Origin: a virus | Direction: 5' to 3' (one strand) | Length of the DNA stretch: 64,000 bases | Virus record (IMG/VR): IMGVR_UViG_3300023493_000006 | Span: 10,434-74,433 of that record | Notes under the pieces: generated by a model | Database searches by the model: none | What the model was told of the DNA's origin: nothing | Seen by the model: only the letters and a program-made list of their open reading frames with translations | In this document: piece by piece, positions 1 through 64,000 of the stretch | Layout of the letters: the number at the start of each line of letters is the position of its first letter | Position numbering within the stretch: the first letter of the stretch is position 1 | Translations under genes and position numbers: made by a program

Positions 1-3000
1 TACGCTTCCAGAAAATTCACCTTGGTTAAAATGAACACCTGTATTGTCAATATATCCAACCTGTGCACCACTTGCATCCAGAATGGAAAGCAATCCGTTC
101 CCGTTATTTGAACCGCCAAGTTTCAATGTGCCTCCATGTGCATAGGTGAATGAAAAATACAATTCTCCATTTTCCATGTACATGCCCTTTATTGCACCAT
201 TGTTTGTAAGCATATTGAACACTTGCTCATTTGTGTAAGCGTATTCAAGTTTTGGCATATAAATATAAGTATCATATTTTACGCTAGAGCCAACTGATGA
301 TGTCAAGATTCTCAAACTGTTTAAACTATCATTTGGTAAGCTAGATAAAGTTGTTGTTACTTGCAGTCTTTGCCATTCAGTTGTAGTTTTAGCATTTAAT
401 ATTGTTTTACTTCCAAGATACACATATACTTGTGTTGCAACACTAGTTTTTATCCAAAACGAAAAAGTATAATTTCCAGTAACTTTTATTGGCTTATAAT
501 TTTTCGTTCCAAATTGTGCTCCAGTTCCGTTTATTTTTATTGCATTTTTACCGCCATCTACATCCTGGACTCCATACTCATATGTATATGCACTCTGTGT
601 AGACCAATAATCTTTAACATTTTGTTCTGTTAGATAATAGCCTTTAATAATATTGTCCGATGTAATATCTTGGACTTGTTTTATAGCTTCTTCCTGTGCT
701 ATATCAGTAACGCTTTTATCTCCTAATGTAAACTGTGAAGCTGCTATTGTTACTGCACCAGTAGTTTTGTCAATAGCAAAAGTGGTCTTTCCATTGCTAT
801 CAACAACCTTAATACCTTTGGCTTGCACGTATTCTCCGTTTACATAGACATTTCCGTTTTCATCCAAGTAAATCCCCTGTGCCTTGCCGCCATTGGTGAG
901 TTTGTTGAAAATATCGGCTTGTGTCTGTCCAGAAACTGCGGTGCTGGCAGAAGAATCTGCAATTTCCTTTACTGTTTTGCCTTGTAAGGAAAAAGTTTTT
1001 GGAGCTAGGATGACGTTTCCTTTGCTGTCGATTTCTAAGGTTACGTTCTTGTCATCATTAATGACTTTTAGCCCACGACCATTAATTCTCTCACCGGCAA
1101 GCAATCCAGCCAGAATATATTTTGCATTGATATATACTTTTCCGTCCTCGATGTAGATTCCCTGTTCTGTCCCGCCTTTTGTGAGTTTATTGAACACTTC
1201 ATCCTGTCCAAGACTGGTATCGTAATTATCAATTGCATTTTTGATATCGTCTTTGTCTGCGTACTTGAAGTCAATCCAATCGGATGCAGTAAAGTCACCA
1301 TTAATACGATTTACAAAAGAAGTTTTGAGAGAAGCCTTTCCTTCACTATTGGTCGTTACCCACAAGTCACCTTCGTAATATGGTGGTGTTGGCTGAATCA
1401 TGTAAACAGATGATTTACCGTCTATCTTGTCCAACAATTCATTTGGTATGGACTGTGGTTGCCAGATGCCAGATTTGTATATCCACTGGGTGTTATCCGT
1501 GGTATTATGCCAAAGATCGCCTTCATGCTCTACCTTCTCAGATTCCCATACCAAAACAATTTCATTCCCGGATTCATCCAGAATCTTGTTTCCGTCAATA
1601 TCACACCATGGATATTCCTCTGTTTTTGTCCATTTTACAGATGGATCGTTTGGCTGATACCAAGTCTCAATTTTCCCGTCTATCTGCGTCTTTAAAGAAT
1701 TAAGTGAATCTTTAAAAACACCATTGATAAATAAGTCTAAAGAGCTATCATCCGTATACTTTGAAGCCTTTTCCCAATCATCCACTGAATAAGAGCCGCT
1801 TGCTCTGGCAACCTTACATCTCATCAAGTCACCATTAGAGCCTTGCGTCCATAAGTCTCCAATATCGTAAGGCGGCTCTGGATGAACGACGAATACTCTG
1901 CGCTTATGATCTGCTGTGTCCTGTGCTTTTTCTGCGGCGGCAAGTGCTAACGTGATATCGGTATCTTGTACCAATTGCCACTTCCATGTTGCCCCATCTT
2001 GCATAAAGCGGTATGCATATCCCTTGGATTTCCAGTAAAACAAGTCACCCTCATGTTTCTTTCGTTCTTCGTTTGTAGTCCATCCAGAAGCCGGGATATT
2101 CTGTAAGGTTGGTTCATAATCATAAAAAAAAGTCTCAATCTGTCCATCGATTTGAGACTGTAAATTATTGATATCAGTTGTGTATGTATTGCTGATAAAA
2201 TTATTAACTTCTGTTTCTGCTTTTTCCTTTGCAATCGCATTAACATCTTTTCCCTTGACTTGGACGGAATCCGCATTAATAACAACTCTTCCTGTTGTTA
2301 CATCAACCAGGAAAGTTGTGTTTCCATCTTTATCAATAGCCTTAATGGTTCCTGTATTAATCCAGTCAGCATTAACACCTGTAGCAGTAAGAATTCTGGC
2401 AATCACATCACCATCAACAGTCATACCACCATTCCAATGTTGTCCGCCATCTGTAGAAACAGCCCACGCTTCCGCAGTCATTTTCCATACAATATCAGAA
2501 TCGGATAACTGTGGCTTGTTGTGAAGATAATAAATATTGCTTCCGTCCGGCTGTTGCTCTACGGTAGTATATACGCCAGAGGATTCCGCTAAACGATTAG
2601 ACAACTCCTCTATAGCTTTTTCTCTGGCGGTACGTTCATCTCTTAAATTCTTTTTGTTTTCTGCCTGTACTTGTTGATTAAGGCTGTATTGTTTCTGCTT
2701 ATTCCTAGATACACTCTTAGCACTGCATTCAAGCTGCTCAAATGTGCCTGGATTCAAAGCAACAGAAGTTAGGAAGCTCTTGTACTGTTTCCCATTTCTG
2801 TCGGAAATCTCAATGGTGTCACCAGCTTCCCATGCAATATTGGTCAATGCGCCTGTGGTAAACGGTCTGAATTTCAGCCCCACGCACCTGTCTGCGATAA
2901 TTTGACAGATTTTCTCGCCAGAGCCTTCTTGAATTAGCTTATTATCACTAATTTCGATAACATAGCCAGATTCCCCCGACTGATATGTTTTCGCTTCATT

Positions 3001-3852
3001 TTGAGAAGAATTTTCAACGTATTCTGTAACTTTTACACCTGTTATTTCGACATCGTACAGCCATGGTGTGAATCCATTTGTATCTATGGCTGTAATACCC
3101 TTTTGCATAACAGTTATAATCTGTGCGCCTTTTGTGTCAAGAATGTCGTTCCCATCAGTATCTTTCCATGGCGTTTCAACCAAATTGTAAAATTTATCCG
3201 GTACTTCACGCTCATACCATCCAAGGCAAAGCCTTCCGTATTCGTCACTTTTCGCCCACTGACAGCCCATCTGTGCTATCCATGCAATTACCTGTCTGAA
3301 GGTAATACTGCTATCATCTGGTCGATTCTGAATTACGAAATCATCATTATCAAACCTTGTAGATTGTAATGTAACGCCGCAGACCTCGCAAGCATCCTGT
3401 ATGATCTGTAATCTAGTTGCCGGATAGGACAGCTTACTTTCTGAATAATCACGATCAAACAATCGCATGGAATCTTCGCAAGTTAGGCTAATAATAGCGG
3501 TGTTCTGATATGGCGCATCTGTTACTGTCATGGTACAGATACGGATTTTTTCAATGCCAGTAGATAATTCAAGCCCAATATAGCAAACAACTCTCGCTCC
3601 GTCCCAGATGTAGTCTGTGTATTTGCCAGAAAAGTTGTTGATCTGCAATGTCAGCTTATTTACGATAGCTGCGCCGATATCAAAAGAACCGCTTTGCGAT
3701 ACTGCATCCTCAAATTTAAAGCCATTAGACCATAAATCTTTGTCGGTAATGGATAATGTACTTCCGTCTGTGAAGGTAAAATCTGCATATTTCAGATAGT
3801 TACGGTTCCCACTATTCTGTTGTTCTTTAAATTCCGTTGATAAATTTCGCAT
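1..3852 (-). CDS. Phage tail tip / host-specificity protein (Tal-like). N-terminal prophage-endopeptidase-tail domain followed by W-rich tail-fibre repeats. The C-terminus runs off the window start
   Basis: Open minus-strand frame from the ATG at 3852-3850 (RBS GAGGTAAG) down to position 1. N-terminus reads MRNLSTEFKEQQNSGN...TDKDLWSNGFKFEDAVSQSGSFDIGAAIVN, typical of Tal N-domains. Later there are repeated IETWYQPNDPS...W and GDLW motifs and GIYIEDGKVYINA-type fibre repeats. Confidence 0.75.
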   Translation of the reverse strand, partial: MRNLSTEFKEQQNSGNRNYLKYADFTFTDGSTLSITDKDLWSNGFKFEDAVSQSGSFDIGAAIVNKLTLQINNFSGKYTDYIWDGARVVCYIGLELSTGIEKIRICTMTVTDAPYQNTAIISLTCEDSMRLFDRDYSESKLSYPATRLQIIQDACEVCGVTLQSTRFDNDDFVIQNRPDDSSITFRQVIAWIAQMGCQWAKSDEYGRLCLGWYEREVPDKFYNLVETPWKDTDGNDILDTKGAQIITVMQKGITAIDTNGFTPWLYDVEITGVKVTEYVENSSQNEAKTYQSGESGYVIEISDNKLIQEGSGEKICQIIADRCVGLKFRPFTTGALTNIAWEAGDTIEISDRNGKQYKSFLTSVALNPGTFEQLECSAKSVSRNKQKQYSLNQQVQAENKKNLRDERTAREKAIEELSNRLAESSGVYTTVEQQPDGSNIYYLHNKPQLSDSDIVWKMTAEAWAVSTDGGQHWNGGMTVDGDVIARILTATGVNADWINTGTIKAIDKDGNTTFLVDVTTGRVVINADSVQVKGKDVNAIAKEKAETEVNNFISNTYTTDINNLQSQIDGQIETFFYDYEPTLQNIPASGWTTNEERKKHEGDLFYWKSKGYAYRFMQDGATWKWQLVQDTDITLALAAAEKAQDTADHKRRVFVVHPEPPYDIGDLWTQGSNGDLMRCKVARASGSYSVDDWEKASKYTDDSSLDLFINGVFKDSLNSLKTQIDGKIETWYQPNDPSVKWTKTEEYPWCDIDGNKILDESGNEIVLVWESEKVEHEGDLWHNTTDNTQWIYKSGIWQPQSIPNELLDKIDGKSSVYMIQPTPPYYEGDLWVTTNSEGKASLKTSFVNRINGDFTASDWIDFKYADKDDIKNAIDNYDTSLGQDEVFNKLTKGGTEQGIYIEDGKVYINAKYILAGLLAGERINGRGLKVINDDKNVTLEIDSKGNVILAPKTFSLQGKTVKEIADSSASTAVSGQTQADIFNKLTNGGKAQGIYLDENGNVYVNGEYVQAKGIKVVDSNGKTTFAIDKTTGAVTIAASQFTLGDKSVTDIAQEEAIKQVQDITSDNIIKGYYLTEQNVKDYWSTQSAYTYEYGVQDVDGGKNAIKINGTGAQFGTKNYKPIKVTGNYTFSFWIKTSVATQVYVYLGSKTILNAKTTTEWQRLQVTTTLSSLPNDSLNSLRILTSSVGSSVKYDTYIYMPKLEYAYTNEQVFNMLTNNGAIKGMYMENGELYFSFTYAHGGTLKLGGSNNGNGLLSILDASGAQVGYIDNTGVHFNQGEFSGSV

Positions 3853-3855
3853 ATC

Positions 3856-4221
3856 TTACCTCTCGATAAAATCAAAACTAAGTCCTTCCATGCGCTCATT
3901 TCCTATCCACCAGCACTTAAAAGGGGATTCCCTGTCACCAACATAGAATGTTCTGGTTTCGTGCTTATTCGCAGACAGCAAGTCTGGATATGTGACCTGT
4001 ATGTACTCTGGATTTACTGCCTGTATAATTTTGCAAGCAGTGTCCCAATCTGGGCCATTCCAACCTACAGACAGCTTTCGTTTCTGTCCAACTCTGTTTT
4101 TGTGCATGGTCGTATCGTCTGTTCTGCCGGATTCTGATGCCGATATATCCTGTAATCCCCATGTAAAAGAAGAAGGACAGGGCATTGCTACCCCATCCAC
4201 TTTTAAAAATGCTTCTGCCAT
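3856..4221 (-). CDS. Short (121 aa) putative distal-tail-protein-like (Dit N-domain-like) protein immediately upstream of Tal
   Basis: ORF with its stop 3 nt before the Tal start. MPCPSSFTWGLQDISASESGRTDD resembles the PxP...GRxG start of Sipho_tail/Dit proteins, but the length is about half of a normal Dit. Confidence 0.35.
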   Translation of the reverse strand: MAEAFLKVDGVAMPCPSSFTWGLQDISASESGRTDDTTMHKNRVGQKRKLSVGWNGPDWDTACKIIQAVNPEYIQVTYPDLLSANKHETRTFYVGDRESPFKCWWIGNERMEGLSFDFIER

Positions 4222-4357
4222 ATGCTAACCCTCATGTATTTTTACACACGAAAAAAGCGCCTACCCCGAAATGTAAACGCTTTAAAAATTGCTTATTATG
4301 ATTTTATATTTTGACACTCCCCACAGCTAAAGCATGGGGGTTTTACGACACACTGGA

Positions 4358-4446
4358 TAAAAAGCACTGGATATTTTAATCCAATGCTCTACTTTATATT
4401 TTACACATATTGACGGTATCATTCAGTATATTATGGTATCATTTGT
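4358..4446. promoter_or_regulatory. Copy A of a conserved late-promoter-like repeat (GGTATCAT N12 GGTATCAT core) upstream of the Dit-like/Tal operon
   Basis: ~90% identical over ~85 bp to 29243-29335. Shares a 25-bp core with 17478-17507. Confidence 0.5.
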
Positions 4447-4553
4447 TTTATATAAATGTTAAACTTATAAACTTTTTTCAGATATTCTATTCCACTATCC
4501 GTTTTGGAGTGGTAAAATAGGTATATCATACTGATTTAGGGAGGAAAACGCAT

Positions 4554-5450
4554 ATGAAAAAATTCAAAAAACTACTGGCAGTTTTTACCATAATGTTACT
4601 GATTGTCTGTATGGCAGTTCCAGTATCGGCGGCCGGTAAAATTAACAAGAAAAAAGTCACTTTGAAAGTCGGTCAAACATTACAATTAAAAGTAACTGGA
4701 ACAAAAGGAAAAGTAAAATGGACAAGTAGCAAAAAATCTGTTGCTACGGTATCTTCTAAAGGACGTGTAAAAGCGAAAAAGAAAGGTTCCGCTACAATTA
4801 CCGCAAAGATTGGTAAAAAGAAATATACCTGTAAAGTTACTGTGAAAAAGGCTTCTAATGGCAATGGCGGTTTTGGTGGAAATCCAAATGCTAACAGCAG
4901 TGGTAAAAAGAATGTTGTTAGTTATCATGCAGAATCTACGCCGTATGGAGCTGTGGCAATTCTGGAAAACCATTATGACCATGCAGTTGATCTGACCGTT
5001 GAATTTATCTATTATCTGAATGGAACAATGGTCGGAGTTGATAAGGATTATAATTTTGCGTTTGCAGCACATTCAAAATGTGCACTTCAAGGCTGGAATT
5101 CTGATAAAACGTGGGATTCTTTTAAAATCAATTTGAATATTAAGAAAGCATCTTCAAGTGTTATAACAAATAACTCGGGAATTCATTATTCAGCCAATTT
5201 TGGAAATAGAAATGTAGTGGTAAAAGTAGATAACAATGGACGGAAAAATGCGTTTACCACTATTGCAATTGTATTTTATAAAAATGGTAGGATAGTGGGG
5301 TATGATGATCGTAATGCTGATGTAAAAAATCCAGGATCGACAGCTTATCTCGAATTTGATTTTCCATTTGATAGGAATTTCGAGGATATCATACCAGATA
5401 AATTTGAAGTATATGTAAATGATTCGTATACATATAGCTGGATGAATTAA
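4554..5450 (+). CDS. Secreted protein with a signal peptide and a bacterial Ig-like (Big_2) domain, plus an unknown C-terminal domain
   Basis: MKKFKKLLAVFTIMLLIVCMAVPVSAAG signal peptide. VTLKVGQTLQLKVTGTKGKVKWTSSKKSVATVSSKGRVKAKKKGSATITA is a Big_2 signature. RBS GGGAGGAA. Confidence 0.7.
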   Translation: MKKFKKLLAVFTIMLLIVCMAVPVSAAGKINKKKVTLKVGQTLQLKVTGTKGKVKWTSSKKSVATVSSKGRVKAKKKGSATITAKIGKKKYTCKVTVKKASNGNGGFGGNPNANSSGKKNVVSYHAESTPYGAVAILENHYDHAVDLTVEFIYYLNGTMVGVDKDYNFAFAAHSKCALQGWNSDKTWDSFKINLNIKKASSSVITNNSGIHYSANFGNRNVVVKVDNNGRKNAFTTIAIVFYKNGRIVGYDDRNADVKNPGSTAYLEFDFPFDRNFEDIIPDKFEVYVNDSYTYSWMN

Positions 5451-5457
5451 TATAAAA

Positions 5458-5479
5458 GGCTAGGGAGAAATCCCTAGCC
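5458..5479. terminator. Bidirectional hairpin terminator between convergent genes
   Basis: GGCTAGGGAGAAATCCCTAGCC perfect stem-loop between the + gene ending at 5450 and the - gene ending at 5489. Confidence 0.6.
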
Positions 5480-5488
5480 CTAATCTTA

Positions 5489-6997
5489 TCAGTTAATGTA
5501 TTCAACATCTATGCTTGGCAATGTTACTTGTTTCCCAAGAAGTGTTGTAGAATTTAATGTTCCGCTACAAGTTCCGTATACGGTTACCCAATCTCCTTCT
5601 AGGTAATGTGTTTCGCCATCCTCATAGCTATATGAACAATCCCATTTATTACCGTTTCCGTCAACAATATACAACGTATATCCACCGAATATTCCTTCTA
5701 ATGACTGATCTATTGTTCCAGAGACAACACAATGTTTTTTATCGTAACTGTCTGGATTTCTCAATATATCATTATAATCTAACGTCTGGCAAAGTGCCTT
5801 GTATTCGTCCTCTGAAACTTCTTTTGAATTAGCAACTTCTTCTGTCACTACAAAATACTGTGATAAACTATCATCTGAAGCATCCTTTTTATAGCTTTTA
5901 GCTTCATCACCTTTTGCAAATACCATACAATTCTCTAAATTTATGGAATCTCCCATAAATCCCCATGAATCTACATTTGATACTGTTCCAAGAATAGCAA
6001 CCACATCATCATCTTTAAGACCGCTTTCATATTTTGCATACAATTTACTATCAGATACATTAAAATTACTCATCATGTATTTATCACCAATAGTAACTTG
6101 CACCTTATTGTCTTTAATCTCACTTATTGTTGCTACAGTATAAATTTTAGCTCCGCTCATATTGACTGCATATTTATATAAATCGCTGTCAGTGATATAA
6201 GAATATTCACCAGAATTAAATGTTTGTAATTCATCATCAAAAGTAATTGGAGCCACATTCTGTTTTTTCTCTTCTACTGTAGGAGTTGCTTTTCTTTCGT
6301 AACTACTGGATTTTTCCGTCTGCGTTTTGGATGTATCTGCTGTTTTCTCTGTTTTAGATGAATACCAGCCAATTAGAATAAACACAAGGCAGATAAAACC
6401 AAAATAGTTTGCGCATCCCCCTTTTTTCTTTTTCTTGGTAGCTGTCGGCTGTGGCGTGTACTGTGGTTCTGGTGCAGAATATGTTTTAGGTTTTTCGATA
6501 TTCTCAATAGTTGTTCTGGTCTTGTTTGCTTCGCCCCTGTCGCAATTATCCATTACACTCTTTTCAAGCATATACCATTCAACAACATATTGTTTTTTGA
6601 AGTACCGCTCCGCAATCTCTGTTGTAAATTCTTTTGCCTGTTCATATGCGGAAGAGCCTGTTGATAAGCAAATTTTGAAAGGCTTTGCGTATTTCGGAAT
6701 TGAAAAAGCAACTTTCAACTGTACTCTCCCTAAATCGTCTGGTTCTTCTTTATCATAATTCAATACAAAATCCATAGGATTTGCTTCAAGTAACAAATTT
6801 CCTTTGTAGTAAACCTCAATATTCGCTTTTGAAGCCTTGATTCTCATGGAATCTAACATCTCAATGTCGTATTCCTTTTGCTTCTGTGGCGGTTCCTGTG
6901 TTACATTTCCCTGTGTTATCGGGAATCCACAGTTCGGGCAACTTGCCGCTTTATCACTTATTTCCTTGCCGCATTCTGGACATTTAATCAGTGCCAT
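5489..6997 (-). CDS. Membrane protein with an N-terminal cytoplasmic zinc ribbon (CPECG...CPNCG), one TM segment and a large extracytoplasmic domain
   Basis: Start chosen at MALIKCPECGKEISDKAASCPNCG (RBS GGAGGGGG). TM segment ANYFGFICLVFILIGWY. The ORF track extends 21 aa further upstream. Confidence 0.6.
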   Translation of the reverse strand: MALIKCPECGKEISDKAASCPNCGFPITQGNVTQEPPQKQKEYDIEMLDSMRIKASKANIEVYYKGNLLLEANPMDFVLNYDKEEPDDLGRVQLKVAFSIPKYAKPFKICLSTGSSAYEQAKEFTTEIAERYFKKQYVVEWYMLEKSVMDNCDRGEANKTRTTIENIEKPKTYSAPEPQYTPQPTATKKKKKGGCANYFGFICLVFILIGWYSSKTEKTADTSKTQTEKSSSYERKATPTVEEKKQNVAPITFDDELQTFNSGEYSYITDSDLYKYAVNMSGAKIYTVATISEIKDNKVQVTIGDKYMMSNFNVSDSKLYAKYESGLKDDDVVAILGTVSNVDSWGFMGDSINLENCMVFAKGDEAKSYKKDASDDSLSQYFVVTEEVANSKEVSEDEYKALCQTLDYNDILRNPDSYDKKHCVVSGTIDQSLEGIFGGYTLYIVDGNGNKWDCSYSYEDGETHYLEGDWVTVYGTCSGTLNSTTLLGKQVTLPSIDVEYIN

Positions 6998-7059
6998 AAA
7001 TATCCCCCTCCTTAGTATGATACCCATATTGTACCACCTTTGGGCGTATTCTGGAAGCA

Positions 7060-7275
7060 CTATTTCGCTTTTCTATCAATTTCCGCAGTTACGGCAAACA
7101 AAAGAGCTTCGGCAAATTTTGCTCCGACCGAATCGGAGTATTTATCGTGAATCCGGCTTGCTTCCATGGTGAGATTTTCCCACTGCGGAATATCGTCCTT
7201 TGAGATAAAAGCGTACTTCTTGTGAAGATTCCATATATCTTGCCAGATGGAAAAGTAAGTCTGCTTGAAATCCAT
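7060..7275 (-). CDS. Hypothetical protein (71 aa)
   Basis: ORF in the operon with 7275..7577. Confidence 0.4.
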   Translation of the reverse strand: MDFKQTYFSIWQDIWNLHKKYAFISKDDIPQWENLTMEASRIHDKYSDSVGAKFAEALLFAVTAEIDRKAK

Positions 7276-7577
7276 TATACGTACAACACTCCATGATATT
7301 TCTCGAGCCTATATTTCTGTTTCACATTTGGATATTTTTCACGATCTACCTCACTGTAAAACATATTTTTCGGTCTGGCGTATAATTGCTTACTGCCATA
7401 CAGGGCTTTGTATATCACTAGGTCTTCTCCTGTTTCCGTATGCCTAGCAAAACCGACAATCTCATACAGGTATTCATTGTCACGCGGATTCTCGATAGTT
7501 TCTCGCTTAAAGTGCTGTACAATATCCCCTGGCTTAAATAATTGTCTGTTCATTTTCATTGTTACCTTTCTCCACAA
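7275..7577 (-). CDS. DUF1653-like protein
   Basis: [36 protein letters not shown] matches the DUF1653 consensus (H-K-..Y.v..a.hTEt.e..VvY..Lyg...w.RP). Confidence 0.55.
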
Positions 7578-7665
7578 TTAATTAATTTCTTTGCTCAAAT
7601 TTCAATTTTCTTTGCTTGTGCCTATATTTTATCATGCGAGAAGTTTTGAAACGGATTTGATTATT

Positions 7666-8298
7666 TTATCGCAGTAATTCTTTATCAATAATCTGGAAGT
7701 TCGCCCTGTGGATATAAAGAGCTTTTCCGTCAATCATTAACTTTGTCATTTTAGGTAGATCGTCCGGGATTTTCCAGAACACCTCGTCACCAGAATATGC
7801 GGCTATGGGCTGTCCAAGTTGAGATTTAATTACTACAACCCTAGATTTTCCGAAATAATTTTTATAATAATTTAGAATCCCGGCTATGTATGCGTTCTCT
7901 GAAATCTTCCCGGTTGAATGACTGGTAATATCTTCCTGGGTAAAATCAACCTCCGGCTCCAATCCTTTTTGCTCAAAAATACAAGTATCACCACAGCTTT
8001 CAATTTCTTTACCGTCAATCAGAATTGTAATAACGGAAGATACGTCATAGCTGGTTGTTTCGTTACCCTCGCTATCGTAGCCCTTGGATTTGGTTTTATT
8101 CCCGGCAATGTTGATCTTGTCCCCAGTGGTGGTCATAACCTTTTTGCCGTAGTTATCGTAGGTATAGATTGTGTAGCTGTTTCCAGAAAGATTTCCTTTC
8201 ACGTCATTCATGTAATCGTCATTCGCTGCACAGCCTGTTAGCCCTGTGATAATGCAAATACAGGTAATTATCGCCAGTAGTGTTTTGATTCTTTTCAT
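7666..8298 (-). CDS. Lipoprotein
   Basis: MKRIKTLLAIITCICIITGLTGC lipobox. Confidence 0.65.
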   Translation of the reverse strand: MKRIKTLLAIITCICIITGLTGCAANDDYMNDVKGNLSGNSYTIYTYDNYGKKVMTTTGDKINIAGNKTKSKGYDSEGNETTSYDVSSVITILIDGKEIESCGDTCIFEQKGLEPEVDFTQEDITSHSTGKISENAYIAGILNYYKNYFGKSRVVVIKSQLGQPIAAYSGDEVFWKIPDDLPKMTKLMIDGKALYIHRANFQIIDKELLR

Positions 8299-8768
8299 GG
8301 TTTTTGTCCTCCCTCATATGTCTCATAATCAATCGTTCCCAAATCACCGTACACATCTGGATAATAAATTCCAACCCAGAAGTTATCTTCCATTGCTTTG
8401 TAGTAAGTTACTTTTACATTCCATCTCTGTACCTCGTCAACAATTTCTTTGTTTAGAAGTCCGAATTGATCTCGGCAAGCTTCACTTTCCAGTTTGTAAG
8501 TCAATGCTTTGTATTTCTCTGCATTTGCCTGTCTGGTGGCGGTAACCGTAGTCTGGCTTATTGCTAAAAGCAATCCCGCGATCAAAAGATATACCGCACC
8601 GATAAAAGCCACTGCTACGCCCAAAACAAGCACGGTTGCGCTCACATTCGAATACTCATATTCGTAGCTTAAAGATTCTCCTATTCTATTTGCAATCAGA
8701 ATAACAACGCCGACTGCAAAAATGATTATTGATAGCCAAAATATCATAGTGTGTCCTCCCTGTCCCAT
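8295..8768 (-). CDS. Membrane protein (two TM segments). Translationally coupled to the lipoprotein
   Basis: MIFWLSIIIFAVGVVILIA and VLVLGVAVAFIGAVYLLIAGLLLAI segments. ATGA overlap with the downstream gene. The true start is probably at MIFW. Confidence 0.5.
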   Translation of the reverse strand: MGQGGHTMIFWLSIIIFAVGVVILIANRIGESLSYEYEYSNVSATVLVLGVAVAFIGAVYLLIAGLLLAISQTTVTATRQANAEKYKALTYKLESEACRDQFGLLNKEIVDEVQRWNVKVTYYKAMEDNFWVGIYYPDVYGDLGTIDYETYEGGQKP

Positions 8769-8840
8769 TCTGCGTCAGATTTATCTGACATAATAATATC
8801 GTTAGATATTATTTAAATATAATTCTTTCTCTTTTTCTTA

Positions 8841-8940
8841 ATCTAAATCTATATCTAAATCTATATCTAAATCTATATCTAAATCTATATCTAAATCTAA
8901 ACCTTAATCTGAGTGCGTCTACTATGCGTCTTTTGTGCGT
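8841..8940. repeat. Iteron array: ATCTAAATCTAT x4.5 tandem 12-mers plus a GAGTGCGTCT..TGCGTCTTTTGTGCGT tail. Homologous to intragenic repeats at 48541-48660
   Basis: Perfect tandem 12-mers read directly. Same ATCTAAATCT / ATCTGAGTGCGTCT / TGCGTCTTTTGT motifs occur inside the replisome organizer gene. Confidence 0.8.
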
Positions 8941-9063
8941 TTAAAAAAATAAGAACTCTAAATTCGTCATTTTTATATTATATTTCACCAAAATTCAACT
9001 TGTAAAAATACATATTTTATCTGTTATGCTGATTTTTACGGATTTTTGTGTCGAAATAAAATT

Positions 9064-9241
9064 CTTATTTATTTCTTATTTAACGCTTATTTTTTCTTAT
9101 TTGATGCAAAATAAAAAATTATTTTACCTTAAATTAAAACTTGTTTTTCCTTATTTGCTCCCTATTTAATTCTTATTTACTATCATTAATAGTAAAATAA
9201 GGTCTTATTTGAGCAATTTAATTTTCAGATAAAGCCTTATT
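9064..9241. repeat. Eight direct copies of the heptamer CTTATTT (plus one CCTATTT) in an AT-rich noncoding stretch. Second iteron family of a candidate origin
   Basis: CTTATTT at 9064, 9075, 9086, 9097, 9150, 9172, 9204 and 9235 (approximate), all in the same orientation. Confidence 0.6.
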
Positions 9242-9254
9242 TTACCGAAATTAA

Positions 9255-9551
9255 TTATTCAAACAAGCTAAATACGTCTTTGCAAAATTCCTCATAGTCG
9301 ATATTCCCGACCAGTGGCATTTTATTTCTCAGCTTTTCCATTGCTTTAAAAAACTTTCCTTGGTCTTTATTCCAGATTTTACAGAAAACAAGAAGATACT
9401 TCTCTTCCTTATGTCCATATTCTTTTCCAAAATTCACCCGAATTTTCTCATTCTTAAAAAGTTGGTCTGCCAGATACTCTTCTGTATCTGCAAAAATGTA
9501 TTCGCTGCGGAATAAATGCTTTTGGATTAAGATGTAATTTTTATATGACAT
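9255..9551 (-). CDS. Hypothetical protein (98 aa)
   Basis: ORF with no recognisable motif. Confidence 0.4.
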   Translation of the reverse strand: MSYKNYILIQKHLFRSEYIFADTEEYLADQLFKNEKIRVNFGKEYGHKEEKYLLVFCKIWNKDQGKFFKAMEKLRNKMPLVGNIDYEEFCKDVFSLFE

Positions 9552-9637
9552 GATATTCCTCCCTGTGAAAAAGGTTCCATTTTAAATCGAACCTTTCCAG
9601 ACCTCATTTTAAATGCGGGCTGTCTAAAAATTCAAAA

Positions 9638-10309
9638 TTATGCCGCAATTTTATTAAGAAAATCTTCTATTTCTTCATAATTCCATCCATTACATATTAA
9701 TGCGCCAGCAATTTCAGTTAATTGTTTTATTTTTAAATTTTGCTCATCAGATAAATAAAATCTAAAACTTGTAAATTTCTTTGGTTTGTATTTTTTTACA
9801 AGGCTTTCCGTGTTTCCACCTAATACAATTTGGTATATCAAGTCAGAATAAATATTTGGCTCGTCAAGACCTTTTACGGCATTGGTGAATTTTTCAATTT
9901 CTTTATTCTCATTTGATAATCTTATATATTCTTCAACAGACGAATTAGTTAAGCCCAAAATTTTTTGGGAAATTTCCAATACTCTTTCTTTTACAGAATT
10001 AGCATATTCTTTTTTGATTGAACGCATTTCTTCTTCGGAAATATATTCGCCTATCTTATGTATGGTTTCATCAATTAAATTCAAATCAACAAAAGAAAAC
10101 CACTCTCCACCAATTCTGTATTTCTGGAACAACTTATGAAGCTTATTTTCTACAAAATATGGATTTTTTAAATAATTGCTTTCATAAATTATTTTTGAGA
10201 AAGGGAGACCACATGATACTTGTGCAAGCCTTTTTTCAACGCATTGGCTTGTCCCTATTTTATATTTTTCTTCATGTTTAAAAACGTAAATCTTTTTAAA
10301 ATTTTCCAT
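9638..10309 (-). CDS. T5orf172 (MUG113/GIY-YIG-like) domain protein
   Basis: Start MENFKKIYVFK (RBS GGGGAGG). IYVFK...YKIGTS..VEKRLAQ...VENKLHKLFQKYRIGGEWFSF matches the T5orf172 consensus (YKIG(T/S)...R......H..L...R..GEWF). Confidence 0.6.
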   Translation of the reverse strand: MENFKKIYVFKHEEKYKIGTSQCVEKRLAQVSCGLPFSKIIYESNYLKNPYFVENKLHKLFQKYRIGGEWFSFVDLNLIDETIHKIGEYISEEEMRSIKKEYANSVKERVLEISQKILGLTNSSVEEYIRLSNENKEIEKFTNAVKGLDEPNIYSDLIYQIVLGGNTESLVKKYKPKKFTSFRFYLSDEQNLKIKQLTEIAGALICNGWNYEEIEDFLNKIAA

Positions 10310-10462
10310 CAAGTTGTTTTCCTCCCCAAAATAAAAAAGAGCCGCCAAGTAAGATAAAAATTCCTCAAAATTGAGAAATATTAATTTCTTCTTAGCGGCT
10401 CAAAAATCAAAACCGTGTGTACTTCTTCATTAAAGAAATCATACCACACAATCAGTCAAAAA

Positions 10463-13400
10463 TCAATATGCCGGGGACGGTTTGAAACGGCTATCTGTAT
10501 CATTTTGGGCTTTTGTTACTGCTTTTGCAATCTCGCTTCCGTCCAGAATAATGCTATTCATAATGTACTGCGGATTGTTATTTCCGCTGTTCATACTCAT
10601 TGCCATTGCAACGCCCTGTGCTACTGCTTTTGCCATTTCTTCTTTTGTAAGTCCCATGCTTCCGTCCGAACTGGAAACAATGCTGTCTGCAATCTTCTTC
10701 ATGGTTCGTGGATTTTCCAGCGGAAGGACGGCTTCAGAACCGGCTTCACCGATACCGATTACCTGTGCGCCGTTGAAAAGACCACCTTTGGCGTACCAAT
10801 TAGGCTTGTAAACTGGTGTAGAACTAGTTCTTCCACCACCAAGATCATGTTTTCTCCACTCTGAAATATAATAAGTTAGAGTTGGTAAATGTACTTGTTT
10901 CATGCCATCAGCGAATGATTGAGCAGTTTCCCGACCAATTGATGTAAGATTAACATTAAATAGCCTTTTAATTTTATCCGAAATCCCAGACAAATTAGAT
11001 TCTGTGTAGGTTTTCATTTTCCCAGTTTCCGTGTCAACTTTACCAGAAGCCTTTTCCCAAATCTGGTTTGTATTGATTAGAACAGAAGACCAATAGCTTT
11101 GAATGGTGGTCATAACCTTACCCATTATATCTTTGGTATCGGTATCCATGGTTCCGAGGGCTGTCGATACAGCACTTGCGGAATTTCCCCAGTTTGTTTT
11201 GGAGTTGGTTTCAACATCATCATTCGTGTTCTTTATCTTTGACCAAATGGAAGGCATTGTGCTTTCTGTGCTTTTTTTCATTCCAGCCATTGCCGTGCTT
11301 ACAGCTGCACTGGCTATTCCAAAACCAGTCTTAGAGTTTGAAGAAATGGATTTCGTAGCTGTTTCCACTGATTTGCTCATTGTTGATGAAGATTTTGGAA
11401 CATCTTCTGAAAAAGCTTTAATAACTTTTCCTGTGTCAATTCCCATCTCTGCCATTTTATCCATCAAGGCTTGGAATGCGGCTCTGGCTGTTGCACCAGA
11501 TGATTCTTGTTGCTGAAGGACAGCACTTAATTCATCAAACTGCGTTGGAGTGATTACCGCTTGATTTGAAAGTCTTTCTAATGCAGATTTCGCATTATCA
11601 AATTCTGTCCCCATCGTACCGATATATTCATTAATATTACTTACATGAGAATTTGTAGAAGTATCGGATTCTTCCATTGCCTGTTTTAATGCTTGCTTAA
11701 ATGTATCGGAAGAAATTCCAAGATTTTCAAGTGATGTTTCTACAGTTTGGAGCTGTCCATCAAAATCAAATGCATTGTCTTTCACATTTTTTAAATCACC
11801 GCCAAGACCGATAAATTTATCCCCGGAAATTCCAGTTTGGTCTTCAAGGATTTTTAATGCTTTTCTAACAACTTCAAAATCGTTGAATGCGTCAGCTGTG
11901 GAGTCTTTAAAGTCCATAGCTTTTTTTACCTGTCCAAGACCTTCCATGACAAATGCAGTTGCGCCCAAATTTGTTGCGTATCCCCAAAATCCTTGGAATT
12001 GTCCACCAGCTGTTTGTGCGACGTCACCAAGATTTTTTATCTTTTCAGCAAGGGTAGTAAATCCTCCATTTCCTGCGGATTCTGCCGCATCCCCTAAATC
12101 TTTTATTGCTTCTTTTGCTCCACTCGTGCCATCTCCAAGGACATCTGCTAATTTTTCAGCAATGAGATCAGCATTTTCTTTGGCAATAATTTTTCCGCCA
12201 ATGTGATCAATAAGGTTCCATGCAAGTTCTCCAATTCCGCTTACTTTAAGAACATTTACGACAAGAAAGGCTTTTCCAAGAATATCAACAAGACTTCCAA
12301 CAAGCGGATGGTCTTCTTTTATTCCGTCCACCAATCCGTTAAAAGCACTTGATAAGCCTCCTAGAATCAAATCAGCCGCAGTACCAAGGATTTCACCCCA
12401 TGGTAACTCACCAAGGAACGTTCCAACGCCTTGTCCAAATTCATAAAAAGTGTCTTTGGTGAGAGAATCTTTTAATGCTGTACACAAATGAGATATAAAA
12501 TCTCCAAGAGCCTGTCCATTTTCTTTCCAGTTTGTTTCTTTGATGAATTTAGCGATTCCATCTCTTATCTTGGTTGCGAGATCATCCCAATTAAATGTTT
12601 CTGTAAATGATTTTAAGCTTTCGAACGCTCCGTTTAATAAACCAGAAAGTGCATCTGCAATTGTGTTCATGTCTATCTTTTTGATTGCACCATTTAAGGC
12701 TTTTCCAATAGCAGTGCCAAGCTTACCCCATCCAGTAATTCCAGCACCATCTTTTTTAGACATATCCTTTACAAAGCCAGAAAGCATTTTCCAAGATGCC
12801 ATAAAACTGTTTCCGATTAAGGTTCCAAGACCTGTCCAGTCAATTTCCTTTATAGCTCCTTTTAAAAGTTGAGACAGTTTTGCCCCTATTCCAGAAAAAT
12901 CTATTCCTCCATCTCCAAGCAACAGGTTTAGAGTATTTACTGCTGTGTTAATTCCAGATCCAAGCATTCTTCCAATTAAGTCGAAATCAATTCCGCTAAC
13001 CATGGAATTAAATGCTGTTGTAAATGCATTTACAAATTCGGTTATTTTCGGGCCAACATTATTCCAATTAATAACTTCATATATTTTTTGCATTCCGACA
13101 TTTATCATGTCTGCAATAGTGGAACCTAGTCCCTGCCAGTCTTTATTGATAAATGCTTTTCTGATTTTAGCAGCCCATTTATTAATTGGTGTTTCGTCAA
13201 CAGTCAAAACTTCATCCAGTGAATCTTGTATTCCAGCAAAACTATCTGCTAAATCTCCAAGCCCAGAACCAAGACTTTTAGATGCAGTTCCAGAATTATC
13301 AGAATTATCGGCAAGCTGATTTAATTGGTCGAATGGCAATACAGAAAGTGCCTTTTTCAGTTTCTTAGCAGATGATGTAGCGTCATCAAGACCAGAAGAT

Positions 13401-15127
13401 GCGTCATCACCAGCTGTTTCTATACCACCTAAATTAGATACGATATCACTAACTCCACTCTGCGAGCCTTTTAGTTTCTTTCCCATCAATACATACATGA
13501 AGTTGCGAAATGCATTTGCGGCTTGCATAAGTTTTGACATGAGCGCATTAAGTGCTTGAATAGCCGGGAGAATTCCAGCGATTAAACCTTGCCCGATTAC
13601 TGCAGAAAGTGACTGGAAGTTCAAGGTAAGCAAACGAACCTGGTTCGCCCATGTTCCAGATGTCCTTGCGAAATCCCCTTGCACATCTCCTGTAACTGAC
13701 ATTAAATAGTTGTATCGAAGAGCAACTTTTTCAGCTTGGGACATTGCGTTATAAGATGTTGTAATTCCCCTTGAAAGAGCATAAGCCTCCATATTTGCAA
13801 CGGATAAATTAATTCCCAATTGTCTTAAAGGCTCAATTTCCCCAGAAATTCCAGAGCGTATTTTCTGAAAAGCTGTATCAGTATCAATATTGTAAAATGA
13901 TGCAATATCCCCGGCTAATCCAGCAAGAGAAATTGACATTTTAGAAGCTGCATCTTGCGCAACACCAGACGATTTCATCATTGCCATCATGGTTCCAGAA
14001 TATTGCTTTGCTGCCAATTCGGATAATCCAAATTGTTCTTTGGCCGTAGAAGCAAATTTGTAGGCTTCATCTGCCATGCTTCCAAAGGAAACATCTACAA
14101 CATTTTCGATTTCTGTAATAGCAGAGCCAAAACCAATTGCACTTTTTCCTAAATTTGCCAGACCACGAATAGCCTTAAAACCGATAGCAGTTTTAAGCAA
14201 ATTTCCGAGATTAAAAGAAGCGGTTTTAATTCCAGAACTACTATTCCCGAGACGTTGAAACCATCCAATAATGCCTTTTACCCCGGTTCCAATTATAGAA
14301 GAAGTTTTACTAACAATATTACCAAGGCTAGATGTTGCAGATGATAATTTAGAAAACGCACTGGATATAGAATTTGTAGCGGAATTTACCTTTCCCCCTG
14401 CATTAGCCAACTTTGCCAGTGCTTCCGTCATGCGGATGGTGTTCTCACTTATTTTAGGTGCAGTTTTCATTACATCGAAGAAAGACAATACTTCCTTTGC
14501 TAGTGTTCCAAGCTGGCTTGACGTTTGTCCGATTCTATTTCCAGAGCTTGCCAATTGTGCAATAGACTGAACTAACCTATTTACAGGTTCAGATATATCG
14601 CCAACGCTCGTAAAACTCTCTACGATTGATTTAAGATTTCTTCCAAGCCCAGGCAATTCAGCTGATACATTCGCAATATATTCACCGGAATTGGCTAATC
14701 TAGCCATTGAATTGACAAAGCGATTAACACCGGAAGATACATCTGGAATCTCTGTCAAATTGCTTAATTTATGGATTATTTCTCCGAGTTTTCCTGTGTC
14801 AAAACTGCTTATATCAACCTGGCTAAGTCTATTGATTGAGTTAATAACCGCATTAAGGCCAGAACCTTTATAGTTTACGCCACCCATTGTCTTTATGGAA
14901 TTTGAGAATTTTCCAATTCCAACAGCAATGCTTGTCATTTTCCCTATATCAAGTTCTTTTAGTTTTCCAAGTTCCCTTACACAACTACGTAATCCGTTTG
15001 TATTAACTCCGCTTAATGCGGAATTAACTTCTGTGAGTTTATTTGAAAGATTAGTCAGCGCACGTACTGCTTTTTCTGTACTACTGCTAATTTGTATATC
15101 AAGGGTATCAATGGTATTGTCAGCCAT
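10463..15127 (-). CDS. Tail tape measure protein (1554 aa)
   Basis: Very long alpha-helical, low-complexity protein following the chaperone genes. Strong RBS AGGAGGG. Typical TMP position and composition. Confidence 0.85.
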   Translation of the reverse strand: MADNTIDTLDIQISSSTEKAVRALTNLSNKLTEVNSALSGVNTNGLRSCVRELGKLKELDIGKMTSIAVGIGKFSNSIKTMGGVNYKGSGLNAVINSINRLSQVDISSFDTGKLGEIIHKLSNLTEIPDVSSGVNRFVNSMARLANSGEYIANVSAELPGLGRNLKSIVESFTSVGDISEPVNRLVQSIAQLASSGNRIGQTSSQLGTLAKEVLSFFDVMKTAPKISENTIRMTEALAKLANAGGKVNSATNSISSAFSKLSSATSSLGNIVSKTSSIIGTGVKGIIGWFQRLGNSSSGIKTASFNLGNLLKTAIGFKAIRGLANLGKSAIGFGSAITEIENVVDVSFGSMADEAYKFASTAKEQFGLSELAAKQYSGTMMAMMKSSGVAQDAASKMSISLAGLAGDIASFYNIDTDTAFQKIRSGISGEIEPLRQLGINLSVANMEAYALSRGITTSYNAMSQAEKVALRYNYLMSVTGDVQGDFARTSGTWANQVRLLTLNFQSLSAVIGQGLIAGILPAIQALNALMSKLMQAANAFRNFMYVLMGKKLKGSQSGVSDIVSNLGGIETAGDDASSGLDDATSSAKKLKKALSVLPFDQLNQLADNSDNSGTASKSLGSGLGDLADSFAGIQDSLDEVLTVDETPINKWAAKIRKAFINKDWQGLGSTIADMINVGMQKIYEVINWNNVGPKITEFVNAFTTAFNSMVSGIDFDLIGRMLGSGINTAVNTLNLLLGDGGIDFSGIGAKLSQLLKGAIKEIDWTGLGTLIGNSFMASWKMLSGFVKDMSKKDGAGITGWGKLGTAIGKALNGAIKKIDMNTIADALSGLLNGAFESLKSFTETFNWDDLATKIRDGIAKFIKETNWKENGQALGDFISHLCTALKDSLTKDTFYEFGQGVGTFLGELPWGEILGTAADLILGGLSSAFNGLVDGIKEDHPLVGSLVDILGKAFLVVNVLKVSGIGELAWNLIDHIGGKIIAKENADLIAEKLADVLGDGTSGAKEAIKDLGDAAESAGNGGFTTLAEKIKNLGDVAQTAGGQFQGFWGYATNLGATAFVMEGLGQVKKAMDFKDSTADAFNDFEVVRKALKILEDQTGISGDKFIGLGGDLKNVKDNAFDFDGQLQTVETSLENLGISSDTFKQALKQAMEESDTSTNSHVSNINEYIGTMGTEFDNAKSALERLSNQAVITPTQFDELSAVLQQQESSGATARAAFQALMDKMAEMGIDTGKVIKAFSEDVPKSSSTMSKSVETATKSISSNSKTGFGIASAAVSTAMAGMKKSTESTMPSIWSKIKNTNDDVETNSKTNWGNSASAVSTALGTMDTDTKDIMGKVMTTIQSYWSSVLINTNQIWEKASGKVDTETGKMKTYTESNLSGISDKIKRLFNVNLTSIGRETAQSFADGMKQVHLPTLTYYISEWRKHDLGGGRTSSTPVYKPNWYAKGGLFNGAQVIGIGEAGSEAVLPLENPRTMKKIADSIVSSSDGSMGLTKEEMAKAVAQGVAMAMSMNSGNNNPQYIMNSIILDGSEIAKAVTKAQNDTDSRFKPSPAY

Positions 15128-15176
15128 TTTATTTATCCCTCCTTTTTTTTACAAAAAAATAAAGGGCAGACAAGAC

Positions 15177-15521
15177 TTATTCATCCTGCCTGCCCTTTTC
15201 ATGGTTAAGTTCAAAGTTTGCCTGCATGAGTTGCAAGCTTGCTAAAAGTGCGTTTCTCTGTTTTTTCTTTTCTTCTTCGGAAAGTATGCCTTCCTGTTTA
15301 CGCTTTTCTTCCTCTGCTGATTCCAGTAAAGGTTTTTTCAAATACTCTGCTTTAGATTTTTTCCCCATTAAAGCATTCGCAACAGCCGTGAATGTGGCTG
15401 ATGTTTCATAAATGCCAGCTTGCCAGAGTTCGGAATCTTTCCTCTTTTGACGTATCTTTTCAGCTTCGAGATAAGGTTTTAATTCAGCTGGCGTAGAATC
15501 CATAAATTCTTCTTTAGACAC
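15177..15521 (-). CDS. Tail assembly chaperone, frameshift-extension (T) segment. Probably expressed as a G-T fusion by -1 frameshifting
   Basis: This frame is open upstream, back into the 3' end of the G gene in its -1 frame. See slippery site 15575-15595. Confidence 0.5.
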   Translation of the reverse strand: MSKEEFMDSTPAELKPYLEAEKIRQKRKDSELWQAGIYETSATFTAVANALMGKKSKAEYLKKPLLESAEEEKRKQEGILSEEEKKKQRNALLASLQLMQANFELNHEKGRQDE

Positions 15522-15574
15522 ACCAATAGAGAGGTATAAAGGAAGAATCTCTTTGTAAACAGCTTCTCGAAAAG

Positions 15575-16003
15575 TTAATTTTTCTTTTTGTGATCCTGTG
15601 GAAGCTTCGTTGCATTCTTCTCCACTGCCTGTGCTTCTGCTACTGCATTCAGAAGACCGGATAAAAAACCATTTTTCTCCAATTCTTTGTCAAGAAGTTG
15701 GTATAAATCAAATCCGCTTTTGGGATTTTCCTCAGTTCCTTCATCTTCGTAATCATCCAAAAGGTCACAGACTTTATTAAGAACAACTTCTTTTTCAGAA
15801 TCACTTTCATACCCAAACTCTTCCTTGTGCTTCTTTTGAAGTCCGGCAAGAAGCAGTTCCGGGAGAAGAGAAATCATTTTCTGAAGGCTTCTCTCTTTTC
15901 CATCTGTAATCCCCTGTACCTTGTCCAGCACATCTGTTTTTGTAAGAAGTCCGTATCCAAATACAACCTTATATTCTTTTCCATGTACATTAAAAGTTAC
16001 CAT
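15575..16003 (-). CDS. Tail assembly chaperone (gpG-like)
   Basis: Located between the major tail protein and TMP. Ends ...CAC AAA AAG AAA AAT TAA, a lysine-codon slippery run. Confidence 0.6.
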   Translation of the reverse strand: MVTFNVHGKEYKVVFGYGLLTKTDVLDKVQGITDGKERSLQKMISLLPELLLAGLQKKHKEEFGYESDSEKEVVLNKVCDLLDDYEDEGTEENPKSGFDLYQLLDKELEKNGFLSGLLNAVAEAQAVEKNATKLPQDHKKKN

Positions 16004-16026
16004 TTTATAATCCTCCCAATATGTTT

Positions 16027-16557
16027 TTAGCTAAGTGCCATTGCGCCTGTGGAATCTGCTACTGCTTTTGCGGTGTCTAAAGCCTGTGTAAGTTCTTCGG
16101 AAACAACTTTTGTATCAAGGCCTTTGTATTCTTGAATAATGAGAGACAGCGGAATTGTTGCTGCTTCATTCTGCCCAATGTCAGACAGTGGAATATTTTT
16201 TCCAGGGTCTGCGATAACAAAGAATGCATCTTCGAGGTCTGGAAATACAACTTCAAACCAAACTCTAAATCCTTTTGGCTTTCCTGTTGCCGCATCAGTC
16301 ATAAGCTTCTTTAATGCTGTGATAACATCGGCGTTAAGATTGAAGGTTACGTCCCAAGTACCACCAGTATCCTGTCTACCAGATGCGTACTGTGTAATGA
16401 AGTCTTCAAGTGCTGATACGTCAATCTGCTCTGTATCAAGAGAAATTCCACCGATGGAACTACATCTTTTTAACCAGGTAAATGCAGTTGGCTTCGTTCC
16501 TTTAGCGGTTTCAACACCGTAATGAAAAGTTACGCCAAGTGTTGTTAAATCTGCCAT
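16027..16557 (-). CDS. Major tail protein (phage_tail_2 / TP901-1-like)
   Basis: 176 aa. Position immediately upstream of the chaperones and TMP. Sequence features typical of siphovirus MTPs (TALD..EQIDVSALED..YASGRQD). Confidence 0.65.
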   Translation of the reverse strand: MADLTTLGVTFHYGVETAKGTKPTAFTWLKRCSSIGGISLDTEQIDVSALEDFITQYASGRQDTGGTWDVTFNLNADVITALKKLMTDAATGKPKGFRVWFEVVFPDLEDAFFVIADPGKNIPLSDIGQNEAATIPLSLIIQEYKGLDTKVVSEELTQALDTAKAVADSTGAMALS

Positions 16558-16632
16558 TTTAATAGGCTCCTTTCTTTAATTTAAGTTTTATGCACGTAAC
16601 CCTGTGCCGGGAGATAGCGGATCACCGCCTTT

Positions 16633-16926
16633 CTACTCTTCTTTTCCAGCTTGCTTAATAAGTTGATTTACATAATTACTTAATCCGGCAACGATAACGC
16701 CTTGTGTAATTGCGGTAAACAGTGCCATTGCAACTTCCTGTGAACCGGAAACTGTAGATGTTGCAAAAACATAAAGACCGCAAATTAATACACCAAGAAT
16801 TCCTAAAATCATTGGAATAAATTTGTCAGAAATATTTTCTGATTTTTTAATCATTACCCCGATAAAATAAAGAACTACAACGACAATAAGTAATTCTGGC
16901 TTTACATAACTTAAAATCTGATCCAT
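16633..16926 (-). CDS. LL-H-family-like phage holin (97 aa, 2-3 TM)
   Basis: KPELLIVVVVLYFIGVMIKK...DKFIPMILGILGVLICGLYVF...QGVIVAGLSNYVNQLIKQ. Pattern of LL-H type holins. Confidence 0.5.
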   Translation of the reverse strand: MDQILSYVKPELLIVVVVLYFIGVMIKKSENISDKFIPMILGILGVLICGLYVFATSTVSGSQEVAMALFTAITQGVIVAGLSNYVNQLIKQAGKEE

Positions 16927-16984
16927 AATCTCACCTCGCTTTCGTTTTAAGCATAAAAAAAGAACGTCTATGCGTTCATTGGTT

Positions 16985-17386
16985 TCAAAGTAATTTTCCT
17001 GTATATATCCGGCTGTATCGGCTCACAAGCTTTTTGATTCCACTGTCACCGAAAAACATAGGTTCCGGTCCGTATGTGCGGCGGAATCCCATGCTCACCA
17101 TAGCTTTGTGGCTTATCTTATCCAATTCATACACTCTGGTTAATGCTTTACTCCCAGATGTGAAGCAATTTACTTGAAATGATGGCATTGTTGCGCATTC
17201 ATCTCCTTCAAGGTCACCTCTTGTAATTGGATTCCCAAGCATATAAAGCTGTGCATATGCTTTTTTACCGGAAGCATTTGTTTCACTGCCATCCATGGAA
17301 TAATTGTCTGCGCCAGTAATCTTAGAAACAGCCGCTCCCCATCTTGAAAAAACTTCTAATACAGGAGATTCTATTGTGTCTGGCAT
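16985..17386 (-). CDS. Hypothetical structural protein (neck / tail terminator region), 133 aa
   Basis: Start MPDTIESPV with RBS GTGAGGTGA. The ORF track gives a longer N-terminal extension. Confidence 0.45.
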   Translation of the reverse strand: MPDTIESPVLEVFSRWGAAVSKITGADNYSMDGSETNASGKKAYAQLYMLGNPITRGDLEGDECATMPSFQVNCFTSGSKALTRVYELDKISHKAMVSMGFRRTYGPEPMFFGDSGIKKLVSRYSRIYTGKLL

Positions 17387-17477
17387 ATCTGTCACCTCAC
17401 AATAAAAAAATGCACTCACCTTTATAGTGAACGCATTGCATTTTATACTACAATTTAACACTGTAATGATAACATAA

Positions 17478-17507
17478 TTGTTTAGTATCATTCAGTATAT
17501 TATGGTA
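17478..17507. promoter_or_regulatory. Copy C (core only) of the late-promoter-like repeat: TAGTATCATTCAGTATATTATGGTATC
   Basis: 25/25 bp identical to copy A's core. Lies ~90-120 bp upstream of the 16985..17386 start. Confidence 0.45.
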
Positions 17508-17513
17508 TCTTCT

Positions 17514-18032
17514 TTAAGAAGAGAACGCTTCTTTAGCAATTTTACGAACGGCAATAATAATGGCTTGTTCTGCGTGATACATAGGCATGTACGCTCTATT
17601 TCCATATGAATGGCGTGTTTCTCCACTTCTTTCGTCCGTATACCACCATCCATAAGGTGAAAACGCATGGGTTTGTCCGGGGTATGTACCTACTCCGTAT
17701 TCAGAACCAGATGGCAGAGGGTAATTGTTTGAACCATATGTGATACCAGCTGAAAATTCAATGAATAACACTTTATCACCAGACAGCCTAACAGATGCAC
17801 CTGTAATGTCACCGTTCTTATTATAGATTATCTCGGTGTAGTATGAACCTTTCTCTTCGTCCGGGATGGATTCCATTGTGGTCTGAATTACTTGTAATCC
17901 CTCTTCGCACAATCTCTTAACAAAAAGCTCGTTCTTTCTTTGTAAATCTTTCTGGTATGCCTTTAATTCATTAATTGCATTACGAATTGATTTCTGCGAT
18001 AAGGTACACTTTATCGTCTTACCCATCTTCAT
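17514..18032 (-). CDS. Hypothetical structural protein (possibly HK97-gp10-like tail completion)
   Basis: Position only. Start taken at MKMGKTIK to avoid overlap with the upstream gene. Confidence 0.35.
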   Translation of the reverse strand: MKMGKTIKCTLSQKSIRNAINELKAYQKDLQRKNELFVKRLCEEGLQVIQTTMESIPDEEKGSYYTEIIYNKNGDITGASVRLSGDKVLFIEFSAGITYGSNNYPLPSGSEYGVGTYPGQTHAFSPYGWWYTDERSGETRHSYGNRAYMPMYHAEQAIIIAVRKIAKEAFSS

Positions 18033-18411
18033 TCCCTCTCTTGGAAATTCCATATCTGGCAATATTGCCTTTTTGAGTGTCTAAAATCTTCTTTAGTGTG
18101 TAGTCTGGCAATACTGTAGGTTCGCCATCTTTGTTCAAAATAAGGCTTCCGTCCTCGCTTATTTGTGGAATTCTATCTATCCAAAATATGTCCGCTTCCT
18201 GTGGATGAAAATTTCGATTAAAGCTTGTAATGTACCTATCATAATCTGGCACTATTCCGGCTGCAATTTCTTCTGGTGTTCCGGCTGTAGATGATACAGA
18301 AAAAGAGTATAGAACTGGTTTCTCATAAACTTTAATACGGTCTAATCCTTGCGTTTTTTCAGTAATTCGAGACCAATATACTTTTTGCTTTTGACGGACT
18401 AATCCTCTCAT
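18019..18411 (-). CDS. Hypothetical structural protein (130 aa)
   Basis: ORF. Position between the BppU-like gene and neck genes. Confidence 0.4.
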   Translation of the reverse strand: MRGLVRQKQKVYWSRITEKTQGLDRIKVYEKPVLYSFSVSSTAGTPEEIAAGIVPDYDRYITSFNRNFHPQEADIFWIDRIPQISEDGSLILNKDGEPTVLPDYTLKKILDTQKGNIARYGISKRGNEDG

Positions 18412-18459
18412 ATTTCCTCTCTTTCTTAAATTTGGTTGCTTAACTAAAGCCCTATTTAG

Positions 18460-20688
18460 TTAATTATTTAATGCTGATACGTTGTTACCATAGCAATCTT
18501 CTGATAGTTCATAAGATGTGTAAGGTTTTTCTTGGTATGTTCCTATTGCACTATCACTTTTACCCAATGTCCCACTCCAAAGCATATTGTTGTAAAAATG
18601 TTCCTCCATACCAGTACCTTCTTTTGTAAAAGGGCCAAGTTGGATTGATACGCCCTTATTTACTTTTAATATACAGTTAGATACTTCTAAGATTTGGTAA
18701 TAATTAGAACCATCGAAATATCCTCTGTGACACCCCAGTGCTCCTGTTTTCAGCGGTCTGCTGTAGAGTTCATACATTCTATCGGGCGTATCATTTATTA
18801 GCTCACAATTTCTAATAATGTATTTACAATTTTTAGCCATCCCAATTCCTACAGCTTGGTTTTGAGCTGAATATATAATACAATTTTCAATTATACCATT
18901 TTTTTCTGTTTCGTCTGAATAATCAGCGTTGTCAACATGTACGCCATAAGCTCCTATGGTGTAATCATCCCTTCTGTTTTCAACAAAATTAGGTGTACCA
19001 TCATGTGTCGCTTTAATTGTCAAATTTGAAATATAAAAATTGCCACTTGCAAATATAGGTGCATCATCATATCCACCTTTGTCATTCATTATTATGCAAT
19101 CTTTTTTATTAGTGCCAATAAGCGAAATATTTTTATTTTGAATGCTTACTGTTTCGTTGTAAACACCTGGGTATATTTTAATGGTTACAGGGTTCGATTT
19201 AGTAGCGAAAGAAGAAGCGTAGTTAACCGCTTTACCTATTGATGAAAACATTTTTTCGCCTGTTATTGACACTTCAACAATATTTTTACAGTTATTCAAT
19301 CTCTTCCATTCTAACCATGTCGAACCATTATTATATCTAAACCATAAAGTATTATCCGAAGAATTTAAGAAAAATTGGTAGCATCCACCTTTTAACTGTG
19401 TATTTAAGAACGAGAATAAGCATCCACTTAATGTCATACCATACACGGGTAAATTTTTAGTGCATTTTCCGTCTGCGATTTCCGATGTATTAAAGTAGCA
19501 ATAGTAATAGCCTTTTGTAGCGTTGTTTGCATCACTTAGAATTGTTTTATAGGTACTTGAAAAAAGAAAATCCGTTGAACTTTTAAATAATTCTACTGAA
19601 TTATCTAAATACTGAACCCATTTTGGAACGCCCTTTACAAAAATAGCGTTAACATAAGCACTTGTTGTTATTTCTATATCATTATTTATCCATAATACTA
19701 AATAGAAATGGTATGATGGGTACATTTTTCTAATTGAAACCAAATCCGCAGATGTAATATTTTGGTTTCCATTTACAAACGAATTACCGTTCCAGCACCC
19801 TACAGACGTATTGTGTTCGTCATACCCCCATAAATTAAAAACGTAGCCATTTAAAGCAACAACGCATTCAACATCTTCTGCTATATAATTTATGGTTGTA
19901 ATTCGTTGAGATGAATTGCCTTTATCACCATTCCAAATGCCCTTTCTCTCCCACAGTTCCTCACCATTTGCATTTTTTAAGCCTGTGAACGTAGCTATAT
20001 CTTCCTTTAGCGAACCAATAGCTTCTCCCGTTGCTTTTGCTTCTGCAAGCCCACCTTCTATAGTCAATGTAGTGTCTGGCTGTGATACACTCTGGATATC
20101 CTTAATAGCTTGTTCTTTTACGGAATTTACATTTTGAACAGCTTCCGCAGATGTGTTTTTAGTAAGCTCCAAAAGCTGATTTATAACATCTTTTTCTTCC
20201 TGTCCTATCTGTGGTTGATCAATCTCGATACCCTCTAGTATTGGTACTTCCGCTATTGCGGTATTCCATTCAACACTAATATTTGAATCGGAATCCGTTT
20301 TAACAGCGCAAACAATAAAACGTACCGTTCCCATATACCTTGCTGCATTTCTTCCAATCAACCAAGAAAAAGTTACATTTTCGCCATCTACAGCTACATC
20401 ATCACAAATGTATTGGTCTTTGATAGAAACATTAAAATCCACACTGCTTACGTTTTCAAAGTTAATTCTGACTGAAAATTTGGATAAATCAAGATTATCT
20501 CCTACAATTTTTGGACATGAAAATTTAATACGTTCTGCATTCTTGTCAGAATGCACCCCACCAACTACGATTGTAGAGGGCACGAAAATAGCCCTTGTCT
20601 TAGCGTCAATTGTGCATATATCGGATTCTTGAGAAAGCAAATTAACATCTTCTTTTGTGCTCATAAGTAAATCAAGTGCTGTTGCCAT
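18460..20688 (-). CDS. BppU-N-like baseplate/receptor-binding protein with a C-terminal right-handed beta-helix (pectin-lyase-like; candidate depolymerase)
   Basis: N-terminus MATALDLL..DAKTRAIFVP..SDKNAERIKFSCPKIV resembles BppU_N. C-terminus has NCxI/NxxI repeats (IIENCIIYSAQNQAVGIGMAKNCKYIIRNCELIND) typical of beta-helix glycosidases. RBS AGAGGGGG. Confidence 0.55.
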   Translation of the reverse strand: MATALDLLMSTKEDVNLLSQESDICTIDAKTRAIFVPSTIVVGGVHSDKNAERIKFSCPKIVGDNLDLSKFSVRINFENVSSVDFNVSIKDQYICDDVAVDGENVTFSWLIGRNAARYMGTVRFIVCAVKTDSDSNISVEWNTAIAEVPILEGIEIDQPQIGQEEKDVINQLLELTKNTSAEAVQNVNSVKEQAIKDIQSVSQPDTTLTIEGGLAEAKATGEAIGSLKEDIATFTGLKNANGEELWERKGIWNGDKGNSSQRITTINYIAEDVECVVALNGYVFNLWGYDEHNTSVGCWNGNSFVNGNQNITSADLVSIRKMYPSYHFYLVLWINNDIEITTSAYVNAIFVKGVPKWVQYLDNSVELFKSSTDFLFSSTYKTILSDANNATKGYYYCYFNTSEIADGKCTKNLPVYGMTLSGCLFSFLNTQLKGGCYQFFLNSSDNTLWFRYNNGSTWLEWKRLNNCKNIVEVSITGEKMFSSIGKAVNYASSFATKSNPVTIKIYPGVYNETVSIQNKNISLIGTNKKDCIIMNDKGGYDDAPIFASGNFYISNLTIKATHDGTPNFVENRRDDYTIGAYGVHVDNADYSDETEKNGIIENCIIYSAQNQAVGIGMAKNCKYIIRNCELINDTPDRMYELYSRPLKTGALGCHRGYFDGSNYYQILEVSNCILKVNKGVSIQLGPFTKEGTGMEEHFYNNMLWSGTLGKSDSAIGTYQEKPYTSYELSEDCYGNNVSALNN

Positions 20689-20691
20689 GTT

Positions 20692-21009
20692 CTACCCCCT
20701 CTGTGATACTTTAGTTTTACCAGTAGTTATAATGTATTTTCCGTTATCTTTTACGCCAGTGACAGATACCGAAAAATAATCCCAAGTAAGGGCTTCCGGC
20801 GGAATTTCACATTGATTGTTCTTCAGTATTACTGGGTATTCTTTTTCCATTCTCCAAAATGAAGCAGCTATTTTACATCCGTTCCACTCTTGAGAAAAGA
20901 TAAACAATGCTTTAAGATATCCAGTCGTGCCCTTTACCAGCCCAGAGAAATCACACTTGGGATCTGGATAAATTCTTTGATTATTTACAATAAATCTTAA
21001 TACTCTCAT
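20692..21009 (-). CDS. Hypothetical protein (105 aa)
   Basis: ORF. Confidence 0.4.
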   Translation of the reverse strand: MRVLRFIVNNQRIYPDPKCDFSGLVKGTTGYLKALFIFSQEWNGCKIAASFWRMEKEYPVILKNNQCEIPPEALTWDYFSVSVTGVKDNGKYIITTGKTKVSQRG

Positions 21010-21392
21010 GCAATCATCCTTTCCATTCCAACAGGCGAAACGTATGTAAATTGGTTTCCTAAAATATCTCTTGTTGTTCTAATAACAAACTGTCCGTAGT
21101 CTGCTAGAATATTGCATACAAATTCCTCTGCGTCCACCCAATATCGTTTATTAATCATACGGTGAAGCTCTGGCAGTAGACCATAGCTGAACATCACGCA
21201 ATGCCCTAATTCGTGGATAAATACACGGTTCAGAAGTTCTCCATGCAAGTTGCTTGCAATTGAAATTGTCATTGTAGAGTAATCAGATACAGCAAGTGTC
21301 CTTTGCCCTGTACGGTCAATCAAAACATTATCATTGGGAGAAACAAAGCGCACTCTCCATAAGTCCCCATTCATATAGAATTGTTTCAGCAT
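21006..21392 (-). CDS. Putative zinc metallopeptidase (HExxH; ImmA/IrrE- or SprT-like)
   Basis: VFIHELGHCVMFSYG contains the HExxH motif. Confidence 0.5.
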   Translation of the reverse strand: MLKQFYMNGDLWRVRFVSPNDNVLIDRTGQRTLAVSDYSTMTISIASNLHGELLNRVFIHELGHCVMFSYGLLPELHRMINKRYWVDAEEFVCNILADYGQFVIRTTRDILGNQFTYVSPVGMERMIA

Positions 21393-21468
21393 GGTTTCTC
21401 ACCATCCTTTCTACGAAAAAAGCCCCTGCCGCATTTACTTGCGACAAGGACTTAATTCATTTATTGCT

Positions 21469-22101
21469 CTAGTTCATCTGCTGTACAAGTCTGGTCAGGT
21501 CAGTTTTCATTGACTGTCTGAGCGTTGCATCTGCATCAGACCACATTTCCGTGAGATTACGGATAATATCAGATGTGTACTCCTTCATGGAATCATCCAT
21601 TTTTCTTTTGGATTCCGTGTCTTTGGAATCATGATAATGCCTACGATTCTCATCGTATCTATCATAGGATTCGCCATATCTGGACTTCTTCCAATTCATA
21701 TTCATACCATCATTTTCCATATCACTACGATCTGGATGATATCCCATGCGGTACATATTACGTTCAAACTCTGGATTGTTTAAATACTCGTCCATCCAGT
21801 CATCGTCTTCCATGTACAGATATGGCCTATAACCTTTTCTGGTTCCCCTACCTTTTGGAGCGAAACGCCCATTTGAATAGCGGTAACGGTCATATCCCAT
21901 GCGTCCAAGATACTTTTCTTCCTGTTCGCATTCATCCATAGCTTCCACAATGCGATAATCTTTATCAGCGCAAATCGCACATTTTACTGCTTCCATGCAG
22001 TCTTTCAGATCGTCCCAATCTTGAGCACTGAGATTATCAAAGCCATGTGTTTTGGCTTTTTCCATAGCCCATTTTCCCATTTCCATTGCAACTTTATGCA
22101 T
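21469..22101 (-). CDS. Low-complexity R/Y/D/M-rich protein (210 aa)
   Basis: GYDRYRYSNGRFAPKGRGTRKGYRPYLYMEDDDWMDEY... compositionally biased. Confidence 0.45.
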   Translation of the reverse strand: MHKVAMEMGKWAMEKAKTHGFDNLSAQDWDDLKDCMEAVKCAICADKDYRIVEAMDECEQEEKYLGRMGYDRYRYSNGRFAPKGRGTRKGYRPYLYMEDDDWMDEYLNNPEFERNMYRMGYHPDRSDMENDGMNMNWKKSRYGESYDRYDENRRHYHDSKDTESKRKMDDSMKEYTSDIIRNLTEMWSDADATLRQSMKTDLTRLVQQMN

Positions 22102-22541
22102 TACAGTGCCCCCTTTCTAACAGCCTGCGTAACAGGTGCTTCTGTCGTTGGGGCTGTACCATTAATTGCTTTCAAATTGTTGCTCGGACTACAAGCCGGA
22201 TTTCCTAACATCTTGAATACTCCGCCAGTTGCACTTGTAGCTACTCTGGTTGCGTACTTCGTTCTGGTTCTTATTCCACAAGCCGTAATCTGTGCACAGC
22301 AACGATTTTCTAACGGATACAAGGCTGTTCCTGTTCCTATCTGAATCATTACTGGGGCGGTAATTGTAGTGGCTTCTGGTATACTTTGTGCAACAACAAT
22401 ACAATATTTCTCTCCATTGTTGTAACTGCCTGCTGGGAGTGTGATTACAAGATTACCTCCTGTAAACGCAACAGCTTGGCTTATTACAAGACGGTTGCAG
22501 AGCTTACAAACATTTTTACAACTCATATTTCTACCTCTCAA
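22101..22541 (-). CDS. Cys-rich hypothetical protein (146 aa)
   Basis: CKNVCKLCNRL...RCCAQITACG. Nine Cys. Confidence 0.45.
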   Translation of the reverse strand: MRGRNMSCKNVCKLCNRLVISQAVAFTGGNLVITLPAGSYNNGEKYCIVVAQSIPEATTITAPVMIQIGTGTALYPLENRCCAQITACGIRTRTKYATRVATSATGGVFKMLGNPACSPSNNLKAINGTAPTTEAPVTQAVRKGAL

Positions 22542-22605
22542 TCAAAATAAGAGGTGAGCCGCAACCCACCTCTTAGAATTTAGTCAACCTCTAAGGGTGA
22601 GTTAC

Positions 22606-23397
22606 TTAGCAACAACCGTTACCATATGTATTACATCCTGCGTATGCATATGGAGCTGGAACCTGGAATGCAGGAATCGGAGCCGGGTTGATTGCATTGA
22701 TTAATCTCTGAGCCTGTGCGTACATCTCTGTTGTAAGCAATGCAGACTGGCGATCCTGGGATGCAGCACGTTTCAGATCAGAGTTCTCTGCCTGTAATGT
22801 TGCAATCTTATCGTTAGTCAGGAAGTCAAGGATTGCTCTTGTGTTGCTGTTCTGATTTTCCAGAAGATCTCTGGTGTTGTTGTTCATTGTGTTCTGGAGA
22901 GCACAAGTGTTAGTGGCAAGGTTATAATTGATGCCCTGGATTGCTTCTCTTGTTTCGCAGCAACAATTTGCTAACTGAGACTGTAATGCATTGGTATTCT
23001 GCATACCGGCTACAGTATCAGCATTGATTGCCTGCTGAACGCCGTTGAAGCCTTGAAGCATTCCGACATTCATACCATTAAAGCCACTCTGCATGGTATT
23101 GTTAAGAGAATATGTGCTGTCACAGATACCCTGCTGAATACCTCTGATACCATTTTGAATATCATTAAGGGCGAATTCCTCATTAATATCTGAACGGGTA
23201 GCCCATCCTTGGAAGCCGGCACCATTTGTACCATTGCCACCCCAGCCACCAAAGCCGCCGAAACCGCCCCAGCCAAAGATAAGCAATATTATAATCCACC
23301 ATGCCCAGCCACCGCCAAAGCCATAGCCTTCATCTGCACGGTTATTAGAGCCGCTTAATACAGCGACATCGCTTGCTGATAATCCACCATTCATCAT
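22606..23397 (-). CDS. Gly/Trp-rich membrane-anchored protein with a YjcZ-like motif and an N/Q-rich coiled C-terminal domain ending CNTYGNGCC
   Basis: EGYGFGGGWAWWIIILLIFGWGGFGGFGGWGG resembles the YjcZ sporulation-protein motif (GYGGG + TM). RBS AAGGAGG. Confidence 0.5.
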   Translation of the reverse strand: MMNGGLSASDVAVLSGSNNRADEGYGFGGGWAWWIIILLIFGWGGFGGFGGWGGNGTNGAGFQGWATRSDINEEFALNDIQNGIRGIQQGICDSTYSLNNTMQSGFNGMNVGMLQGFNGVQQAINADTVAGMQNTNALQSQLANCCCETREAIQGINYNLATNTCALQNTMNNNTRDLLENQNSNTRAILDFLTNDKIATLQAENSDLKRAASQDRQSALLTTEMYAQAQRLINAINPAPIPAFQVPAPYAYAGCNTYGNGCC

Positions 23398-23474
23398 AGC
23401 GATTACCTCCTTATTGATTTTTGTAATTTATACAAAATCAAAAGACCGCGGCTCTTTTAATTATTGTAGCGAAT

Positions 23475-23714
23475 TTATTTTATTCCAAACTGATTCTTAA
23501 CCTGCGATAACATATCATCAGGATTAATCCCTTTTTCTTGGCAAAGATTTCTTGCAAGTTTTTCAATTCCTGCATTATCACCTTTTTCCATCATGTTAAT
23601 TGCATTGTCAATTACAGGATTATTTCCAGACTGTTGTTTCATCATATTGATTATGGCTTGTTGAGGATTCCCTCCACCACGTATCATCTGCATAAGTTGC
23701 ATTGGATTCATCAT
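23475..23714 (-). CDS. Hypothetical protein (79 aa, M/N/Q-rich)
   Basis: ORF, 4-nt overlap with the upstream gene. Confidence 0.4.
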   Translation of the reverse strand: MMNPMQLMQMIRGGGNPQQAIINMMKQQSGNNPVIDNAINMMEKGDNAGIEKLARNLCQEKGINPDDMLSQVKNQFGIK

Positions 23715-24199
23715 CTCTGTTTACCTCCATTCTGCTTGGGTTCCGGTGTTCCCGACATTTGTGTCGGAAACATACTCTTTATTTCGGAAATCTCAGAACA
23801 AACATCGTTTCGAAGCTGATTAAACATAGCTTCTATGTCAATCGGTTTTTCTTCTGCCTTTGGTTGCTGTTGTTCTTCCGGATTTATAAGTCGGTAAACA
23901 AAAATTCTACTTCTTCCATCTGCCTGTAATTGTTTTCTATATATTTCTGTTCCATCTGTTTTTGGATAATAAACAGGGTTTCCAGACATATCTACGTCTT
24001 TTGCCTTTACAGTATCAATGCCATCTACCATCTGCCCTTGTAACATGGGAATTTGTGGTACTTGTGGCATTGGTTGTTGAATTTGTGCCTGTCCGTATGG
24101 CATTGCCTGCTGATAACTATTCTGCAATTGTGCTAATCTATCTTGATACGGCTGTATTTGTTGAAATGGTTGCGCAAAATACGGATTACCATACTGCAT
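23711..24199 (-). CDS. Q/P-rich low-complexity protein (162 aa)
   Basis: PYGQAQIQQPMPQVPQIPMLQGQ. RBS AAGGGAGG. Confidence 0.45.
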   Translation of the reverse strand: MQYGNPYFAQPFQQIQPYQDRLAQLQNSYQQAMPYGQAQIQQPMPQVPQIPMLQGQMVDGIDTVKAKDVDMSGNPVYYPKTDGTEIYRKQLQADGRSRIFVYRLINPEEQQQPKAEEKPIDIEAMFNQLRNDVCSEISEIKSMFPTQMSGTPEPKQNGGKQR

Positions 24200-24289
24200 A
24201 TCTCAAACCTCCCTTGTTTTTATAACTATATTTTACAATAATAAGAGGTTGATTAACACGCCACGATAACGCCATAAATACGCCACGTT

Positions 24290-24529
24290 TTATGAATACA
24301 AAGAAAAGCCCCGACAATACATCGGGGCGACTTTCATAATTTTCTTCTTTAATTTTCTGTTTATGCGGTCTACTGTTCTTGTGCTGTAGCCCATGATTTC
24401 TGAAGCTTCTGCAAGTGTTTTTTCTTCGTAAACACGCAATCTGAATAACTCTTTTTCTCTGGAATCAAATCCAGCTTCACGCAAATAGAAGATTCTTTCA
24501 TCTTCTGAAAAGTCTTTATAATCATCCAT
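24290..24529 (-). CDS. Small sigma-70 region-4-like HTH protein
   Basis: LAEASEIMGYSTRTVDRINRKLKKKI is a sigma-r4 / LuxR-type HTH. RBS AGGGAGGA. Confidence 0.55.
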   Translation of the reverse strand: MDDYKDFSEDERIFYLREAGFDSREKELFRLRVYEEKTLAEASEIMGYSTRTVDRINRKLKKKIMKVAPMYCRGFSLYS

Positions 24530-24559
24530 TCCACTGTCCTCCCTGTAGTGGAATCAATA

Positions 24560-24871
24560 TTACACCGGGAAAATGCCTTTAAGGGCAAAGCCTAAAACAA
24601 TACCGATTATGCCAGTTATGACATAAGCAATAATTTTGTCCTGTAATTTTCCTGGCTTTTCCATGAGTGCTTTTAAATTGTCGTTCATTTCGTCAACTGT
24701 ATCTTTGATGTGTCCCAGATCGTTGTTGTATAAAGCAATTTTCTGTTCTAGCGCATTGATACGATTAAAAAAGCCTTCATCCCTTTTGGAATGCTTTTCT
24801 TTCATCTCATGGACGGCACTTTCCAATTCTTGCAAGCGGTGTTCGTTGATACACTCGTGTTCACATCCCAT
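24560..24871 (-). CDS. XhlA-like (haemolysin XhlA family) coiled-coil protein with a C-terminal TM
   Basis: Coiled-coil LQELESAVHEMKEKHSKRDEG...LEQKI followed by TM IIAYVITGIIGIVLGFALKGIF. RBS GGAAAGGA. Confidence 0.45.
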   Translation of the reverse strand: MGCEHECINEHRLQELESAVHEMKEKHSKRDEGFFNRINALEQKIALYNNDLGHIKDTVDEMNDNLKALMEKPGKLQDKIIAYVITGIIGIVLGFALKGIFPV

Positions 24872-24979
24872 CGCTATTCCTTTCCATCACTCCCATTTTT
24901 TAAGATATTGCTTCTACCCACCTAACTTGAAGCACCCCTGCGATACGTGGGAGGATTGACGTATCACGCACACACCATC

Positions 24980-25300
24980 TTAGAATCCGATAAATGGAAA
25001 AACACCATGATTTACATAAATTTCAGTTTCGGAAGTCCAATTTCTGTTTACAGAAGATTCGGAATGTGATCCTTGGAATTCAGCTCCCTGTTTCACCAGA
25101 AAGAAAAGAGCCAAATCAAATATGCAATCATAGCAGTTTTCCATATCGGAATTTATTTTTTCATCACTGTAAGATGAAGGATAATTCCTTTTTTTCTTAA
25201 ATGAACGAATAGCCCTCTCTGCCGAAAGAGGAATCATCCTCGCAGTTTCTGCATCATCTTCAAGATAATTTGTCAAATCCTCTATAAGCTGTTCGTCCAT
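24980..25300 (-). CDS. Head-tail connector (gp6-like adaptor)
   Basis: ~106 aa immediately downstream of the capsid gene. Typical size and position. MDEQLIEDLTNYLEDDAETARMIPLSAERAIRSF. Confidence 0.5.
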   Translation of the reverse strand: MDEQLIEDLTNYLEDDAETARMIPLSAERAIRSFKKKRNYPSSYSDEKINSDMENCYDCIFDLALFFLVKQGAEFQGSHSESSVNRNWTSETEIYVNHGVFPFIGF

Positions 25301-25308
25301 TTAATCAC

Positions 25309-25413
25309 CTACCTTTGCTGAGATAAAATCTCTGATATTATTCCAGCCTTATTAGTTGCTGTCAGGGCATAGCCGTTATCACTTGCGAGTTGTCTTAACT
25401 GAGATACAGTCAT
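25309..25413 (-). CDS. Possible tiny ORF (34 aa) with a Rho-N / SAP-like helix-extension-helix motif
   Basis: MTVSQLRQLASDNGYALTATNKAGIISEILSQQR. Below the ORF-track size cut-off. Weak RBS. Confidence 0.25.
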   Translation of the reverse strand: MTVSQLRQLASDNGYALTATNKAGIISEILSQQR

Positions 25414-25508
25414 ATTAGACAACTCGCTTTCTGTATACTTATGTGTTGATTCATCATAAGCACTTGCTACAGATGGTGACTGGCTGTTTTCATCGAGACT
25501 ATGCCCGG

Positions 25509-26546
25509 TTATTCCCCCGCCTTGGTACCGATTACGATACCGCCGTTAGCTTTTGGTGCAACAGGAACAAACATACCGGATGCTTTTGTCCATACTGCAA
25601 CTGGGTCTGGTGTAGCCCACATGGAAAGAGTAACAAAGGAACGATTCTCTTCCTGGATAAACTGTCTGTATTCAAGCTCTTCTGGAGTTACGCCCCAAAG
25701 GCCGGAACCAAAGGAACCATTCGCATTTGCTTCATACAAAGTAAACACATCTTCTTTGAAGTATCTTCCTGTTTTCAAAGTTCCGTCTGCTTTTCTGTAA
25801 CGATATTTTTCATCACAACGATCAATTGTGAATCCGTACTCCTGCATAAGCAGATTTGTAAGCTCCTGTTTTGTCAGAAGACGTTTGTTTGCAGCTCCAA
25901 GAACTGCGGTCTGCATTGCAGTATTGTTCCGCATGTAATTAATCATCTTGAGAGAAGTAAGAGCTTTGTTTACCACATATCCGTTATCTTCTGCAATGGC
26001 TACCATCTTTGAGATATCGCCCATGATATCTGCGTCTGGCTTAGACCAATCAGTAAGTGTTACTTTTGCATCAGATGTAACGCCGTAATCAATGCTCATA
26101 TCCACATGATTTTCCTTAATTTTTACAATACCAGTGGAAAGGAACTGGCCTTTCATTACATTCGCTCTTGCGACTACGCCCTCAAAAAGATTGGCTGCAT
26201 CGTCAAATACAAATTTTTTGAGATTATTGTCATCTGGAACACCATTTTCGATTGCTTGCTGTAATCGCTCAGACTGATTGATTTTTCTCTTGATGAAAAG
26301 TTTCTCGGTCAATACCTTTTCAAATCCAGGTCTGGAACCGATTTCTGCTTCAGTATCAAGTGCATGAACAAAAGCTACCTCTGGCAGTCGCTGTCCAGCC
26401 ATAAGTCTGTAATACTCTGCTTTCAGATACTGTGTTTTTGTATCTGGGAAAATGGTACCAAGGATGCCAGGTCTTTTTACATCAAAACTCTGGGAGAAAT
26501 TAAGTCTCTCTTCCTCTGTGATTGTTTCTAATACATTAAATGGCAT
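25509..26546 (-). CDS. Major capsid protein (lambda gpE-like / HK97 fold)
   Basis: 345 aa following the scaffold and gpD-like genes. Sequence character of Phage_cap_E family. Confidence 0.7.
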   Translation of the reverse strand: MPFNVLETITEEERLNFSQSFDVKRPGILGTIFPDTKTQYLKAEYYRLMAGQRLPEVAFVHALDTEAEIGSRPGFEKVLTEKLFIKRKINQSERLQQAIENGVPDDNNLKKFVFDDAANLFEGVVARANVMKGQFLSTGIVKIKENHVDMSIDYGVTSDAKVTLTDWSKPDADIMGDISKMVAIAEDNGYVVNKALTSLKMINYMRNNTAMQTAVLGAANKRLLTKQELTNLLMQEYGFTIDRCDEKYRYRKADGTLKTGRYFKEDVFTLYEANANGSFGSGLWGVTPEELEYRQFIQEENRSFVTLSMWATPDPVAVWTKASGMFVPVAPKANGGIVIGTKAGE

Positions 26547-26559
26547 TTGTCATACCTCC

Positions 26560-26904
26560 TTAAAATGCTGGGTCTTCTGTGACTACAAAAACAATTCCGG
26601 TTTTTTCAAGCTCTGTTTTTGCAGTAGTGTCAACTGTTACTGGAAGTCTCTTTTCGAGAACACGTCCTGCGACAATCACGGAAATTGGTCTCTTGGTATC
26701 ATCTGTCATATCAACATCTTCAAATACAATGCCGATTGCGCCTGTCGCATTTGTTGGATATACGGAACCTGCTTTAATAATTTTCTTAGTTCCAACTGTT
26801 TCAGCATTTGTCTGGTCTGCTGTGTAGGTTTTAAGTACAAGTCCGACCTCGGATTCGAGAATATTTGGAGTGGACTCATACTGCTCTGTTTTCATAAAAG
26901 CCAT
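26560..26904 (-). CDS. Putative head decoration protein (gpD-like / DUF2190)
   Basis: 114 aa between the scaffold and the E-like capsid gene, as in the lambda D-E arrangement. Confidence 0.35.
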   Translation of the reverse strand: MAFMKTEQYESTPNILESEVGLVLKTYTADQTNAETVGTKKIIKAGSVYPTNATGAIGIVFEDVDMTDDTKRPISVIVAGRVLEKRLPVTVDTTAKTELEKTGIVFVVTEDPAF

Positions 26905-26922
26905 TATTTATATCTCCTTTAC

Positions 26923-27570
26923 TTAAATATTTACAGGGGCGTTATCGTCCGCTGATTTAGTTTCCTGGTTCATTTTTGCTGAGTAAGCTTTTGCAAATTC
27001 AGCAGCATCGCTTTTCACTGTAGGTTTGCCGCCGCTACCACCACCCGGATTCGGAGTGTTTTCTAATGCTTCTTTCTCCCAAGCTGCCTTTGCGGTATCG
27101 AGTGCTGTTTTATTTGCTTCGGAAACTCCCTTAACAAAAGTTTCGACTTCTTTCATTACATCTTCTGGTTTCTCATACGGTGCAGATGCGTATGCTTTAA
27201 TAGCACTCGCGTATGTTTCGGTTGAAAGTCCTGCATTTGCGAACATAGAAGTAATTTCACTGGTAAGGGCTTTTTTGTTGGATTCTGCAAGCGCAGCTTT
27301 CAAATCAGCTAACTCCTTATCCACTGCTTCCTTTTCTTTCTTGCGTTCAGCTTCTAGCCGTTCTGCTTCGGTCATGTTCTGCTTTTTCAACTCTTCCAAC
27401 TCTTTTTCCAGGGAATCTGCTTTTTCAGCTTTTTCCTTCAGAGAAACATTTTTGTCTTTCTCTTTCTTAGTTTCAGCAGAAATAGAATCAAGAAGCTTAG
27501 AAACCTGTTCCTCGGAAGGTTCTGCAACTCCCATACCGATAAGTGCCTGTTTTGCCTGTTCTCTTGTCAT
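26923..27570 (-). CDS. Scaffolding protein
   Basis: Start MTREQAKQ (RBS AAAGGAGA). Highly charged coiled-coil (EKADSLEKELEELKKQNMTEAERLEAERKKEKE) between portal and capsid. Confidence 0.65.
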   Translation of the reverse strand: MTREQAKQALIGMGVAEPSEEQVSKLLDSISAETKKEKDKNVSLKEKAEKADSLEKELEELKKQNMTEAERLEAERKKEKEAVDKELADLKAALAESNKKALTSEITSMFANAGLSTETYASAIKAYASAPYEKPEDVMKEVETFVKGVSEANKTALDTAKAAWEKEALENTPNPGGGSGGKPTVKSDAAEFAKAYSAKMNQETKSADDNAPVNI

Positions 27571-27735
27571 TGAAATCTCCTTTCTTCCAGTCCAATACGC
27601 TTTTTCAACACGGTTCGCTCCGCACATGGTCTGTACCCGATTTACGCTCACGGGCTGTTGCAATTTATTTGATTTTGGGTATTAAAAAAGAAGCCTTAGA
27701 TTTCTCTAAAACTCCTTAAATAATCGAAATTTGGT

Positions 27736-36520: not shown

Positions 36521-36694
36521 TCACCTCGTGCAAATTAAGAATATGTTCAGTCCAAACACCATTTCTAACAGTATGTAAAAAAGCATTTGTGGTGAATTAA
36601 TTTTCGTATCTTCGAGCGTTGCCAAAATTCCAGCAATAACAATTACGAAGAACGAAAGATTTGATGCGACTCCAATTACATTAAGTGCATTCAT
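36521..36694 (-). CDS. Small hydrophobic two-TM peptide (57 aa)
   Basis: MNALNVIGVASNLSFFVIVIAGILATLEDTKINSPQMLFYILLEMVFGLNIFLICTR. Strong RBS GGGGAGGAAAAAAACA-ATG. Confidence 0.4.
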   Translation of the reverse strand: MNALNVIGVASNLSFFVIVIAGILATLEDTKINSPQMLFYILLEMVFGLNIFLICTR

Positions 36695-37079
36695 TGTTTT
36701 TTTCCTCCCCTATTAAGAAGTCCAGAATTTTTTCTGCAATCTCTTCCTCTGGCTCAAATGGCATTCCACAGTAATTGTAGGATTCTAAAGCCGATTTTAG
36801 GCTTGATTTGAAGCCATTGTAAATTTCTCCATGTTGTAACAGTTCGTGCCTTAAAACTGAAAATGCATCAGTAATTGATTGAGAAGTGACACTAATTTGT
36901 GCCAAGCACTCCATTTCAATGTCTGGAACAGCCATCATTTCAAACTCAAATACTGGAATTTCATCTACTGCGGTATGGAAATTTATTGATCTTACTCTCG
37001 GAACTTCATTTCCATCAATGAAATATTTTGTGCCGAGCCAATCATTGAGGTTGGGGTTTGTGATTTTTACTAAAGACAT
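36681..37079 (-). CDS. Hypothetical protein (132 aa)
   Basis: Start MSLVKITNP (RBS AAAGGGG). The ORF track gives a longer overlapping version. Confidence 0.4.
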   Translation of the reverse strand: MSLVKITNPNLNDWLGTKYFIDGNEVPRVRSINFHTAVDEIPVFEFEMMAVPDIEMECLAQISVTSQSITDAFSVLRHELLQHGEIYNGFKSSLKSALESYNYCGMPFEPEEEIAEKILDFLIGEEKNNECT

Positions 37080-37461
37080 CTTCGCGCCCCTTTCTTTTAG
37101 TTTCACAGTAGAGAAGGAGGTGTTTCGCAATCTCTTCCAACTGTAGAATGTTGTATTTTGGAATTTCCCATGTTTTCTGCTCCAATAATGAAGACAGTGG
37201 AATTTTCTCAGTCGGTAGTTCGTTAGTTACTGTGGCATTGATAAGCATAGACGCTACATCAATGGGGGATTCGGGAAGACTATCCTTGTTATCACTTATT
37301 GGTGCGTATAGCATGGATAACTTTTTCCATTCTCCGTTTTCCTTTGAAAATACTTCTCCATTTTGTACTTTAAGTATTCCAGTAGCATCTCTTGGAATAT
37401 ACTCTTCTTTTTCACATGAACGGACATCATTCCCAATACTGTATAAAAAATAATTCATCAT
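37042..37461 (-). CDS. Hypothetical protein (139 aa)
   Basis: ORF. Confidence 0.4.
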   Translation of the reverse strand: MMNYFLYSIGNDVRSCEKEEYIPRDATGILKVQNGEVFSKENGEWKKLSMLYAPISDNKDSLPESPIDVASMLINATVTNELPTEKIPLSSLLEQKTWEIPKYNILQLEEIAKHLLLYCETKRKGREDVFSKNHKPQPQ

Positions 37462-37886
37462 CCTTCTTCCACCTCCCCGAAATATTTCTTGTAAATATTA
37501 TGGCCGCAATACCACAGATGTTGCATCACCAAAATTTTATCAATACATTCCAAATCATAATACATCGCTCTGTACTCGGCGGTTCTGTCTCCGTTTTCAT
37601 CAACACTATAACCAGCTAATTCAGATTTTGATTTTGCGCCAAACCATCTACCGTTCTTTGTAACAAACAAAGAAAGATTTCCATATTTACAAACATATGT
37701 GGCAGTTTGAGTATCATACAATCTGCCATCAGCTAATATTGCTTTTGCGTGAATTGGCTTCACCAGTTTCCGAATTTCCTGGGATTCCTGTCCAACATTT
37801 TCATATGCTTGGTTTGTTTCGGAAACGCCTTTTTTATTTTTTGAGAAAAATTTAAGCACGTCTTTTCCTCCCGAAATATTCATCAA
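37458..37886 (-). CDS. Hypothetical protein (142 aa)
   Basis: ORF, ATGA-coupled to the downstream gene. Confidence 0.4.
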   Translation of the reverse strand: MMNISGGKDVLKFFSKNKKGVSETNQAYENVGQESQEIRKLVKPIHAKAILADGRLYDTQTATYVCKYGNLSLFVTKNGRWFGAKSKSELAGYSVDENGDRTAEYRAMYYDLECIDKILVMQHLWYCGHNIYKKYFGEVEEG

Positions 37887-38018
37887 CTGCCTGTCTTACA
37901 ATATCCGATACACTCCTGTCTGTTCGGTTCTTCTCTTCCAGGAGCCTTTTTTTCTGTTTTTCGGAAAATCGGATGCGGATGGATTCGGATTGTGGGTTTG
38001 GTTTCATGAGCATTTACC

Positions 38019-38486
38019 TCAACTTACAATTTCAATGGGATATCCTAAGTATGCTTCCAACTCTGAAACAGTCAGTTTGCGTGGTTTCTTTATTTCAACA
38101 TAAGCACGCTGTATGATATTGTCTGTTGTCTTTGCGATTGCCTTTCCAGTATAACTTTCAAGCTCTTCGTTTGCATATACATTCAAATGTTCATATCCAT
38201 ATGCCCGGCACCATCTTGCAGCTGAATCAACAATTTTTCTTAGCTCTTCTTGCTCATCACCAAACAGCTCCGAATATCTAACTGCCTTGTTGAAATCGCT
38301 CGAACTTATTTCATAAGGAGCTACAACATGTTTATATGGACTTCCAATAAAATGAAAGTATCTATGCGATTCCATTGCTTTTTGGCCTTTTGGCAAGTTG
38401 AACCCTTGAGCTATTGCTTTTTTAAGCAACTGTTCTGATTCAACATTGTTTTCTGTAACAATGCATTTGTTTGTAAAATCAATCAT
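38019..38486 (-). CDS. Hypothetical protein (155 aa)
   Basis: ORF. 8-nt overlap with the resolvase gene. Confidence 0.4.
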   Translation of the reverse strand: MIDFTNKCIVTENNVESEQLLKKAIAQGFNLPKGQKAMESHRYFHFIGSPYKHVVAPYEISSSDFNKAVRYSELFGDEQEELRKIVDSAARWCRAYGYEHLNVYANEELESYTGKAIAKTTDNIIQRAYVEIKKPRKLTVSELEAYLGYPIEIVS

Positions 38487-39069
38487 CTTTATCCCCCTCT
38501 AAAAGTTTATATAGCGTGCTTCTTGAAACTCCCATAATCTCGGCAAATTGTACTTTTGTTATTTCCCCTCTTTGCCAGCTACGTTTAGTTTCATTGAAAA
38601 GTTCTTTATCTATCTCTTTTTTGGCACGGCCTTTATATTTTCCTTGCGTCTTTGCTATTTCAATACCTTCTTTTTGACGCTGCCTAATGTTTTCTCTTTC
38701 TCTTTGCGCTACATATGAGAGAAGCTGCAAAACTATGTCTGCGATCAATGTTCCTGTCAAGTCTTTATTTTTTGTAGTATTAAGTAACGGCATATCCTGT
38801 ACAATAATATCCGCTTCAATCTCTTTTGTGATTTTTCTCCATTCAGCAATAATCTCTTCGTAGTTTCTTCCAAGTCGATCAATCGAATGGATTACCAGAA
38901 TGTCACCTTTTTGAAGAGAAGCAATCATTTTCTGATACTCTGGGCGATTGAAGTCTTTCCCAGATTTTTTATCCATATAAATTTTCTCAACACCATCTGC
39001 TTTCATTGCTTCAATCTGTCTCGCTTCGTTCTGATCTGCTGTTGAAACTCTTACATATCCTACTTTCAT
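38479..39069 (-). CDS. Small serine recombinase (resolvase/invertase family)
   Basis: MKVGYVRVSTADQN...ILVIHSIDRLGRN catalytic domain (Ser in VRVST). C-terminal HTH VQFAEIMGVSRSTLYKL. RBS AGGAG. Confidence 0.85.
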   Translation of the reverse strand: MKVGYVRVSTADQNEARQIEAMKADGVEKIYMDKKSGKDFNRPEYQKMIASLQKGDILVIHSIDRLGRNYEEIIAEWRKITKEIEADIIVQDMPLLNTTKNKDLTGTLIADIVLQLLSYVAQRERENIRQRQKEGIEIAKTQGKYKGRAKKEIDKELFNETKRSWQRGEITKVQFAEIMGVSRSTLYKLLEGDKDD

Positions 39070-39206
39070 ATATACACGCTCCTGTTTCTTTATAAAACAA
39101 TTATACACTATAATGTGTGTGCTTTCAATAGCTTTTTACACGTTTAAGTGAATTTTAATTGATTTTTATAACATTTGCGTTTATTATGTGAGTAGGAGGT
39201 GTTTAT

Positions 39207-39440
39207 ATGGTATCTCAAAAAATTAAGCAAATAATGAAAATGAAAAAAATTACAAATATTCAAGTTGCTGAACATCTTGGAACTTCACCACAAGCACTAG
39301 CTAACAAGTTTTCCAGAGAAACGCTTTCTGCATATGAGCTTATAGCCATCCTTGACTTTCTTGGTTGTCAAATTTCTGTTGAAGCATTTCCAGATATCAT
39401 AGTAAAATTTAATAGCAATGATCTGAAAAGAGAGCCTTAA
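39207..39440 (+). CDS. XRE-family HTH transcriptional regulator
   Basis: ITNIQVAEHLGTSPQALANKF helix-turn-helix. RBS AGGAGG. Followed by a GAGAGCC..GGTTCTC-T7 terminator. Confidence 0.7.
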   Translation: MVSQKIKQIMKMKKITNIQVAEHLGTSPQALANKFSRETLSAYELIAILDFLGCQISVEAFPDIIVKFNSNDLKREP

Positions 39441-39504
39441 TGGTTCTCTTTTTTTATGGGAGGCTGCACTTTAGGGTGTCCTCCTTATCTGTGTGACTTC
39501 CTTT

Positions 39505-39720
39505 CTAAATCAAATAACTCATTATCAAGTCTCTAATAATTTGTGAAATACTTTTTCCAGATCGAAGAGATTCCTTTTCAAGAAGCATTCTCATATCATC
39601 ATTTACTCGAACTCTTATTGAATCTCCCTTAGGGTCTGTAGTTGGTCTCCCTTTTGTCATATCATCATTCCTTATATATGTAGGACAAAACACAATAGGT
39701 TCTTTATTCGGGCTACTCAT
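39505..39720 (-). CDS. Ribbon-helix-helix (CopG/Arc-like) protein
   Basis: SIRVRVNDDMRMLLEKESLRSGKSISQIIRDLI. Confidence 0.5.
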   Translation of the reverse strand: MSSPNKEPIVFCPTYIRNDDMTKGRPTTDPKGDSIRVRVNDDMRMLLEKESLRSGKSISQIIRDLIMSYLI

Positions 39721-39724
39721 TCAG

Positions 39725-39850
39725 CCTGTATAGAGTTTTATATATACCCCCTCCCGGTCATCCAGTGCGGACGCTGGCAAGTCAGCCCACCGCCCCATGG
39801 GACCCGCTGCCCTTGCCTGGTCGCTGTTTATCGCAGGCCTTCGGCAGTAA
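39725..39850. other. GC-rich structured noncoding element (multiple hairpins, UUCG tetraloop) in an AT-rich context
   Basis: CCAGUGCGGACGCUGG, GCCUGGUCGCUGUUUAUCGCAGGC and GCCUUCGGC hairpins. Local GC far above the flanks. Confidence 0.35.
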
Positions 39851-40001
39851 TCAAGGGAATGCTATGCAAAATCTATTGTAATATTGCACAAAAAACAGTG
39901 TTTTATAAAATGTCTTTTTAGGGTGTACCCTATTTAAACATTGCGTATCACTAGATATAGAATCCGTTTTCTCGCAATCACAACATATAGTATTTTTACT
40001 G

Positions 40002-40592
40002 CTATAACTCCGGCTTTTCCATCTCTGGAAGCTGTAAAGCGGCTTTGTGCTTCTCTGCGATCTGCTGCGCGGTCTGCTGTGGTACGCCGTACTGTTGTGT
40101 TGCTTGTACTGGTGCCGTTTCTGCCATGCCATAGGCTGCTTTTGCAACAAATATCAAATTCGCATTTGTTCCGGTCTGATTATGTAATCTATTGATTGCG
40201 CAGTTTTTACAAATATCAAACCATTTTTTAGCCGTGTCACCATGTGATGAGTTTGTTCTATACACTCCATTCATCCAGTCAGTAAACGTTGTACGATTAA
40301 TCCCAACTAAAAAACTAAATACCTCCAATGTTGGCAATACATGATATTTACTGCATAATCTCACATAAGTATTAAACATTTTATCTAATAGCTCTATATT
40401 GTCATTACTTGGCTTTTGTATATGATCTGCAATATAAAAAATCATATCTACAAAGCTATCTGATACTTCTTTCTTATAGTTTTCGCTATCTGGTGATATA
40501 CATAATACAGTATTTATATATTCATCAGCATATATATTAATATTATCTAAATAGATATCTACGTCTTGTACATTTACTGTATTATCTTTCAT
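40002..40592 (-). CDS. Hypothetical protein (196 aa)
   Basis: ORF with a Q-rich C-terminus. Confidence 0.4.
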   Translation of the reverse strand: MKDNTVNVQDVDIYLDNINIYADEYINTVLCISPDSENYKKEVSDSFVDMIFYIADHIQKPSNDNIELLDKMFNTYVRLCSKYHVLPTLEVFSFLVGINRTTFTDWMNGVYRTNSSHGDTAKKWFDICKNCAINRLHNQTGTNANLIFVAKAAYGMAETAPVQATQQYGVPQQTAQQIAEKHKAALQLPEMEKPEL

Positions 40593-41341
40593 GTTATCAC
40601 CTCACTTTAACACGTTAATTTACAAATAAAAAAGAGAATGTCACCGGGTAAAGCTTATTCCCGGAAGGCTTCCGGGTGTTCGGGTACATTCTCTAAAACT
40701 CAAATTAAAAAAATATTCTGTTTTCTTTGTTGCTGATACCTTAGCACAGTTTTTAATATCTTGTCAAATTTAATTTTGCATAAAATAAAACCATCTATTT
40801 TGTCAATAATTAATAAATAATAACTGGGGTATTATATTATAATCTTTATTTATATTTATATCTTATATATTATTATACGGTACTGTATAGCATATCTTTT
40901 AATAAACTCCAGCTTTAGGAATCTAGGAAGGGCAGAGAATAGTTATATAATTATATATAATATAAGGGCGGCTACATTTTCATAGATTTGCATAATAAAA
41001 GCCAGACCTTCCAGGAGTTTCTATCCGGCGTGATCTGGCTTGTTATGCGTGTTATTTAATTAACGATTCTGTGTACTTTCAGCCTCTGCCCTTCCTGAGT
41101 TCCGTCAGCTCTCGTTATCTGATAGCCTAAAGAAGTTTTAGAAAAATGTCAAGCGGTATTTTAAAAATATTTTTCTTGACAATTTGCTAAAAACTGTGTT
41201 ATTAAAATATTAACAGGCTCGGCGGCGGTCTGTACTCTGTCCATAGCCGCCACAAATAAGTATTTTAAAGCCCTAGGAATTAATCCCGGGGCTTTTTCTT
41301 TGGCTTGTATTATCTATTATTGTGTATTTCGTACAAGTCTA

Positions 41342-41626
41342 TTATAGTGTATTTTTTCTTTTATACTCCATAATATCACTAGGCTGACAATTCAACAATT
41401 TGCATAGATTGCATATAACTTCACAAGTTACATTTTCATTTTTAGTCAACTTTGCAACGGTATTAGAATGTATTCCGTTATTTTTCAGCCACTGTTTATT
41501 CAGCTCTTTTTTATCCAATATTTGCCATAGTTTGGAAAAGTCTATATATCCATTAGCTCCATAATTAGCCATTTCTCGAACCTCCTTTATATAATACATG
41601 ATAATAGTTTTTTCTATTTTTGTCAA
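41342..41626 (-). CDS. XRE/Cro-type HTH regulator
   Basis: NGIHSNTVAKLTKNENVTCEVICNLCKLLNCQPSDIMEY HTH_26-like. Confidence 0.55.
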   Translation of the reverse strand: MTKIEKTIIMYYIKEVREMANYGANGYIDFSKLWQILDKKELNKQWLKNNGIHSNTVAKLTKNENVTCEVICNLCKLLNCQPSDIMEYKRKNTL

Positions 41627-41933
41627 TGTCTATTATTGTGTACTGCATGCACAATTTAGGCTGCTTGAAAACATCTATTTTCGTGTATATTTTTTATTGA
41701 CTATTCGTCTATTATCGTGTATTATATAACCATCAACAGAGAACACAAGAAACAAACAACCGGAACCGCCCGAACCACTCAACACAATGAGGACATAGGA
41801 ACCGGCACCGATTAATTGAAAAATTCTAGTTCCTGGACAAAATAAAAAAAGCCCGGTCGACTTCCAAACCAAACCGGGCACCAAACTAAAAAGAAAGGCA
41901 ACCCCATTATAACAGGGGCGAAGGTAAAAAACA

Positions 41934-42320
41934 ATGACAAAATACAATTATCTGGAAGCAGTAAAAGAAGACGTTAAAAATTATATTGATAGTGAAATTA
42001 ATTTCACAGACTTTGACAGCTTGGAAGAACTGGAAGAAAAATTGAATGATGAACTTTGGACAGAAGACAGCGTAACAGGCAATGCAAGCGGCTCTTATTA
42101 TTGCAATTCTTACAAGGCAGAAGAAAGTATAGCGCACAACTGGGACTTGCTCGAAGAAGCCCTTGACGAGTTCGGACAGAATAACATAAATGTTATTGAA
42201 AAGGGCGCAGAATGGGCAGACGTAACAATCCGTTGTTACTTATTAGGGATCGCAATTTCTGAAGTACTGGACGATCTCGAAGAAGATTTTGACGAAGCAC
42301 ATAAAGAAATGGAGGCCTAA
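41934..42320 (+). CDS. Highly acidic protein (possible DNA-mimic / anti-restriction-type)
   Basis: D/E-rich 128 aa (EINFTDFDSLEELEEKLNDELWTEDS...VLDDLEEDFDEAHKEMEA). Confidence 0.4.
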   Translation: MTKYNYLEAVKEDVKNYIDSEINFTDFDSLEELEEKLNDELWTEDSVTGNASGSYYCNSYKAEESIAHNWDLLEEALDEFGQNNINVIEKGAEWADVTIRCYLLGIAISEVLDDLEEDFDEAHKEMEA

Positions 42321-42323
42321 AGC

Positions 42324-42536
42324 ATGAAATATCATTACATAGCAATTTCAACACGCACAAACAATAAAAACTTTGCGTCTGTTCTTCGGGTCTCTAGCTC
42401 TGACAATTTATTATTTTCTTTGCAAATCCCCGGCATTACTTCCGCAAATATTTGCAGCACGAAAAAAGAAGCTGAAAACGTTGTTGACTTCTGGAACAAG
42501 TGTTACAAGACAAATAAAACTTATGGAGGGTTTTAA
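42324..42536 (+). CDS. Hypothetical protein (70 aa)
   Basis: ORF. Confidence 0.35.
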   Translation: MKYHYIAISTRTNNKNFASVLRVSSSDNLLFSLQIPGITSANICSTKKEAENVVDFWNKCYKTNKTYGGF

Positions 42537-42537
42537 A

Positions 42538-42915
42538 ATGATAACAATCAAGAAAGCCACGCAAGCGCAGACAATCGCCGCCATAAAAAGCGGCGACTTT
42601 TCCGCAGTTGATGCAATCAATAAAAAAGCTGAAAAGGAAGCAACGGAAATTTTCGCGGCTGTTGCTGTCGGCGTTATCAAATTAGTGTATTGGGATATGT
42701 CCCCAGTAAAGCGCCGGGATGGTAAAAAGTCTGTAATGCGGTACGCCCTGCACAGATCAACGAAAAAAGAAGACTGTTTACAACTCTCCTGTATGGAGCT
42801 TATCGGCGGCGAGATCATCCCCACAAGCGACCAACAATTTAAAATTAATGATGATTACGACCGCCGGGAATTTTTTCGCAGTCTTCCTGCTGTTACAAAA
42901 ATGACTTTTGAATAA
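42538..42915 (+). CDS. Hypothetical protein (125 aa)
   Basis: Start MITIKKATQ with RBS GGAGGG. The longer 42373 start is rejected. Confidence 0.4.
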   Translation: MITIKKATQAQTIAAIKSGDFSAVDAINKKAEKEATEIFAAVAVGVIKLVYWDMSPVKRRDGKKSVMRYALHRSTKKEDCLQLSCMELIGGEIIPTSDQQFKINDDYDRREFFRSLPAVTKMTFE

Positions 42916-43008
42916 TAGGGGGGCTTAAGATTCCGGGCAAGTTTTTGTACTGTTTATTTTTGGCTTAGCGTATGATATAATAACATAAAATAGGGGGGGT
43001 AATACTAT

Positions 43009-43437
43009 ATGATAATGTTAAAAATGGAAAAATGGGAAAGTATTGTAAATGAAACTATTAAGCATTTTTTTGATAATTATAAAGTATTTGATGATAATAA
43101 CAAAGCTTTAGAAAATAAAAGCCTGTATCAATATATTAATGATATTTATGAAGAAGGGCCAGAAACAGAAATTCTGCACTTTCTATTTACTGGCGACAGC
43201 GAATATATCCAATTTGCGGGAAAGTACAATATTTCTTTATACGATGAATTTTCACAAGAACTTGAAAATAAATTGATTGATGAATTTTATTCCCTTAATC
43301 AAGAACAATTCTGCGACGATCTCGAAAATTTTACAGATTATTTTTTAAGTGAACACACAATTTTATTGAAAACATATATTTATGATATTCTTGATGGTTT
43401 TACGGCTAAAAAGTTAAAATGCATTATTTTTAAATAG
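43009..43437 (+). CDS. Hypothetical protein (142 aa)
   Basis: ORF followed by a GC-rich hairpin + T6 terminator (43442-43500). Confidence 0.4.
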   Translation: MIMLKMEKWESIVNETIKHFFDNYKVFDDNNKALENKSLYQYINDIYEEGPETEILHFLFTGDSEYIQFAGKYNISLYDEFSQELENKLIDEFYSLNQEQFCDDLENFTDYFLSEHTILLKTYIYDILDGFTAKKLKCIIFK

Positions 43438-43666
43438 TTTTCACCGCTTCCCGGTATCCAGTCCTGCGGCACGTTCACGGCGTGCAAGCGGTTTTTTGGT
43501 ATTCTGCCAGATGCACCTTGCAAAGTTAATACCATAAGTCAATCAATTAACGTGCTATTTTAGCCGTAAATGGCTTTTAATGCTGTTAATGGTGATTTAT
43601 GCAGTATTTTCATTTTGAGCCGCTTATGAGCCTTTAAAACGCTTTTTAGCGTCTTGCATGGTTTAT

Positions 43667-43701
43667 TGACTGTCTGTGGCTATAGATGTATAATAGCCTT
43701 G
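43667..43701 (+). promoter_or_regulatory. Consensus sigma-70 promoter TTGACT-N17-TATAAT
   Basis: ttgactgtctgtggctatagatgtataat read directly. Lies in a ~1-kb noncoding region with GCTAT and TGTCCGGGC repeats. Confidence 0.55.
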
Positions 43702-44463
43702 TATAGCTATGTGCAGCTATGCTTTATTTGTGTACCGTGTAAATTGGTGCATTTTGTCCGATTATGTGCGTAGCTTGTCCGGGCCTCCCGGTGATCTGTC
43801 GCAACTGTCCGGGCTATATATCAATTAGGGCTATATGACTATATTGTGATATGCTTGTATAACGCTGTATTTGCCCTTTTAAGGCGTTTTATAATCGTAG
43901 TCAATAAAATATAGGATAAATACATTACAAGCTATTTAAGGCTTATTTTGTAAGAGTATTATTGCATTTTTAATCACTGCATTATATGCTGTTTGATGTC
44001 ACAATCTATTATCTGTTGACTGTTGGTTCTGATCTGCCAGGGCTACGGCTGGCTTCGTTGGTGTCTGGCATCGTCAAGACTTCATCAGATCGGCATGGTA
44101 TCGGCTTCCAGTACTGTCCATGGTTTGTTTGTGCCGGCGGAAAAGTCGCAACTGTTCAAGGCTTCAATAGTTGCAACTAACTTGTGAATGATTCTTAAAT
44201 TCCAACATCATTTTGCAAGCCGAAAATCAAAGAAATCCAGAAAAAAAAGTGGCAACCAGAAAAAATCTCGCATTTTCTAGTTACCACTTAAATTTTAATT
44301 TTGCACAAATATTTCTATAGAGTAAAGTTTCAAATGATTCAAAATTCACAATTTATTTAATTCTTCTTTCTTTCGTGTTCCATATCTTCTATGGGATGAT
44401 TTTTCTAAACGTTCCGTTCTCTTCATTTGGGACTTGGAAAGTTTCTTCTTTCTCTGGTAATTA

Positions 44464-45144
44464 TCAGTCGTTGTTCCCATTCACGCTCTCCTTGTTAATC
44501 TTCTGATTCCTGGTTTCAAAATTTATAATCTTCGTGTCTGTTTCTAATTCTTCCGGGATTCTTCCAACAATGATAACTCGCAGTGGCTTCAATCTCCGTT
44601 CCATCTCCTTGAAACCAACGCAAAATTCCAACCGTGCCGCCTTGCTCTTTACTCTTCCATTGGTGCAACAGGAAACTGTACTTCCCTCTGGTAGCCCATC
44701 AAAGCACCAGTCCCAACAGTATTCCGGTAATATGCTTACGTTCGGAATTACCGGAATATCATTCAAGATCATGTAGTGAGCCAGTGCATGATTGCGGTAT
44801 TTATTCCACAGGCACATTACCAGTGGCATTCCATTCTTGCCAACCGATATGCTAAAATCTGGCATAATGACTGCATGAAAACATTTTAAATGCTCCATAT
44901 ACTTGTCTGGCTGATTCCATAATCTTTGAAACTGCACATCGTCTACGTAGAAGTTTACATCCAGTTCCCAGTGGTTCTTAATCTTTCGGCTGAAGCTCTC
45001 CGCAAAGTCTACAGTATCTTTTCCAGGATGGATAAAGGTCTTTGGAATTTTCGGTATTCCGTAATTACCATCAAGGTCTGCATCCGTGATTAAAAACTCT
45101 TTCATTACGTCATAAGCTGTATGTATCATTGATTCCACTCCCAT
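44464..45144 (-). CDS. Hypothetical protein (226 aa), downstream of the serine recombinase
   Basis: ORF. Cys/Trp-rich central region (CWDWCFDGLPEGSTVSCC). Confidence 0.45.
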   Translation of the reverse strand: MGVESMIHTAYDVMKEFLITDADLDGNYGIPKIPKTFIHPGKDTVDFAESFSRKIKNHWELDVNFYVDDVQFQRLWNQPDKYMEHLKCFHAVIMPDFSISVGKNGMPLVMCLWNKYRNHALAHYMILNDIPVIPNVSILPEYCWDWCFDGLPEGSTVSCCTNGRVKSKAARLEFCVGFKEMERRLKPLRVIIVGRIPEELETDTKIINFETRNQKINKESVNGNND

Positions 45145-45152
45145 TTTTTCTC

Positions 45153-46865
45153 TTATAGTGCTAAAAGGTACTTATATTTGTAAAATACCATATGTTGTGT
45201 CTTGATGCAAGTTTTCCTACTAAATATCTTGTGTTGTTCTGAATGTAGAGTGAAAATCATATCGTCAGAACGGCGCAAGGGAAACCCCCATTTTTCAAGG
45301 CTTCCAGACCTTAATTGAAATGTCAGTGTTGCACATGTAGCCGCCAACGGTTCCACGGTAATTTTCTCAAAAAGTTCATTGACAATCTGCCTGTTAATTT
45401 CTTGTGGAGTAACACCTTTGAACTTTTCTAACTGTTCTTTAATAGCACTTAATTGTATTTCTACTGGCTCTGGACTTTTGGTATTTTGGATTTCTAGAAT
45501 ATGGCTCTCAATCTGCTTTATCTGCTTTACGTATTCTTTATTTCTTGAAATAAATTCATCATCAGATATTTTTCCATCCAGATTATATTCCAGTATTTTT
45601 TCGCGTTTCTGTTTCAATGTGTCAATCTGTTTTTCAAGTCGTGATATTTCACTTTTGTTGTCTGGGATGTTTTTTATTGTAGACTGTAAGATTTCAAAAT
45701 ATTCTTTCAAAATATTATCAATATTTTCAGAAGATTTATTAATCAAATCTGCAATTACTTCTTTCAATTCTGATTCTGCCAGCCCAAACGAAGTACACGA
45801 AGCTGCTCCGTTTTTTATTTTATAGCTGCATACCCATCGAACATCTTCTTTTCCTCTGATATAATGTTGCTTCATCCAGTATGGAGCTCCGTCATTTGAG
45901 CAGAAAAGTTTTCCAGTGAAAATATTTTCGTTTTTAAAAGAGGTTCTTCTTGATTTTATAGCTTCTCCACGCTCTCTTAAATATGCGTTTGCCTTTTCCC
46001 AGGTAGTTTCATCAATGATCTGCGGTACTCTGGAACCATCATCCTTAAACATTATCCATTCTGACTGCGGAAGAAATTCTTGTTTCTTGGTGAACATATC
46101 GACAACCTTTACTTTTCCTCCACAATAGTATCCTTTGTATTTTGGATTCCGAATAATATTTTTTATGACATCTCTACTGATCTTACCGCCTTTGAAACTT
46201 CTATATCCCATATTCCAGAGTTTTTTTTCGATTCTTGGCGTAGATATTCCGGAAGCGTAATCTTGAAAAATCATTCGAACCATTTCTGCTTCTTCTGGAA
46301 TCAGTTCGAGCTTTCCTTGATTGTTTGAGTATCCATACATTCTGTGTCCGAGAACAACACCGTTTTTGATCGACTGTGCGTGTCCAAACTTTACTCTTGA
46401 AGAAAGTTTTCGGATTTCGTCCTGCGCTACCCCAGCCATAATAGTAAGTCGGAACTCACTATCATCATCAATAGTGTTAATTCCATCATTTTGGAACCAA
46501 ACGCATACGCCGTAAGACAACAATTCTCTGGTGTATTGGATGCTATCAAGAGTGTTTCTCGCAAATCTTGAAATTTCTTTTGTTATAATCATGTCAATTT
46601 TTCCAAGCTTTGCATCTCTGAGCATTCTTTGGAATTCTTCTCTTTTATCTGCGTGCATTCCAGAGATACCATCATCAATGTAAGAACCGGCAAACTTCCA
46701 TCTGTTGTTAGAATGTATCAGTTCTTCGAAATGTTCCTCCTGGTGCTTAATGGATGCTTGCTGTTCAACTTTTTCAGTAGAAACCCTGGCATAATAAGCA
46801 ACATTTAGTTCAATGTCGTAAATAGAGCAATTTCTTAATTTTTCTCTGACATAATAAATATTCAT
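45153..46865 (-). CDS. Large serine recombinase (resolvase catalytic domain + recombinase domain + zinc ribbon + coiled coil)
   Basis: Start MNIYYVREKL (RBS AAGGGAGAA). YARVSTEKVEQQASIKHQ...DDGISGMHADKREEFQRML...DMIITKEISRFARN. Cys cluster CSNDG..C..C..C. Confidence 0.85.
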   Translation of the reverse strand: MNIYYVREKLRNCSIYDIELNVAYYARVSTEKVEQQASIKHQEEHFEELIHSNNRWKFAGSYIDDGISGMHADKREEFQRMLRDAKLGKIDMIITKEISRFARNTLDSIQYTRELLSYGVCVWFQNDGINTIDDDSEFRLTIMAGVAQDEIRKLSSRVKFGHAQSIKNGVVLGHRMYGYSNNQGKLELIPEEAEMVRMIFQDYASGISTPRIEKKLWNMGYRSFKGGKISRDVIKNIIRNPKYKGYYCGGKVKVVDMFTKKQEFLPQSEWIMFKDDGSRVPQIIDETTWEKANAYLRERGEAIKSRRTSFKNENIFTGKLFCSNDGAPYWMKQHYIRGKEDVRWVCSYKIKNGAASCTSFGLAESELKEVIADLINKSSENIDNILKEYFEILQSTIKNIPDNKSEISRLEKQIDTLKQKREKILEYNLDGKISDDEFISRNKEYVKQIKQIESHILEIQNTKSPEPVEIQLSAIKEQLEKFKGVTPQEINRQIVNELFEKITVEPLAATCATLTFQLRSGSLEKWGFPLRRSDDMIFTLHSEQHKIFSRKTCIKTQHMVFYKYKYLLAL

Positions 46866-46946
46866 AGTGCATTTCTCCCTTAATAAACAGGGAGTGGAAT
46901 CATATAAAGTATAACACCTCATATAAATCCACTCAATACATTGTCG

Positions 46947-47132
46947 TTACTTTCTAATGCTGATTTCAGCTTTAATTTTATCTCTTGTTTTCTCATCTAT
47001 CAGACCAAGTGAGAACATTCTTTCGTTTATGGCATACAATATAGCTTTTTCCATTAATTGTCCCTCCATATAATTATCTCGTTTTAAACGCTGTTTTTCT
47101 TTATCTTTTGTATGCCCTATAATTTCTACCAT
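46947..47132 (-). CDS. Hypothetical small protein (61 aa)
   Basis: ORF. Confidence 0.35.
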   Translation of the reverse strand: MVEIIGHTKDKEKQRLKRDNYMEGQLMEKAILYAINERMFSLGLIDEKTRDKIKAEISIRK

Positions 47133-47183
47133 TATTCTCTTTTGAACGATTCTGTGCTATTTTAAATACACAATTATCACGTT

Positions 47184-47396
47184 TTACAACAAATCAAAGA
47201 TATTGACCTGTCCATCAATCTGAGATTCTTCCAGATTATAAAATTTGCAAGCTATATAATCTGGATTCCAATCAATTTCCAGTTCGTATTGCAAGCACCT
47301 TGGAAATTTGCCACCATAGAAGAATCTGCAATCAGAACAGGTATGCTGATAAACTGTACCGCCAGATTGCTTATACATTTCGCTTATCTTTCTCAT
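47184..47396 (-). CDS. Cys-rich small protein (70 aa)
   Basis: CSDCRFFYGGKFPRC...CKF. Confidence 0.4.
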   Translation of the reverse strand: MRKISEMYKQSGGTVYQHTCSDCRFFYGGKFPRCLQYELEIDWNPDYIACKFYNLEESQIDGQVNIFDLL

Positions 47397-47635
47397 AGAA
47401 TCACTCGCTTTACTCTTGACTTTCCTCTCGCTTTCTTCTTGAAGATACCATTTTTAACACAATCCCTTGGATCACATCCTCTGCTATGTTCTTCAATCAA
47501 GATATAATCACAGGTTGCATTTGTACTCCATGCATTTTCGCTCTTGCTGTAATAGTCGCATTTCGAGCATTGTCTCCGCTTTAAGACTATAATTTCAGTG
47601 CTTTTTAATTCTCTCCATGGTTTTCTATCTGGCAA
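47393..47635 (-). CDS. Cys-rich small protein (80 aa)
   Basis: CSKCDYY...CDY...GCDPRDC. Confidence 0.4.
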   Translation of the reverse strand: MPDRKPWRELKSTEIIVLKRRQCSKCDYYSKSENAWSTNATCDYILIEEHSRGCDPRDCVKNGIFKKKARGKSRVKRVIL

Positions 47636-48165
47636 TTTTCAGCACCTCCCAATCTGGCAGTATCTATAATTTTTAAAAGGTCTGGACTTAGTTTTCTTCG
47701 TTCTTGTTCTCTTTGCACTTCTGCCCGATACGTCCTTTGAAAATTTGATTGAACTACACTCCACCATGTACCATCTGCATTTTCAGATACCGCCCATTCT
47801 CTAAGTTGTGCCGGACTTGATACTGCTTTCTGAATGATTTTTGGAAGCTTATCAAACTCTGTTTCTGCGTTATATGTAGAGTTCTGAATAGCTTTGCATA
47901 CCTTTTCCCAGGCTTCTGTTTCATTCAGCTCTTCCTTTTGCGGTGCAACGCTTTGTGCGCATTGCCTTAATGCGGCTATTGATGGCTCTTTCCATTCCGT
48001 CTGCATATATTTCTTTAATCCGAAACTTAAAAGCTTGTAATCCAGGTCTTTCAGTAATCCGTACCAAGTATCAAAAGCATATTGATCTGGCAGAAATGCT
48101 GGGGAAGTGTACACAGCTTTCATTGCCTTTACCAGTACCGCCCATTCTTCTCTTGTCATACCCAA
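47605..48165 (-). CDS. G39P-like replicative helicase loader
   Basis: MTREEWAVLVKAMKAVYTSPAFLPDQYAFDTWYGLLKDLDY...EPSIAALRQCA parallels the G39P N-domain pattern. Directly downstream of the replisome organizer. Confidence 0.45.
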   Translation of the reverse strand: MGMTREEWAVLVKAMKAVYTSPAFLPDQYAFDTWYGLLKDLDYKLLSFGLKKYMQTEWKEPSIAALRQCAQSVAPQKEELNETEAWEKVCKAIQNSTYNAETEFDKLPKIIQKAVSSPAQLREWAVSENADGTWWSVVQSNFQRTYRAEVQREQERRKLSPDLLKIIDTARLGGAENCQIENHGEN

Positions 48166-49070
48166 TTATCCACCTCGCTTACCCTGTTTTGGATTTTCTC
48201 CATGTAGCTTTGCGGTTTACTTCCGGCTTTATCAAGATAGTTCCCTTCAAATACCTTCGCAAAGTTACCGGGCTTTAAGAACCAATCGAAAGTTATCATC
48301 CAGCCTTCTTTGTTCTGGCCTTGTAAGAAGCTGCTATGGCGAATGTTTTCAATAGCTTCTAAGATATCGTCCATATGGTTCTGACGGATTCTGGCTTTCA
48401 CTGCTTGTTCTCGTTTTGATGTCATTCTTTTTACAGGATTAATACCAAATTCTTCCAGAGTATTCCATTCATCAATGATTCGTTGGACGTCAGTCTGACG
48501 AATAGTATCTTTAGATACTATTAAATCATTTATATCTTTTTCTTTATCTTTATCTAATTCTATATCTAAATCTAAATCTAATTCTAAATCTTTATCTAAA
48601 CCTATATCTTTATCTGAGTGCGTCTTTTGTTCGTCTATTTTGCGTCTTTTCTGCGTCTGCCTGTTTGAACGCTCTATTAGTTTGGTATCATCAATAGAAT
48701 TTCCATTTGTCAGTGAGTAACTTCCGTTATCTTTCAATAGCAGTTTCTTTTTTTCGTCAGTGTATGAAGTTTCTATATATCTGTCTCTAGACAGGGTGTT
48801 GTGCATTCTCCAATGCTTAATAACAATCACGCCATCATCAAATAAGATAACAAATCTCTTGGCAATCAGAAGCTTCAAATCATCATCATTTGCACCTATT
48901 ATTTTTTCAATCCTCTTTGGGTTTCCAATAAATCCATCATCATCAGCTCGCATATTTAAATGAAAATAAAGGCATTGTGTTGATAATGGCATATCAAGAA
49001 AAGCGTCTGTATCAACAATTTTCATGGTAAACATTCTTTTATTTGCCAATTCTAAAATTCCTTTCTCCAA
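48156..49070 (-). CDS. Phage replisome organizer with internal DKDLELDLDLDIELDK iteron-encoding repeats
   Basis: N-terminal LSTQCLYFHLNMRADDDGFIGNPKRIEK (phage_rep_org_N-like). Repeat DNA at 48541-48660. Confidence 0.65.
   Translation of the reverse strand: MEKGILELANKRMFTMKIVDTDAFLDMPLSTQCLYFHLNMRADDDGFIGNPKRIEKIIGANDDDLKLLIAKRFVILFDDGVIVIKHWRMHNTLSRDRYIETSYTDEKKKLLLKDNGSYSLTNGNSIDDTKLIERSNRQTQKRRKIDEQKTHSDKDIGLDKDLELDLDLDIELDKDKEKDINDLIVSKDTIRQTDVQRIIDEWNTLEEFGINPVKRMTSKREQAVKARIRQNHMDDILEAIENIRHSSFLQGQNKEGWMITFDWFLKPGNFAKVFEGNYLDKAGSKPQSYMEKIQNRVSEVDNWV
48541..48660. repeat. Intragenic iteron region (ATCTAA/ATCTTT hexamer-based repeats ending ATCTGAGTGCGTCT..TGCGTCTTTT). Candidate phage origin
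   Basis: Direct repeats read in the sequence. Homologous to 8841-8940. Confidence 0.6.
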
Positions 49071-49092
49071 TTCCTGGCTTTTTCAAAAGTGT

Positions 49093-50214
49093 TTATTTTA
49101 ATTCGACTTCAATTCCATTGATTTTCAGTTCTCCATTTACCGGAATTACAAGAGATGGAACGCCGTTTATTTCTTTCAATTCAATCAGAGCAATTTTATC
49201 TGGCTGGATGCAGATTGTTGCATCTGATGTTACAATTTTTGCAGTTTTTGAATTATGGATATTGTCAATGGCAACAGGCTCATTACTGAAATACATTTCC
49301 CAGTTTTCCTTGAAATCTGATAACTTCTCGTCTGGAACTCCACAATATCCAAAAATCTGTTCCATTTCGTCACATGATACGTTTATCATCTCCGGGCTGT
49401 CTTTCTTCTGTTCTCTTACTTCCTGTAATGATTCAACCAGGCTTTCCGTGAAATTGAATGTTGTGTTTCCTTCGAAATTGTCCATGATAAAATCTGAAAA
49501 GACATTGATTTCATTCCCTGGTATACGTGGAATTGGTGTGCCAAGAACGCTTTCGATGAAGTCTGGATGAATATTCTTTGTGTTTTTGTTGAAATACAAG
49601 GTTCCATGAATATCAGTGCTTCTGTCATTGAATACAGGGAATAAGAATCCTGTTTCTGGTCTTGAGACTACCCAATCACGAATTCTGTCTTTGATGTTAT
49701 TTTCAGCCACATCATAGATAAGCCCAGCCTTTGAAAGATTTACTGGACAAATGCTGCACAGAATGTGTTCATAAATTTCTTCTGATGCATCGTGCATTTT
49801 GGTTCCATCAGAAGCCTTTCCTGGAATATCATAGACCGCATGAATGAGAACTATGTAGTAATTTTCTGGATAATCGTAATTCTCAATCACTTTGTCGTAG
49901 AACTCATCCAAAATATTATCATCTTTAAGCTTACTTGCTCTAATCCGCATAAGAAATTCCTGTGTTCCACCTTCTTTTTCCTGTGCTAATGGGAATTCAA
50001 GGTTCATAAGGTTTTTCCCAAGTCTGCCAGACATAGTTTTCTTGAAAATGTCAAAATACTTAAACATTTCTTCATCTGGAATAGACAGGAACGCTTCTTT
50101 AATCTTTGTTTTCTTATTCTTCTCCGCATCCACATAACAACCACAAATACGTGTGATTGCACAATTGGCTGGCGTAAACTGCTTCTTGATCTCTGCGATT
50201 TCTTTCTTATTCAT
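49093..50214 (-). CDS. DUF4317-family protein
   Basis: 373 aa. Overall resemblance to Clostridial DUF4317 proteins, recalled from memory with no search. Confidence 0.4.
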   Translation of the reverse strand: MNKKEIAEIKKQFTPANCAITRICGCYVDAEKNKKTKIKEAFLSIPDEEMFKYFDIFKKTMSGRLGKNLMNLEFPLAQEKEGGTQEFLMRIRASKLKDDNILDEFYDKVIENYDYPENYYIVLIHAVYDIPGKASDGTKMHDASEEIYEHILCSICPVNLSKAGLIYDVAENNIKDRIRDWVVSRPETGFLFPVFNDRSTDIHGTLYFNKNTKNIHPDFIESVLGTPIPRIPGNEINVFSDFIMDNFEGNTTFNFTESLVESLQEVREQKKDSPEMINVSCDEMEQIFGYCGVPDEKLSDFKENWEMYFSNEPVAIDNIHNSKTAKIVTSDATICIQPDKIALIELKEINGVPSLVIPVNGELKINGIEVELK

Positions 50215-50743
50215 GCTTTTCCATCCTTTCTACTTCTCTCGCCTGTTTCTTCTCAATCCACTTATTAATTTTCTCATCGGAAATCATGTACATTTGCTTT
50301 AACATTTCGATGCAGATCAACACATCTGCAATTTCTTCTATCATGTTATCACGGTTGATTTTTCCACGTTTCGCCTTACTGATTGCTTGGATAAGCTCGG
50401 CACATTCTTCCATGCAGACGGTACTCTGATTGTCCATGCCGTAATGTTGAATACTGTTTGATATAATTTTTCTGTCAATTCTGTATTTTATTTCTGTGCT
50501 AGATTTTTCCTCTTCTACCAGTTCGAAATATTTTTCTTTATATGCCAAGACAATCTCAAAAGAATATGAGCTATATCCTATGCGGTAATCATCTTCACCA
50601 ACATTTTTGTATTTTATCGAATAGTACGGTTTTCCGTCAAAAACCTCGAAAACCAATTCCAAATCAGTTACTTTTTCTTTTTCAATTTTTTCTTCTTTTT
50701 CACTTCTTGCAGAAACATTTTCTAAATTATCCATCATTTTCAT
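50207..50743 (-). CDS. MazG-like nucleotide pyrophosphohydrolase domain protein
   Basis: C-terminal CMEECAELIQAISKAKRG...IEEIADVLICIEML (EExxE/D metal motifs). Confidence 0.6.
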   Translation of the reverse strand: MKMMDNLENVSARSEKEEKIEKEKVTDLELVFEVFDGKPYYSIKYKNVGEDDYRIGYSSYSFEIVLAYKEKYFELVEEEKSSTEIKYRIDRKIISNSIQHYGMDNQSTVCMEECAELIQAISKAKRGKINRDNMIEEIADVLICIEMLKQMYMISDEKINKWIEKKQAREVERMEKHE

Positions 50744-51233
50744 CCACCTTAATAAATGCCATCCAATGTGTTTTTCCCTGTTTGCCAGATCTATTGTCGT
50801 ACAATGGTTCTGCCCCAATAGCCGTAATAACATCCTTTACAGGAATCTGTGTTTCATTCCACTTAAAAATCAATGTCCCGTAAGGCTTCAGTACACGCAT
50901 GCACTCAGAAAAACCATCATGTAACATTCGTTTCCATGTATCCTTGTTGAGCTTTCCATACTTCTTTACCATCCAGGCATTGTCCCCACCTTGGATAAGA
51001 TGCGGTGGGTCAAACACAACATGGTAAAATGTATTATCCTCAAACGGGAGGCATGTGAAGTCCGCTATAATATCTGGATGGATGTTGCAATATCTTGTTA
51101 CTTTTCCGTCTCCGCTTGTCCATATTGCTTCGTTATCCAGTTCGCGTTTGTCAACGAAAACAGCCAGTTCATTATTTTTGTTGAACCAAATCATTCTTGA
51201 ACCACATGTAGCGTCCAGAACAGGTTTATCCAT
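50727..51233 (-). CDS. Small DNA methyltransferase (motif I VLDATCGS, motif IV FDPPH)
   Basis: Motifs read directly. 168 aa. Confidence 0.55.
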   Translation of the reverse strand: MDKPVLDATCGSRMIWFNKNNELAVFVDKRELDNEAIWTSGDGKVTRYCNIHPDIIADFTCLPFEDNTFYHVVFDPPHLIQGGDNAWMVKKYGKLNKDTWKRMLHDGFSECMRVLKPYGTLIFKWNETQIPVKDVITAIGAEPLYDNRSGKQGKTHWMAFIKVDENDG

Positions 51234-51310
51234 TTTCCTTCATCTCCTATCCAAAAAGTTTTCCACAAATTACACATCTGTATATATGCCCTCTTCTGCG
51301 AGAGTGATAT

Positions 51311-51814
51311 TTAATCCATTGATGACTGTGCATTCTTCATCTCCTCCAATTTCCTTGCAGTTTTTCTATAATCTCTATTTGCTGACCGGAACATCATCAG
51401 AAGAATTTCAGATACAGGTCTTGTTCTGTATCTCCTCACTGCTCTCTTGATGCATGAAAGCTCACTTCCGTCTGGTATGTAAACCCCTACAGAATACGGA
51501 ATTTCCAGAGATATTTTTGCATATACATCTTGCGGCATAACTAAATAGTTGAAATCGCCAATGAAATTTAACCCGTGTCCAGATTTGAAATCTTCAACAG
51601 ACGACTTAATTTCATAGCAGTAGCAATCCGCTTTTTCTATTCCAGAAACGCTATTATTTGCTGGAACAAATTTCATGTAGTCCACTCTGATTGCATGATC
51701 TGTATAGTAATCAAATGTAACTTCTCGTGCCCAATAAATACGTGGATCATTATGCGGATTAATTTTCTTTTCAACCATGGCTGATAATTTTGCCGTAATC
51801 TCAGGTCTTGTCAT
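51311..51814 (-). CDS. Putative PD-(D/E)xK-type nuclease
   Basis: RVDYMKF...GIEKADCYCYEIKSS gives a D...E-x-K arrangement. Confidence 0.35.
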   Translation of the reverse strand: MTRPEITAKLSAMVEKKINPHNDPRIYWAREVTFDYYTDHAIRVDYMKFVPANNSVSGIEKADCYCYEIKSSVEDFKSGHGLNFIGDFNYLVMPQDVYAKISLEIPYSVGVYIPDGSELSCIKRAVRRYRTRPVSEILLMMFRSANRDYRKTARKLEEMKNAQSSMD

Positions 51815-52082
51815 TTCCCAGCTCCTCCAACTTCTTCTCTATCGGATTAATAATCTCTTCCAATACCTGCTGTTCATAATTTTCTTTCCAGATTTTTTCT
51901 CTTTTCCAAAATTGGATTTTCATAATCTCATTTATTAAATTAATACACGCTATTGCTTCTAGCATTCCCCAACATCCATCACAGGCTCTTTCATTGCACC
52001 AGTTTACAAATTCTTTAAATTTCATTTTTGAGTTCCTCCAACTTATTTTCAGCTTCTTCACGGGTGAGGAATACCACAACAT
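51801..52082 (-). CDS. Hypothetical protein (93 aa)
   Basis: ORF. Confidence 0.35.
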   Translation of the reverse strand: MLWYSSPVKKLKISWRNSKMKFKEFVNWCNERACDGCWGMLEAIACINLINEIMKIQFWKREKIWKENYEQQVLEEIINPIEKKLEELGNDKT

Positions 52083-52401
52083 TCAATTCTCCAAGCCATT
52101 CATCCTCGTTCGCCCATAAAAACCATCTGCCGTCTTTTCCGTATTCAATTCCGCTTACCACGTTTTTTCGAATACCCATGCCATATATATCCCATACAGT
52201 TGTGCCAATAGGACACGGAAATCTCACAAGCAAGCCCTGTTCTTCTAAGTCTTCATAAGTGGCGAGTTTTTTAATCATATTCTTTACTGTTTTGCAATTT
52301 CCTGCACCCTGTGAGCAATTATCGCAATATGAACTGCACATAATGCTTCGGCGTTCGTTATATGTGATTCTTGAAAAATCTCTTTTTGTTAATCTCTCCA
52401 T
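52015..52401 (-). CDS. Cys-rich hypothetical protein (128 aa)
   Basis: CSSYCDNCSQGAGNC. Confidence 0.4.
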   Translation of the reverse strand: MERLTKRDFSRITYNERRSIMCSSYCDNCSQGAGNCKTVKNMIKKLATYEDLEEQGLLVRFPCPIGTTVWDIYGMGIRKNVVSGIEYGKDGRWFLWANEDEWLGELNVVVFLTREEAENKLEELKNEI

Positions 52402-53286
52402 CTATTTCACCTCCTTTGTTTTCTCCTCTAGGCAATGTTTCAGTGCATGCATTACTGTATAATCCAGTATGTTTATCTCTTCGGGCTTGTTTTCTTTTCT
52501 GTAATTGTATTTGAATATTTCGCTTTCCAACGCTGCTGATATTTTTAATGGTTCCAAAGGATTTTCAATATCATCAAGATATTGCATCTCCATTTTCTCT
52601 TTATAAGCTCTTAGCTCTTTCAGTTCTTCCAGTAATTCTGCAATATCTTTCAGCCAGAATAATTCCCCATCTTCAAAACAACAACCATATTCATTCTGGT
52701 TATACGGACATGCCACTGCTTCTTTTCCACTGATGTAATCTTTTAAATTTTCTCCGGTTCCGCAAACAATGCGTTTATGCTCGTCATCGTCCATATGCAT
52801 GAAGTTTTCGTGATCTGCATAGCAATCACCCTCGACATCTTGGCTGGCAACGCATTTAAGTGCCTTTATCATATCGTCAAGTGTTATCTTTTCCATCATT
52901 CTGCCCCCCTTTGCTTCTTGATATATAATTGCCATATTGAAATCACTTCTAATGAACCTTAATGTCAGTTTATGATTTACAGCATTTCCAAGTTGATCGT
53001 AAATCCAGTACATATCCTCTTGGTCAAAGTTTGTACCCAGATATCTGTTAAGGCTTGATATCAGTTGTTCTCTCCATTCATTATTTCTTTTGTGCGAACT
53101 GTACGGCTCTCCTTTTGCCATTGGCCTTGAACACCATTCAAGTAGCTTGCAGATAATATCTTCTTTATCGGTACAATTCTTTGCTGTGAAATATACGTTT
53201 CCTTTTTCGGAAAGAATTATTTCCCCAAATCTGTTTATGTAGCTCCCGGGGAAGCATTCCATAAGACCGAAAATTTCATCAGTCAT
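52402..53286 (-). CDS. Hypothetical protein (294 aa)
   Basis: ORF. Confidence 0.45.
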   Translation of the reverse strand: MTDEIFGLMECFPGSYINRFGEIILSEKGNVYFTAKNCTDKEDIICKLLEWCSRPMAKGEPYSSHKRNNEWREQLISSLNRYLGTNFDQEDMYWIYDQLGNAVNHKLTLRFIRSDFNMAIIYQEAKGGRMMEKITLDDMIKALKCVASQDVEGDCYADHENFMHMDDDEHKRIVCGTGENLKDYISGKEAVACPYNQNEYGCCFEDGELFWLKDIAELLEELKELRAYKEKMEMQYLDDIENPLEPLKISAALESEIFKYNYRKENKPEEINILDYTVMHALKHCLEEKTKEVK

Positions 53287-53796
53287 CTACTTCACCTCTT
53301 CCATCTGACTTTCTACGGTATCTGCAAGTAGCTTCAAGGACTTAATAAATGAGTCCGTCAAAGTTGTTCTATCTGGGTATTTAGCGAACGTTCTGACAAG
53401 TTTTACTGCATCCTTGATTTTTTTTTCATCTTCGACGATTTTGGATGCTTCAAGCAATTCCTTTTCAAAGCTGTAAGTAGCGATCTTATTATCGTAAAAA
53501 ATCAATATGTTTGGAAATGGAATTTCAATATGGTTTAAATGGTTTTCTCTCGCCCATTTGAATCCCTGAAACCTTGCTATTTTCAGAACACTCAAATATT
53601 CTTCCTGTGTTCTTACAAATACGCTTTTTCCTGTTAAATCAATCATCAAAATTTCCTCCTGTAATCTCATCAATACACTGGTTCCATCCTTCTGCAAAGC
53701 CAGCATCAGACGTATTGGCTGGATAATCTCCATTGTCTTTTTCTGGCAAATCCATAAGCGGACACCAGTCTGGTCTTGATTTACTTTCACAATCAT
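53287..53796 (-). CDS. Hypothetical protein (169 aa)
   Basis: ORF. Confidence 0.4.
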   Translation of the reverse strand: MIVKVNQDQTGVRLWICQKKTMEIIQPIRLMLALQKDGTSVLMRLQEEILMIDLTGKSVFVRTQEEYLSVLKIARFQGFKWARENHLNHIEIPFPNILIFYDNKIATYSFEKELLEASKIVEDEKKIKDAVKLVRTFAKYPDRTTLTDSFIKSLKLLADTVESQMEEVK

Positions 53797-53947
53797 AATG
53801 TTCTTCTGTCATCAGAATTACATCGCAATCTAAACAGTCAGCTAATTCACACAAACCCTCATATTCAAGAGCGCTACAGTATGCAGTTCCGAACGGGCAA
53901 ACATAGCAATTCTCTGGTGTTTCCATCACTAATACTGATTTGCTCAT
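53639..53947 (-). CDS. Cys-rich hypothetical protein (102 aa)
   Basis: CYVCPFGTAYCSALEYEGLCELADCLDC. Overlaps the neighbouring ORF. Confidence 0.3.
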   Translation of the reverse strand: MSKSVLVMETPENCYVCPFGTAYCSALEYEGLCELADCLDCDVILMTEEHYDCESKSRPDWCPLMDLPEKDNGDYPANTSDAGFAEGWNQCIDEITGGNFDD

Positions 53948-54198
53948 TCAACTCCACCGCCTTTCACAATCTCCAAAGCATCATTCAAAATTACGATTTC
54001 ATAAGATTTTGTCCATCCCACAGGTTTTGCTAATGTACTCCGTTTTTCTAATTGCTGAACAACCTTATCCACATCAAATGCCGTTGGCTGTTTATTAACA
54101 CAATCAATAAACTCCTTCTGGCCAGAACTAACACTTGTTCCAATTTCCCAAATTTTGATGTATTTAATTAATTCGTCTGCATCTATCAGTCTACTCAT
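53944..54198 (-). CDS. Hypothetical protein (84 aa)
   Basis: ORF. Confidence 0.35.
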   Translation of the reverse strand: MSRLIDADELIKYIKIWEIGTSVSSGQKEFIDCVNKQPTAFDVDKVVQQLEKRSTLAKPVGWTKSYEIVILNDALEIVKGGGVE

Positions 54199-54215
54199 CT
54201 GATTCCTCCCTGTGC

Positions 54216-54648
54216 TTACATTTTAGGTCCTCTAAAAATTACTATCATTGACGGAAACGGTGCACTATTCTTGCTGCCTCCGAATTTTAACCTTCCTTTC
54301 AAAAATCTAATTTCCGATCTGTGATATACAAAATCTTGAAACCATTTCGTATCTGTCCTTGCCGGAACCAGTAAAACAACGAGCGTATTCTCTTTATGTC
54401 CTTCCTGATAGCTCTTTTCAACCCATTGATATATTTCTCTTCCGTAAGGCGGGTTGCAAAACACTCGCATCCCCCCCCCAGTCCTGTATAAGACCATTTT
54501 CATTTTTAGTAAAAAATTTCTCGCATTTATGGTTTTTTGCGTCCGCGCATGGGTCTAGCGTGAAATCAAACTCTTTGTTTAATTCATCGAAAATATATTT
54601 AGTTGTAGCCCATTGATCGGAATTGCTGCTAAATAAACATTTTTCCAT
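54216..54648 (-). pseudogene. Phage Dam-family N6-adenine DNA methyltransferase (PF05869-like) split by a frameshift at a G9 (C9 on +) homopolymer at 54471-54479
   Basis: N-fragment ...NGLIQDWGGD and C-fragment ...MRVFCNPPYGREIYQWV...VVLLVPARTDTKWFQ. Deleting one G gives in-frame DWGGMRVFCNPPYG. Confidence 0.7.
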
Positions 54649-54743
54649 TTTTCCCTCTTATTCTGTTTCCTCCTGTAATAGTTCTTTATTGTCGAAAATG
54701 TTGCCAACTACTTCCATTTCGCACCTGTCGATATAATCTTTGG

Positions 54744-54974
54744 TCAGTGGCATTGACCAGCAGAAAGGTTCGCATCACAGCCGTAGATATCAATATCTGA
54801 TTTCTTAATAGTGCTGTCCCATAACACTTTTCCAAACAGTTCTCCTGCACTCATATCGCAGTATTTAATCATGCTTCCACACGAGCCATCTATATCCCAG
54901 TATTTACCTGGGCCAGAAAAACAGCTTTTTTCCAGCAATTGACTAAGAAATTTTGTTGTTTCAGATCTTTTCAT
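54744..54974 (-). CDS. Hypothetical protein (76 aa)
   Basis: ORF. Confidence 0.35.
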   Translation of the reverse strand: MKRSETTKFLSQLLEKSCFSGPGKYWDIDGSCGSMIKYCDMSAGELFGKVLWDSTIKKSDIDIYGCDANLSAGQCH

Positions 54975-55264
54975 TCTTCCACATCCTCATAAGTTTCTCT
55001 GAATATATCTGGCTTACACGGATAAAATTCACCGTGAACACCACGGATGATATAATCACCAATATTTGCCAGATGTTCACCCTCTAGCGTTTTGATTACT
55101 AATCCGCCCGGAACCTTCCGATGGTCAATATAGAAATTCTTACCTTCTGCCGGAATGTACTGGTCCGTACACTGATAGTCCGTCAGAAAATCGAACATTT
55201 CTCGATGATTTGTACCAGTCCACTGTACTGCATCAATTACAACTGGCTTCTTTCTGTACTTCAT
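54971..55264 (-). CDS. Hypothetical protein (97 aa)
   Basis: ORF, 4-nt overlap. Confidence 0.4.
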   Translation of the reverse strand: MKYRKKPVVIDAVQWTGTNHREMFDFLTDYQCTDQYIPAEGKNFYIDHRKVPGGLVIKTLEGEHLANIGDYIIRGVHGEFYPCKPDIFRETYEDVEE

Positions 55265-55542
55265 GCTTCTACCTCACTATCCTCTGGCATCTGGAACGTC
55301 ATTCCATTTTTGAGCATTTCTCCAAGTTCTCCCGCATGTGCTTTGTTTTCTTCCGTTTTTGGCTTCATACTTAATATCCTACATACTTCTGGAATTACAT
55401 ATTTTGTGTATTCTGAATCTCCATATGCTTCCTGAATCATATCCAGTACTTTCATGGCTTTTTCTTTGGTGGAATATTTTCCTAAAATAAGATATCCTCC
55501 ATTTCTCTGTGCATCCTGCAAACTCCAACATATAACCTTCAA
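55261..55542 (-). CDS. Hypothetical protein (93 aa)
   Basis: ORF. Confidence 0.4.
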   Translation of the reverse strand: MKVICWSLQDAQRNGGYLILGKYSTKEKAMKVLDMIQEAYGDSEYTKYVIPEVCRILSMKPKTEENKAHAGELGEMLKNGMTFQMPEDSEVEA

Positions 55543-55598
55543 TGAATCTGGGAGTTTTAGATTAACTACAATGTTTTCAAGCTTTTACCAATGCTGTT

Positions 55599-55904
55599 TT
55601 ATCCTGGCTTCTGATTAACATTTTGCGTCCTCACTTTCTCGTATAATTCATAATATTCTTCAAATGTTTCTGGCAGTTTGATACAATCTGGCTCATAAGG
55701 TTTTGGATATACCGTATATCCGCACTTCGGGCATTTGATTTCCGGTGGATAATATTCGACCCATTCCATGTTTCCACCGCATTTTCTGCAACGAATGTAT
55801 CTCTCTACTTTCTTTGGCTTGATTTTGAAAAATGAAGTATAATTATTCTTTCTCATTTCCATCCTCACTTTCCCTATGTAAGCAACTACATGGTTAATCA
55901 ACAA
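55599..55904 (-). CDS. Zinc-ribbon protein (101 aa)
   Basis: CRKCGG...CPKCGY. Confidence 0.45.
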   Translation of the reverse strand: MLINHVVAYIGKVRMEMRKNNYTSFFKIKPKKVERYIRCRKCGGNMEWVEYYPPEIKCPKCGYTVYPKPYEPDCIKLPETFEEYYELYEKVRTQNVNQKPG

Positions 55905-56359
55905 AACTCCATCTGTCCATCATCAATAAACTTCTTTTTCTTCCGGCTCAATATATTACCCTGCTGTTTCAATCTATTCACACGGGCTTTCTGGTTAAAG
56001 CTTGCCATATAATCATCGTCAACTTCTGGCGGTACTTTTAGAAAATATTCTTCGGGAAGTGGAAGATTATGTTCCTCACAACAATTTGCAATCTCATTTC
56101 TGTATGAAAGAATATGATTTCTGGTTAGATTCATATTGCAGCCATCCGCCCAAAATGGATCATTACAGCCATTTTCGTTGATGCGCTCCCAGATAACACG
56201 CTCATGTAATAGATTTTCTCTTAACAGCTCTAATTCCTGTTCCGGTGTTTTCTGCTTCATTCTCCTTCTCCTTTCGCTCATGTAAACAATTGACACGCTA
56301 TTGTGCAGTTGGCACATGATTTTAATACTCAATAAAATCAGATAATTCCATCTGACCAA
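55898..56359 (-). CDS. Hypothetical protein (153 aa)
   Basis: ORF. Confidence 0.4.
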   Translation of the reverse strand: MVRWNYLILLSIKIMCQLHNSVSIVYMSERRRRMKQKTPEQELELLRENLLHERVIWERINENGCNDPFWADGCNMNLTRNHILSYRNEIANCCEEHNLPLPEEYFLKVPPEVDDDYMASFNQKARVNRLKQQGNILSRKKKKFIDDGQMEFC

Positions 56360-57212
56360 CTACGTTGTTATCTTGCATCCACCATAGATAAACTTCTTCA
56401 CCACAGCTCCACTTCACATCTTTTCCGCGCCGCTTGCGTTCCTCAATCATTCTGTCAAAAGCACGTATATAGGCTTGCTTGTACTTTGGAAAATCGTACA
56501 TTTCCTTTTCCCTCTGCTTCTTTGATGCAAGCGGACAACCTAGACAGCCTAACCGATTATATCCACATTGATATAAATCACATACTTGAATATTTCTTTC
56601 GCCAATGAACTGCCAGATATTCTGATTTGTCCAGTCAATAATTGGATTAACTACTGTCTTTGCTTTCATCTGGCAATTTTCAAATAATCTTCTAGTACAA
56701 TCATTATCGGTTATAAGCATTTTCTCATCAGAAACGCCGATACTTTTGCTTGCTGTCTGTCCTAATACTTCAAATGGGCTTCTATTACTTCTCTTGCTAC
56801 TTTCAGACCATCTAACGCCTGTTGCAATCATTCTGTTAGGATTCCCACCTTCTTTCAGTTCTGAACAGCAATACCGAACAATTCTGGTAGGTGGCATTAG
56901 TTTTCTTGGAATAAGATTCCACATTGTAAGACGGTTGCCGTTTTCCTGCACATGATAATCAATCTCGCATTTGATGCCTTTGTCCGTCAATTCAGAAAAC
57001 GTATTCTTGATATGCCTTACTGTCTGCGGTGCATCAACAGTGGTATGTGAGTTATGTACTTCAAACGGGATTCCAGACATTCTGAATAGTTCAAGAAGCA
57101 CATCTGAATCCTTTCCGCCGGAATACTCACATACAAGTGGTTTGTTATAATGTTTCAACGAGAGATCAGACGCAAGCCGGATTCTTTCAATTGCTTTTTG
57201 TTCTAAATCCAT
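56322..57212 (-). CDS. PAPS-reductase-family PP-loop protein with a C-terminal Cys cluster
   Basis: EYSGGKDSDV P-loop. CDLYQCGYNRLGCLGCP Cys cluster. Confidence 0.7.
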   Translation of the reverse strand: MDLEQKAIERIRLASDLSLKHYNKPLVCEYSGGKDSDVLLELFRMSGIPFEVHNSHTTVDAPQTVRHIKNTFSELTDKGIKCEIDYHVQENGNRLTMWNLIPRKLMPPTRIVRYCCSELKEGGNPNRMIATGVRWSESSKRSNRSPFEVLGQTASKSIGVSDEKMLITDNDCTRRLFENCQMKAKTVVNPIIDWTNQNIWQFIGERNIQVCDLYQCGYNRLGCLGCPLASKKQREKEMYDFPKYKQAYIRAFDRMIEERKRRGKDVKWSCGEEVYLWWMQDNNVVGQMELSDFIEY

Positions 57213-57217
57213 AATAT

Positions 57218-57619
57218 TTACACTCCAAATCTTCTAACCAATTCTTTATTCAAATCTGGGATTCTTACATCTGTTTCAGATTCCAATTCCTCAATCATGC
57301 TCATAAAGCTTCTTTCGCCACGGTTCGCTTGTCCCACAAACTCATTTGCACAATTGATTACGTCTAAAAGCCTTTTGGTTGAAAATCCATGCAGTTTTCT
57401 TAATGCCAACATCATAGTTACGGAATTGATCGTATTCGCCCAGTCATCACCAGTATTGAATCCATCGTTATAGGCTTGATCTTGCATGATTTCCAACTCT
57501 TTACGTGAGTTCTGCATGGCTCTGGCGAATGCCTGTGACATTTGATTATCGCATTCCAACACCCTATTTTTCTTTGGCGCTTTCATCTTTAATTTACTTC
57601 CCATGCTTTTTCCTTTCAC
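57218..57619 (-). CDS. Hypothetical protein (133 aa)
   Basis: ORF. Confidence 0.4.
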   Translation of the reverse strand: MKGKSMGSKLKMKAPKKNRVLECDNQMSQAFARAMQNSRKELEIMQDQAYNDGFNTGDDWANTINSVTMMLALRKLHGFSTKRLLDVINCANEFVGQANRGERSFMSMIEELESETDVRIPDLNKELVRRFGV

Positions 57620-57863
57620 ATCTGTATTCCGTCAAACGGTATGCTCTCGATATTCCCGGATGTTCTGTGGCAATCAGAGAATCCATCTCCAATTGCCGCA
57701 TATGTCTTTGGACGGTACACTTTGTAAGGCCTGTTCCATCCATAATTTCTTCATAAGAAGGCATATATCCATGTTTCTCAAAATACTTCACCAAAAATCT
57801 GTAAATATCGTTTCTGGCAGATTGTCCTTCATTATATTTCCTCTGACGGTAATTCATACGCAA
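57594..57863 (-). CDS. LexA-N-terminal-like winged-helix DNA-binding protein (no peptidase domain)
   Basis: FEKHGYMPSYEEIMDGTGLTKCTVQRHMRQLEMDSLI parallels the LexA DNA-binding domain. Confidence 0.5.
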   Translation of the reverse strand: MRMNYRQRKYNEGQSARNDIYRFLVKYFEKHGYMPSYEEIMDGTGLTKCTVQRHMRQLEMDSLIATEHPGISRAYRLTEYRCERKKHGK

Positions 57864-58171
57864 AACGGCTCTTCTTCCGCAGTATTGCTTTTTTCTTCAC
57901 GCATTTTATTTAATCTTTCCGCAGCTTTCTTCTTTGTTTCATCGGAATATTTTCTCGGTGGATTGATTTTAATGTAGGAATACGGCAAGTGAGCGAAAAT
58001 AGATCCATCATTATTTCTGGCAAGAATTTTTACATCGTCTGGAAATTCCTTTTCTAATTCCTCACATCTGTTCTTCCAGGTACTCCCATTCTTAGCAGTA
58101 AGTCCTACATAATCTCTTCCGGGAATCCACTCAATTACACATTCGTTTGTGTTTTCTGACACAAAACTCAC
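57854..58171 (-). CDS. Hypothetical protein (105 aa)
   Basis: ORF. Confidence 0.4.
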   Translation of the reverse strand: MSFVSENTNECVIEWIPGRDYVGLTAKNGSTWKNRCEELEKEFPDDVKILARNNDGSIFAHLPYSYIKINPPRKYSDETKKKAAERLNKMREEKSNTAEEEPFCV

Positions 58172-58235
58172 CTCTATTCATTTTTTTATTTTTTATCTTT
58201 GGAATTTAGCCAGTAGAACTACTGGTGTGTTAGAA

Positions 58236-58826
58236 TCAGTGATAGTTTTCTTCGTTGAGTAAGTCGTTAAATTTTTCCAACGCCTTAATAGATACTTTGT
58301 TATTTGCTTTTTCTGGTCTGATTGATACGTTTAAATGGATATCAATGATGTGTTTTAGTTCTCTTGCAAGGGTTATTTTCCCCTGTTGGATTCCATCTCT
58401 ATATCCTTTTGCTGGACGAAATTCATTGATTTTTTCTTTCCCTTCCCCTTGGCTCCCAGAGGTTTTATTATATCTGCATTGATATCCTTTTTTGGTATAC
58501 TCTAATATCCAGTATTGTTCCATTTTATCAAGCTGTTCGACAGGATAATGGATAAAATTTATTTTCCACCCAAAAGGATTTTCTCCGCTGTAAAATCCTC
58601 TTTTCTTAATTGATAGGTCTATGTGCTGATACCCAGTAAGGTGTGAGCACATCCTCTGAATTATATGTACTGCCTGACCTATATAAAAGTATGAGATTTC
58701 GTTTTCATCAGTTCTGGTTAAAAAATATATTCCGCTCCCATCATCAAGCTTTGGATTGATCTTCATGAGTCTTTTTCGATTCGTTGTTTCAATAGCTTTT
58801 GCCTGTCTAAGCTTTTTATAATCCAC
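58236..58826 (-). CDS. GIY-YIG nuclease-domain protein
   Basis: GIYFLTRTDENEISYFYIGQA (GIY...YIG). Downstream R and E/N residues. Confidence 0.65.
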   Translation of the reverse strand: MDYKKLRQAKAIETTNRKRLMKINPKLDDGSGIYFLTRTDENEISYFYIGQAVHIIQRMCSHLTGYQHIDLSIKKRGFYSGENPFGWKINFIHYPVEQLDKMEQYWILEYTKKGYQCRYNKTSGSQGEGKEKINEFRPAKGYRDGIQQGKITLARELKHIIDIHLNVSIRPEKANNKVSIKALEKFNDLLNEENYH

Positions 58827-58832
58827 CCAGAA

Positions 58833-59258
58833 TCACTCCTTTTCAATCTGGTCAATGAGTTTTTTGCACTCAGCTTTGACATAAGCAAGTGAGTGAATTT
58901 TGCAATCTGGATTTTTGTTTAATTCTCGCCAGTAATCTCCCATTATTTTAAGCATTTTTTTGAAGTCTGGTTCTTCCCCGAAATACTGTTCTGCTATCTC
59001 AATATCATAACCATCGAAACAATGAGCGCAGTCAAATCCAATCCACCATGTATCATCATCGTCACAATCGTGTAGAAATGGTTCTGAATAAGTAACTCCA
59101 CCATGACAGTCAAGATAACCTAAATCATCAACACTTTTCTTTGCTAACTTATGGCTGTAAGGTATACCAACATATCCGCATCTGTATGCTCCTGGCATAA
59201 ACAGAACCACATATGGATAACCTTTGTATGTAGACTTTGTTTCTAAAACTGGTTTCAT
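58833..59258 (-). CDS. Cys/His-rich hypothetical protein (141 aa)
   Basis: ORF. Confidence 0.4.
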   Translation of the reverse strand: MKPVLETKSTYKGYPYVVLFMPGAYRCGYVGIPYSHKLAKKSVDDLGYLDCHGGVTYSEPFLHDCDDDDTWWIGFDCAHCFDGYDIEIAEQYFGEEPDFKKMLKIMGDYWRELNKNPDCKIHSLAYVKAECKKLIDQIEKE

Positions 59259-59262
59259 TTAA

Positions 59263-59709
59263 TCACTCCCATTCACTCTCGTATTCATCTTCGCCCTCAT
59301 CATAGTAACCATTTTCCATGATTTCTTTGAATGCAGCTATTGCCTTTCTGAACCTGTCACGCAAAACCTGTTCTTTCTGTTCAAGATCATCAATAACCTT
59401 TTTTCTTTCTGCGATTTCTTCTAAAAGAGATTTATTCTCTTCTTCAAGATTGTATCTGGCAATGCGTTTCATGGTTGTTGGATCAAGTTTTACAAGTTCC
59501 TTTCCAGTAACGTAAAGAGTTGTTGGATTCATTATTGCCGGCGCATACGTTCTTGTCTCGCCATAAACCGATGTAGTTTCTATTTGTTCTGGCGGTTCAG
59601 TAATATCCTCAATAGATTCAACATCAAAGCACATCATTTTCTGATTGCTAAAATAAATAATCTGTCCTGTTTGTACCATTTCATCACTCCTAACTAAACG
59701 GAAATTCAT
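59263..59709 (-). CDS. Hypothetical protein (148 aa)
   Basis: ORF. Confidence 0.4.
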   Translation of the reverse strand: MNFRLVRSDEMVQTGQIIYFSNQKMMCFDVESIEDITEPPEQIETTSVYGETRTYAPAIMNPTTLYVTGKELVKLDPTTMKRIARYNLEEENKSLLEEIAERKKVIDDLEQKEQVLRDRFRKAIAAFKEIMENGYYDEGEDEYESEWE

Positions 59710-60121
59710 CTTCCATACTGCCTAAATCTGGCACATCCATGAAACTAGGTTCCGGCGGCGGTACTGGTCGTGTATCTGGTTTCTGTGGATTCTCTGTCTG
59801 ACCTTTGTTTTCTGCAAAATCATGTGATTCCACAAAACAGTCATTTGTGTATATTTTTTCACCATTTTGGTTCGTATAACTTCCAGTCTGCCATTTCCCT
59901 CTAATATTAATTTTCATTCCTTTTTTCAGAAATTTCTCAACAAATTCTGCATTCTTTCCAAGTGCTACGCATGGTATAAAGTCGGCTTTACGCTCTGTGT
60001 TCTTTCTTTTTTCTCTATCAACCGCCAATGTGTATCTGGCAATCTTAGTGTCGTTAGTTCCCATTCGTATTTCCGGGTCAGCTGTCAGCCGCCCGGATAA
60101 TACAACTACATTAAATCCCAT
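59690..60121 (-). CDS. ssb: Single-stranded DNA-binding protein
   Basis: Start MGFNVVVLSGRLTADPEIR (RBS GAGAGGTGA). OB-fold pattern. Acidic C-terminus ...MEDEFPFS (the DDIPF-type tail). Confidence 0.85.
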   Translation of the reverse strand: MGFNVVVLSGRLTADPEIRMGTNDTKIARYTLAVDREKRKNTERKADFIPCVALGKNAEFVEKFLKKGMKINIRGKWQTGSYTNQNGEKIYTNDCFVESHDFAENKGQTENPQKPDTRPVPPPEPSFMDVPDLGSMEDEFPFS

Positions 60122-60125
60122 ACAA

Positions 60126-60407
60126 TCACCTCTCAATCTGAATGTCGCATCTAATAAGTGCGTGTTTGATTTTCTTTGTATTTCCTGTTACAGTTTCTTC
60201 TTTCCCGATAACAAAGGAAATATCATCTTCTGTTACGTTGAATCCTTTTGTTTTGATATGCTCCATGATGATTTCTTTAATTTCATCTGTGCCGATTCCG
60301 ATTGTTATTTCCAATGGTGTTACCTCCCTGGTTTGTATACTGGTGGCATTGGTTGCCATGCAATGACTGGGTAATATGCAATTCCGTGTTCTTCTACCAT
60401 GCCCCAT
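60126..60407 (-). CDS. Hypothetical protein (93 aa)
   Basis: ORF. Confidence 0.35.
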   Translation of the reverse strand: MGHGRRTRNCILPSHCMATNATSIQTREVTPLEITIGIGTDEIKEIIMEHIKTKGFNVTEDDISFVIGKEETVTGNTKKIKHALIRCDIQIER

Positions 60408-60676
60408 CTTCCACCGCCTAAATATGTAAGGGTTGTTGGTAACTCGGCGTCTTTTATGGTAACGTTGTATTTTATCTTATCTTCTGGGCTTTCTCTCACA
60501 TCTGGCTCTGGCGGTAACTTCACATCTGTTGGAATCCACATATCCGCAGGACTGTAGGAACAGATCAGTTCTTCAACTTTCTTGATTGCGTCATTCCAAC
60601 CTTTGTCGTACTTACATTCCTGTTCGGAAGGTTCTGGCTTTTTCAGTTTGTTAAGTGTTTTTAAGAAGATTTTCAT
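60320..60676 (-). CDS. Hypothetical protein (118 aa)
   Basis: ORF. Confidence 0.4.
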   Translation of the reverse strand: MKIFLKTLNKLKKPEPSEQECKYDKGWNDAIKKVEELICSYSPADMWIPTDVKLPPEPDVRESPEDKIKYNVTIKDAELPTTLTYLGGGRWGMVEEHGIAYYPVIAWQPMPPVYKPGR

Positions 60677-60679
60677 TGG

Positions 60680-61009
60680 TTAATCCTCCTTAACTTTCTC
60701 GACAGTTTCTTTTATCGCTTCTTTCACAGCCTTGGTTTTAATCATCTTATCTGCCAAGGCTTTTGCCGCTTCCTGTACGATCACGCTTTCATTCTTTTCT
60801 AGTATCTCGGAAATATGAGAATGTATCATCCTACACAGCGGCTCATTGGTTTCTCTACTACCATATAACTCTTTTTTATAAATAACTCCTTTGATTTCTT
60901 TAGTAATTTTTTCAACTACCCTGTCCTCAACATTTTTACGGATTTCCTTGGCAATTTCTTCCTCATTAACACCAATCGTTACTGGTACACTGAATACGCT
61001 CATTTTCAA
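60680..61009 (-). CDS. Hypothetical protein (109 aa)
   Basis: ORF. Confidence 0.4.
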   Translation of the reverse strand: MKMSVFSVPVTIGVNEEEIAKEIRKNVEDRVVEKITKEIKGVIYKKELYGSRETNEPLCRMIHSHISEILEKNESVIVQEAAKALADKMIKTKAVKEAIKETVEKVKED

Positions 61010-61488
61010 TTTCCCTCCCCTATAGCTATCACATCACATCCAATAAATACCAATTCCTCATGTTCACTCATTCCATAGCCGACAGATTTTCTTCCTACTT
61101 TAAAAAATACATTATTTGTATTAACCGTAACTCCTTCAGTTTTTTCCATATAATCAGAAACAATAGCTTTCAAAATATCTTCATTTAAGAAAGTTTTTCT
61201 TTCGACTATCGGATGTTCTTTTGGCATATATTCAAGCCATGTCTCTATACCTTTGTATTCTTTTCCTTCTGTGTCAGTCCATTCGCCATTTCCAGTATAT
61301 GCAAGCATGATGATTCTTTCAGAGTTTTTCAGCTTTACATAATACAAACATGCGGTATCATCAGTTGGAGCTTCTGGAAGCATATCTCTTACTGAGCGCC
61401 ATGCACTAGTTGAAGGAATTGTTTTTCCTGCTTTACGGTCTACATGCTCCTGTCCTTTAATTACATAGTTTCTAAATTTTTTTGGCAT
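61006..61488 (-). CDS. Hypothetical protein (160 aa)
   Basis: ORF. Confidence 0.4.
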   Translation of the reverse strand: MPKKFRNYVIKGQEHVDRKAGKTIPSTSAWRSVRDMLPEAPTDDTACLYYVKLKNSERIIMLAYTGNGEWTDTEGKEYKGIETWLEYMPKEHPIVERKTFLNEDILKAIVSDYMEKTEGVTVNTNNVFFKVGRKSVGYGMSEHEELVFIGCDVIAIGEGN

Positions 61489-61505
61489 TAATTTTCTCCT
61501 TTCAA

Positions 61506-61781
61506 TTATTCAGTCGAATTGTTTTCCTTATCATCTTCAACTGCTTTCCAAATACAATCCATAACAGATGCATAATCAAGCAGTATTTCTCTTTCTCTGA
61601 TGTTTCTTCCGTCTTTTTCATGCCAATCTCTCACTATATAAAGTTCGGCATTTGCAGAAAGAATATCTGTTTTCATGTCCCAGTATTTAATATGAATTTC
61701 ATAAGCTGCATTTGCAGAAATTGGATTTACATAAATTCCTTTTGTTACTTCTTTCCAATCTTTTAATTCAATTGATACCAT
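61506..61781 (-). CDS. Hypothetical protein (91 aa)
   Basis: ORF. Confidence 0.4.
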   Translation of the reverse strand: MVSIELKDWKEVTKGIYVNPISANAAYEIHIKYWDMKTDILSANAELYIVRDWHEKDGRNIREREILLDYASVMDCIWKAVEDDKENNSTE

Positions 61782-61793
61782 CTATTTCTCCTT

Positions 61794-62569
61794 TCAAAAC
61801 GGACATAAGTCCAAATTAACTTCAAGTCCAGGTCTGGCAATCTGCACCAGGGCATCATCCCAAACCACTGCTTCTTTTATCTCTTTCAAAATCTGTTCCG
61901 GGTCAGCTGTTTCATTACTCAAATGCACCAATGTTACTGTCCGTAATGCTGCCGTATGGTTTGTATTCACCAAGCTTTTGCAAGTATCTAAGGAACAATG
62001 CCCTTTAAGCCTGTGCGTGTAATTTTCAGCTGTTTTGTCAACCAATTCTTTACAATAGTTGCACTCAATAACTAAGTGATTCAGTCGCATTGCCTTGAAA
62101 TTGTATCGGCAAAATTCAAAGTCTGTCATGTACAACAGCTTTCCCATCTCTTCATGTTCCACGATATACCCATAATTGAAACATGAAATAAGTTGCCCTG
62201 TGTCCTTATCCCTTGTAGTATGCGGCAAATAGAACGGTATTACTGTAAACGAGCCAACCCGAAATGGTCTTTTTTCTGGAACGCCTTTCATTAATTCGCC
62301 AGTGATGATTTGCAGATGTTCCACAGTTTCATCATTGGTGTAAATCTGAATACCTAAATTCATCAGATTTTTAAATGATTCACGGTGATCACTCAACCGT
62401 GTTCATGGGTAAGAAGCACGCCAGAAACATCACTTGTTCTGTAATCAATAGCTTTCAGAATGTCTTTGTATCTGCATCCGCAGTCCAGAAGAAGCATTTC
62501 TCCGCTGTTCGATTTCAGAACATAGCAGTTTCCGTGGGTGCTTCCTGTGTTTACTACTCGCATGAACAT
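61794..62569 (-). pseudogene. MBL-fold metallo-hydrolase gene interrupted by a 5-bp insertion (TGAGT) inside the HxHxDH motif
   Basis: N-fragment MFMRVVNTGSTHGNCYVLKSNSGEMLLLDCGCRYKDILKAIDYRTSDVSGVLLTHEHG-stop. Removing 5 nt gives THEHGDHRESFKN in frame with the 200-aa C-fragment. RBS AGAGGTGA. Confidence 0.6.
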
Positions 62570-62604
62570 TTATTATCACCTCTATTTCTAAATATTCCTT
62601 TAAA

Positions 62605-62889
62605 TCAGTTTTCTTCATTCACAACAATACCGCCGTGGATAATAACTCGCTTTCCGTCCGAATCGTCAAAATAAACTTCATTTTCAGATTCGGAAACATC
62701 GAACTTCCCAGACCAGGACTTGATTTTACCGCCATTGTAATCGTAAACAGTTACGGTACGGTTCAGACCACCGTCAATATCACTAGACAGTGATTTTAAT
62801 GATCTGCTACAGGAAGAACAACCGCTAAACATTGTGATTGCTGTAATCCCTGTGATTAATACTGCTGTCTTAATACATTTATGCTTCAT
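62605..62889 (-). CDS. Lipoprotein (94 aa)
   Basis: MKHKCIKTAVLITGITAITMFSGC lipobox. Confidence 0.55.
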   Translation of the reverse strand: MKHKCIKTAVLITGITAITMFSGCSSCSRSLKSLSSDIDGGLNRTVTVYDYNGGKIKSWSGKFDVSESENEVYFDDSDGKRVIIHGGIVVNEEN

Positions 62890-62902
62890 TTTGGCTCTCC
62901 TT

Positions 62903-63064
62903 TTACATTGTAAGTCGGATTATAATGAGTACCACATATGTAATAACATTTAAAAGAATAATTAAATTGGTTCGATTGTATTCATTTTTTCGAATAAAAG
63001 TTACTATCCATCCCAAAAGTGCTACTAAAAGCAAAACAATAAGCACAATTGTGGAAGTTTCCAT
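62903..63064 (-). CDS. Small hydrophobic membrane peptide (53 aa)
   Basis: METSTIVLIVLLLVALLGWIVTFIRKNEYNRTNLIILLNVITYVVLIIIRLTM. RBS AGGAGG. Confidence 0.4.
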   Translation of the reverse strand: METSTIVLIVLLLVALLGWIVTFIRKNEYNRTNLIILLNVITYVVLIIIRLTM

Positions 63065-63065
63065 C

Positions 63066-63935
63066 CTACATTTCCTCCTGGCTCATAAATGACGGAATCT
63101 CTGTTTCCACTGGCTCTGCTGCCGAGACTGGCTCTTTCTCTGCTGTTTTTACAACTTCTGCGACTGTTGGCTGTTTAGGCTGTTCTTCGATTGCCGCTGG
63201 TTGTGGAATGAATTCTTCTGCATTGGCATTCTGTTCGATTTCTTCCTGCACTTCCCTGTACGTAGCATCCATCATGTTATATTCATAAGCCTGCACTGGA
63301 TTATCCCATTTCTTAGGAATTGACTTCATAATATTATTTCGCATTTTACGAATAAGCATAGATTCTTTGGATTGCGTTTCGTAATAAGAGGGTGAGATAT
63401 ATGGTCTTAATTCCTCGCAATCAATAATTGCTTCTAATTCTCCAATCTCGGAAACTTTTTTCATAACCTCTTTTTTCTTTGCTTCAATCTGAGTTTTCTG
63501 TGCATCTGTAGCTTTATATCTGTCAGCACAAATTCCAAAAGTTTCATTCTGGAGGTTATTTTTGATATGTGCCGCAAGATTCTTTAAAACATCTGCTCTC
63601 TCACAGGAATGATACTCAATGTGTCCATCTTTATATTGAATTGGATATACTACACGAACAACTTTTCCAATTCCAGATTCTTCCCATTCTGGCGGTGTGA
63701 TTTCTACACCTTTATGTCTTGGTGGAATATACTCATCACCTTCTCTGACTTTCCAGTATGGGAATACTTTTTCTACATTTACACCATATCTGCTAACAAG
63801 GCTGTCATTTCCATCACCCTCAATAGCAAATTCAATCTTCTTCTCCCATTGAGCTGGTTTCCCTTTTCCTGCTACGTTTACGTTTCTGATCTGGAAATAA
63901 CACTCTCTCGGCTGTGCATTTGCATTCAGTTTCAA
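63066..63935 (-). CDS. Hypothetical protein with an acidic C-terminal tail (recombination/replication module; function unknown)
   Basis: 289 aa. Ends ...EPVETEIPSFMSQEEM. Neighbourhood of ssb. Confidence 0.4.
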   Translation of the reverse strand: MKLNANAQPRECYFQIRNVNVAGKGKPAQWEKKIEFAIEGDGNDSLVSRYGVNVEKVFPYWKVREGDEYIPPRHKGVEITPPEWEESGIGKVVRVVYPIQYKDGHIEYHSCERADVLKNLAAHIKNNLQNETFGICADRYKATDAQKTQIEAKKKEVMKKVSEIGELEAIIDCEELRPYISPSYYETQSKESMLIRKMRNNIMKSIPKKWDNPVQAYEYNMMDATYREVQEEIEQNANAEEFIPQPAAIEEQPKQPTVAEVVKTAEKEPVSAAEPVETEIPSFMSQEEM

Positions 63936-64000
63936 TGCTGCTACTTTGCTCAGAATGAATTTAAGGTTGGAGCCATTTATTGCCTCAAAACTTACTCCGC

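Follow-up and report, generated by a model that had tools for sequence, protein, structure and literature searches.

An attP site within the coding sequence of a large serine integrase, and a SASP gene as its bacterial attachment site, in a temperate phage of the human gut

The 64,000-nucleotide stretch of viral DNA analysed here (the window) carries a large serine recombinase (LSR) on the minus strand, which faces a set of plus-strand genes across a noncoding spacer. The first-pass annotation had pointed out that phage genes flank the recombinase on both sides, which is borne out by a DnaD-like replication protein (48156-49070) on one side and by TerL, portal, MCP and TMP (at 10-31 kb) on the other; its tRNA cluster (four tRNAs), the XRE and RHH regulators and the small resolvase were found as well. 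The genes beside the spacer are the following:

41934 to 43437, plus strand: four small genes called as ORFs, function unassigned, variable cargo near the attR end
44346 to 44480, minus strand: gene for a 44-aa basic protein (pI 10.6), recognized by its codon-position bias
44464 to 45144, minus strand: DUF4417 protein (Pfam DUF4417, 7e-38; phrog_8680, 1.5e-59)
45153 to 46865, minus strand: LSR (phage integrase), 570 aa (Pfam, PHROG, alignment with SprA)

That the 570-aa protein is a serine recombinase, as first read from the sequence, agrees with its Pfam domains and with its match to the PHROG integrase family phrog_95 (E = 3e-111). The open reading frame from 45153 to 46922 encodes 589 aa when counted from its first ATG at 46922, an alternative upstream start; the start at 46865 is the one chosen by gene callers on hundreds of related contigs. 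The protein contains an N-terminal Resolvase domain (PF00239, residues 23-170, 1.3e-31), with the catalytic-serine motif YARVST readable in the translation, a Recombinase domain (PF07508, residues 190-299, 1.8e-18) and a Zn_ribbon_recom domain (PF13408, residues 315-375, 3.7e-9); its domains are those of serine recombinases only, not of tyrosine recombinases. It matches PDB 3g13 (3e-37), and its residues 68-499 align with residues 63-501 of the 545-residue SPbeta integrase SprA (PDB 9dxh); the alignment spans residues 405-492, where a coiled-coil motif within the zinc-ribbon domain might be sought and Pfam gave only a sub-threshold match to DUF7096. The search for LSR homologues was dominated by relatives at least 97% identical. 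In the GTDB species representatives the best match was 24% identical and no close LSR was found, and BLAST against INPHARED, near and distant, with the region and with the spacer, gave no DNA match.

Of the two neighbours of the LSR on the minus strand, the 44-aa gene is genuine, as variability by codon position (0.48/0.28/2.64) indicates, and it is called as a gene on related contigs; the DUF4417 gene is reduced to a 34-aa remnant in one relative (L068). Two of the four small plus-strand genes encode acidic proteins (pI 4.05 and 4.41). None of the four has a match in Pfam or PHROG, and in relatives their position is taken by different genes.

Between these two convergent transcription units lies what the first-pass annotation had called a 1-kb noncoding block. 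The block is real, but it measures about 0.9 kb, since its right edge holds the 44-aa gene. Its features are:

43438 to 44345, no strand: noncoding hub, a spacer between convergent transcription units, with no conserved ORF
43443 to 43497, plus strand: terminator-like hairpin with T6 where the plus-strand gene set ends (sequence and fold)
43666 to 43694, plus strand: sigma-70-type promoter TTGACT-17-TATAAT, the top-scoring match in the region
43701 to 43722, plus strand: hairpin or palindrome ATAGCT-N6-AGCTAT directly after the promoter, flagged as terminator-like
43776 to 43814, plus strand: two copies of TGTCCGGGC (43776-43784 and 43806-43814), the only copies in the 64 kb
44248 to 44288, minus strand: intrinsic terminator of the LSR-DUF4417-44-aa unit, 17-bp stem and U8 (folding)

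Across 58 variants no ORF in 43438-44345 survives frameshifts and stops. Candidate ORFs of 64 and 54 aa lack codon periodicity and are interrupted in relatives, and a Cys-rich micro-ORF of 24 codons over the TGTCCGGGC repeats is cut by TGA or indels in many of them. Apart from a few conserved islands, the hub evolves at or above the synonymous rate, and it is absent or replaced in five relatives (L049, L057, L068, L069 and L020). Among what is conserved are the two terminators. The one at 44248-44288 (conserved 96-99%) folds with -22.3 kcal/mol (z = -5.6) on the minus strand and more weakly on the plus strand (-12.9 kcal/mol, z = -3.1); the hairpin at 43443-43497 (-19.6 kcal/mol, weak z-score) is 91-98% conserved.

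The promoter that had been noticed in the hub is present and conserved, its hexamers being nearly invariant in the 58 variants (one has TATGAT); it had been called perfect, which it is not, since it agrees with the consensus at 11 of 12 positions. Promoter-like sites as a whole are not enriched (33 found, 27.4 expected). The -10 box is flanked by an inverted repeat, GGCTAT (43678-43683) and ATAGCC (43693-43698). With regard to the repeats reported earlier, the clustering of GGCTAT (4 of the 33 sites in the window lie within 157 bp, 43678-43834) and the TGTCCGGGC pair are real, but TGTCCGGGC degenerates in relatives, which have TGTCCAGGC, TTGACCGGGC or deletions instead. The hairpin at 43701-43722 (-9.6 kcal/mol, z only -1.1, one arm deleted in a few relatives) is a candidate operator or attenuator.

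From this arrangement the promoter, an orphan, would together with GGCTAT/ATAGCC probably give a repressor-controlled noncoding transcript of about 0.6 kb that ends before the DUF4417 gene. Whether such a transcript could be a functional regulatory RNA, for example a regulator of lysis and lysogeny or an antisense regulator, was therefore considered. In its favour are the near invariance of the hexamers with operator-like repeats alongside, and a unit that is bounded by terminators and contains no conserved ORF. We nevertheless think a regulatory RNA unlikely. The Rfam 15 covariance models found nothing at gathering score in 43300-44600, and hits in a permissive search were at chance level (E at least 2). 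The RNAalifold consensus of the 58 variants, computed for both strands, showed, the terminators excepted, no more than weak folding (about -17 kcal/mol over 600 nt). Variation in the transcribed body exceeds that at third codon positions of the LSR, indels are many, and a rate of evolution at least as high as at synonymous sites makes a sequence-specific RNA function doubtful; moreover, the body is missing from some viable-looking relatives. Antisense control of the recombinase from this promoter, as the first reading had suggested, is unlikely because the strong terminator at 44248-44288 separates the hub from the recombinase and, although weaker when read on the plus strand, would stop transcription short of every minus-strand gene. 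As accessory DNA the hub, which has a terminator on either side and probably represents variable cargo, is dispensable; the LSR is independent of it, and it does not serve as an att site.

Where the phage integrates became evident from related contigs on which the phage sequence is joined to a bacterial gene. The target is a conserved gene for an alpha/beta-type SASP (PF00269) of Blautia-group Lachnospiraceae, one isolate genome included. Empty attB sites with an intact SASP of 77 aa are found at L086-L089; attB lies in the conserved coding region ...GGYMVK|KMIE..., and the phage inserts after codon 56, so that residues 1-56 are kept and the C-terminus is replaced by a phage-encoded tail of 20 residues. 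At attL the 5' part of the SASP gene continues into phage sequence from position 45257 upwards (L083/L095, L084, L085/L093, L094, L090, L107-L112 and L123-L126), the group L107-L112 including isolate genome GCA_003460605.1 (contig QTVN01000002.1, 366 kb, with attL near 266.5 kb). Ruminococcus sp. AF31-8BH is one of the lysogens. At attR the phage up to 45256 is joined to the 3' part of the SASP gene (L091, L092, L104 and L105), and the bacterial flank beyond it is 99-100% identical to the empty locus. The attL and attR sequences come from separately retrieved loci of at most about 20 kb, none of which shows both junctions. The four site sequences fit attP x attB = attL + attR, also in variants with another base next to the core. 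An attR pattern with the window's own core-adjacent base had no match, and with N at this position the matches were recovered. One further metagenome match, L103, was a chance match from an unrelated bacterium. Chimeric SASP proteins are recorded on more than 350 contigs.

In the prophage the LSR lies at the attL end, convergent with the 5' part of the SASP gene, and the attR end begins with the DUF4417 gene and also takes in the hub and the region of the regulators. The junctions place attP within the LSR gene:

45228 to 45280, no strand: attP, about 53 bp, imperfectly palindromic; the very point where identity with the integrated forms changes over
45153 to 45254, minus strand: C-terminal tail of the LSR, residues 538-570, replaced by LTI on integration
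45090 to 45250, minus strand: ultra-conserved stretch on the P' side of attP, covering the LSR tail and the start of DUF4417 (variability)

The first-pass annotation had taken the recombinase for an integrase with attP close by, and the junctions bear out both. It had proposed to look for attL and attR and to compare them with 43440-44460; the junctions exist, but they map to 45253-45256 and not to that interval, attP being located inside the recombinase gene by attL/attR junctions and empty attB sites on independent contigs. A search for imperfect inverted repeats around a central dinucleotide, also proposed there, finds the attP palindrome around AA, with the arms GTTCTGA (45236-45242) and TCAGAAC (45265-45271), a symmetry centre at 45253/45254 and agreement between the arms at 15 of 26 positions. 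The crossover core AAAA (45253-45256) falls within LSR codons 537-538 and is common to attP and attB, in some variants as GTTAAAA. The site is kept in 80 relatives with one polymorphic base adjoining the core. attB is shorter than the approximately 50-bp attP; the two are only weakly similar to each other, with a small identical core, and an outer GGCGCA motif is set about 6 bp closer to the centre in attB than it is in attP. Motifs bound by the zinc-ribbon domain of LSRs are spaced differently in attP and attB half-sites, which this displacement fits.

Because attP lies inside the LSR coding sequence, free phage and prophage encode different LSR isoforms. On integration the last 33 residues are swapped for 3, which takes the protein from 570 down to 540 aa: the free-phage form ends in ...DDMIFTLHSEQ...LLAL and the ORFs of the prophage form end in ...DDMILTI*. 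Alignments with distant LSRs stop by about residue 522, and SprA stops near the equivalent of residue 540; the 540-aa LSR, about as long as SprA, would still be excision competent with an RDF. The stretch from 45090 to 45250 varies by only 0.002-0.016 per site at all codon positions (LSR body 0.03-0.07 per site), and TTGCAT-17-TATTTT plus an RBS within it may serve as promoter and RBS for DUF4417.

What the window shows is thus a temperate siphovirus-like phage, about 80 kb long, in its unintegrated and circularly permuted form with attP intact; the phage is very common in human-gut metagenomes. The first-pass annotation had considered such a permuted view of a temperate phage, which the intact attP in the window and the junctions of the integrated copies substantiate; an integrase in mid-genome is what this form is expected to show. 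The LSR is an ordinary integrase that serves the phage as a whole. We consider it very likely that all elements of this reading hold together, namely an unintegrated phage, an LSR that integrates it as a whole, an attP within the LSR ORF, an attB in the SASP gene and a dispensable hub.

Comparison with relatives showed that parts of the region are exchanged as blocks:

45128 to 47160, minus strand: integration cassette of 2 kb (61-aa ORF, LSR and attP), swapped in relatives
46947 to 47132: 61-aa ORF that travels with the LSR cassette
41301 to 45072, no strand: optional 3.8-kb accessory block (XRE, plus-strand genes, hub, 44-aa ORF and DUF4417), missing in four relatives

Three relatives (L118, L119 and L121) carry a tyrosine integrase (PF00589) in place of the cassette and keep the hub; their homology to the window ends at about 47161 and restarts at 45127. 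The accessory block is missing in L049, L057, L068 and L069, which retain the LSR and in which the LSR tail meets the window at about 41301 after about 100-140 nt. The 61-aa ORF is no more than a candidate for the RDF. A segment at 40600-41340 that might have been inverted by the small resolvase was rejected, since about 70 relatives contained no inverted copies.

The block structure bears on the earlier proposal of a nested mobile element, at about 36500-47200, that hitch-hikes in the phage and includes the LSR. The interval is indeed rich in regulators, has a second (small) serine recombinase aboard and varies among relatives, yet this explanation is very improbable. The att junctions of the LSR link DNA of the whole phage to the bacterial chromosome, with phage DNA contiguous to attR extending to window position 34018 and phage DNA contiguous to attL extending to 53777 (each on a contig of 77.7 kb), past both 36500 and 47200 on the same contigs. 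Rather than coming and going as one unit, the blocks 38004-40003, 41301-45072 and 45128-47160 each vary on their own, the interval being a mosaic, and no repeats were found at its proposed ends.

It is still harder to believe that the junction contigs are chimeric assemblies and that the phage is not truly integrated at the SASP gene. Such an objection could cite the fact that attP-intact assemblies are far more numerous than the integrated ones retrieved, and a low-coverage contig of 2.8 kb (L106) with an odd attL-attR remnant. Reciprocal junctions, however, come from many independent samples and assemblers and include the isolate genome, their breakpoints coincide exactly with the centre of symmetry of a palindrome, and the bacterial flanks are nearly those of the empty locus. 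In addition, the LSR of MT837325, only 43% identical, is also fused to a SASP C-terminus, beside bacterial tadA. Two SASP-inserted LSR lineages are seen, 43% identical to each other and in opposite orientations.

That attP lies in the block 43440-44460, which has inverted repeats and is larger than any other noncoding stretch close to the recombinase, has practically no chance of being right, since every junction maps elsewhere, the block continues uninterrupted beside attR in integrated copies, and it cannot hold attP because four LSR-bearing relatives are without it and tyrosine-integrase relatives retain it.

A close known parallel is SPbeta, in which an LSR-family integrase likewise inserts the prophage into the coding part of a gene connected with sporulation; insertion of a serine recombinase element into a sporulation gene is shared with SPbeta/skin-type elements, the target differing in that it is a SASP gene here, unlike in the SPbeta, skin and gin elements. 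Since expression of SASP genes takes place in the forespore, excision specific to the mother cell could not restore their function, which argues against a mother-cell model. As here, the att sites of gene-intervening prophages of spore formers are simple, inverted repeats being combined with a core rich in A and T (PMC8270828; PMC5595907, PMC5499854). The attP of SPbeta is located between sprA and sprB (PMC8270828), whereas here it is inside the integrase ORF, and no SprB-like RDF lies across attP in this phage, unlike in SPbeta.

The arrangement of attP resembles that of myxophage Mx8, although not by homology. In Mx8 attP is within the integrase coding sequence, and integration gives int a new 3' end and the protein an altered C-terminus (PMC6070905); Mx8 Int is a tyrosine recombinase, whereas the enzyme described here belongs to the serine recombinases and has a simple site of 53 bp. 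In the mycobacteriophage BPs and its relatives, which have integration-dependent immunity, attP is embedded in a phage ORF, of which the viral and prophage forms differ at the C-terminus (PMC3694055). Phages of the BPs type have a tyrosine integrase, and what attP splits in them is the repressor gene, whose protein loses a degradation tag; here it is the integrase itself that integration remodels. A serine integrase with attP in its own coding sequence thus has counterparts, in the literature searched, only among tyrosine systems, and a report of a SASP gene as attB was not found there. The integrases of phiC31, Bxb1, A118 and TP901-1 have the same LSR domain architecture, with an attP of about 50 bp and a shorter attB. 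In none of these four phages is attP known to lie within the int ORF.

The attP within the ORF might act as a state switch, the 33-residue tail of the 570-aa form modulating stability or directionality and the 540-aa form being tuned to excision, and the LSRs might form a clade specialised on the part of SASP genes that codes for a conserved helix. This proposal we hold to be unlikely.

The anomaly of an integrase in mid-genome has turned into a defined recombination system of which attP, attB, attL and attR have all been recovered, and which belongs to an uncultured and very abundant gut phage with its host group identified. The att pair is a candidate for the serine-integrase toolbox, and the exchange of a serine-integrase for a tyrosine-integrase cassette is a natural swap on one phage backbone. 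The SASP gene as attachment site goes beyond routine: since the phage inserts into this gene, the protein that protects DNA in the spore is remodelled in those gut commensals, all spore formers, that are lysogens. A replacement SASP carried by the phage was sought in the window and was not found. If the reading as a state switch with specialisation on SASP genes were true, lysogeny of phages of gut Clostridia would be tied to the protection of DNA in the spore.

The large serine recombinase (LSR) at 45153-46865 is the phage's own integrase, the window holds the phage in its attP-intact form, and attP lies inside the LSR gene, the nearby noncoding block being accessory DNA. The interpretation in the first-pass annotation, which had placed the attachment site in that block or assigned the recombinase to a nested element hitch-hiking in the phage, is thus largely replaced. 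The features it had observed stand, with three small corrections (block size, promoter position and consensus match). Nearly all genes of the window are on the minus strand, and the layout is siphovirus-like:

48156-49070, DnaD-like replication protein
29753-31447, large terminase
portal, between large terminase and major capsid in the listed order
25509-26546, major capsid
10463-15127, tape measure
35209-36223, four tRNAs
45153-46865, minus strand, LSR with Resolvase, Recombinase and Zn_ribbon_recom domains
45228-45280, attP, with arms GTTCTGA / TCAGAAC
44464-45144, DUF4417 gene downstream of the LSR gene
44346-44480, 44-aa basic ORF after the DUF4417 gene

The LSR matches the PHROG integrase profile at E 3e-111, and its residues 68-499 align to SprA of SPbeta; the ORF is a bona fide large serine recombinase. 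That the 44-aa ORF is a real gene is shown by its variation by codon position, 0.48/0.28/2.64.

Of 85 loci from related contigs mapped onto the window, in which 43438-48595 is usually contiguous, three (L083-L085) stop matching at 45250, within the LSR gene. [quoted passage not shown] When the N-terminal part of the SASP was used as a protein query, the matches comprised the intact 77-aa SASP, from sources named Clostridia, Blautia spp. or Ruminococcus sp., and also chimeric forms ending ...GGYMVKIISSERRKGNPHFSRLPDLN. With attB read from the empty sites L086-L089, the four sites are as follows in SASP orientation, which is the plus strand of the window (a slash marks the crossover split):

attB: GGTTATATGGTTAAAA/AGATGATCGAGGCGCAGG
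attP: GTTCTGAATGTAGAGTGAAAA/TCATATCGTCAGAACGGCGCAAGG
attL: GGTTAAAA/TCATATCGTCAGAAC
attR (predicted): GAATGTAGAGTNAAAA/AGATGATCG

The attP arms, which lie in the LSR gene and not in the noncoding block, are symmetric about 45253/45254, with the shared core AAAA at 45253-45256. Two IMG/VR contigs and two long metagenome contigs proved to contain the predicted attR, and in all four the DNA after it matches the right-hand flank of the empty site at 99-100% identity; phage variants with A or T for the G beside the core yielded exactly their expected attR sequences. An isolate, Ruminococcus sp. AF31-8BH, has attL in its genome too, on a contig of 366 kb. Taken together, the attL contigs show at least three different bacterial contexts on the left, and several hundred contigs have records of chimeric SASP proteins. 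The LSR and its sites show the features that define a phage serine integrase, RDF dependence and coiled-coil motif aside. At 2050-2300 of a 2.8-kb low-coverage contig (L106), a SASP gene carries an insert of only about 86 nt, in which 49 nt from the start of the prophage and 37 nt from its end are joined, so that attL is directly followed by attR; either deletion of the prophage left this scar, or the contig was misassembled.

The nested element had been proposed to span 36500-47200. DNA contiguous with attR reaches at least to 34018 (77.7-kb contig) and DNA contiguous with attL runs past 53777 (another 77.7-kb contig), beyond both borders; no repeats were found at the proposed ends, and variation among relatives is block-wise, 38004-40003, 41301-45072 and 45128-47160 varying independently. 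In L118, L119 and L121, which share the phage backbone, a tyrosine integrase of 394-436 aa (PF00589, loci 680-2354) takes the place of 45128-47160 (61-aa ORF, LSR and attP), with DUF4417, 44-aa ORF and noncoding block retained. Integration modules are exchanged naturally here, and the attB of these phages is presumably another one. L049, L057, L068 and L069 keep the LSR and its tail and are without 41301-45072 (in L068 DUF4417 is reduced to a 34-codon remnant), and L020 has other cargo at this position. By these exchanges attP belongs to the 2-kb LSR cassette, and the noncoding block proves independent of integrase type and dispensable for the LSR. The 38004-40003 cassette, absent or replaced in many relatives, contains a 155-aa ORF, an RHH gene and:

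38479-39108, small serine recombinase (Resolvase and HTH_7; PHROG 'DNA invertase')
39207-39440, plus strand, XRE gene

The noncoding block, first described as 1 kb, measures about 0.9 kb (43438-44345) and sits between two convergent transcription units, each with its terminator:

43443-43497, hairpin-T6 at the end of the plus-strand genes 41934-43437
44248-44288, strong terminator of the LSR-DUF4417-44aa unit (17-bp stem, then U8; −22.3 kcal/mol, z −5.6)

The TTGACT-17-TATAAT promoter reported there is present, at 43666-43694, and matches 11 of 12 consensus positions, so that it is not perfect. Its hexamers are nearly invariant in 58 sequence variants, its −10 box is flanked by GGCTAT/ATAGCC and followed by the palindrome ATAGCT-N6-AGCTAT, and four of the window's 33 GGCTAT sites fall within 157 bp here. 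A second conserved island (43878-43913) has the same TTTATTGACT context in reverse complement and could act as a weak promoter directed leftward. The rest of the block gives little sign of function: it is more variable than LSR third-codon positions, has many indels, no conserved ORF, no Rfam match and a very weak consensus fold, and the TGTCCGGGC pair is unique within the window but not conserved. The promoter would give a noncoding transcript of about 0.6 kb; because this is predicted to end before any overlap with minus-strand genes, the antisense control of the recombinase proposed earlier is unlikely. The block is best read as a dispensable cargo-region spacer with a putative repressor-controlled orphan promoter.

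Further observations concern other parts of the window. All relatives conserve the AT-rich noncoding region 40600-41340, its sequence falling into two classes (about 95% and 80% identity), with nested inverted repeats (40742-40767/41176-41201 and 40911-40937/41084-41110) and no inverted copies seen; at least 12 assemblies of relatives break off within 40686-41095, where the genome could have its physical ends or a pac or cos region, or where coverage could fall. Between the XRE gene at 41342-41626 (minus strand) and plus-strand genes, a 21-nt, 95% inverted repeat (41587-41607/41709-41729) flanks divergent promoter-like sites and is a candidate operator of a genetic switch. An 86-bp direct repeat (92% identity), the sole long repeat in the window, has one copy (4357-4442) upstream of the Ig-like protein gene and the other (29245-29330) where the portal gene starts. 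As 1-3800 has no long ORF listed, an ORF probably runs off the left window end. A moron-like island (3856-10348) separates the tape-measure gene from the tail gene that comes next and contains, among further genes:

4554-5450, plus strand, secreted Ig-domain protein
5489-7060, zinc-ribbon membrane protein
7666-8298, lipoprotein-like ORF

Integration alters both genes that it joins. The crossover falls within LSR codons 537-538; the LSR has 570 aa in the free phage, ending ...DDMIFTLHSEQHKIFSRKTCIKTQHMVFYKYKYLLAL, and 540 aa in the prophage, ending ...DDMILTI, and gene callers call the 540-aa products at attL. Since the PHROG profile and distant LSR alignments stop by about residue 522 and SprA (545 aa) ends near the position corresponding to residue 540, the exchanged tail lies beyond the canonical fold, and we infer that the prophage form would remain functional. 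SASP genes are forespore genes; after integration the SASP keeps residues 1-56 and has its final 21 residues swapped for 20 phage-encoded ones, and the window contains no replacement SASP gene. On the P' side of attP, 45090-45250 (160 nt; P' arm, LSR tail and DUF4417 start) is nearly invariant at all codon positions in 65 variants, a constraint that exceeds what coding alone explains. It holds a promoter-like TTGCAT-17-TATTTT and the DUF4417 ribosome-binding site, which may serve as expression signals for DUF4417 once integration parts it from the LSR.

SPbeta and the skin and gin elements likewise insert into a sporulation gene (PMC8270828, PMC5595907), whereas attP of SPbeta lies between sprA and sprB (PMC8270828) and here inside the LSR ORF. 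In Mx8, attP is inside the integrase ORF and integration alters the C-terminus, as here, but that integrase is a tyrosine recombinase (PMC6070905); in integration-dependent immunity attP is within the repressor ORF (PMC3694055). The literature searched, of incomplete coverage, contained neither a serine integrase with attP in its ORF nor a report of a SASP gene as attB.

The exact LSR is present on five metagenome contigs, and relatives of at least 94% identity on at least 124 IMG/VR contigs, mostly of 76-85 kb, in which the offset of the LSR gene differs widely. A protein search with the LSR added well over a hundred further variants, their contigs measuring 76-86 kb; the phage is very common in the gut. 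One attP-intact copy lies on a contig of about twice genome size (ERZ15609843 NODE_49, 158,961 bp; 2 x 79.5 kb), which suggests a concatemer or double-circle assembly. INPHARED contains no near relative of the phage; its closest LSR, of 43% identity, is that of MT837325 (MT837325.1 1083-2774). This ORF ends ...SKKMIKAYEESMK*, a SASP C-terminus (KKMIKAYEESMK) in the sense direction, and downstream of it lie bacterial tadA and a gene for a CPBP protease; this record is therefore a prophage end as well, from a second lineage, and its crossover too falls within the integrase ORF and hits the same SASP codons, in opposite orientation. This hints that a clade of SASP-targeting LSRs may exist.

What the first reader, a model, noticed from the sequence alone, without database searches (positions are those of the whole stretch)
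54216..54648. Phage Dam methyltransferase interrupted at a G9 homopolymer. Candidate phase-variable methylation switch, or a sequencing error
The N-terminal part (..FDFTLDPCADAKNHKCEKFFTKNENGLIQDWGG) and C-terminal part (VFCNPPYG...VVLLVPARTDTKWFQ..) of a PF05869-type Dam MTase are in different frames, separated exactly at a run of nine G (plus-strand C9, 54471-54479). Loss of one G restores DWGGMRVFCNPPYG in frame. Homopolymers of this length slip at high frequency, so the gene could switch ON and OFF, modulating phage DNA methylation and hence sensitivity to host restriction or host epigenetics. It could equally be a homopolymer basecalling error
Basis: seen in the sequence. Interest (0 to 1): 0.7.

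Follow-up and report, generated by a model that had tools for sequence, protein, structure and literature searches.

The report
Hypermutable poly-G switch in phage Dam methyltransferase
A gut temperate phage carries a DNA adenine methyltransferase gene knocked out of frame by a run of nine G's, and public data show this run changes length again and again (G6 to G11) in this phage and its distant relatives, so it most likely acts as a natural on/off switch and is not a sequencing error.

Summary
A G9 run at 54471-54479 (minus strand) splits a PF05869 Dam gene (54216-54648), and G8 restores a 143-aa enzyme 63% identical to the GATC methylase M.Phi93DAM.

It is not a one-off basecalling error:
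- An independent assembly has the identical G9 allele.
- One gene haplotype, identical over its other 424 nt in 27 independent human-gut contigs, carries G6, G7, G8 or G9.
- Indels in about 77 kb of aligned relatives cluster at this tract.

The gene is otherwise intact and constrained (33 synonymous against 8 nonsynonymous polymorphic sites; no extra stops or indels).

The commonest allele of the same gene encodes W-G-G as TGG-GGA-GGA and has no tract. Even so, a G run of 7 or more at this site, just upstream of the catalytic NPPY, recurs in 33 of 124 family clusters. GGG is 72% of Gly codons at the site and 17% elsewhere in the same genes (p about 4e-16). Frameshifted copies in distant clades are almost all at the tract.

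Best reading: a slipped-strand contingency locus switching an orphan phage Dam on and off, with this window in an OFF state. Reversible switching and methylation were not measured. The kind is known (phase-variable methyltransferases, phage poly-G loci). I found no description of this family-wide case.

The parts
54216..54648 (-). Whole phage Dam-type N6-adenine DNA methyltransferase gene (PF05869), interrupted in this window
   Evidence: The G8-repaired product is 143 aa and matches PF05869 (E 3.8e-32) and phrog_111 (E 8e-56). It is 63% identical over 137 aa to the experimentally characterised M.Phi93DAM.
54471..54479 (-). Poly-G tract (G9 here), formed by the W-G-G codons TGG-GGG-GGG plus one extra G; the hypermutable element
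   Evidence: Relatives have G6, G7, G8, G9 or G10 at this position on identical or near-identical backgrounds. 52 of 63 aligned loci differ from the window here, against scattered single events elsewhere.
54418..54648 (-). N-terminal ORF of the OFF allele: residues 1-59 of Dam (with the conserved LDPCA motif at 54544-54558) plus a 17-residue out-of-frame tail; 76 aa; lacks the catalytic motif
   Evidence: matches profile positions 7-63 of PF05869. The exact product is on record as P0016, and close variants P0017-P0020 occur on about 25 contigs.
54216..54470 (-). C-terminal part in the other frame, from the ATG directly after the tract (MRVFCNPPYG...) to the stop; 84 aa
   Evidence: profile positions 61-145. 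Gene callers report it as P0001 (84 aa). It accompanies G6, G7 and G9 alleles.
54444..54455 (-). Catalytic motif IV, N-P-P-Y, five codons downstream of the tract; lost from the N-terminal product whenever the tract is out of frame
   Evidence: Sequence and translation. The NPPY active site of family relatives was characterised experimentally in PMC12435837 and PMC4190342.

Best explanation
The gene encodes a small orphan Dam-type N6-adenine DNA methyltransferase of a temperate siphovirus-type phage of human-gut Clostridia (probably Blautia or other Lachnospiraceae). Its W-G-G codons, five codons upstream of the catalytic NPPY, are written TGG-GGG-GGG. That G8 homopolymer gains and loses G's by slipped-strand mispairing during replication. 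G8 (or G5, G11) gives the full enzyme (ON). G6, G7, G9 and G10 truncate it before the catalytic motif (OFF). The window carries an OFF allele (G9). Populations of the phage or prophage would therefore be mixtures of methylating and non-methylating genomes. This is bet-hedging between hosts that cut unmethylated GATC (DpnII/MboI-like) and hosts that cut methylated GATC (DpnI-like, type IV), and in lysogens it would toggle methylation of the host chromosome.

Shown here: the tract, the frameshift, recurrent length change on identical haplotypes, constraint on the restored frame, and family-wide enrichment of the tract with frameshifts at it.

Inferred: the slippage mechanism, reversibility, GATC specificity, and the selective advantage.
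For: (1) Real and recurrent. One haplotype identical over 424 non-tract nt in 27 independent contigs has G6 x4, G7 x9, G8 x10 and G9 x3; other haplotypes mix G6+G7 or G8+G9. The window's own haplotype occurs as G9 in an independent assembly and as G8 in another sample with 0 mismatches over 2.1 kb.
(2) Exact-product look-ups find G6, G7, G8, G9 and G10 products on tens to more than 100 contigs.
(3) Indels are specific to the tract.
(4) This is not a decaying pseudogene. All 18 haplotypes are intact once the tract is set to 8. Within the poly-G clade there are 33 synonymous and 8 nonsynonymous polymorphic sites for 80 S and 349 N sites (pN/pS about 0.06), including 19 S to 5 N downstream of the tract.
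(5) The tract uses the rarest Gly codon (GGG 12% in the window; 0 of 64 Gly-Gly pairs are GGG-GGG).
(6) It is family-wide. 33 of 124 clusters have a G run of 7 or more in the 40 nt before NPPY, and 31 of 39 such runs in representatives lie there. In 29 deduplicated clades GGG is 44/61 at the site and 40/238 elsewhere (OR 12.8, p 4e-16).
(7) Frameshifted copies in distant clades are at the tract: L177, L178, L180, L181, L184, L190; 10 of 33 poly-G copies are shifted against 1 of 32 others. One clade shows the series G6, G7, G8, G9(x9-10), G10, G11. In-frame alleles 3 nt apart (G6/G9, G7/G10) coexist, as expected if lineages pass through OFF states and return.
(8) GATC is depleted in the window (91 observed, 223 expected). 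The 63%-identical M.Phi93DAM makes G6mATC, protects from DpnII and sensitises to DpnI.
(9) Precedents exist: phage contingency loci and poly-G tracts, and the prophage Dam-like PamA, which methylates host GATC and changes host phenotype.
Against: - No read-level data, so heterogeneity within one population and reversibility are not shown.
- In this clade in-frame G8 is a minority (roughly a fifth to a third of contigs by product counts). That fits neutral drift of a dispensable gene as well as it fits a switch.
- The dominant allele of the same gene (P0004 type, 1194 blocks) has no tract (TGG-GGA-GGA), so the tract is not needed for function.
- The non-poly-G clade is also knocked out in other ways (a TAG stop in L081, the P0146 frameshift), so loss of the gene is tolerated.
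- The low pN/pS could partly reflect variation imported by recombination from intact alleles.
- Sampling was by product, so allele frequencies are rough.
- Many relatives are MAG or metagenome contigs, and clades are not fully independent.
- GGG enrichment might alternatively reflect a conserved rare-codon pause.
Confidence: 0.62

Rival explanations
1. Mutational hot spot without adaptive role. Two synonymous changes (GGA-GGA to GGG-GGG) created a slippery run by accident. The methyltransferase is dispensable in many hosts, so frameshifted alleles drift or are mildly favoured, and OFF alleles are simply early pseudogenes.
For: The dominant allele lacks the tract. In-frame G8 is a minority in the poly-G clade. 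The gene is also inactivated by a nonsense codon (L081) and by a frameshift on the non-poly-G background (P0146).
Against: The tract is enriched at this exact site across 29 deduplicated clades despite GGG being rare elsewhere. It recurs in different amino-acid contexts: WGG, WGGG and AGGG. No OFF allele has a second lesion, and pN/pS is about 0.06 in the restored frame. The pure tract has persisted through about 4% nucleotide divergence in this clade. An accidental liability should be removed by synonymous interruption.
Confidence: 0.22
2. Recoding. Out-of-frame alleles still make full-length enzyme through ribosomal frameshifting (+1 on G9, -1 on G7 at G_GGG_GGA) or RNA-polymerase slippage on the G run, so the tract tunes expression level and does not switch it off.
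For: pN/pS is low even though most alleles in the clade are out of frame. On G7, a -1 slip on G_GGG_GGA would regenerate exactly DWGGM (derived from the sequences). G-rich SD-like runs can stimulate shifts, as in prfB (established knowledge).
Against: Alleles need shifts of opposite sign (G6/G9 against G7/G10), which no single programmed site provides. Most family members are in frame. There is no stable structure downstream (z = -0.07). Transcriptional slippage is documented mainly for A/T runs (established knowledge).
Confidence: 0.07
3. Sequencing or assembly artefact at a homopolymer: the true gene is G8 and in frame.
For: Homopolymers are error-prone on some platforms. The G8 copy of the window's haplotype (L193) comes from a 1.8x coverage contig. 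No reads could be inspected.
Against: An identical G9 allele occurs in an independent assembly. Different lengths are fixed in assemblies at 10-99x coverage from different assemblers and studies. No indels occur at other sites or short A/T runs of the gene in 64 copies. Gene callers in several sources independently report the split products.
Confidence: 0.03
4. Two-piece enzyme. In the G9 allele the N-terminal product ends just after residue 59 and an ATG directly after the tract starts residues 60-143, so the fragments could assemble into an active split methyltransferase.
For: The two ORFs together contain every residue of the enzyme. AGGA lies 11 nt upstream of the internal ATG. Gene callers call the 84-aa ORF. 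Naturally split methyltransferases exist (established knowledge, e.g. M.AquI).
Against: The Met after W-G-G is specific to this clade; other poly-G clades have D, H, Y, E, N, K or C there. The break lies five residues before the catalytic loop. There is no evidence of co-expression.
Confidence: 0.04

Closest known systems
M.Phi93DAM of Lactococcus 936-group phage Phi93 (Murphy et al. 2014, PMC4190342); probably also PamA of S. aureus prophage mPhi11 (PMC12435837)
   Same: The same small PF05869-type orphan phage methyltransferase, 63% identical over 137 aa with NPPY at the same position. M.Phi93DAM makes G6mATC, protects from DpnII and sensitises to DpnI. PamA methylates the lysogen's GATC sites and changes host gene expression.
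   Different: Phi93 encodes W-G-N-E (TGG GGC AAT GAA) with no homopolymer, and no switching is described for either enzyme. PamA's sequence was not compared here.
Phase-variable DNA methyltransferases of bacteria (phasevarions: Type III mod genes of Haemophilus, Neisseria and Helicobacter; the poly-G Type IIG cj0031 of Campylobacter jejuni, PMC4889913)
   Same: A simple-sequence repeat inside the coding region of an N6-adenine methyltransferase shifts the frame and turns methylation on or off. In cj0031 the repeat is a poly-G tract of similar length.
   Different: Those are chromosomal genes of pathogens and belong to R-M systems of Types I, III and IIG. This is an orphan Dam-type gene on a temperate phage of gut commensals, and its repeat is conserved at one position across a whole phage protein family.
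Phage contingency loci: hypermutable poly-G tracts in Fletchervirus receptor-binding genes (Sorensen et al. 2021, cited) and homopolymers in T2 agt and T4 rIIA (Gomez et al. 2025 preprint)
   Same: Homopolymer slippage in a phage gene creates mixed progeny as bet-hedging against host defences. T2 agt is also a DNA-modification gene whose ON/OFF state trades off against different defences.
   Different: The genes, hosts and lifestyles differ (virulent phages there). The preprint notes only in passing that a poly-G tract was seen in a methylase gene of Bordetella phage BPP-1 and never studied. I could not retrieve that 2004 paper, so I do not know whether it is the same family or position.

Membership tests
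PF05869 phage Dam-type N6-adenine DNA methyltransferase | Match to the family profile above the curated threshold over most of its length | tested here: met
   The repaired 143-aa protein scores 111.7 bits against a cutoff of 28.1 (E 3.8e-32, profile positions 7-145 of 169). The two halves match positions 7-63 and 61-145. It also matches phrog_111, DNA methyltransferase, at E 8e-56.
PF05869 phage Dam-type N6-adenine DNA methyltransferase | Catalytic motif IV (N/D-P-P-Y/F) | tested here: met
   NPPY at residues 65-68 of the repaired protein (54444-54455), conserved in all relatives examined.
PF05869 phage Dam-type N6-adenine DNA methyltransferase | Methylation of adenine in GATC | not testable with these tools
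   Inferred only from 63% identity to M.Phi93DAM, which makes G6mATC. No solved structure of a relative is detectable by sequence.
Simple-sequence-repeat contingency locus (phase-variable gene) | Repeat tract inside the reading frame, long enough to slip (G/C run of about 7 or more) | tested here: met
   G9 at 54471-54479 within the ORF.
Simple-sequence-repeat contingency locus (phase-variable gene) | Tract-length polymorphism among otherwise identical or near-identical genomes, far exceeding other mutations | tested here: met
   G6-G9 on one 424-nt-identical haplotype in 27 contigs. G8 against G9 with 0 mismatches over 2.1 kb. Indels are confined to the tract.
Simple-sequence-repeat contingency locus (phase-variable gene) | Length changes switch the product between full-length and truncated, with the rest of the gene kept functional | tested here: met
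   Translations for G7-G11. All haplotypes are intact when set to G8, and pN/pS is about 0.06.
Simple-sequence-repeat contingency locus (phase-variable gene) | Repeat conserved or enriched at the same place in homologues beyond codon-usage expectation | tested here: met
   33 of 124 clusters. GGG is 72% at the site and 17% elsewhere, p 4e-16.
Simple-sequence-repeat contingency locus (phase-variable gene) | High-frequency, reversible switching within a clonal population, with a phenotypic (methylation) change | not testable with these tools
   No reads, cultures or methylomes were available. The only indirect hint is coexisting in-frame alleles 3 nt apart (G6/G9, G7/G10) in two clades.
Programmed ribosomal frameshift site | Fixed out-of-frame arrangement conserved in homologues, with a slippery site and a stimulatory element | tested here: not met
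   Most homologues are in frame, and out-of-frame alleles need shifts of both signs. The downstream 81 nt fold no better than shuffles (z = -0.07).

The most novel reading that the evidence does not exclude
The poly-G run just upstream of NPPY is a selected, family-wide contingency locus of PF05869 phage Dam genes. Temperate phages of gut anaerobes (human, rabbit, ruminant) use it to produce mixed methylated and unmethylated progeny, hedging between DpnII-like and methylation-dependent DpnI-like or type IV restriction. As prophages they impose a stochastic ON/OFF GATC methylome on commensal hosts such as Blautia. That would be a phage-borne phasevarion in the gut microbiome.
Probability: 0.4. 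Interest if true: 0.8.

Novelty: new member of a known kind. Interest (0 to 1): 0.64.

Why it matters
Phase-variable methyltransferases are known as chromosomal genes of a few pathogens. Phage contingency loci have only recently been shown experimentally, in a handful of virulent phages.

A conserved poly-G switch in a widespread orphan Dam of temperate gut phages would extend both ideas to the commensal microbiome. It would explain why such genes are so often annotated as split or hypothetical in metagenomes. It predicts heterogeneous GATC methylation of phage and lysogen DNA, with possible effects on host range and on host gene expression, as shown for the non-switching PamA.

It also gives a simple system to test: G8 against G9 alleles, and ON-locked synonymous mutants. 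Practically, frameshifts at this site should not be auto-corrected as assembly errors.

Tried and rejected
- The near/distant DNA search of deposited phage genomes found no close relative (best about 68% nt, Lactococcus and Geobacillus phages), so cultured-phage annotation could not help.
- The exact flank-pattern scan of representative bacterial genomes found nothing. The protein-based scan then gave only one close hit, a Blautia MAG with a W-to-L in-frame variant.
- Exact look-ups of the G10, G7 and G11 products on the window's own rare Thr16 background found nothing. They succeeded once the common Pro16 background was used. G11 was never found in this clade.
- The PDB sequence search gave no relative, and I did not run a structure prediction because it would not bear on the switch.
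- I looked for the same sample carrying two tract lengths among the listed accessions and found none, so within-sample heterogeneity is not shown. One contig (L005) ends 8 nt upstream of the tract, which is only anecdotal.
- There was no good A/T homopolymer control: the widely covered region has no A/T run of 7 or more.
- Downstream RNA structure for programmed frameshifting is absent.
- Liu et al. 2004 (the BPP-1 methylase poly-G) could not be retrieved. The CJIE1 prophage paper and the Nature 2025 gut-phage paper contain nothing on phage methyltransferase tracts.
- I rejected calling the specificity GATC as established; it is inferred.

Full report
**1. The observation**

Reading the minus strand shows ...CAG GAC T GGGGGGGGG ATG CGA GTG TTT TGC AAC CCG CCT TAC GGA..., with nine G's at 54479-54471.

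- The ORF from ATG 54648 reads ...GLIQDWGG, then DASVLQPALRKRNISMG and a stop (76 aa).
- The other frame reads ...GGGMRVFCNPPYG...VVLLVPARTDTKWFQ... to the stop at 54216.
- G8 or G11 gives one ORF of 143 or 144 aa. G7 and G10 are also out of frame.

The repaired protein matches Pfam PF05869 (Dam) at E 3.8e-32 across the junction, and each half matches its half of the profile. PHROGs places it in phrog_111, DNA methyltransferase.

The run is the only G/C homopolymer of 8 or more in the window. Shuffles give 0.08 such runs on average.

**2. Context**

The window is a temperate siphovirus-type phage genome, almost entirely on the minus strand:
- tape measure protein 10463-15127
- major head protein 25509-26546
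- portal 27736-29310
- large terminase 29753-31447
- a large serine integrase 45153-46922
- four tRNAs at 35.2-36.2 kb
- an early region from about 47 kb onwards that holds the Dam gene, a MazG-like gene, a PAPS-reductase-like gene (56322-57212) and a GIY-YIG gene

Related contigs are human-gut metagenome and virome contigs of 40-120 kb, with highly mosaic neighbourhoods. The closest genome-collection hit is an uncultured Blautia MAG. No deposited phage is close.

**3. Is the frameshift an error?**

- Exact-sequence look-ups show the window's 76-aa N-half is on record, and near-identical N-halves occur on about 25 contigs. P0017 is indexed in 43 collection blocks from many independent studies.
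- An independent Logan assembly (SRR8666066) is 100% identical to the window over 1178 nt, including G9.
- An ENA contig is identical over 2095 nt except that it has G8.
- Flank-pattern scans that leave the tract length free found G7 in four IMG/VR contigs. In metagenome contigs they found G7 in two (one at 37x), G8 in two (one at 99x), and an interrupted GGTGGGGG in one.

A one-off basecalling error is therefore excluded as far as assemblies can show.

**4. The tract is hypermutable**

I collected 64 full-length copies of the gene, all at least 94% nt identical to the window's.

- The commonest allele (P0004 type, indexed in 1194 blocks) writes W-G-G as TGG-GGA-GGA and has no homopolymer (10 of 10 loci).
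- The pure-G version is a sub-clade. In it I found G6 (8 copies), G7 (21), G8 (11), G9 (11) and G10 (2). Sampling was by product, so these are not frequencies.
- One haplotype, identical over all 424 non-tract bases in 27 independent contigs, carries G6 (4), G7 (9), G8 (10), G9 (3) and one interrupted tract. Two other haplotypes are also mixed.
- Across about 77 kb of alignments to the window, 52 of 63 loci differ at the tract. Other gaps are single events at mosaic junctions.
- Product look-ups give rough abundances on the common background: G6 16 contigs, G7 36 blocks (plus 88 for a sister haplotype), G8 24 contigs plus P0007's 12, G9 43 blocks, G10 a few, G11 none.

In-frame G8 is thus a minority state in this clade.

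**5. The gene is not decaying**

With the tract set to 8, all 18 haplotypes are intact ORFs of 432 nt. Within the poly-G clade there are 33 synonymous and 8 nonsynonymous polymorphic sites, for about 80 synonymous and 349 nonsynonymous sites. That gives pN/pS of about 0.06, with 19 to 5 in the part downstream of the tract.

So the C-terminal half has been evolving as coding sequence in the restored frame. Recombination with intact alleles could contribute to this signal.

**6. The tract is a family feature**

GGG is the rarest Gly codon in the window's long ORFs (12%), and none of 64 Gly-Gly pairs is GGG-GGG.

Yet distant relatives (45-75% aa identity) from IMG/VR and from GTDB genomes very often carry a G7-G10 run at the same place:
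- 33 of 124 clusters have a G run of 7 or more in the 40 nt before NPPY.
- 31 of 39 such G runs in cluster representatives lie in that 40-nt window of a 440-nt segment.
- In 29 clades deduplicated at 80% identity, GGG is 44 of 61 Gly codons at the site and 40 of 238 elsewhere in the same genes (odds ratio 12.8, p about 4e-16).

The run also appears in other amino-acid contexts: W-G-G-G-N as G10, and A-G-G-G-T as GCG-GGG-GGG-GGT (G9).

Frameshifted copies in these clades are at the tract:
- L177, L184 and L190 have G9 where G8 is needed.
- L178 and L180 have G7 where G8 is needed.
- L181 has G8 where G7 is needed.

In two IMG/VR sets, 10 of 33 copies with a G run of 7 or more are shifted, against 1 of 32 without. 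That one is a G6 variant of a G7 clade. The A-G-G-G-T clade shows G6 (in frame), G7, G8, G9 (in frame, 9-10 copies), G10 and G11.

In-frame alleles 3 nt apart (G6/G9, G7/G10) in one clade are what repeated plus-or-minus-one steps through OFF states and back would leave. A single 3-nt slip cannot be excluded.

**7. What the enzyme probably does**

The repaired protein is 63% identical (81% similar) over 137 aa to M.Phi93DAM of Lactococcus phage Phi93. That enzyme was shown by SMRT sequencing and heterologous expression to make G6mATC, to protect DNA from DpnII and to make it sensitive to DpnI (PMC4190342). Phi93 has no homopolymer at the site.

The S. aureus prophage enzyme PamA has NPPY at the same position, methylates GATC in the lysogen and alters host virulence gene expression (PMC12435837).

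GATC is strongly depleted in the window: 91 observed against 223 expected, the second most depleted of 13 four-base palindromes. This suggests GATC-directed restriction is a real pressure. GATC specificity for this protein remains an inference.

**8. Mechanism and rivals**

The best-supported reading is a slipped-strand contingency locus. The tract gains and loses G's at replication. G8 gives active enzyme. G6, G7, G9 and G10 give a product lacking NPPY and everything after it. The window is an OFF allele.

The likely benefit is bet-hedging between hosts that cut unmethylated GATC and hosts that cut methylated GATC, and possibly stochastic methylation of the lysogen chromosome.

Rivals:
- An accidental hot spot in a dispensable gene. 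For: G8 is a minority state, the dominant allele has no tract, and there are other knock-outs such as the TAG stop in L081 and the P0146 frameshift. Against: the family-wide enrichment and the clean OFF alleles.
- Recoding by ribosomal or transcriptional slippage. Against: shifts of both signs are needed, most homologues are in frame, and there is no downstream structure (z = -0.07).
- A two-piece enzyme restarting at the ATG after the tract. Against: that Met is clade-specific.
- Artefact (see section 3).

**9. Comparison with what is known**

Phase-variable methyltransferases driven by repeats are well known in bacteria, including the poly-G Type IIG cj0031.

Hypermutable poly-G tracts in phage genes are known for Campylobacter Fletchervirus receptor-binding proteins. 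A 2025 preprint shows homopolymer contingency loci in T2 agt and T4 rIIA. It remarks that a poly-G tract was once noted, but not studied, in a methylase gene of Bordetella phage BPP-1. I could not retrieve that paper.

Eight literature searches found no description of a conserved poly-G switch in PF05869 phage Dam genes or in gut temperate phages. The library is incomplete, so this is absence of evidence only.

I therefore class it as a new member of a known kind.

**10. Verdict**

Not shown: reversibility, within-population heterogeneity, enzyme activity and specificity, and any fitness benefit.

Confidence is about 0.9 that the tract is a real, recurrently mutating site. It is about 0.6 that it functions as a selected ON/OFF switch.

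Noticed in passing
L081 (IMG/VR 3300045988_109755), W codon of the W-G-G site; P0146 (13 contigs): In the allele clade without the homopolymer, the same gene is knocked out in other ways: TGG to TAG at the tryptophan codon (QD*GGMRVF), and a frameshift giving DWGEYECF. Loss of this methyltransferase therefore recurs independently of the tract.
   Followed up: partly
window 52904-52909 (minus-strand G6 inside ORF 52402-53286): A second, shorter G run in a neighbouring early gene of unknown function shows one indel among the three related loci that cover it.
   Followed up: no
window 42993-42999 (+ strand): A G7 run forms an SD-like AGGGGGGG 9 nt upstream of the ATG at 43009 and just after a TATAAT-like box. 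It sits in the only plus-strand island of the phage (42.3-43.5 kb, possibly the lysogeny switch). Length changes here would alter ribosome-binding-site spacing.
   Followed up: no
whole window: GATC is strongly under-represented (91 observed, 223 expected from trinucleotides) and GGCC even more so (24 against 91). This suggests restriction pressure at these sites.
   Followed up: partly
window 56322-57212 (-): A PAPS-reductase-domain gene lies 1.7 kb upstream of Dam. PHROG 33262 contains fusions of this domain with a Dam domain, and several relatives keep the two genes adjacent, hinting at a functional link in DNA modification.
   Followed up: no
window 35209-36223 (-): A cluster of four phage-borne tRNA genes (Ser-tga, Met-cat twice, Gln-ttg) lies between the packaging and early regions.
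   Followed up: no
P0167 (287 aa), P0152 (198 aa), P0015 (159 aa): Some relatives encode read-through fusions of the upstream gene (YopX-like or DUF1653-like) with Dam, or N-terminally extended forms, reflecting the very tight gene spacing and mosaic junction just upstream of the Dam start.
   Followed up: no
L005 (OGHL01004992.1), contig end: A metagenome contig ends 8 nt upstream of the tract. Many G7 and G8 contigs of the main haplotype are only 1-3 kb long, while sister phages assemble to over 40 kb. This could reflect assembly-graph breaks caused by within-sample tract heterogeneity.
   Followed up: no
L009 and L148: Two in-frame variants interrupt or shorten the run by a G-to-T substitution at the cost of an amino-acid change: TGG-TGG-GGG (W-W-G) and TTG-GGG-GGG (L-G-G). 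These could be stabilised alleles.
   Followed up: no
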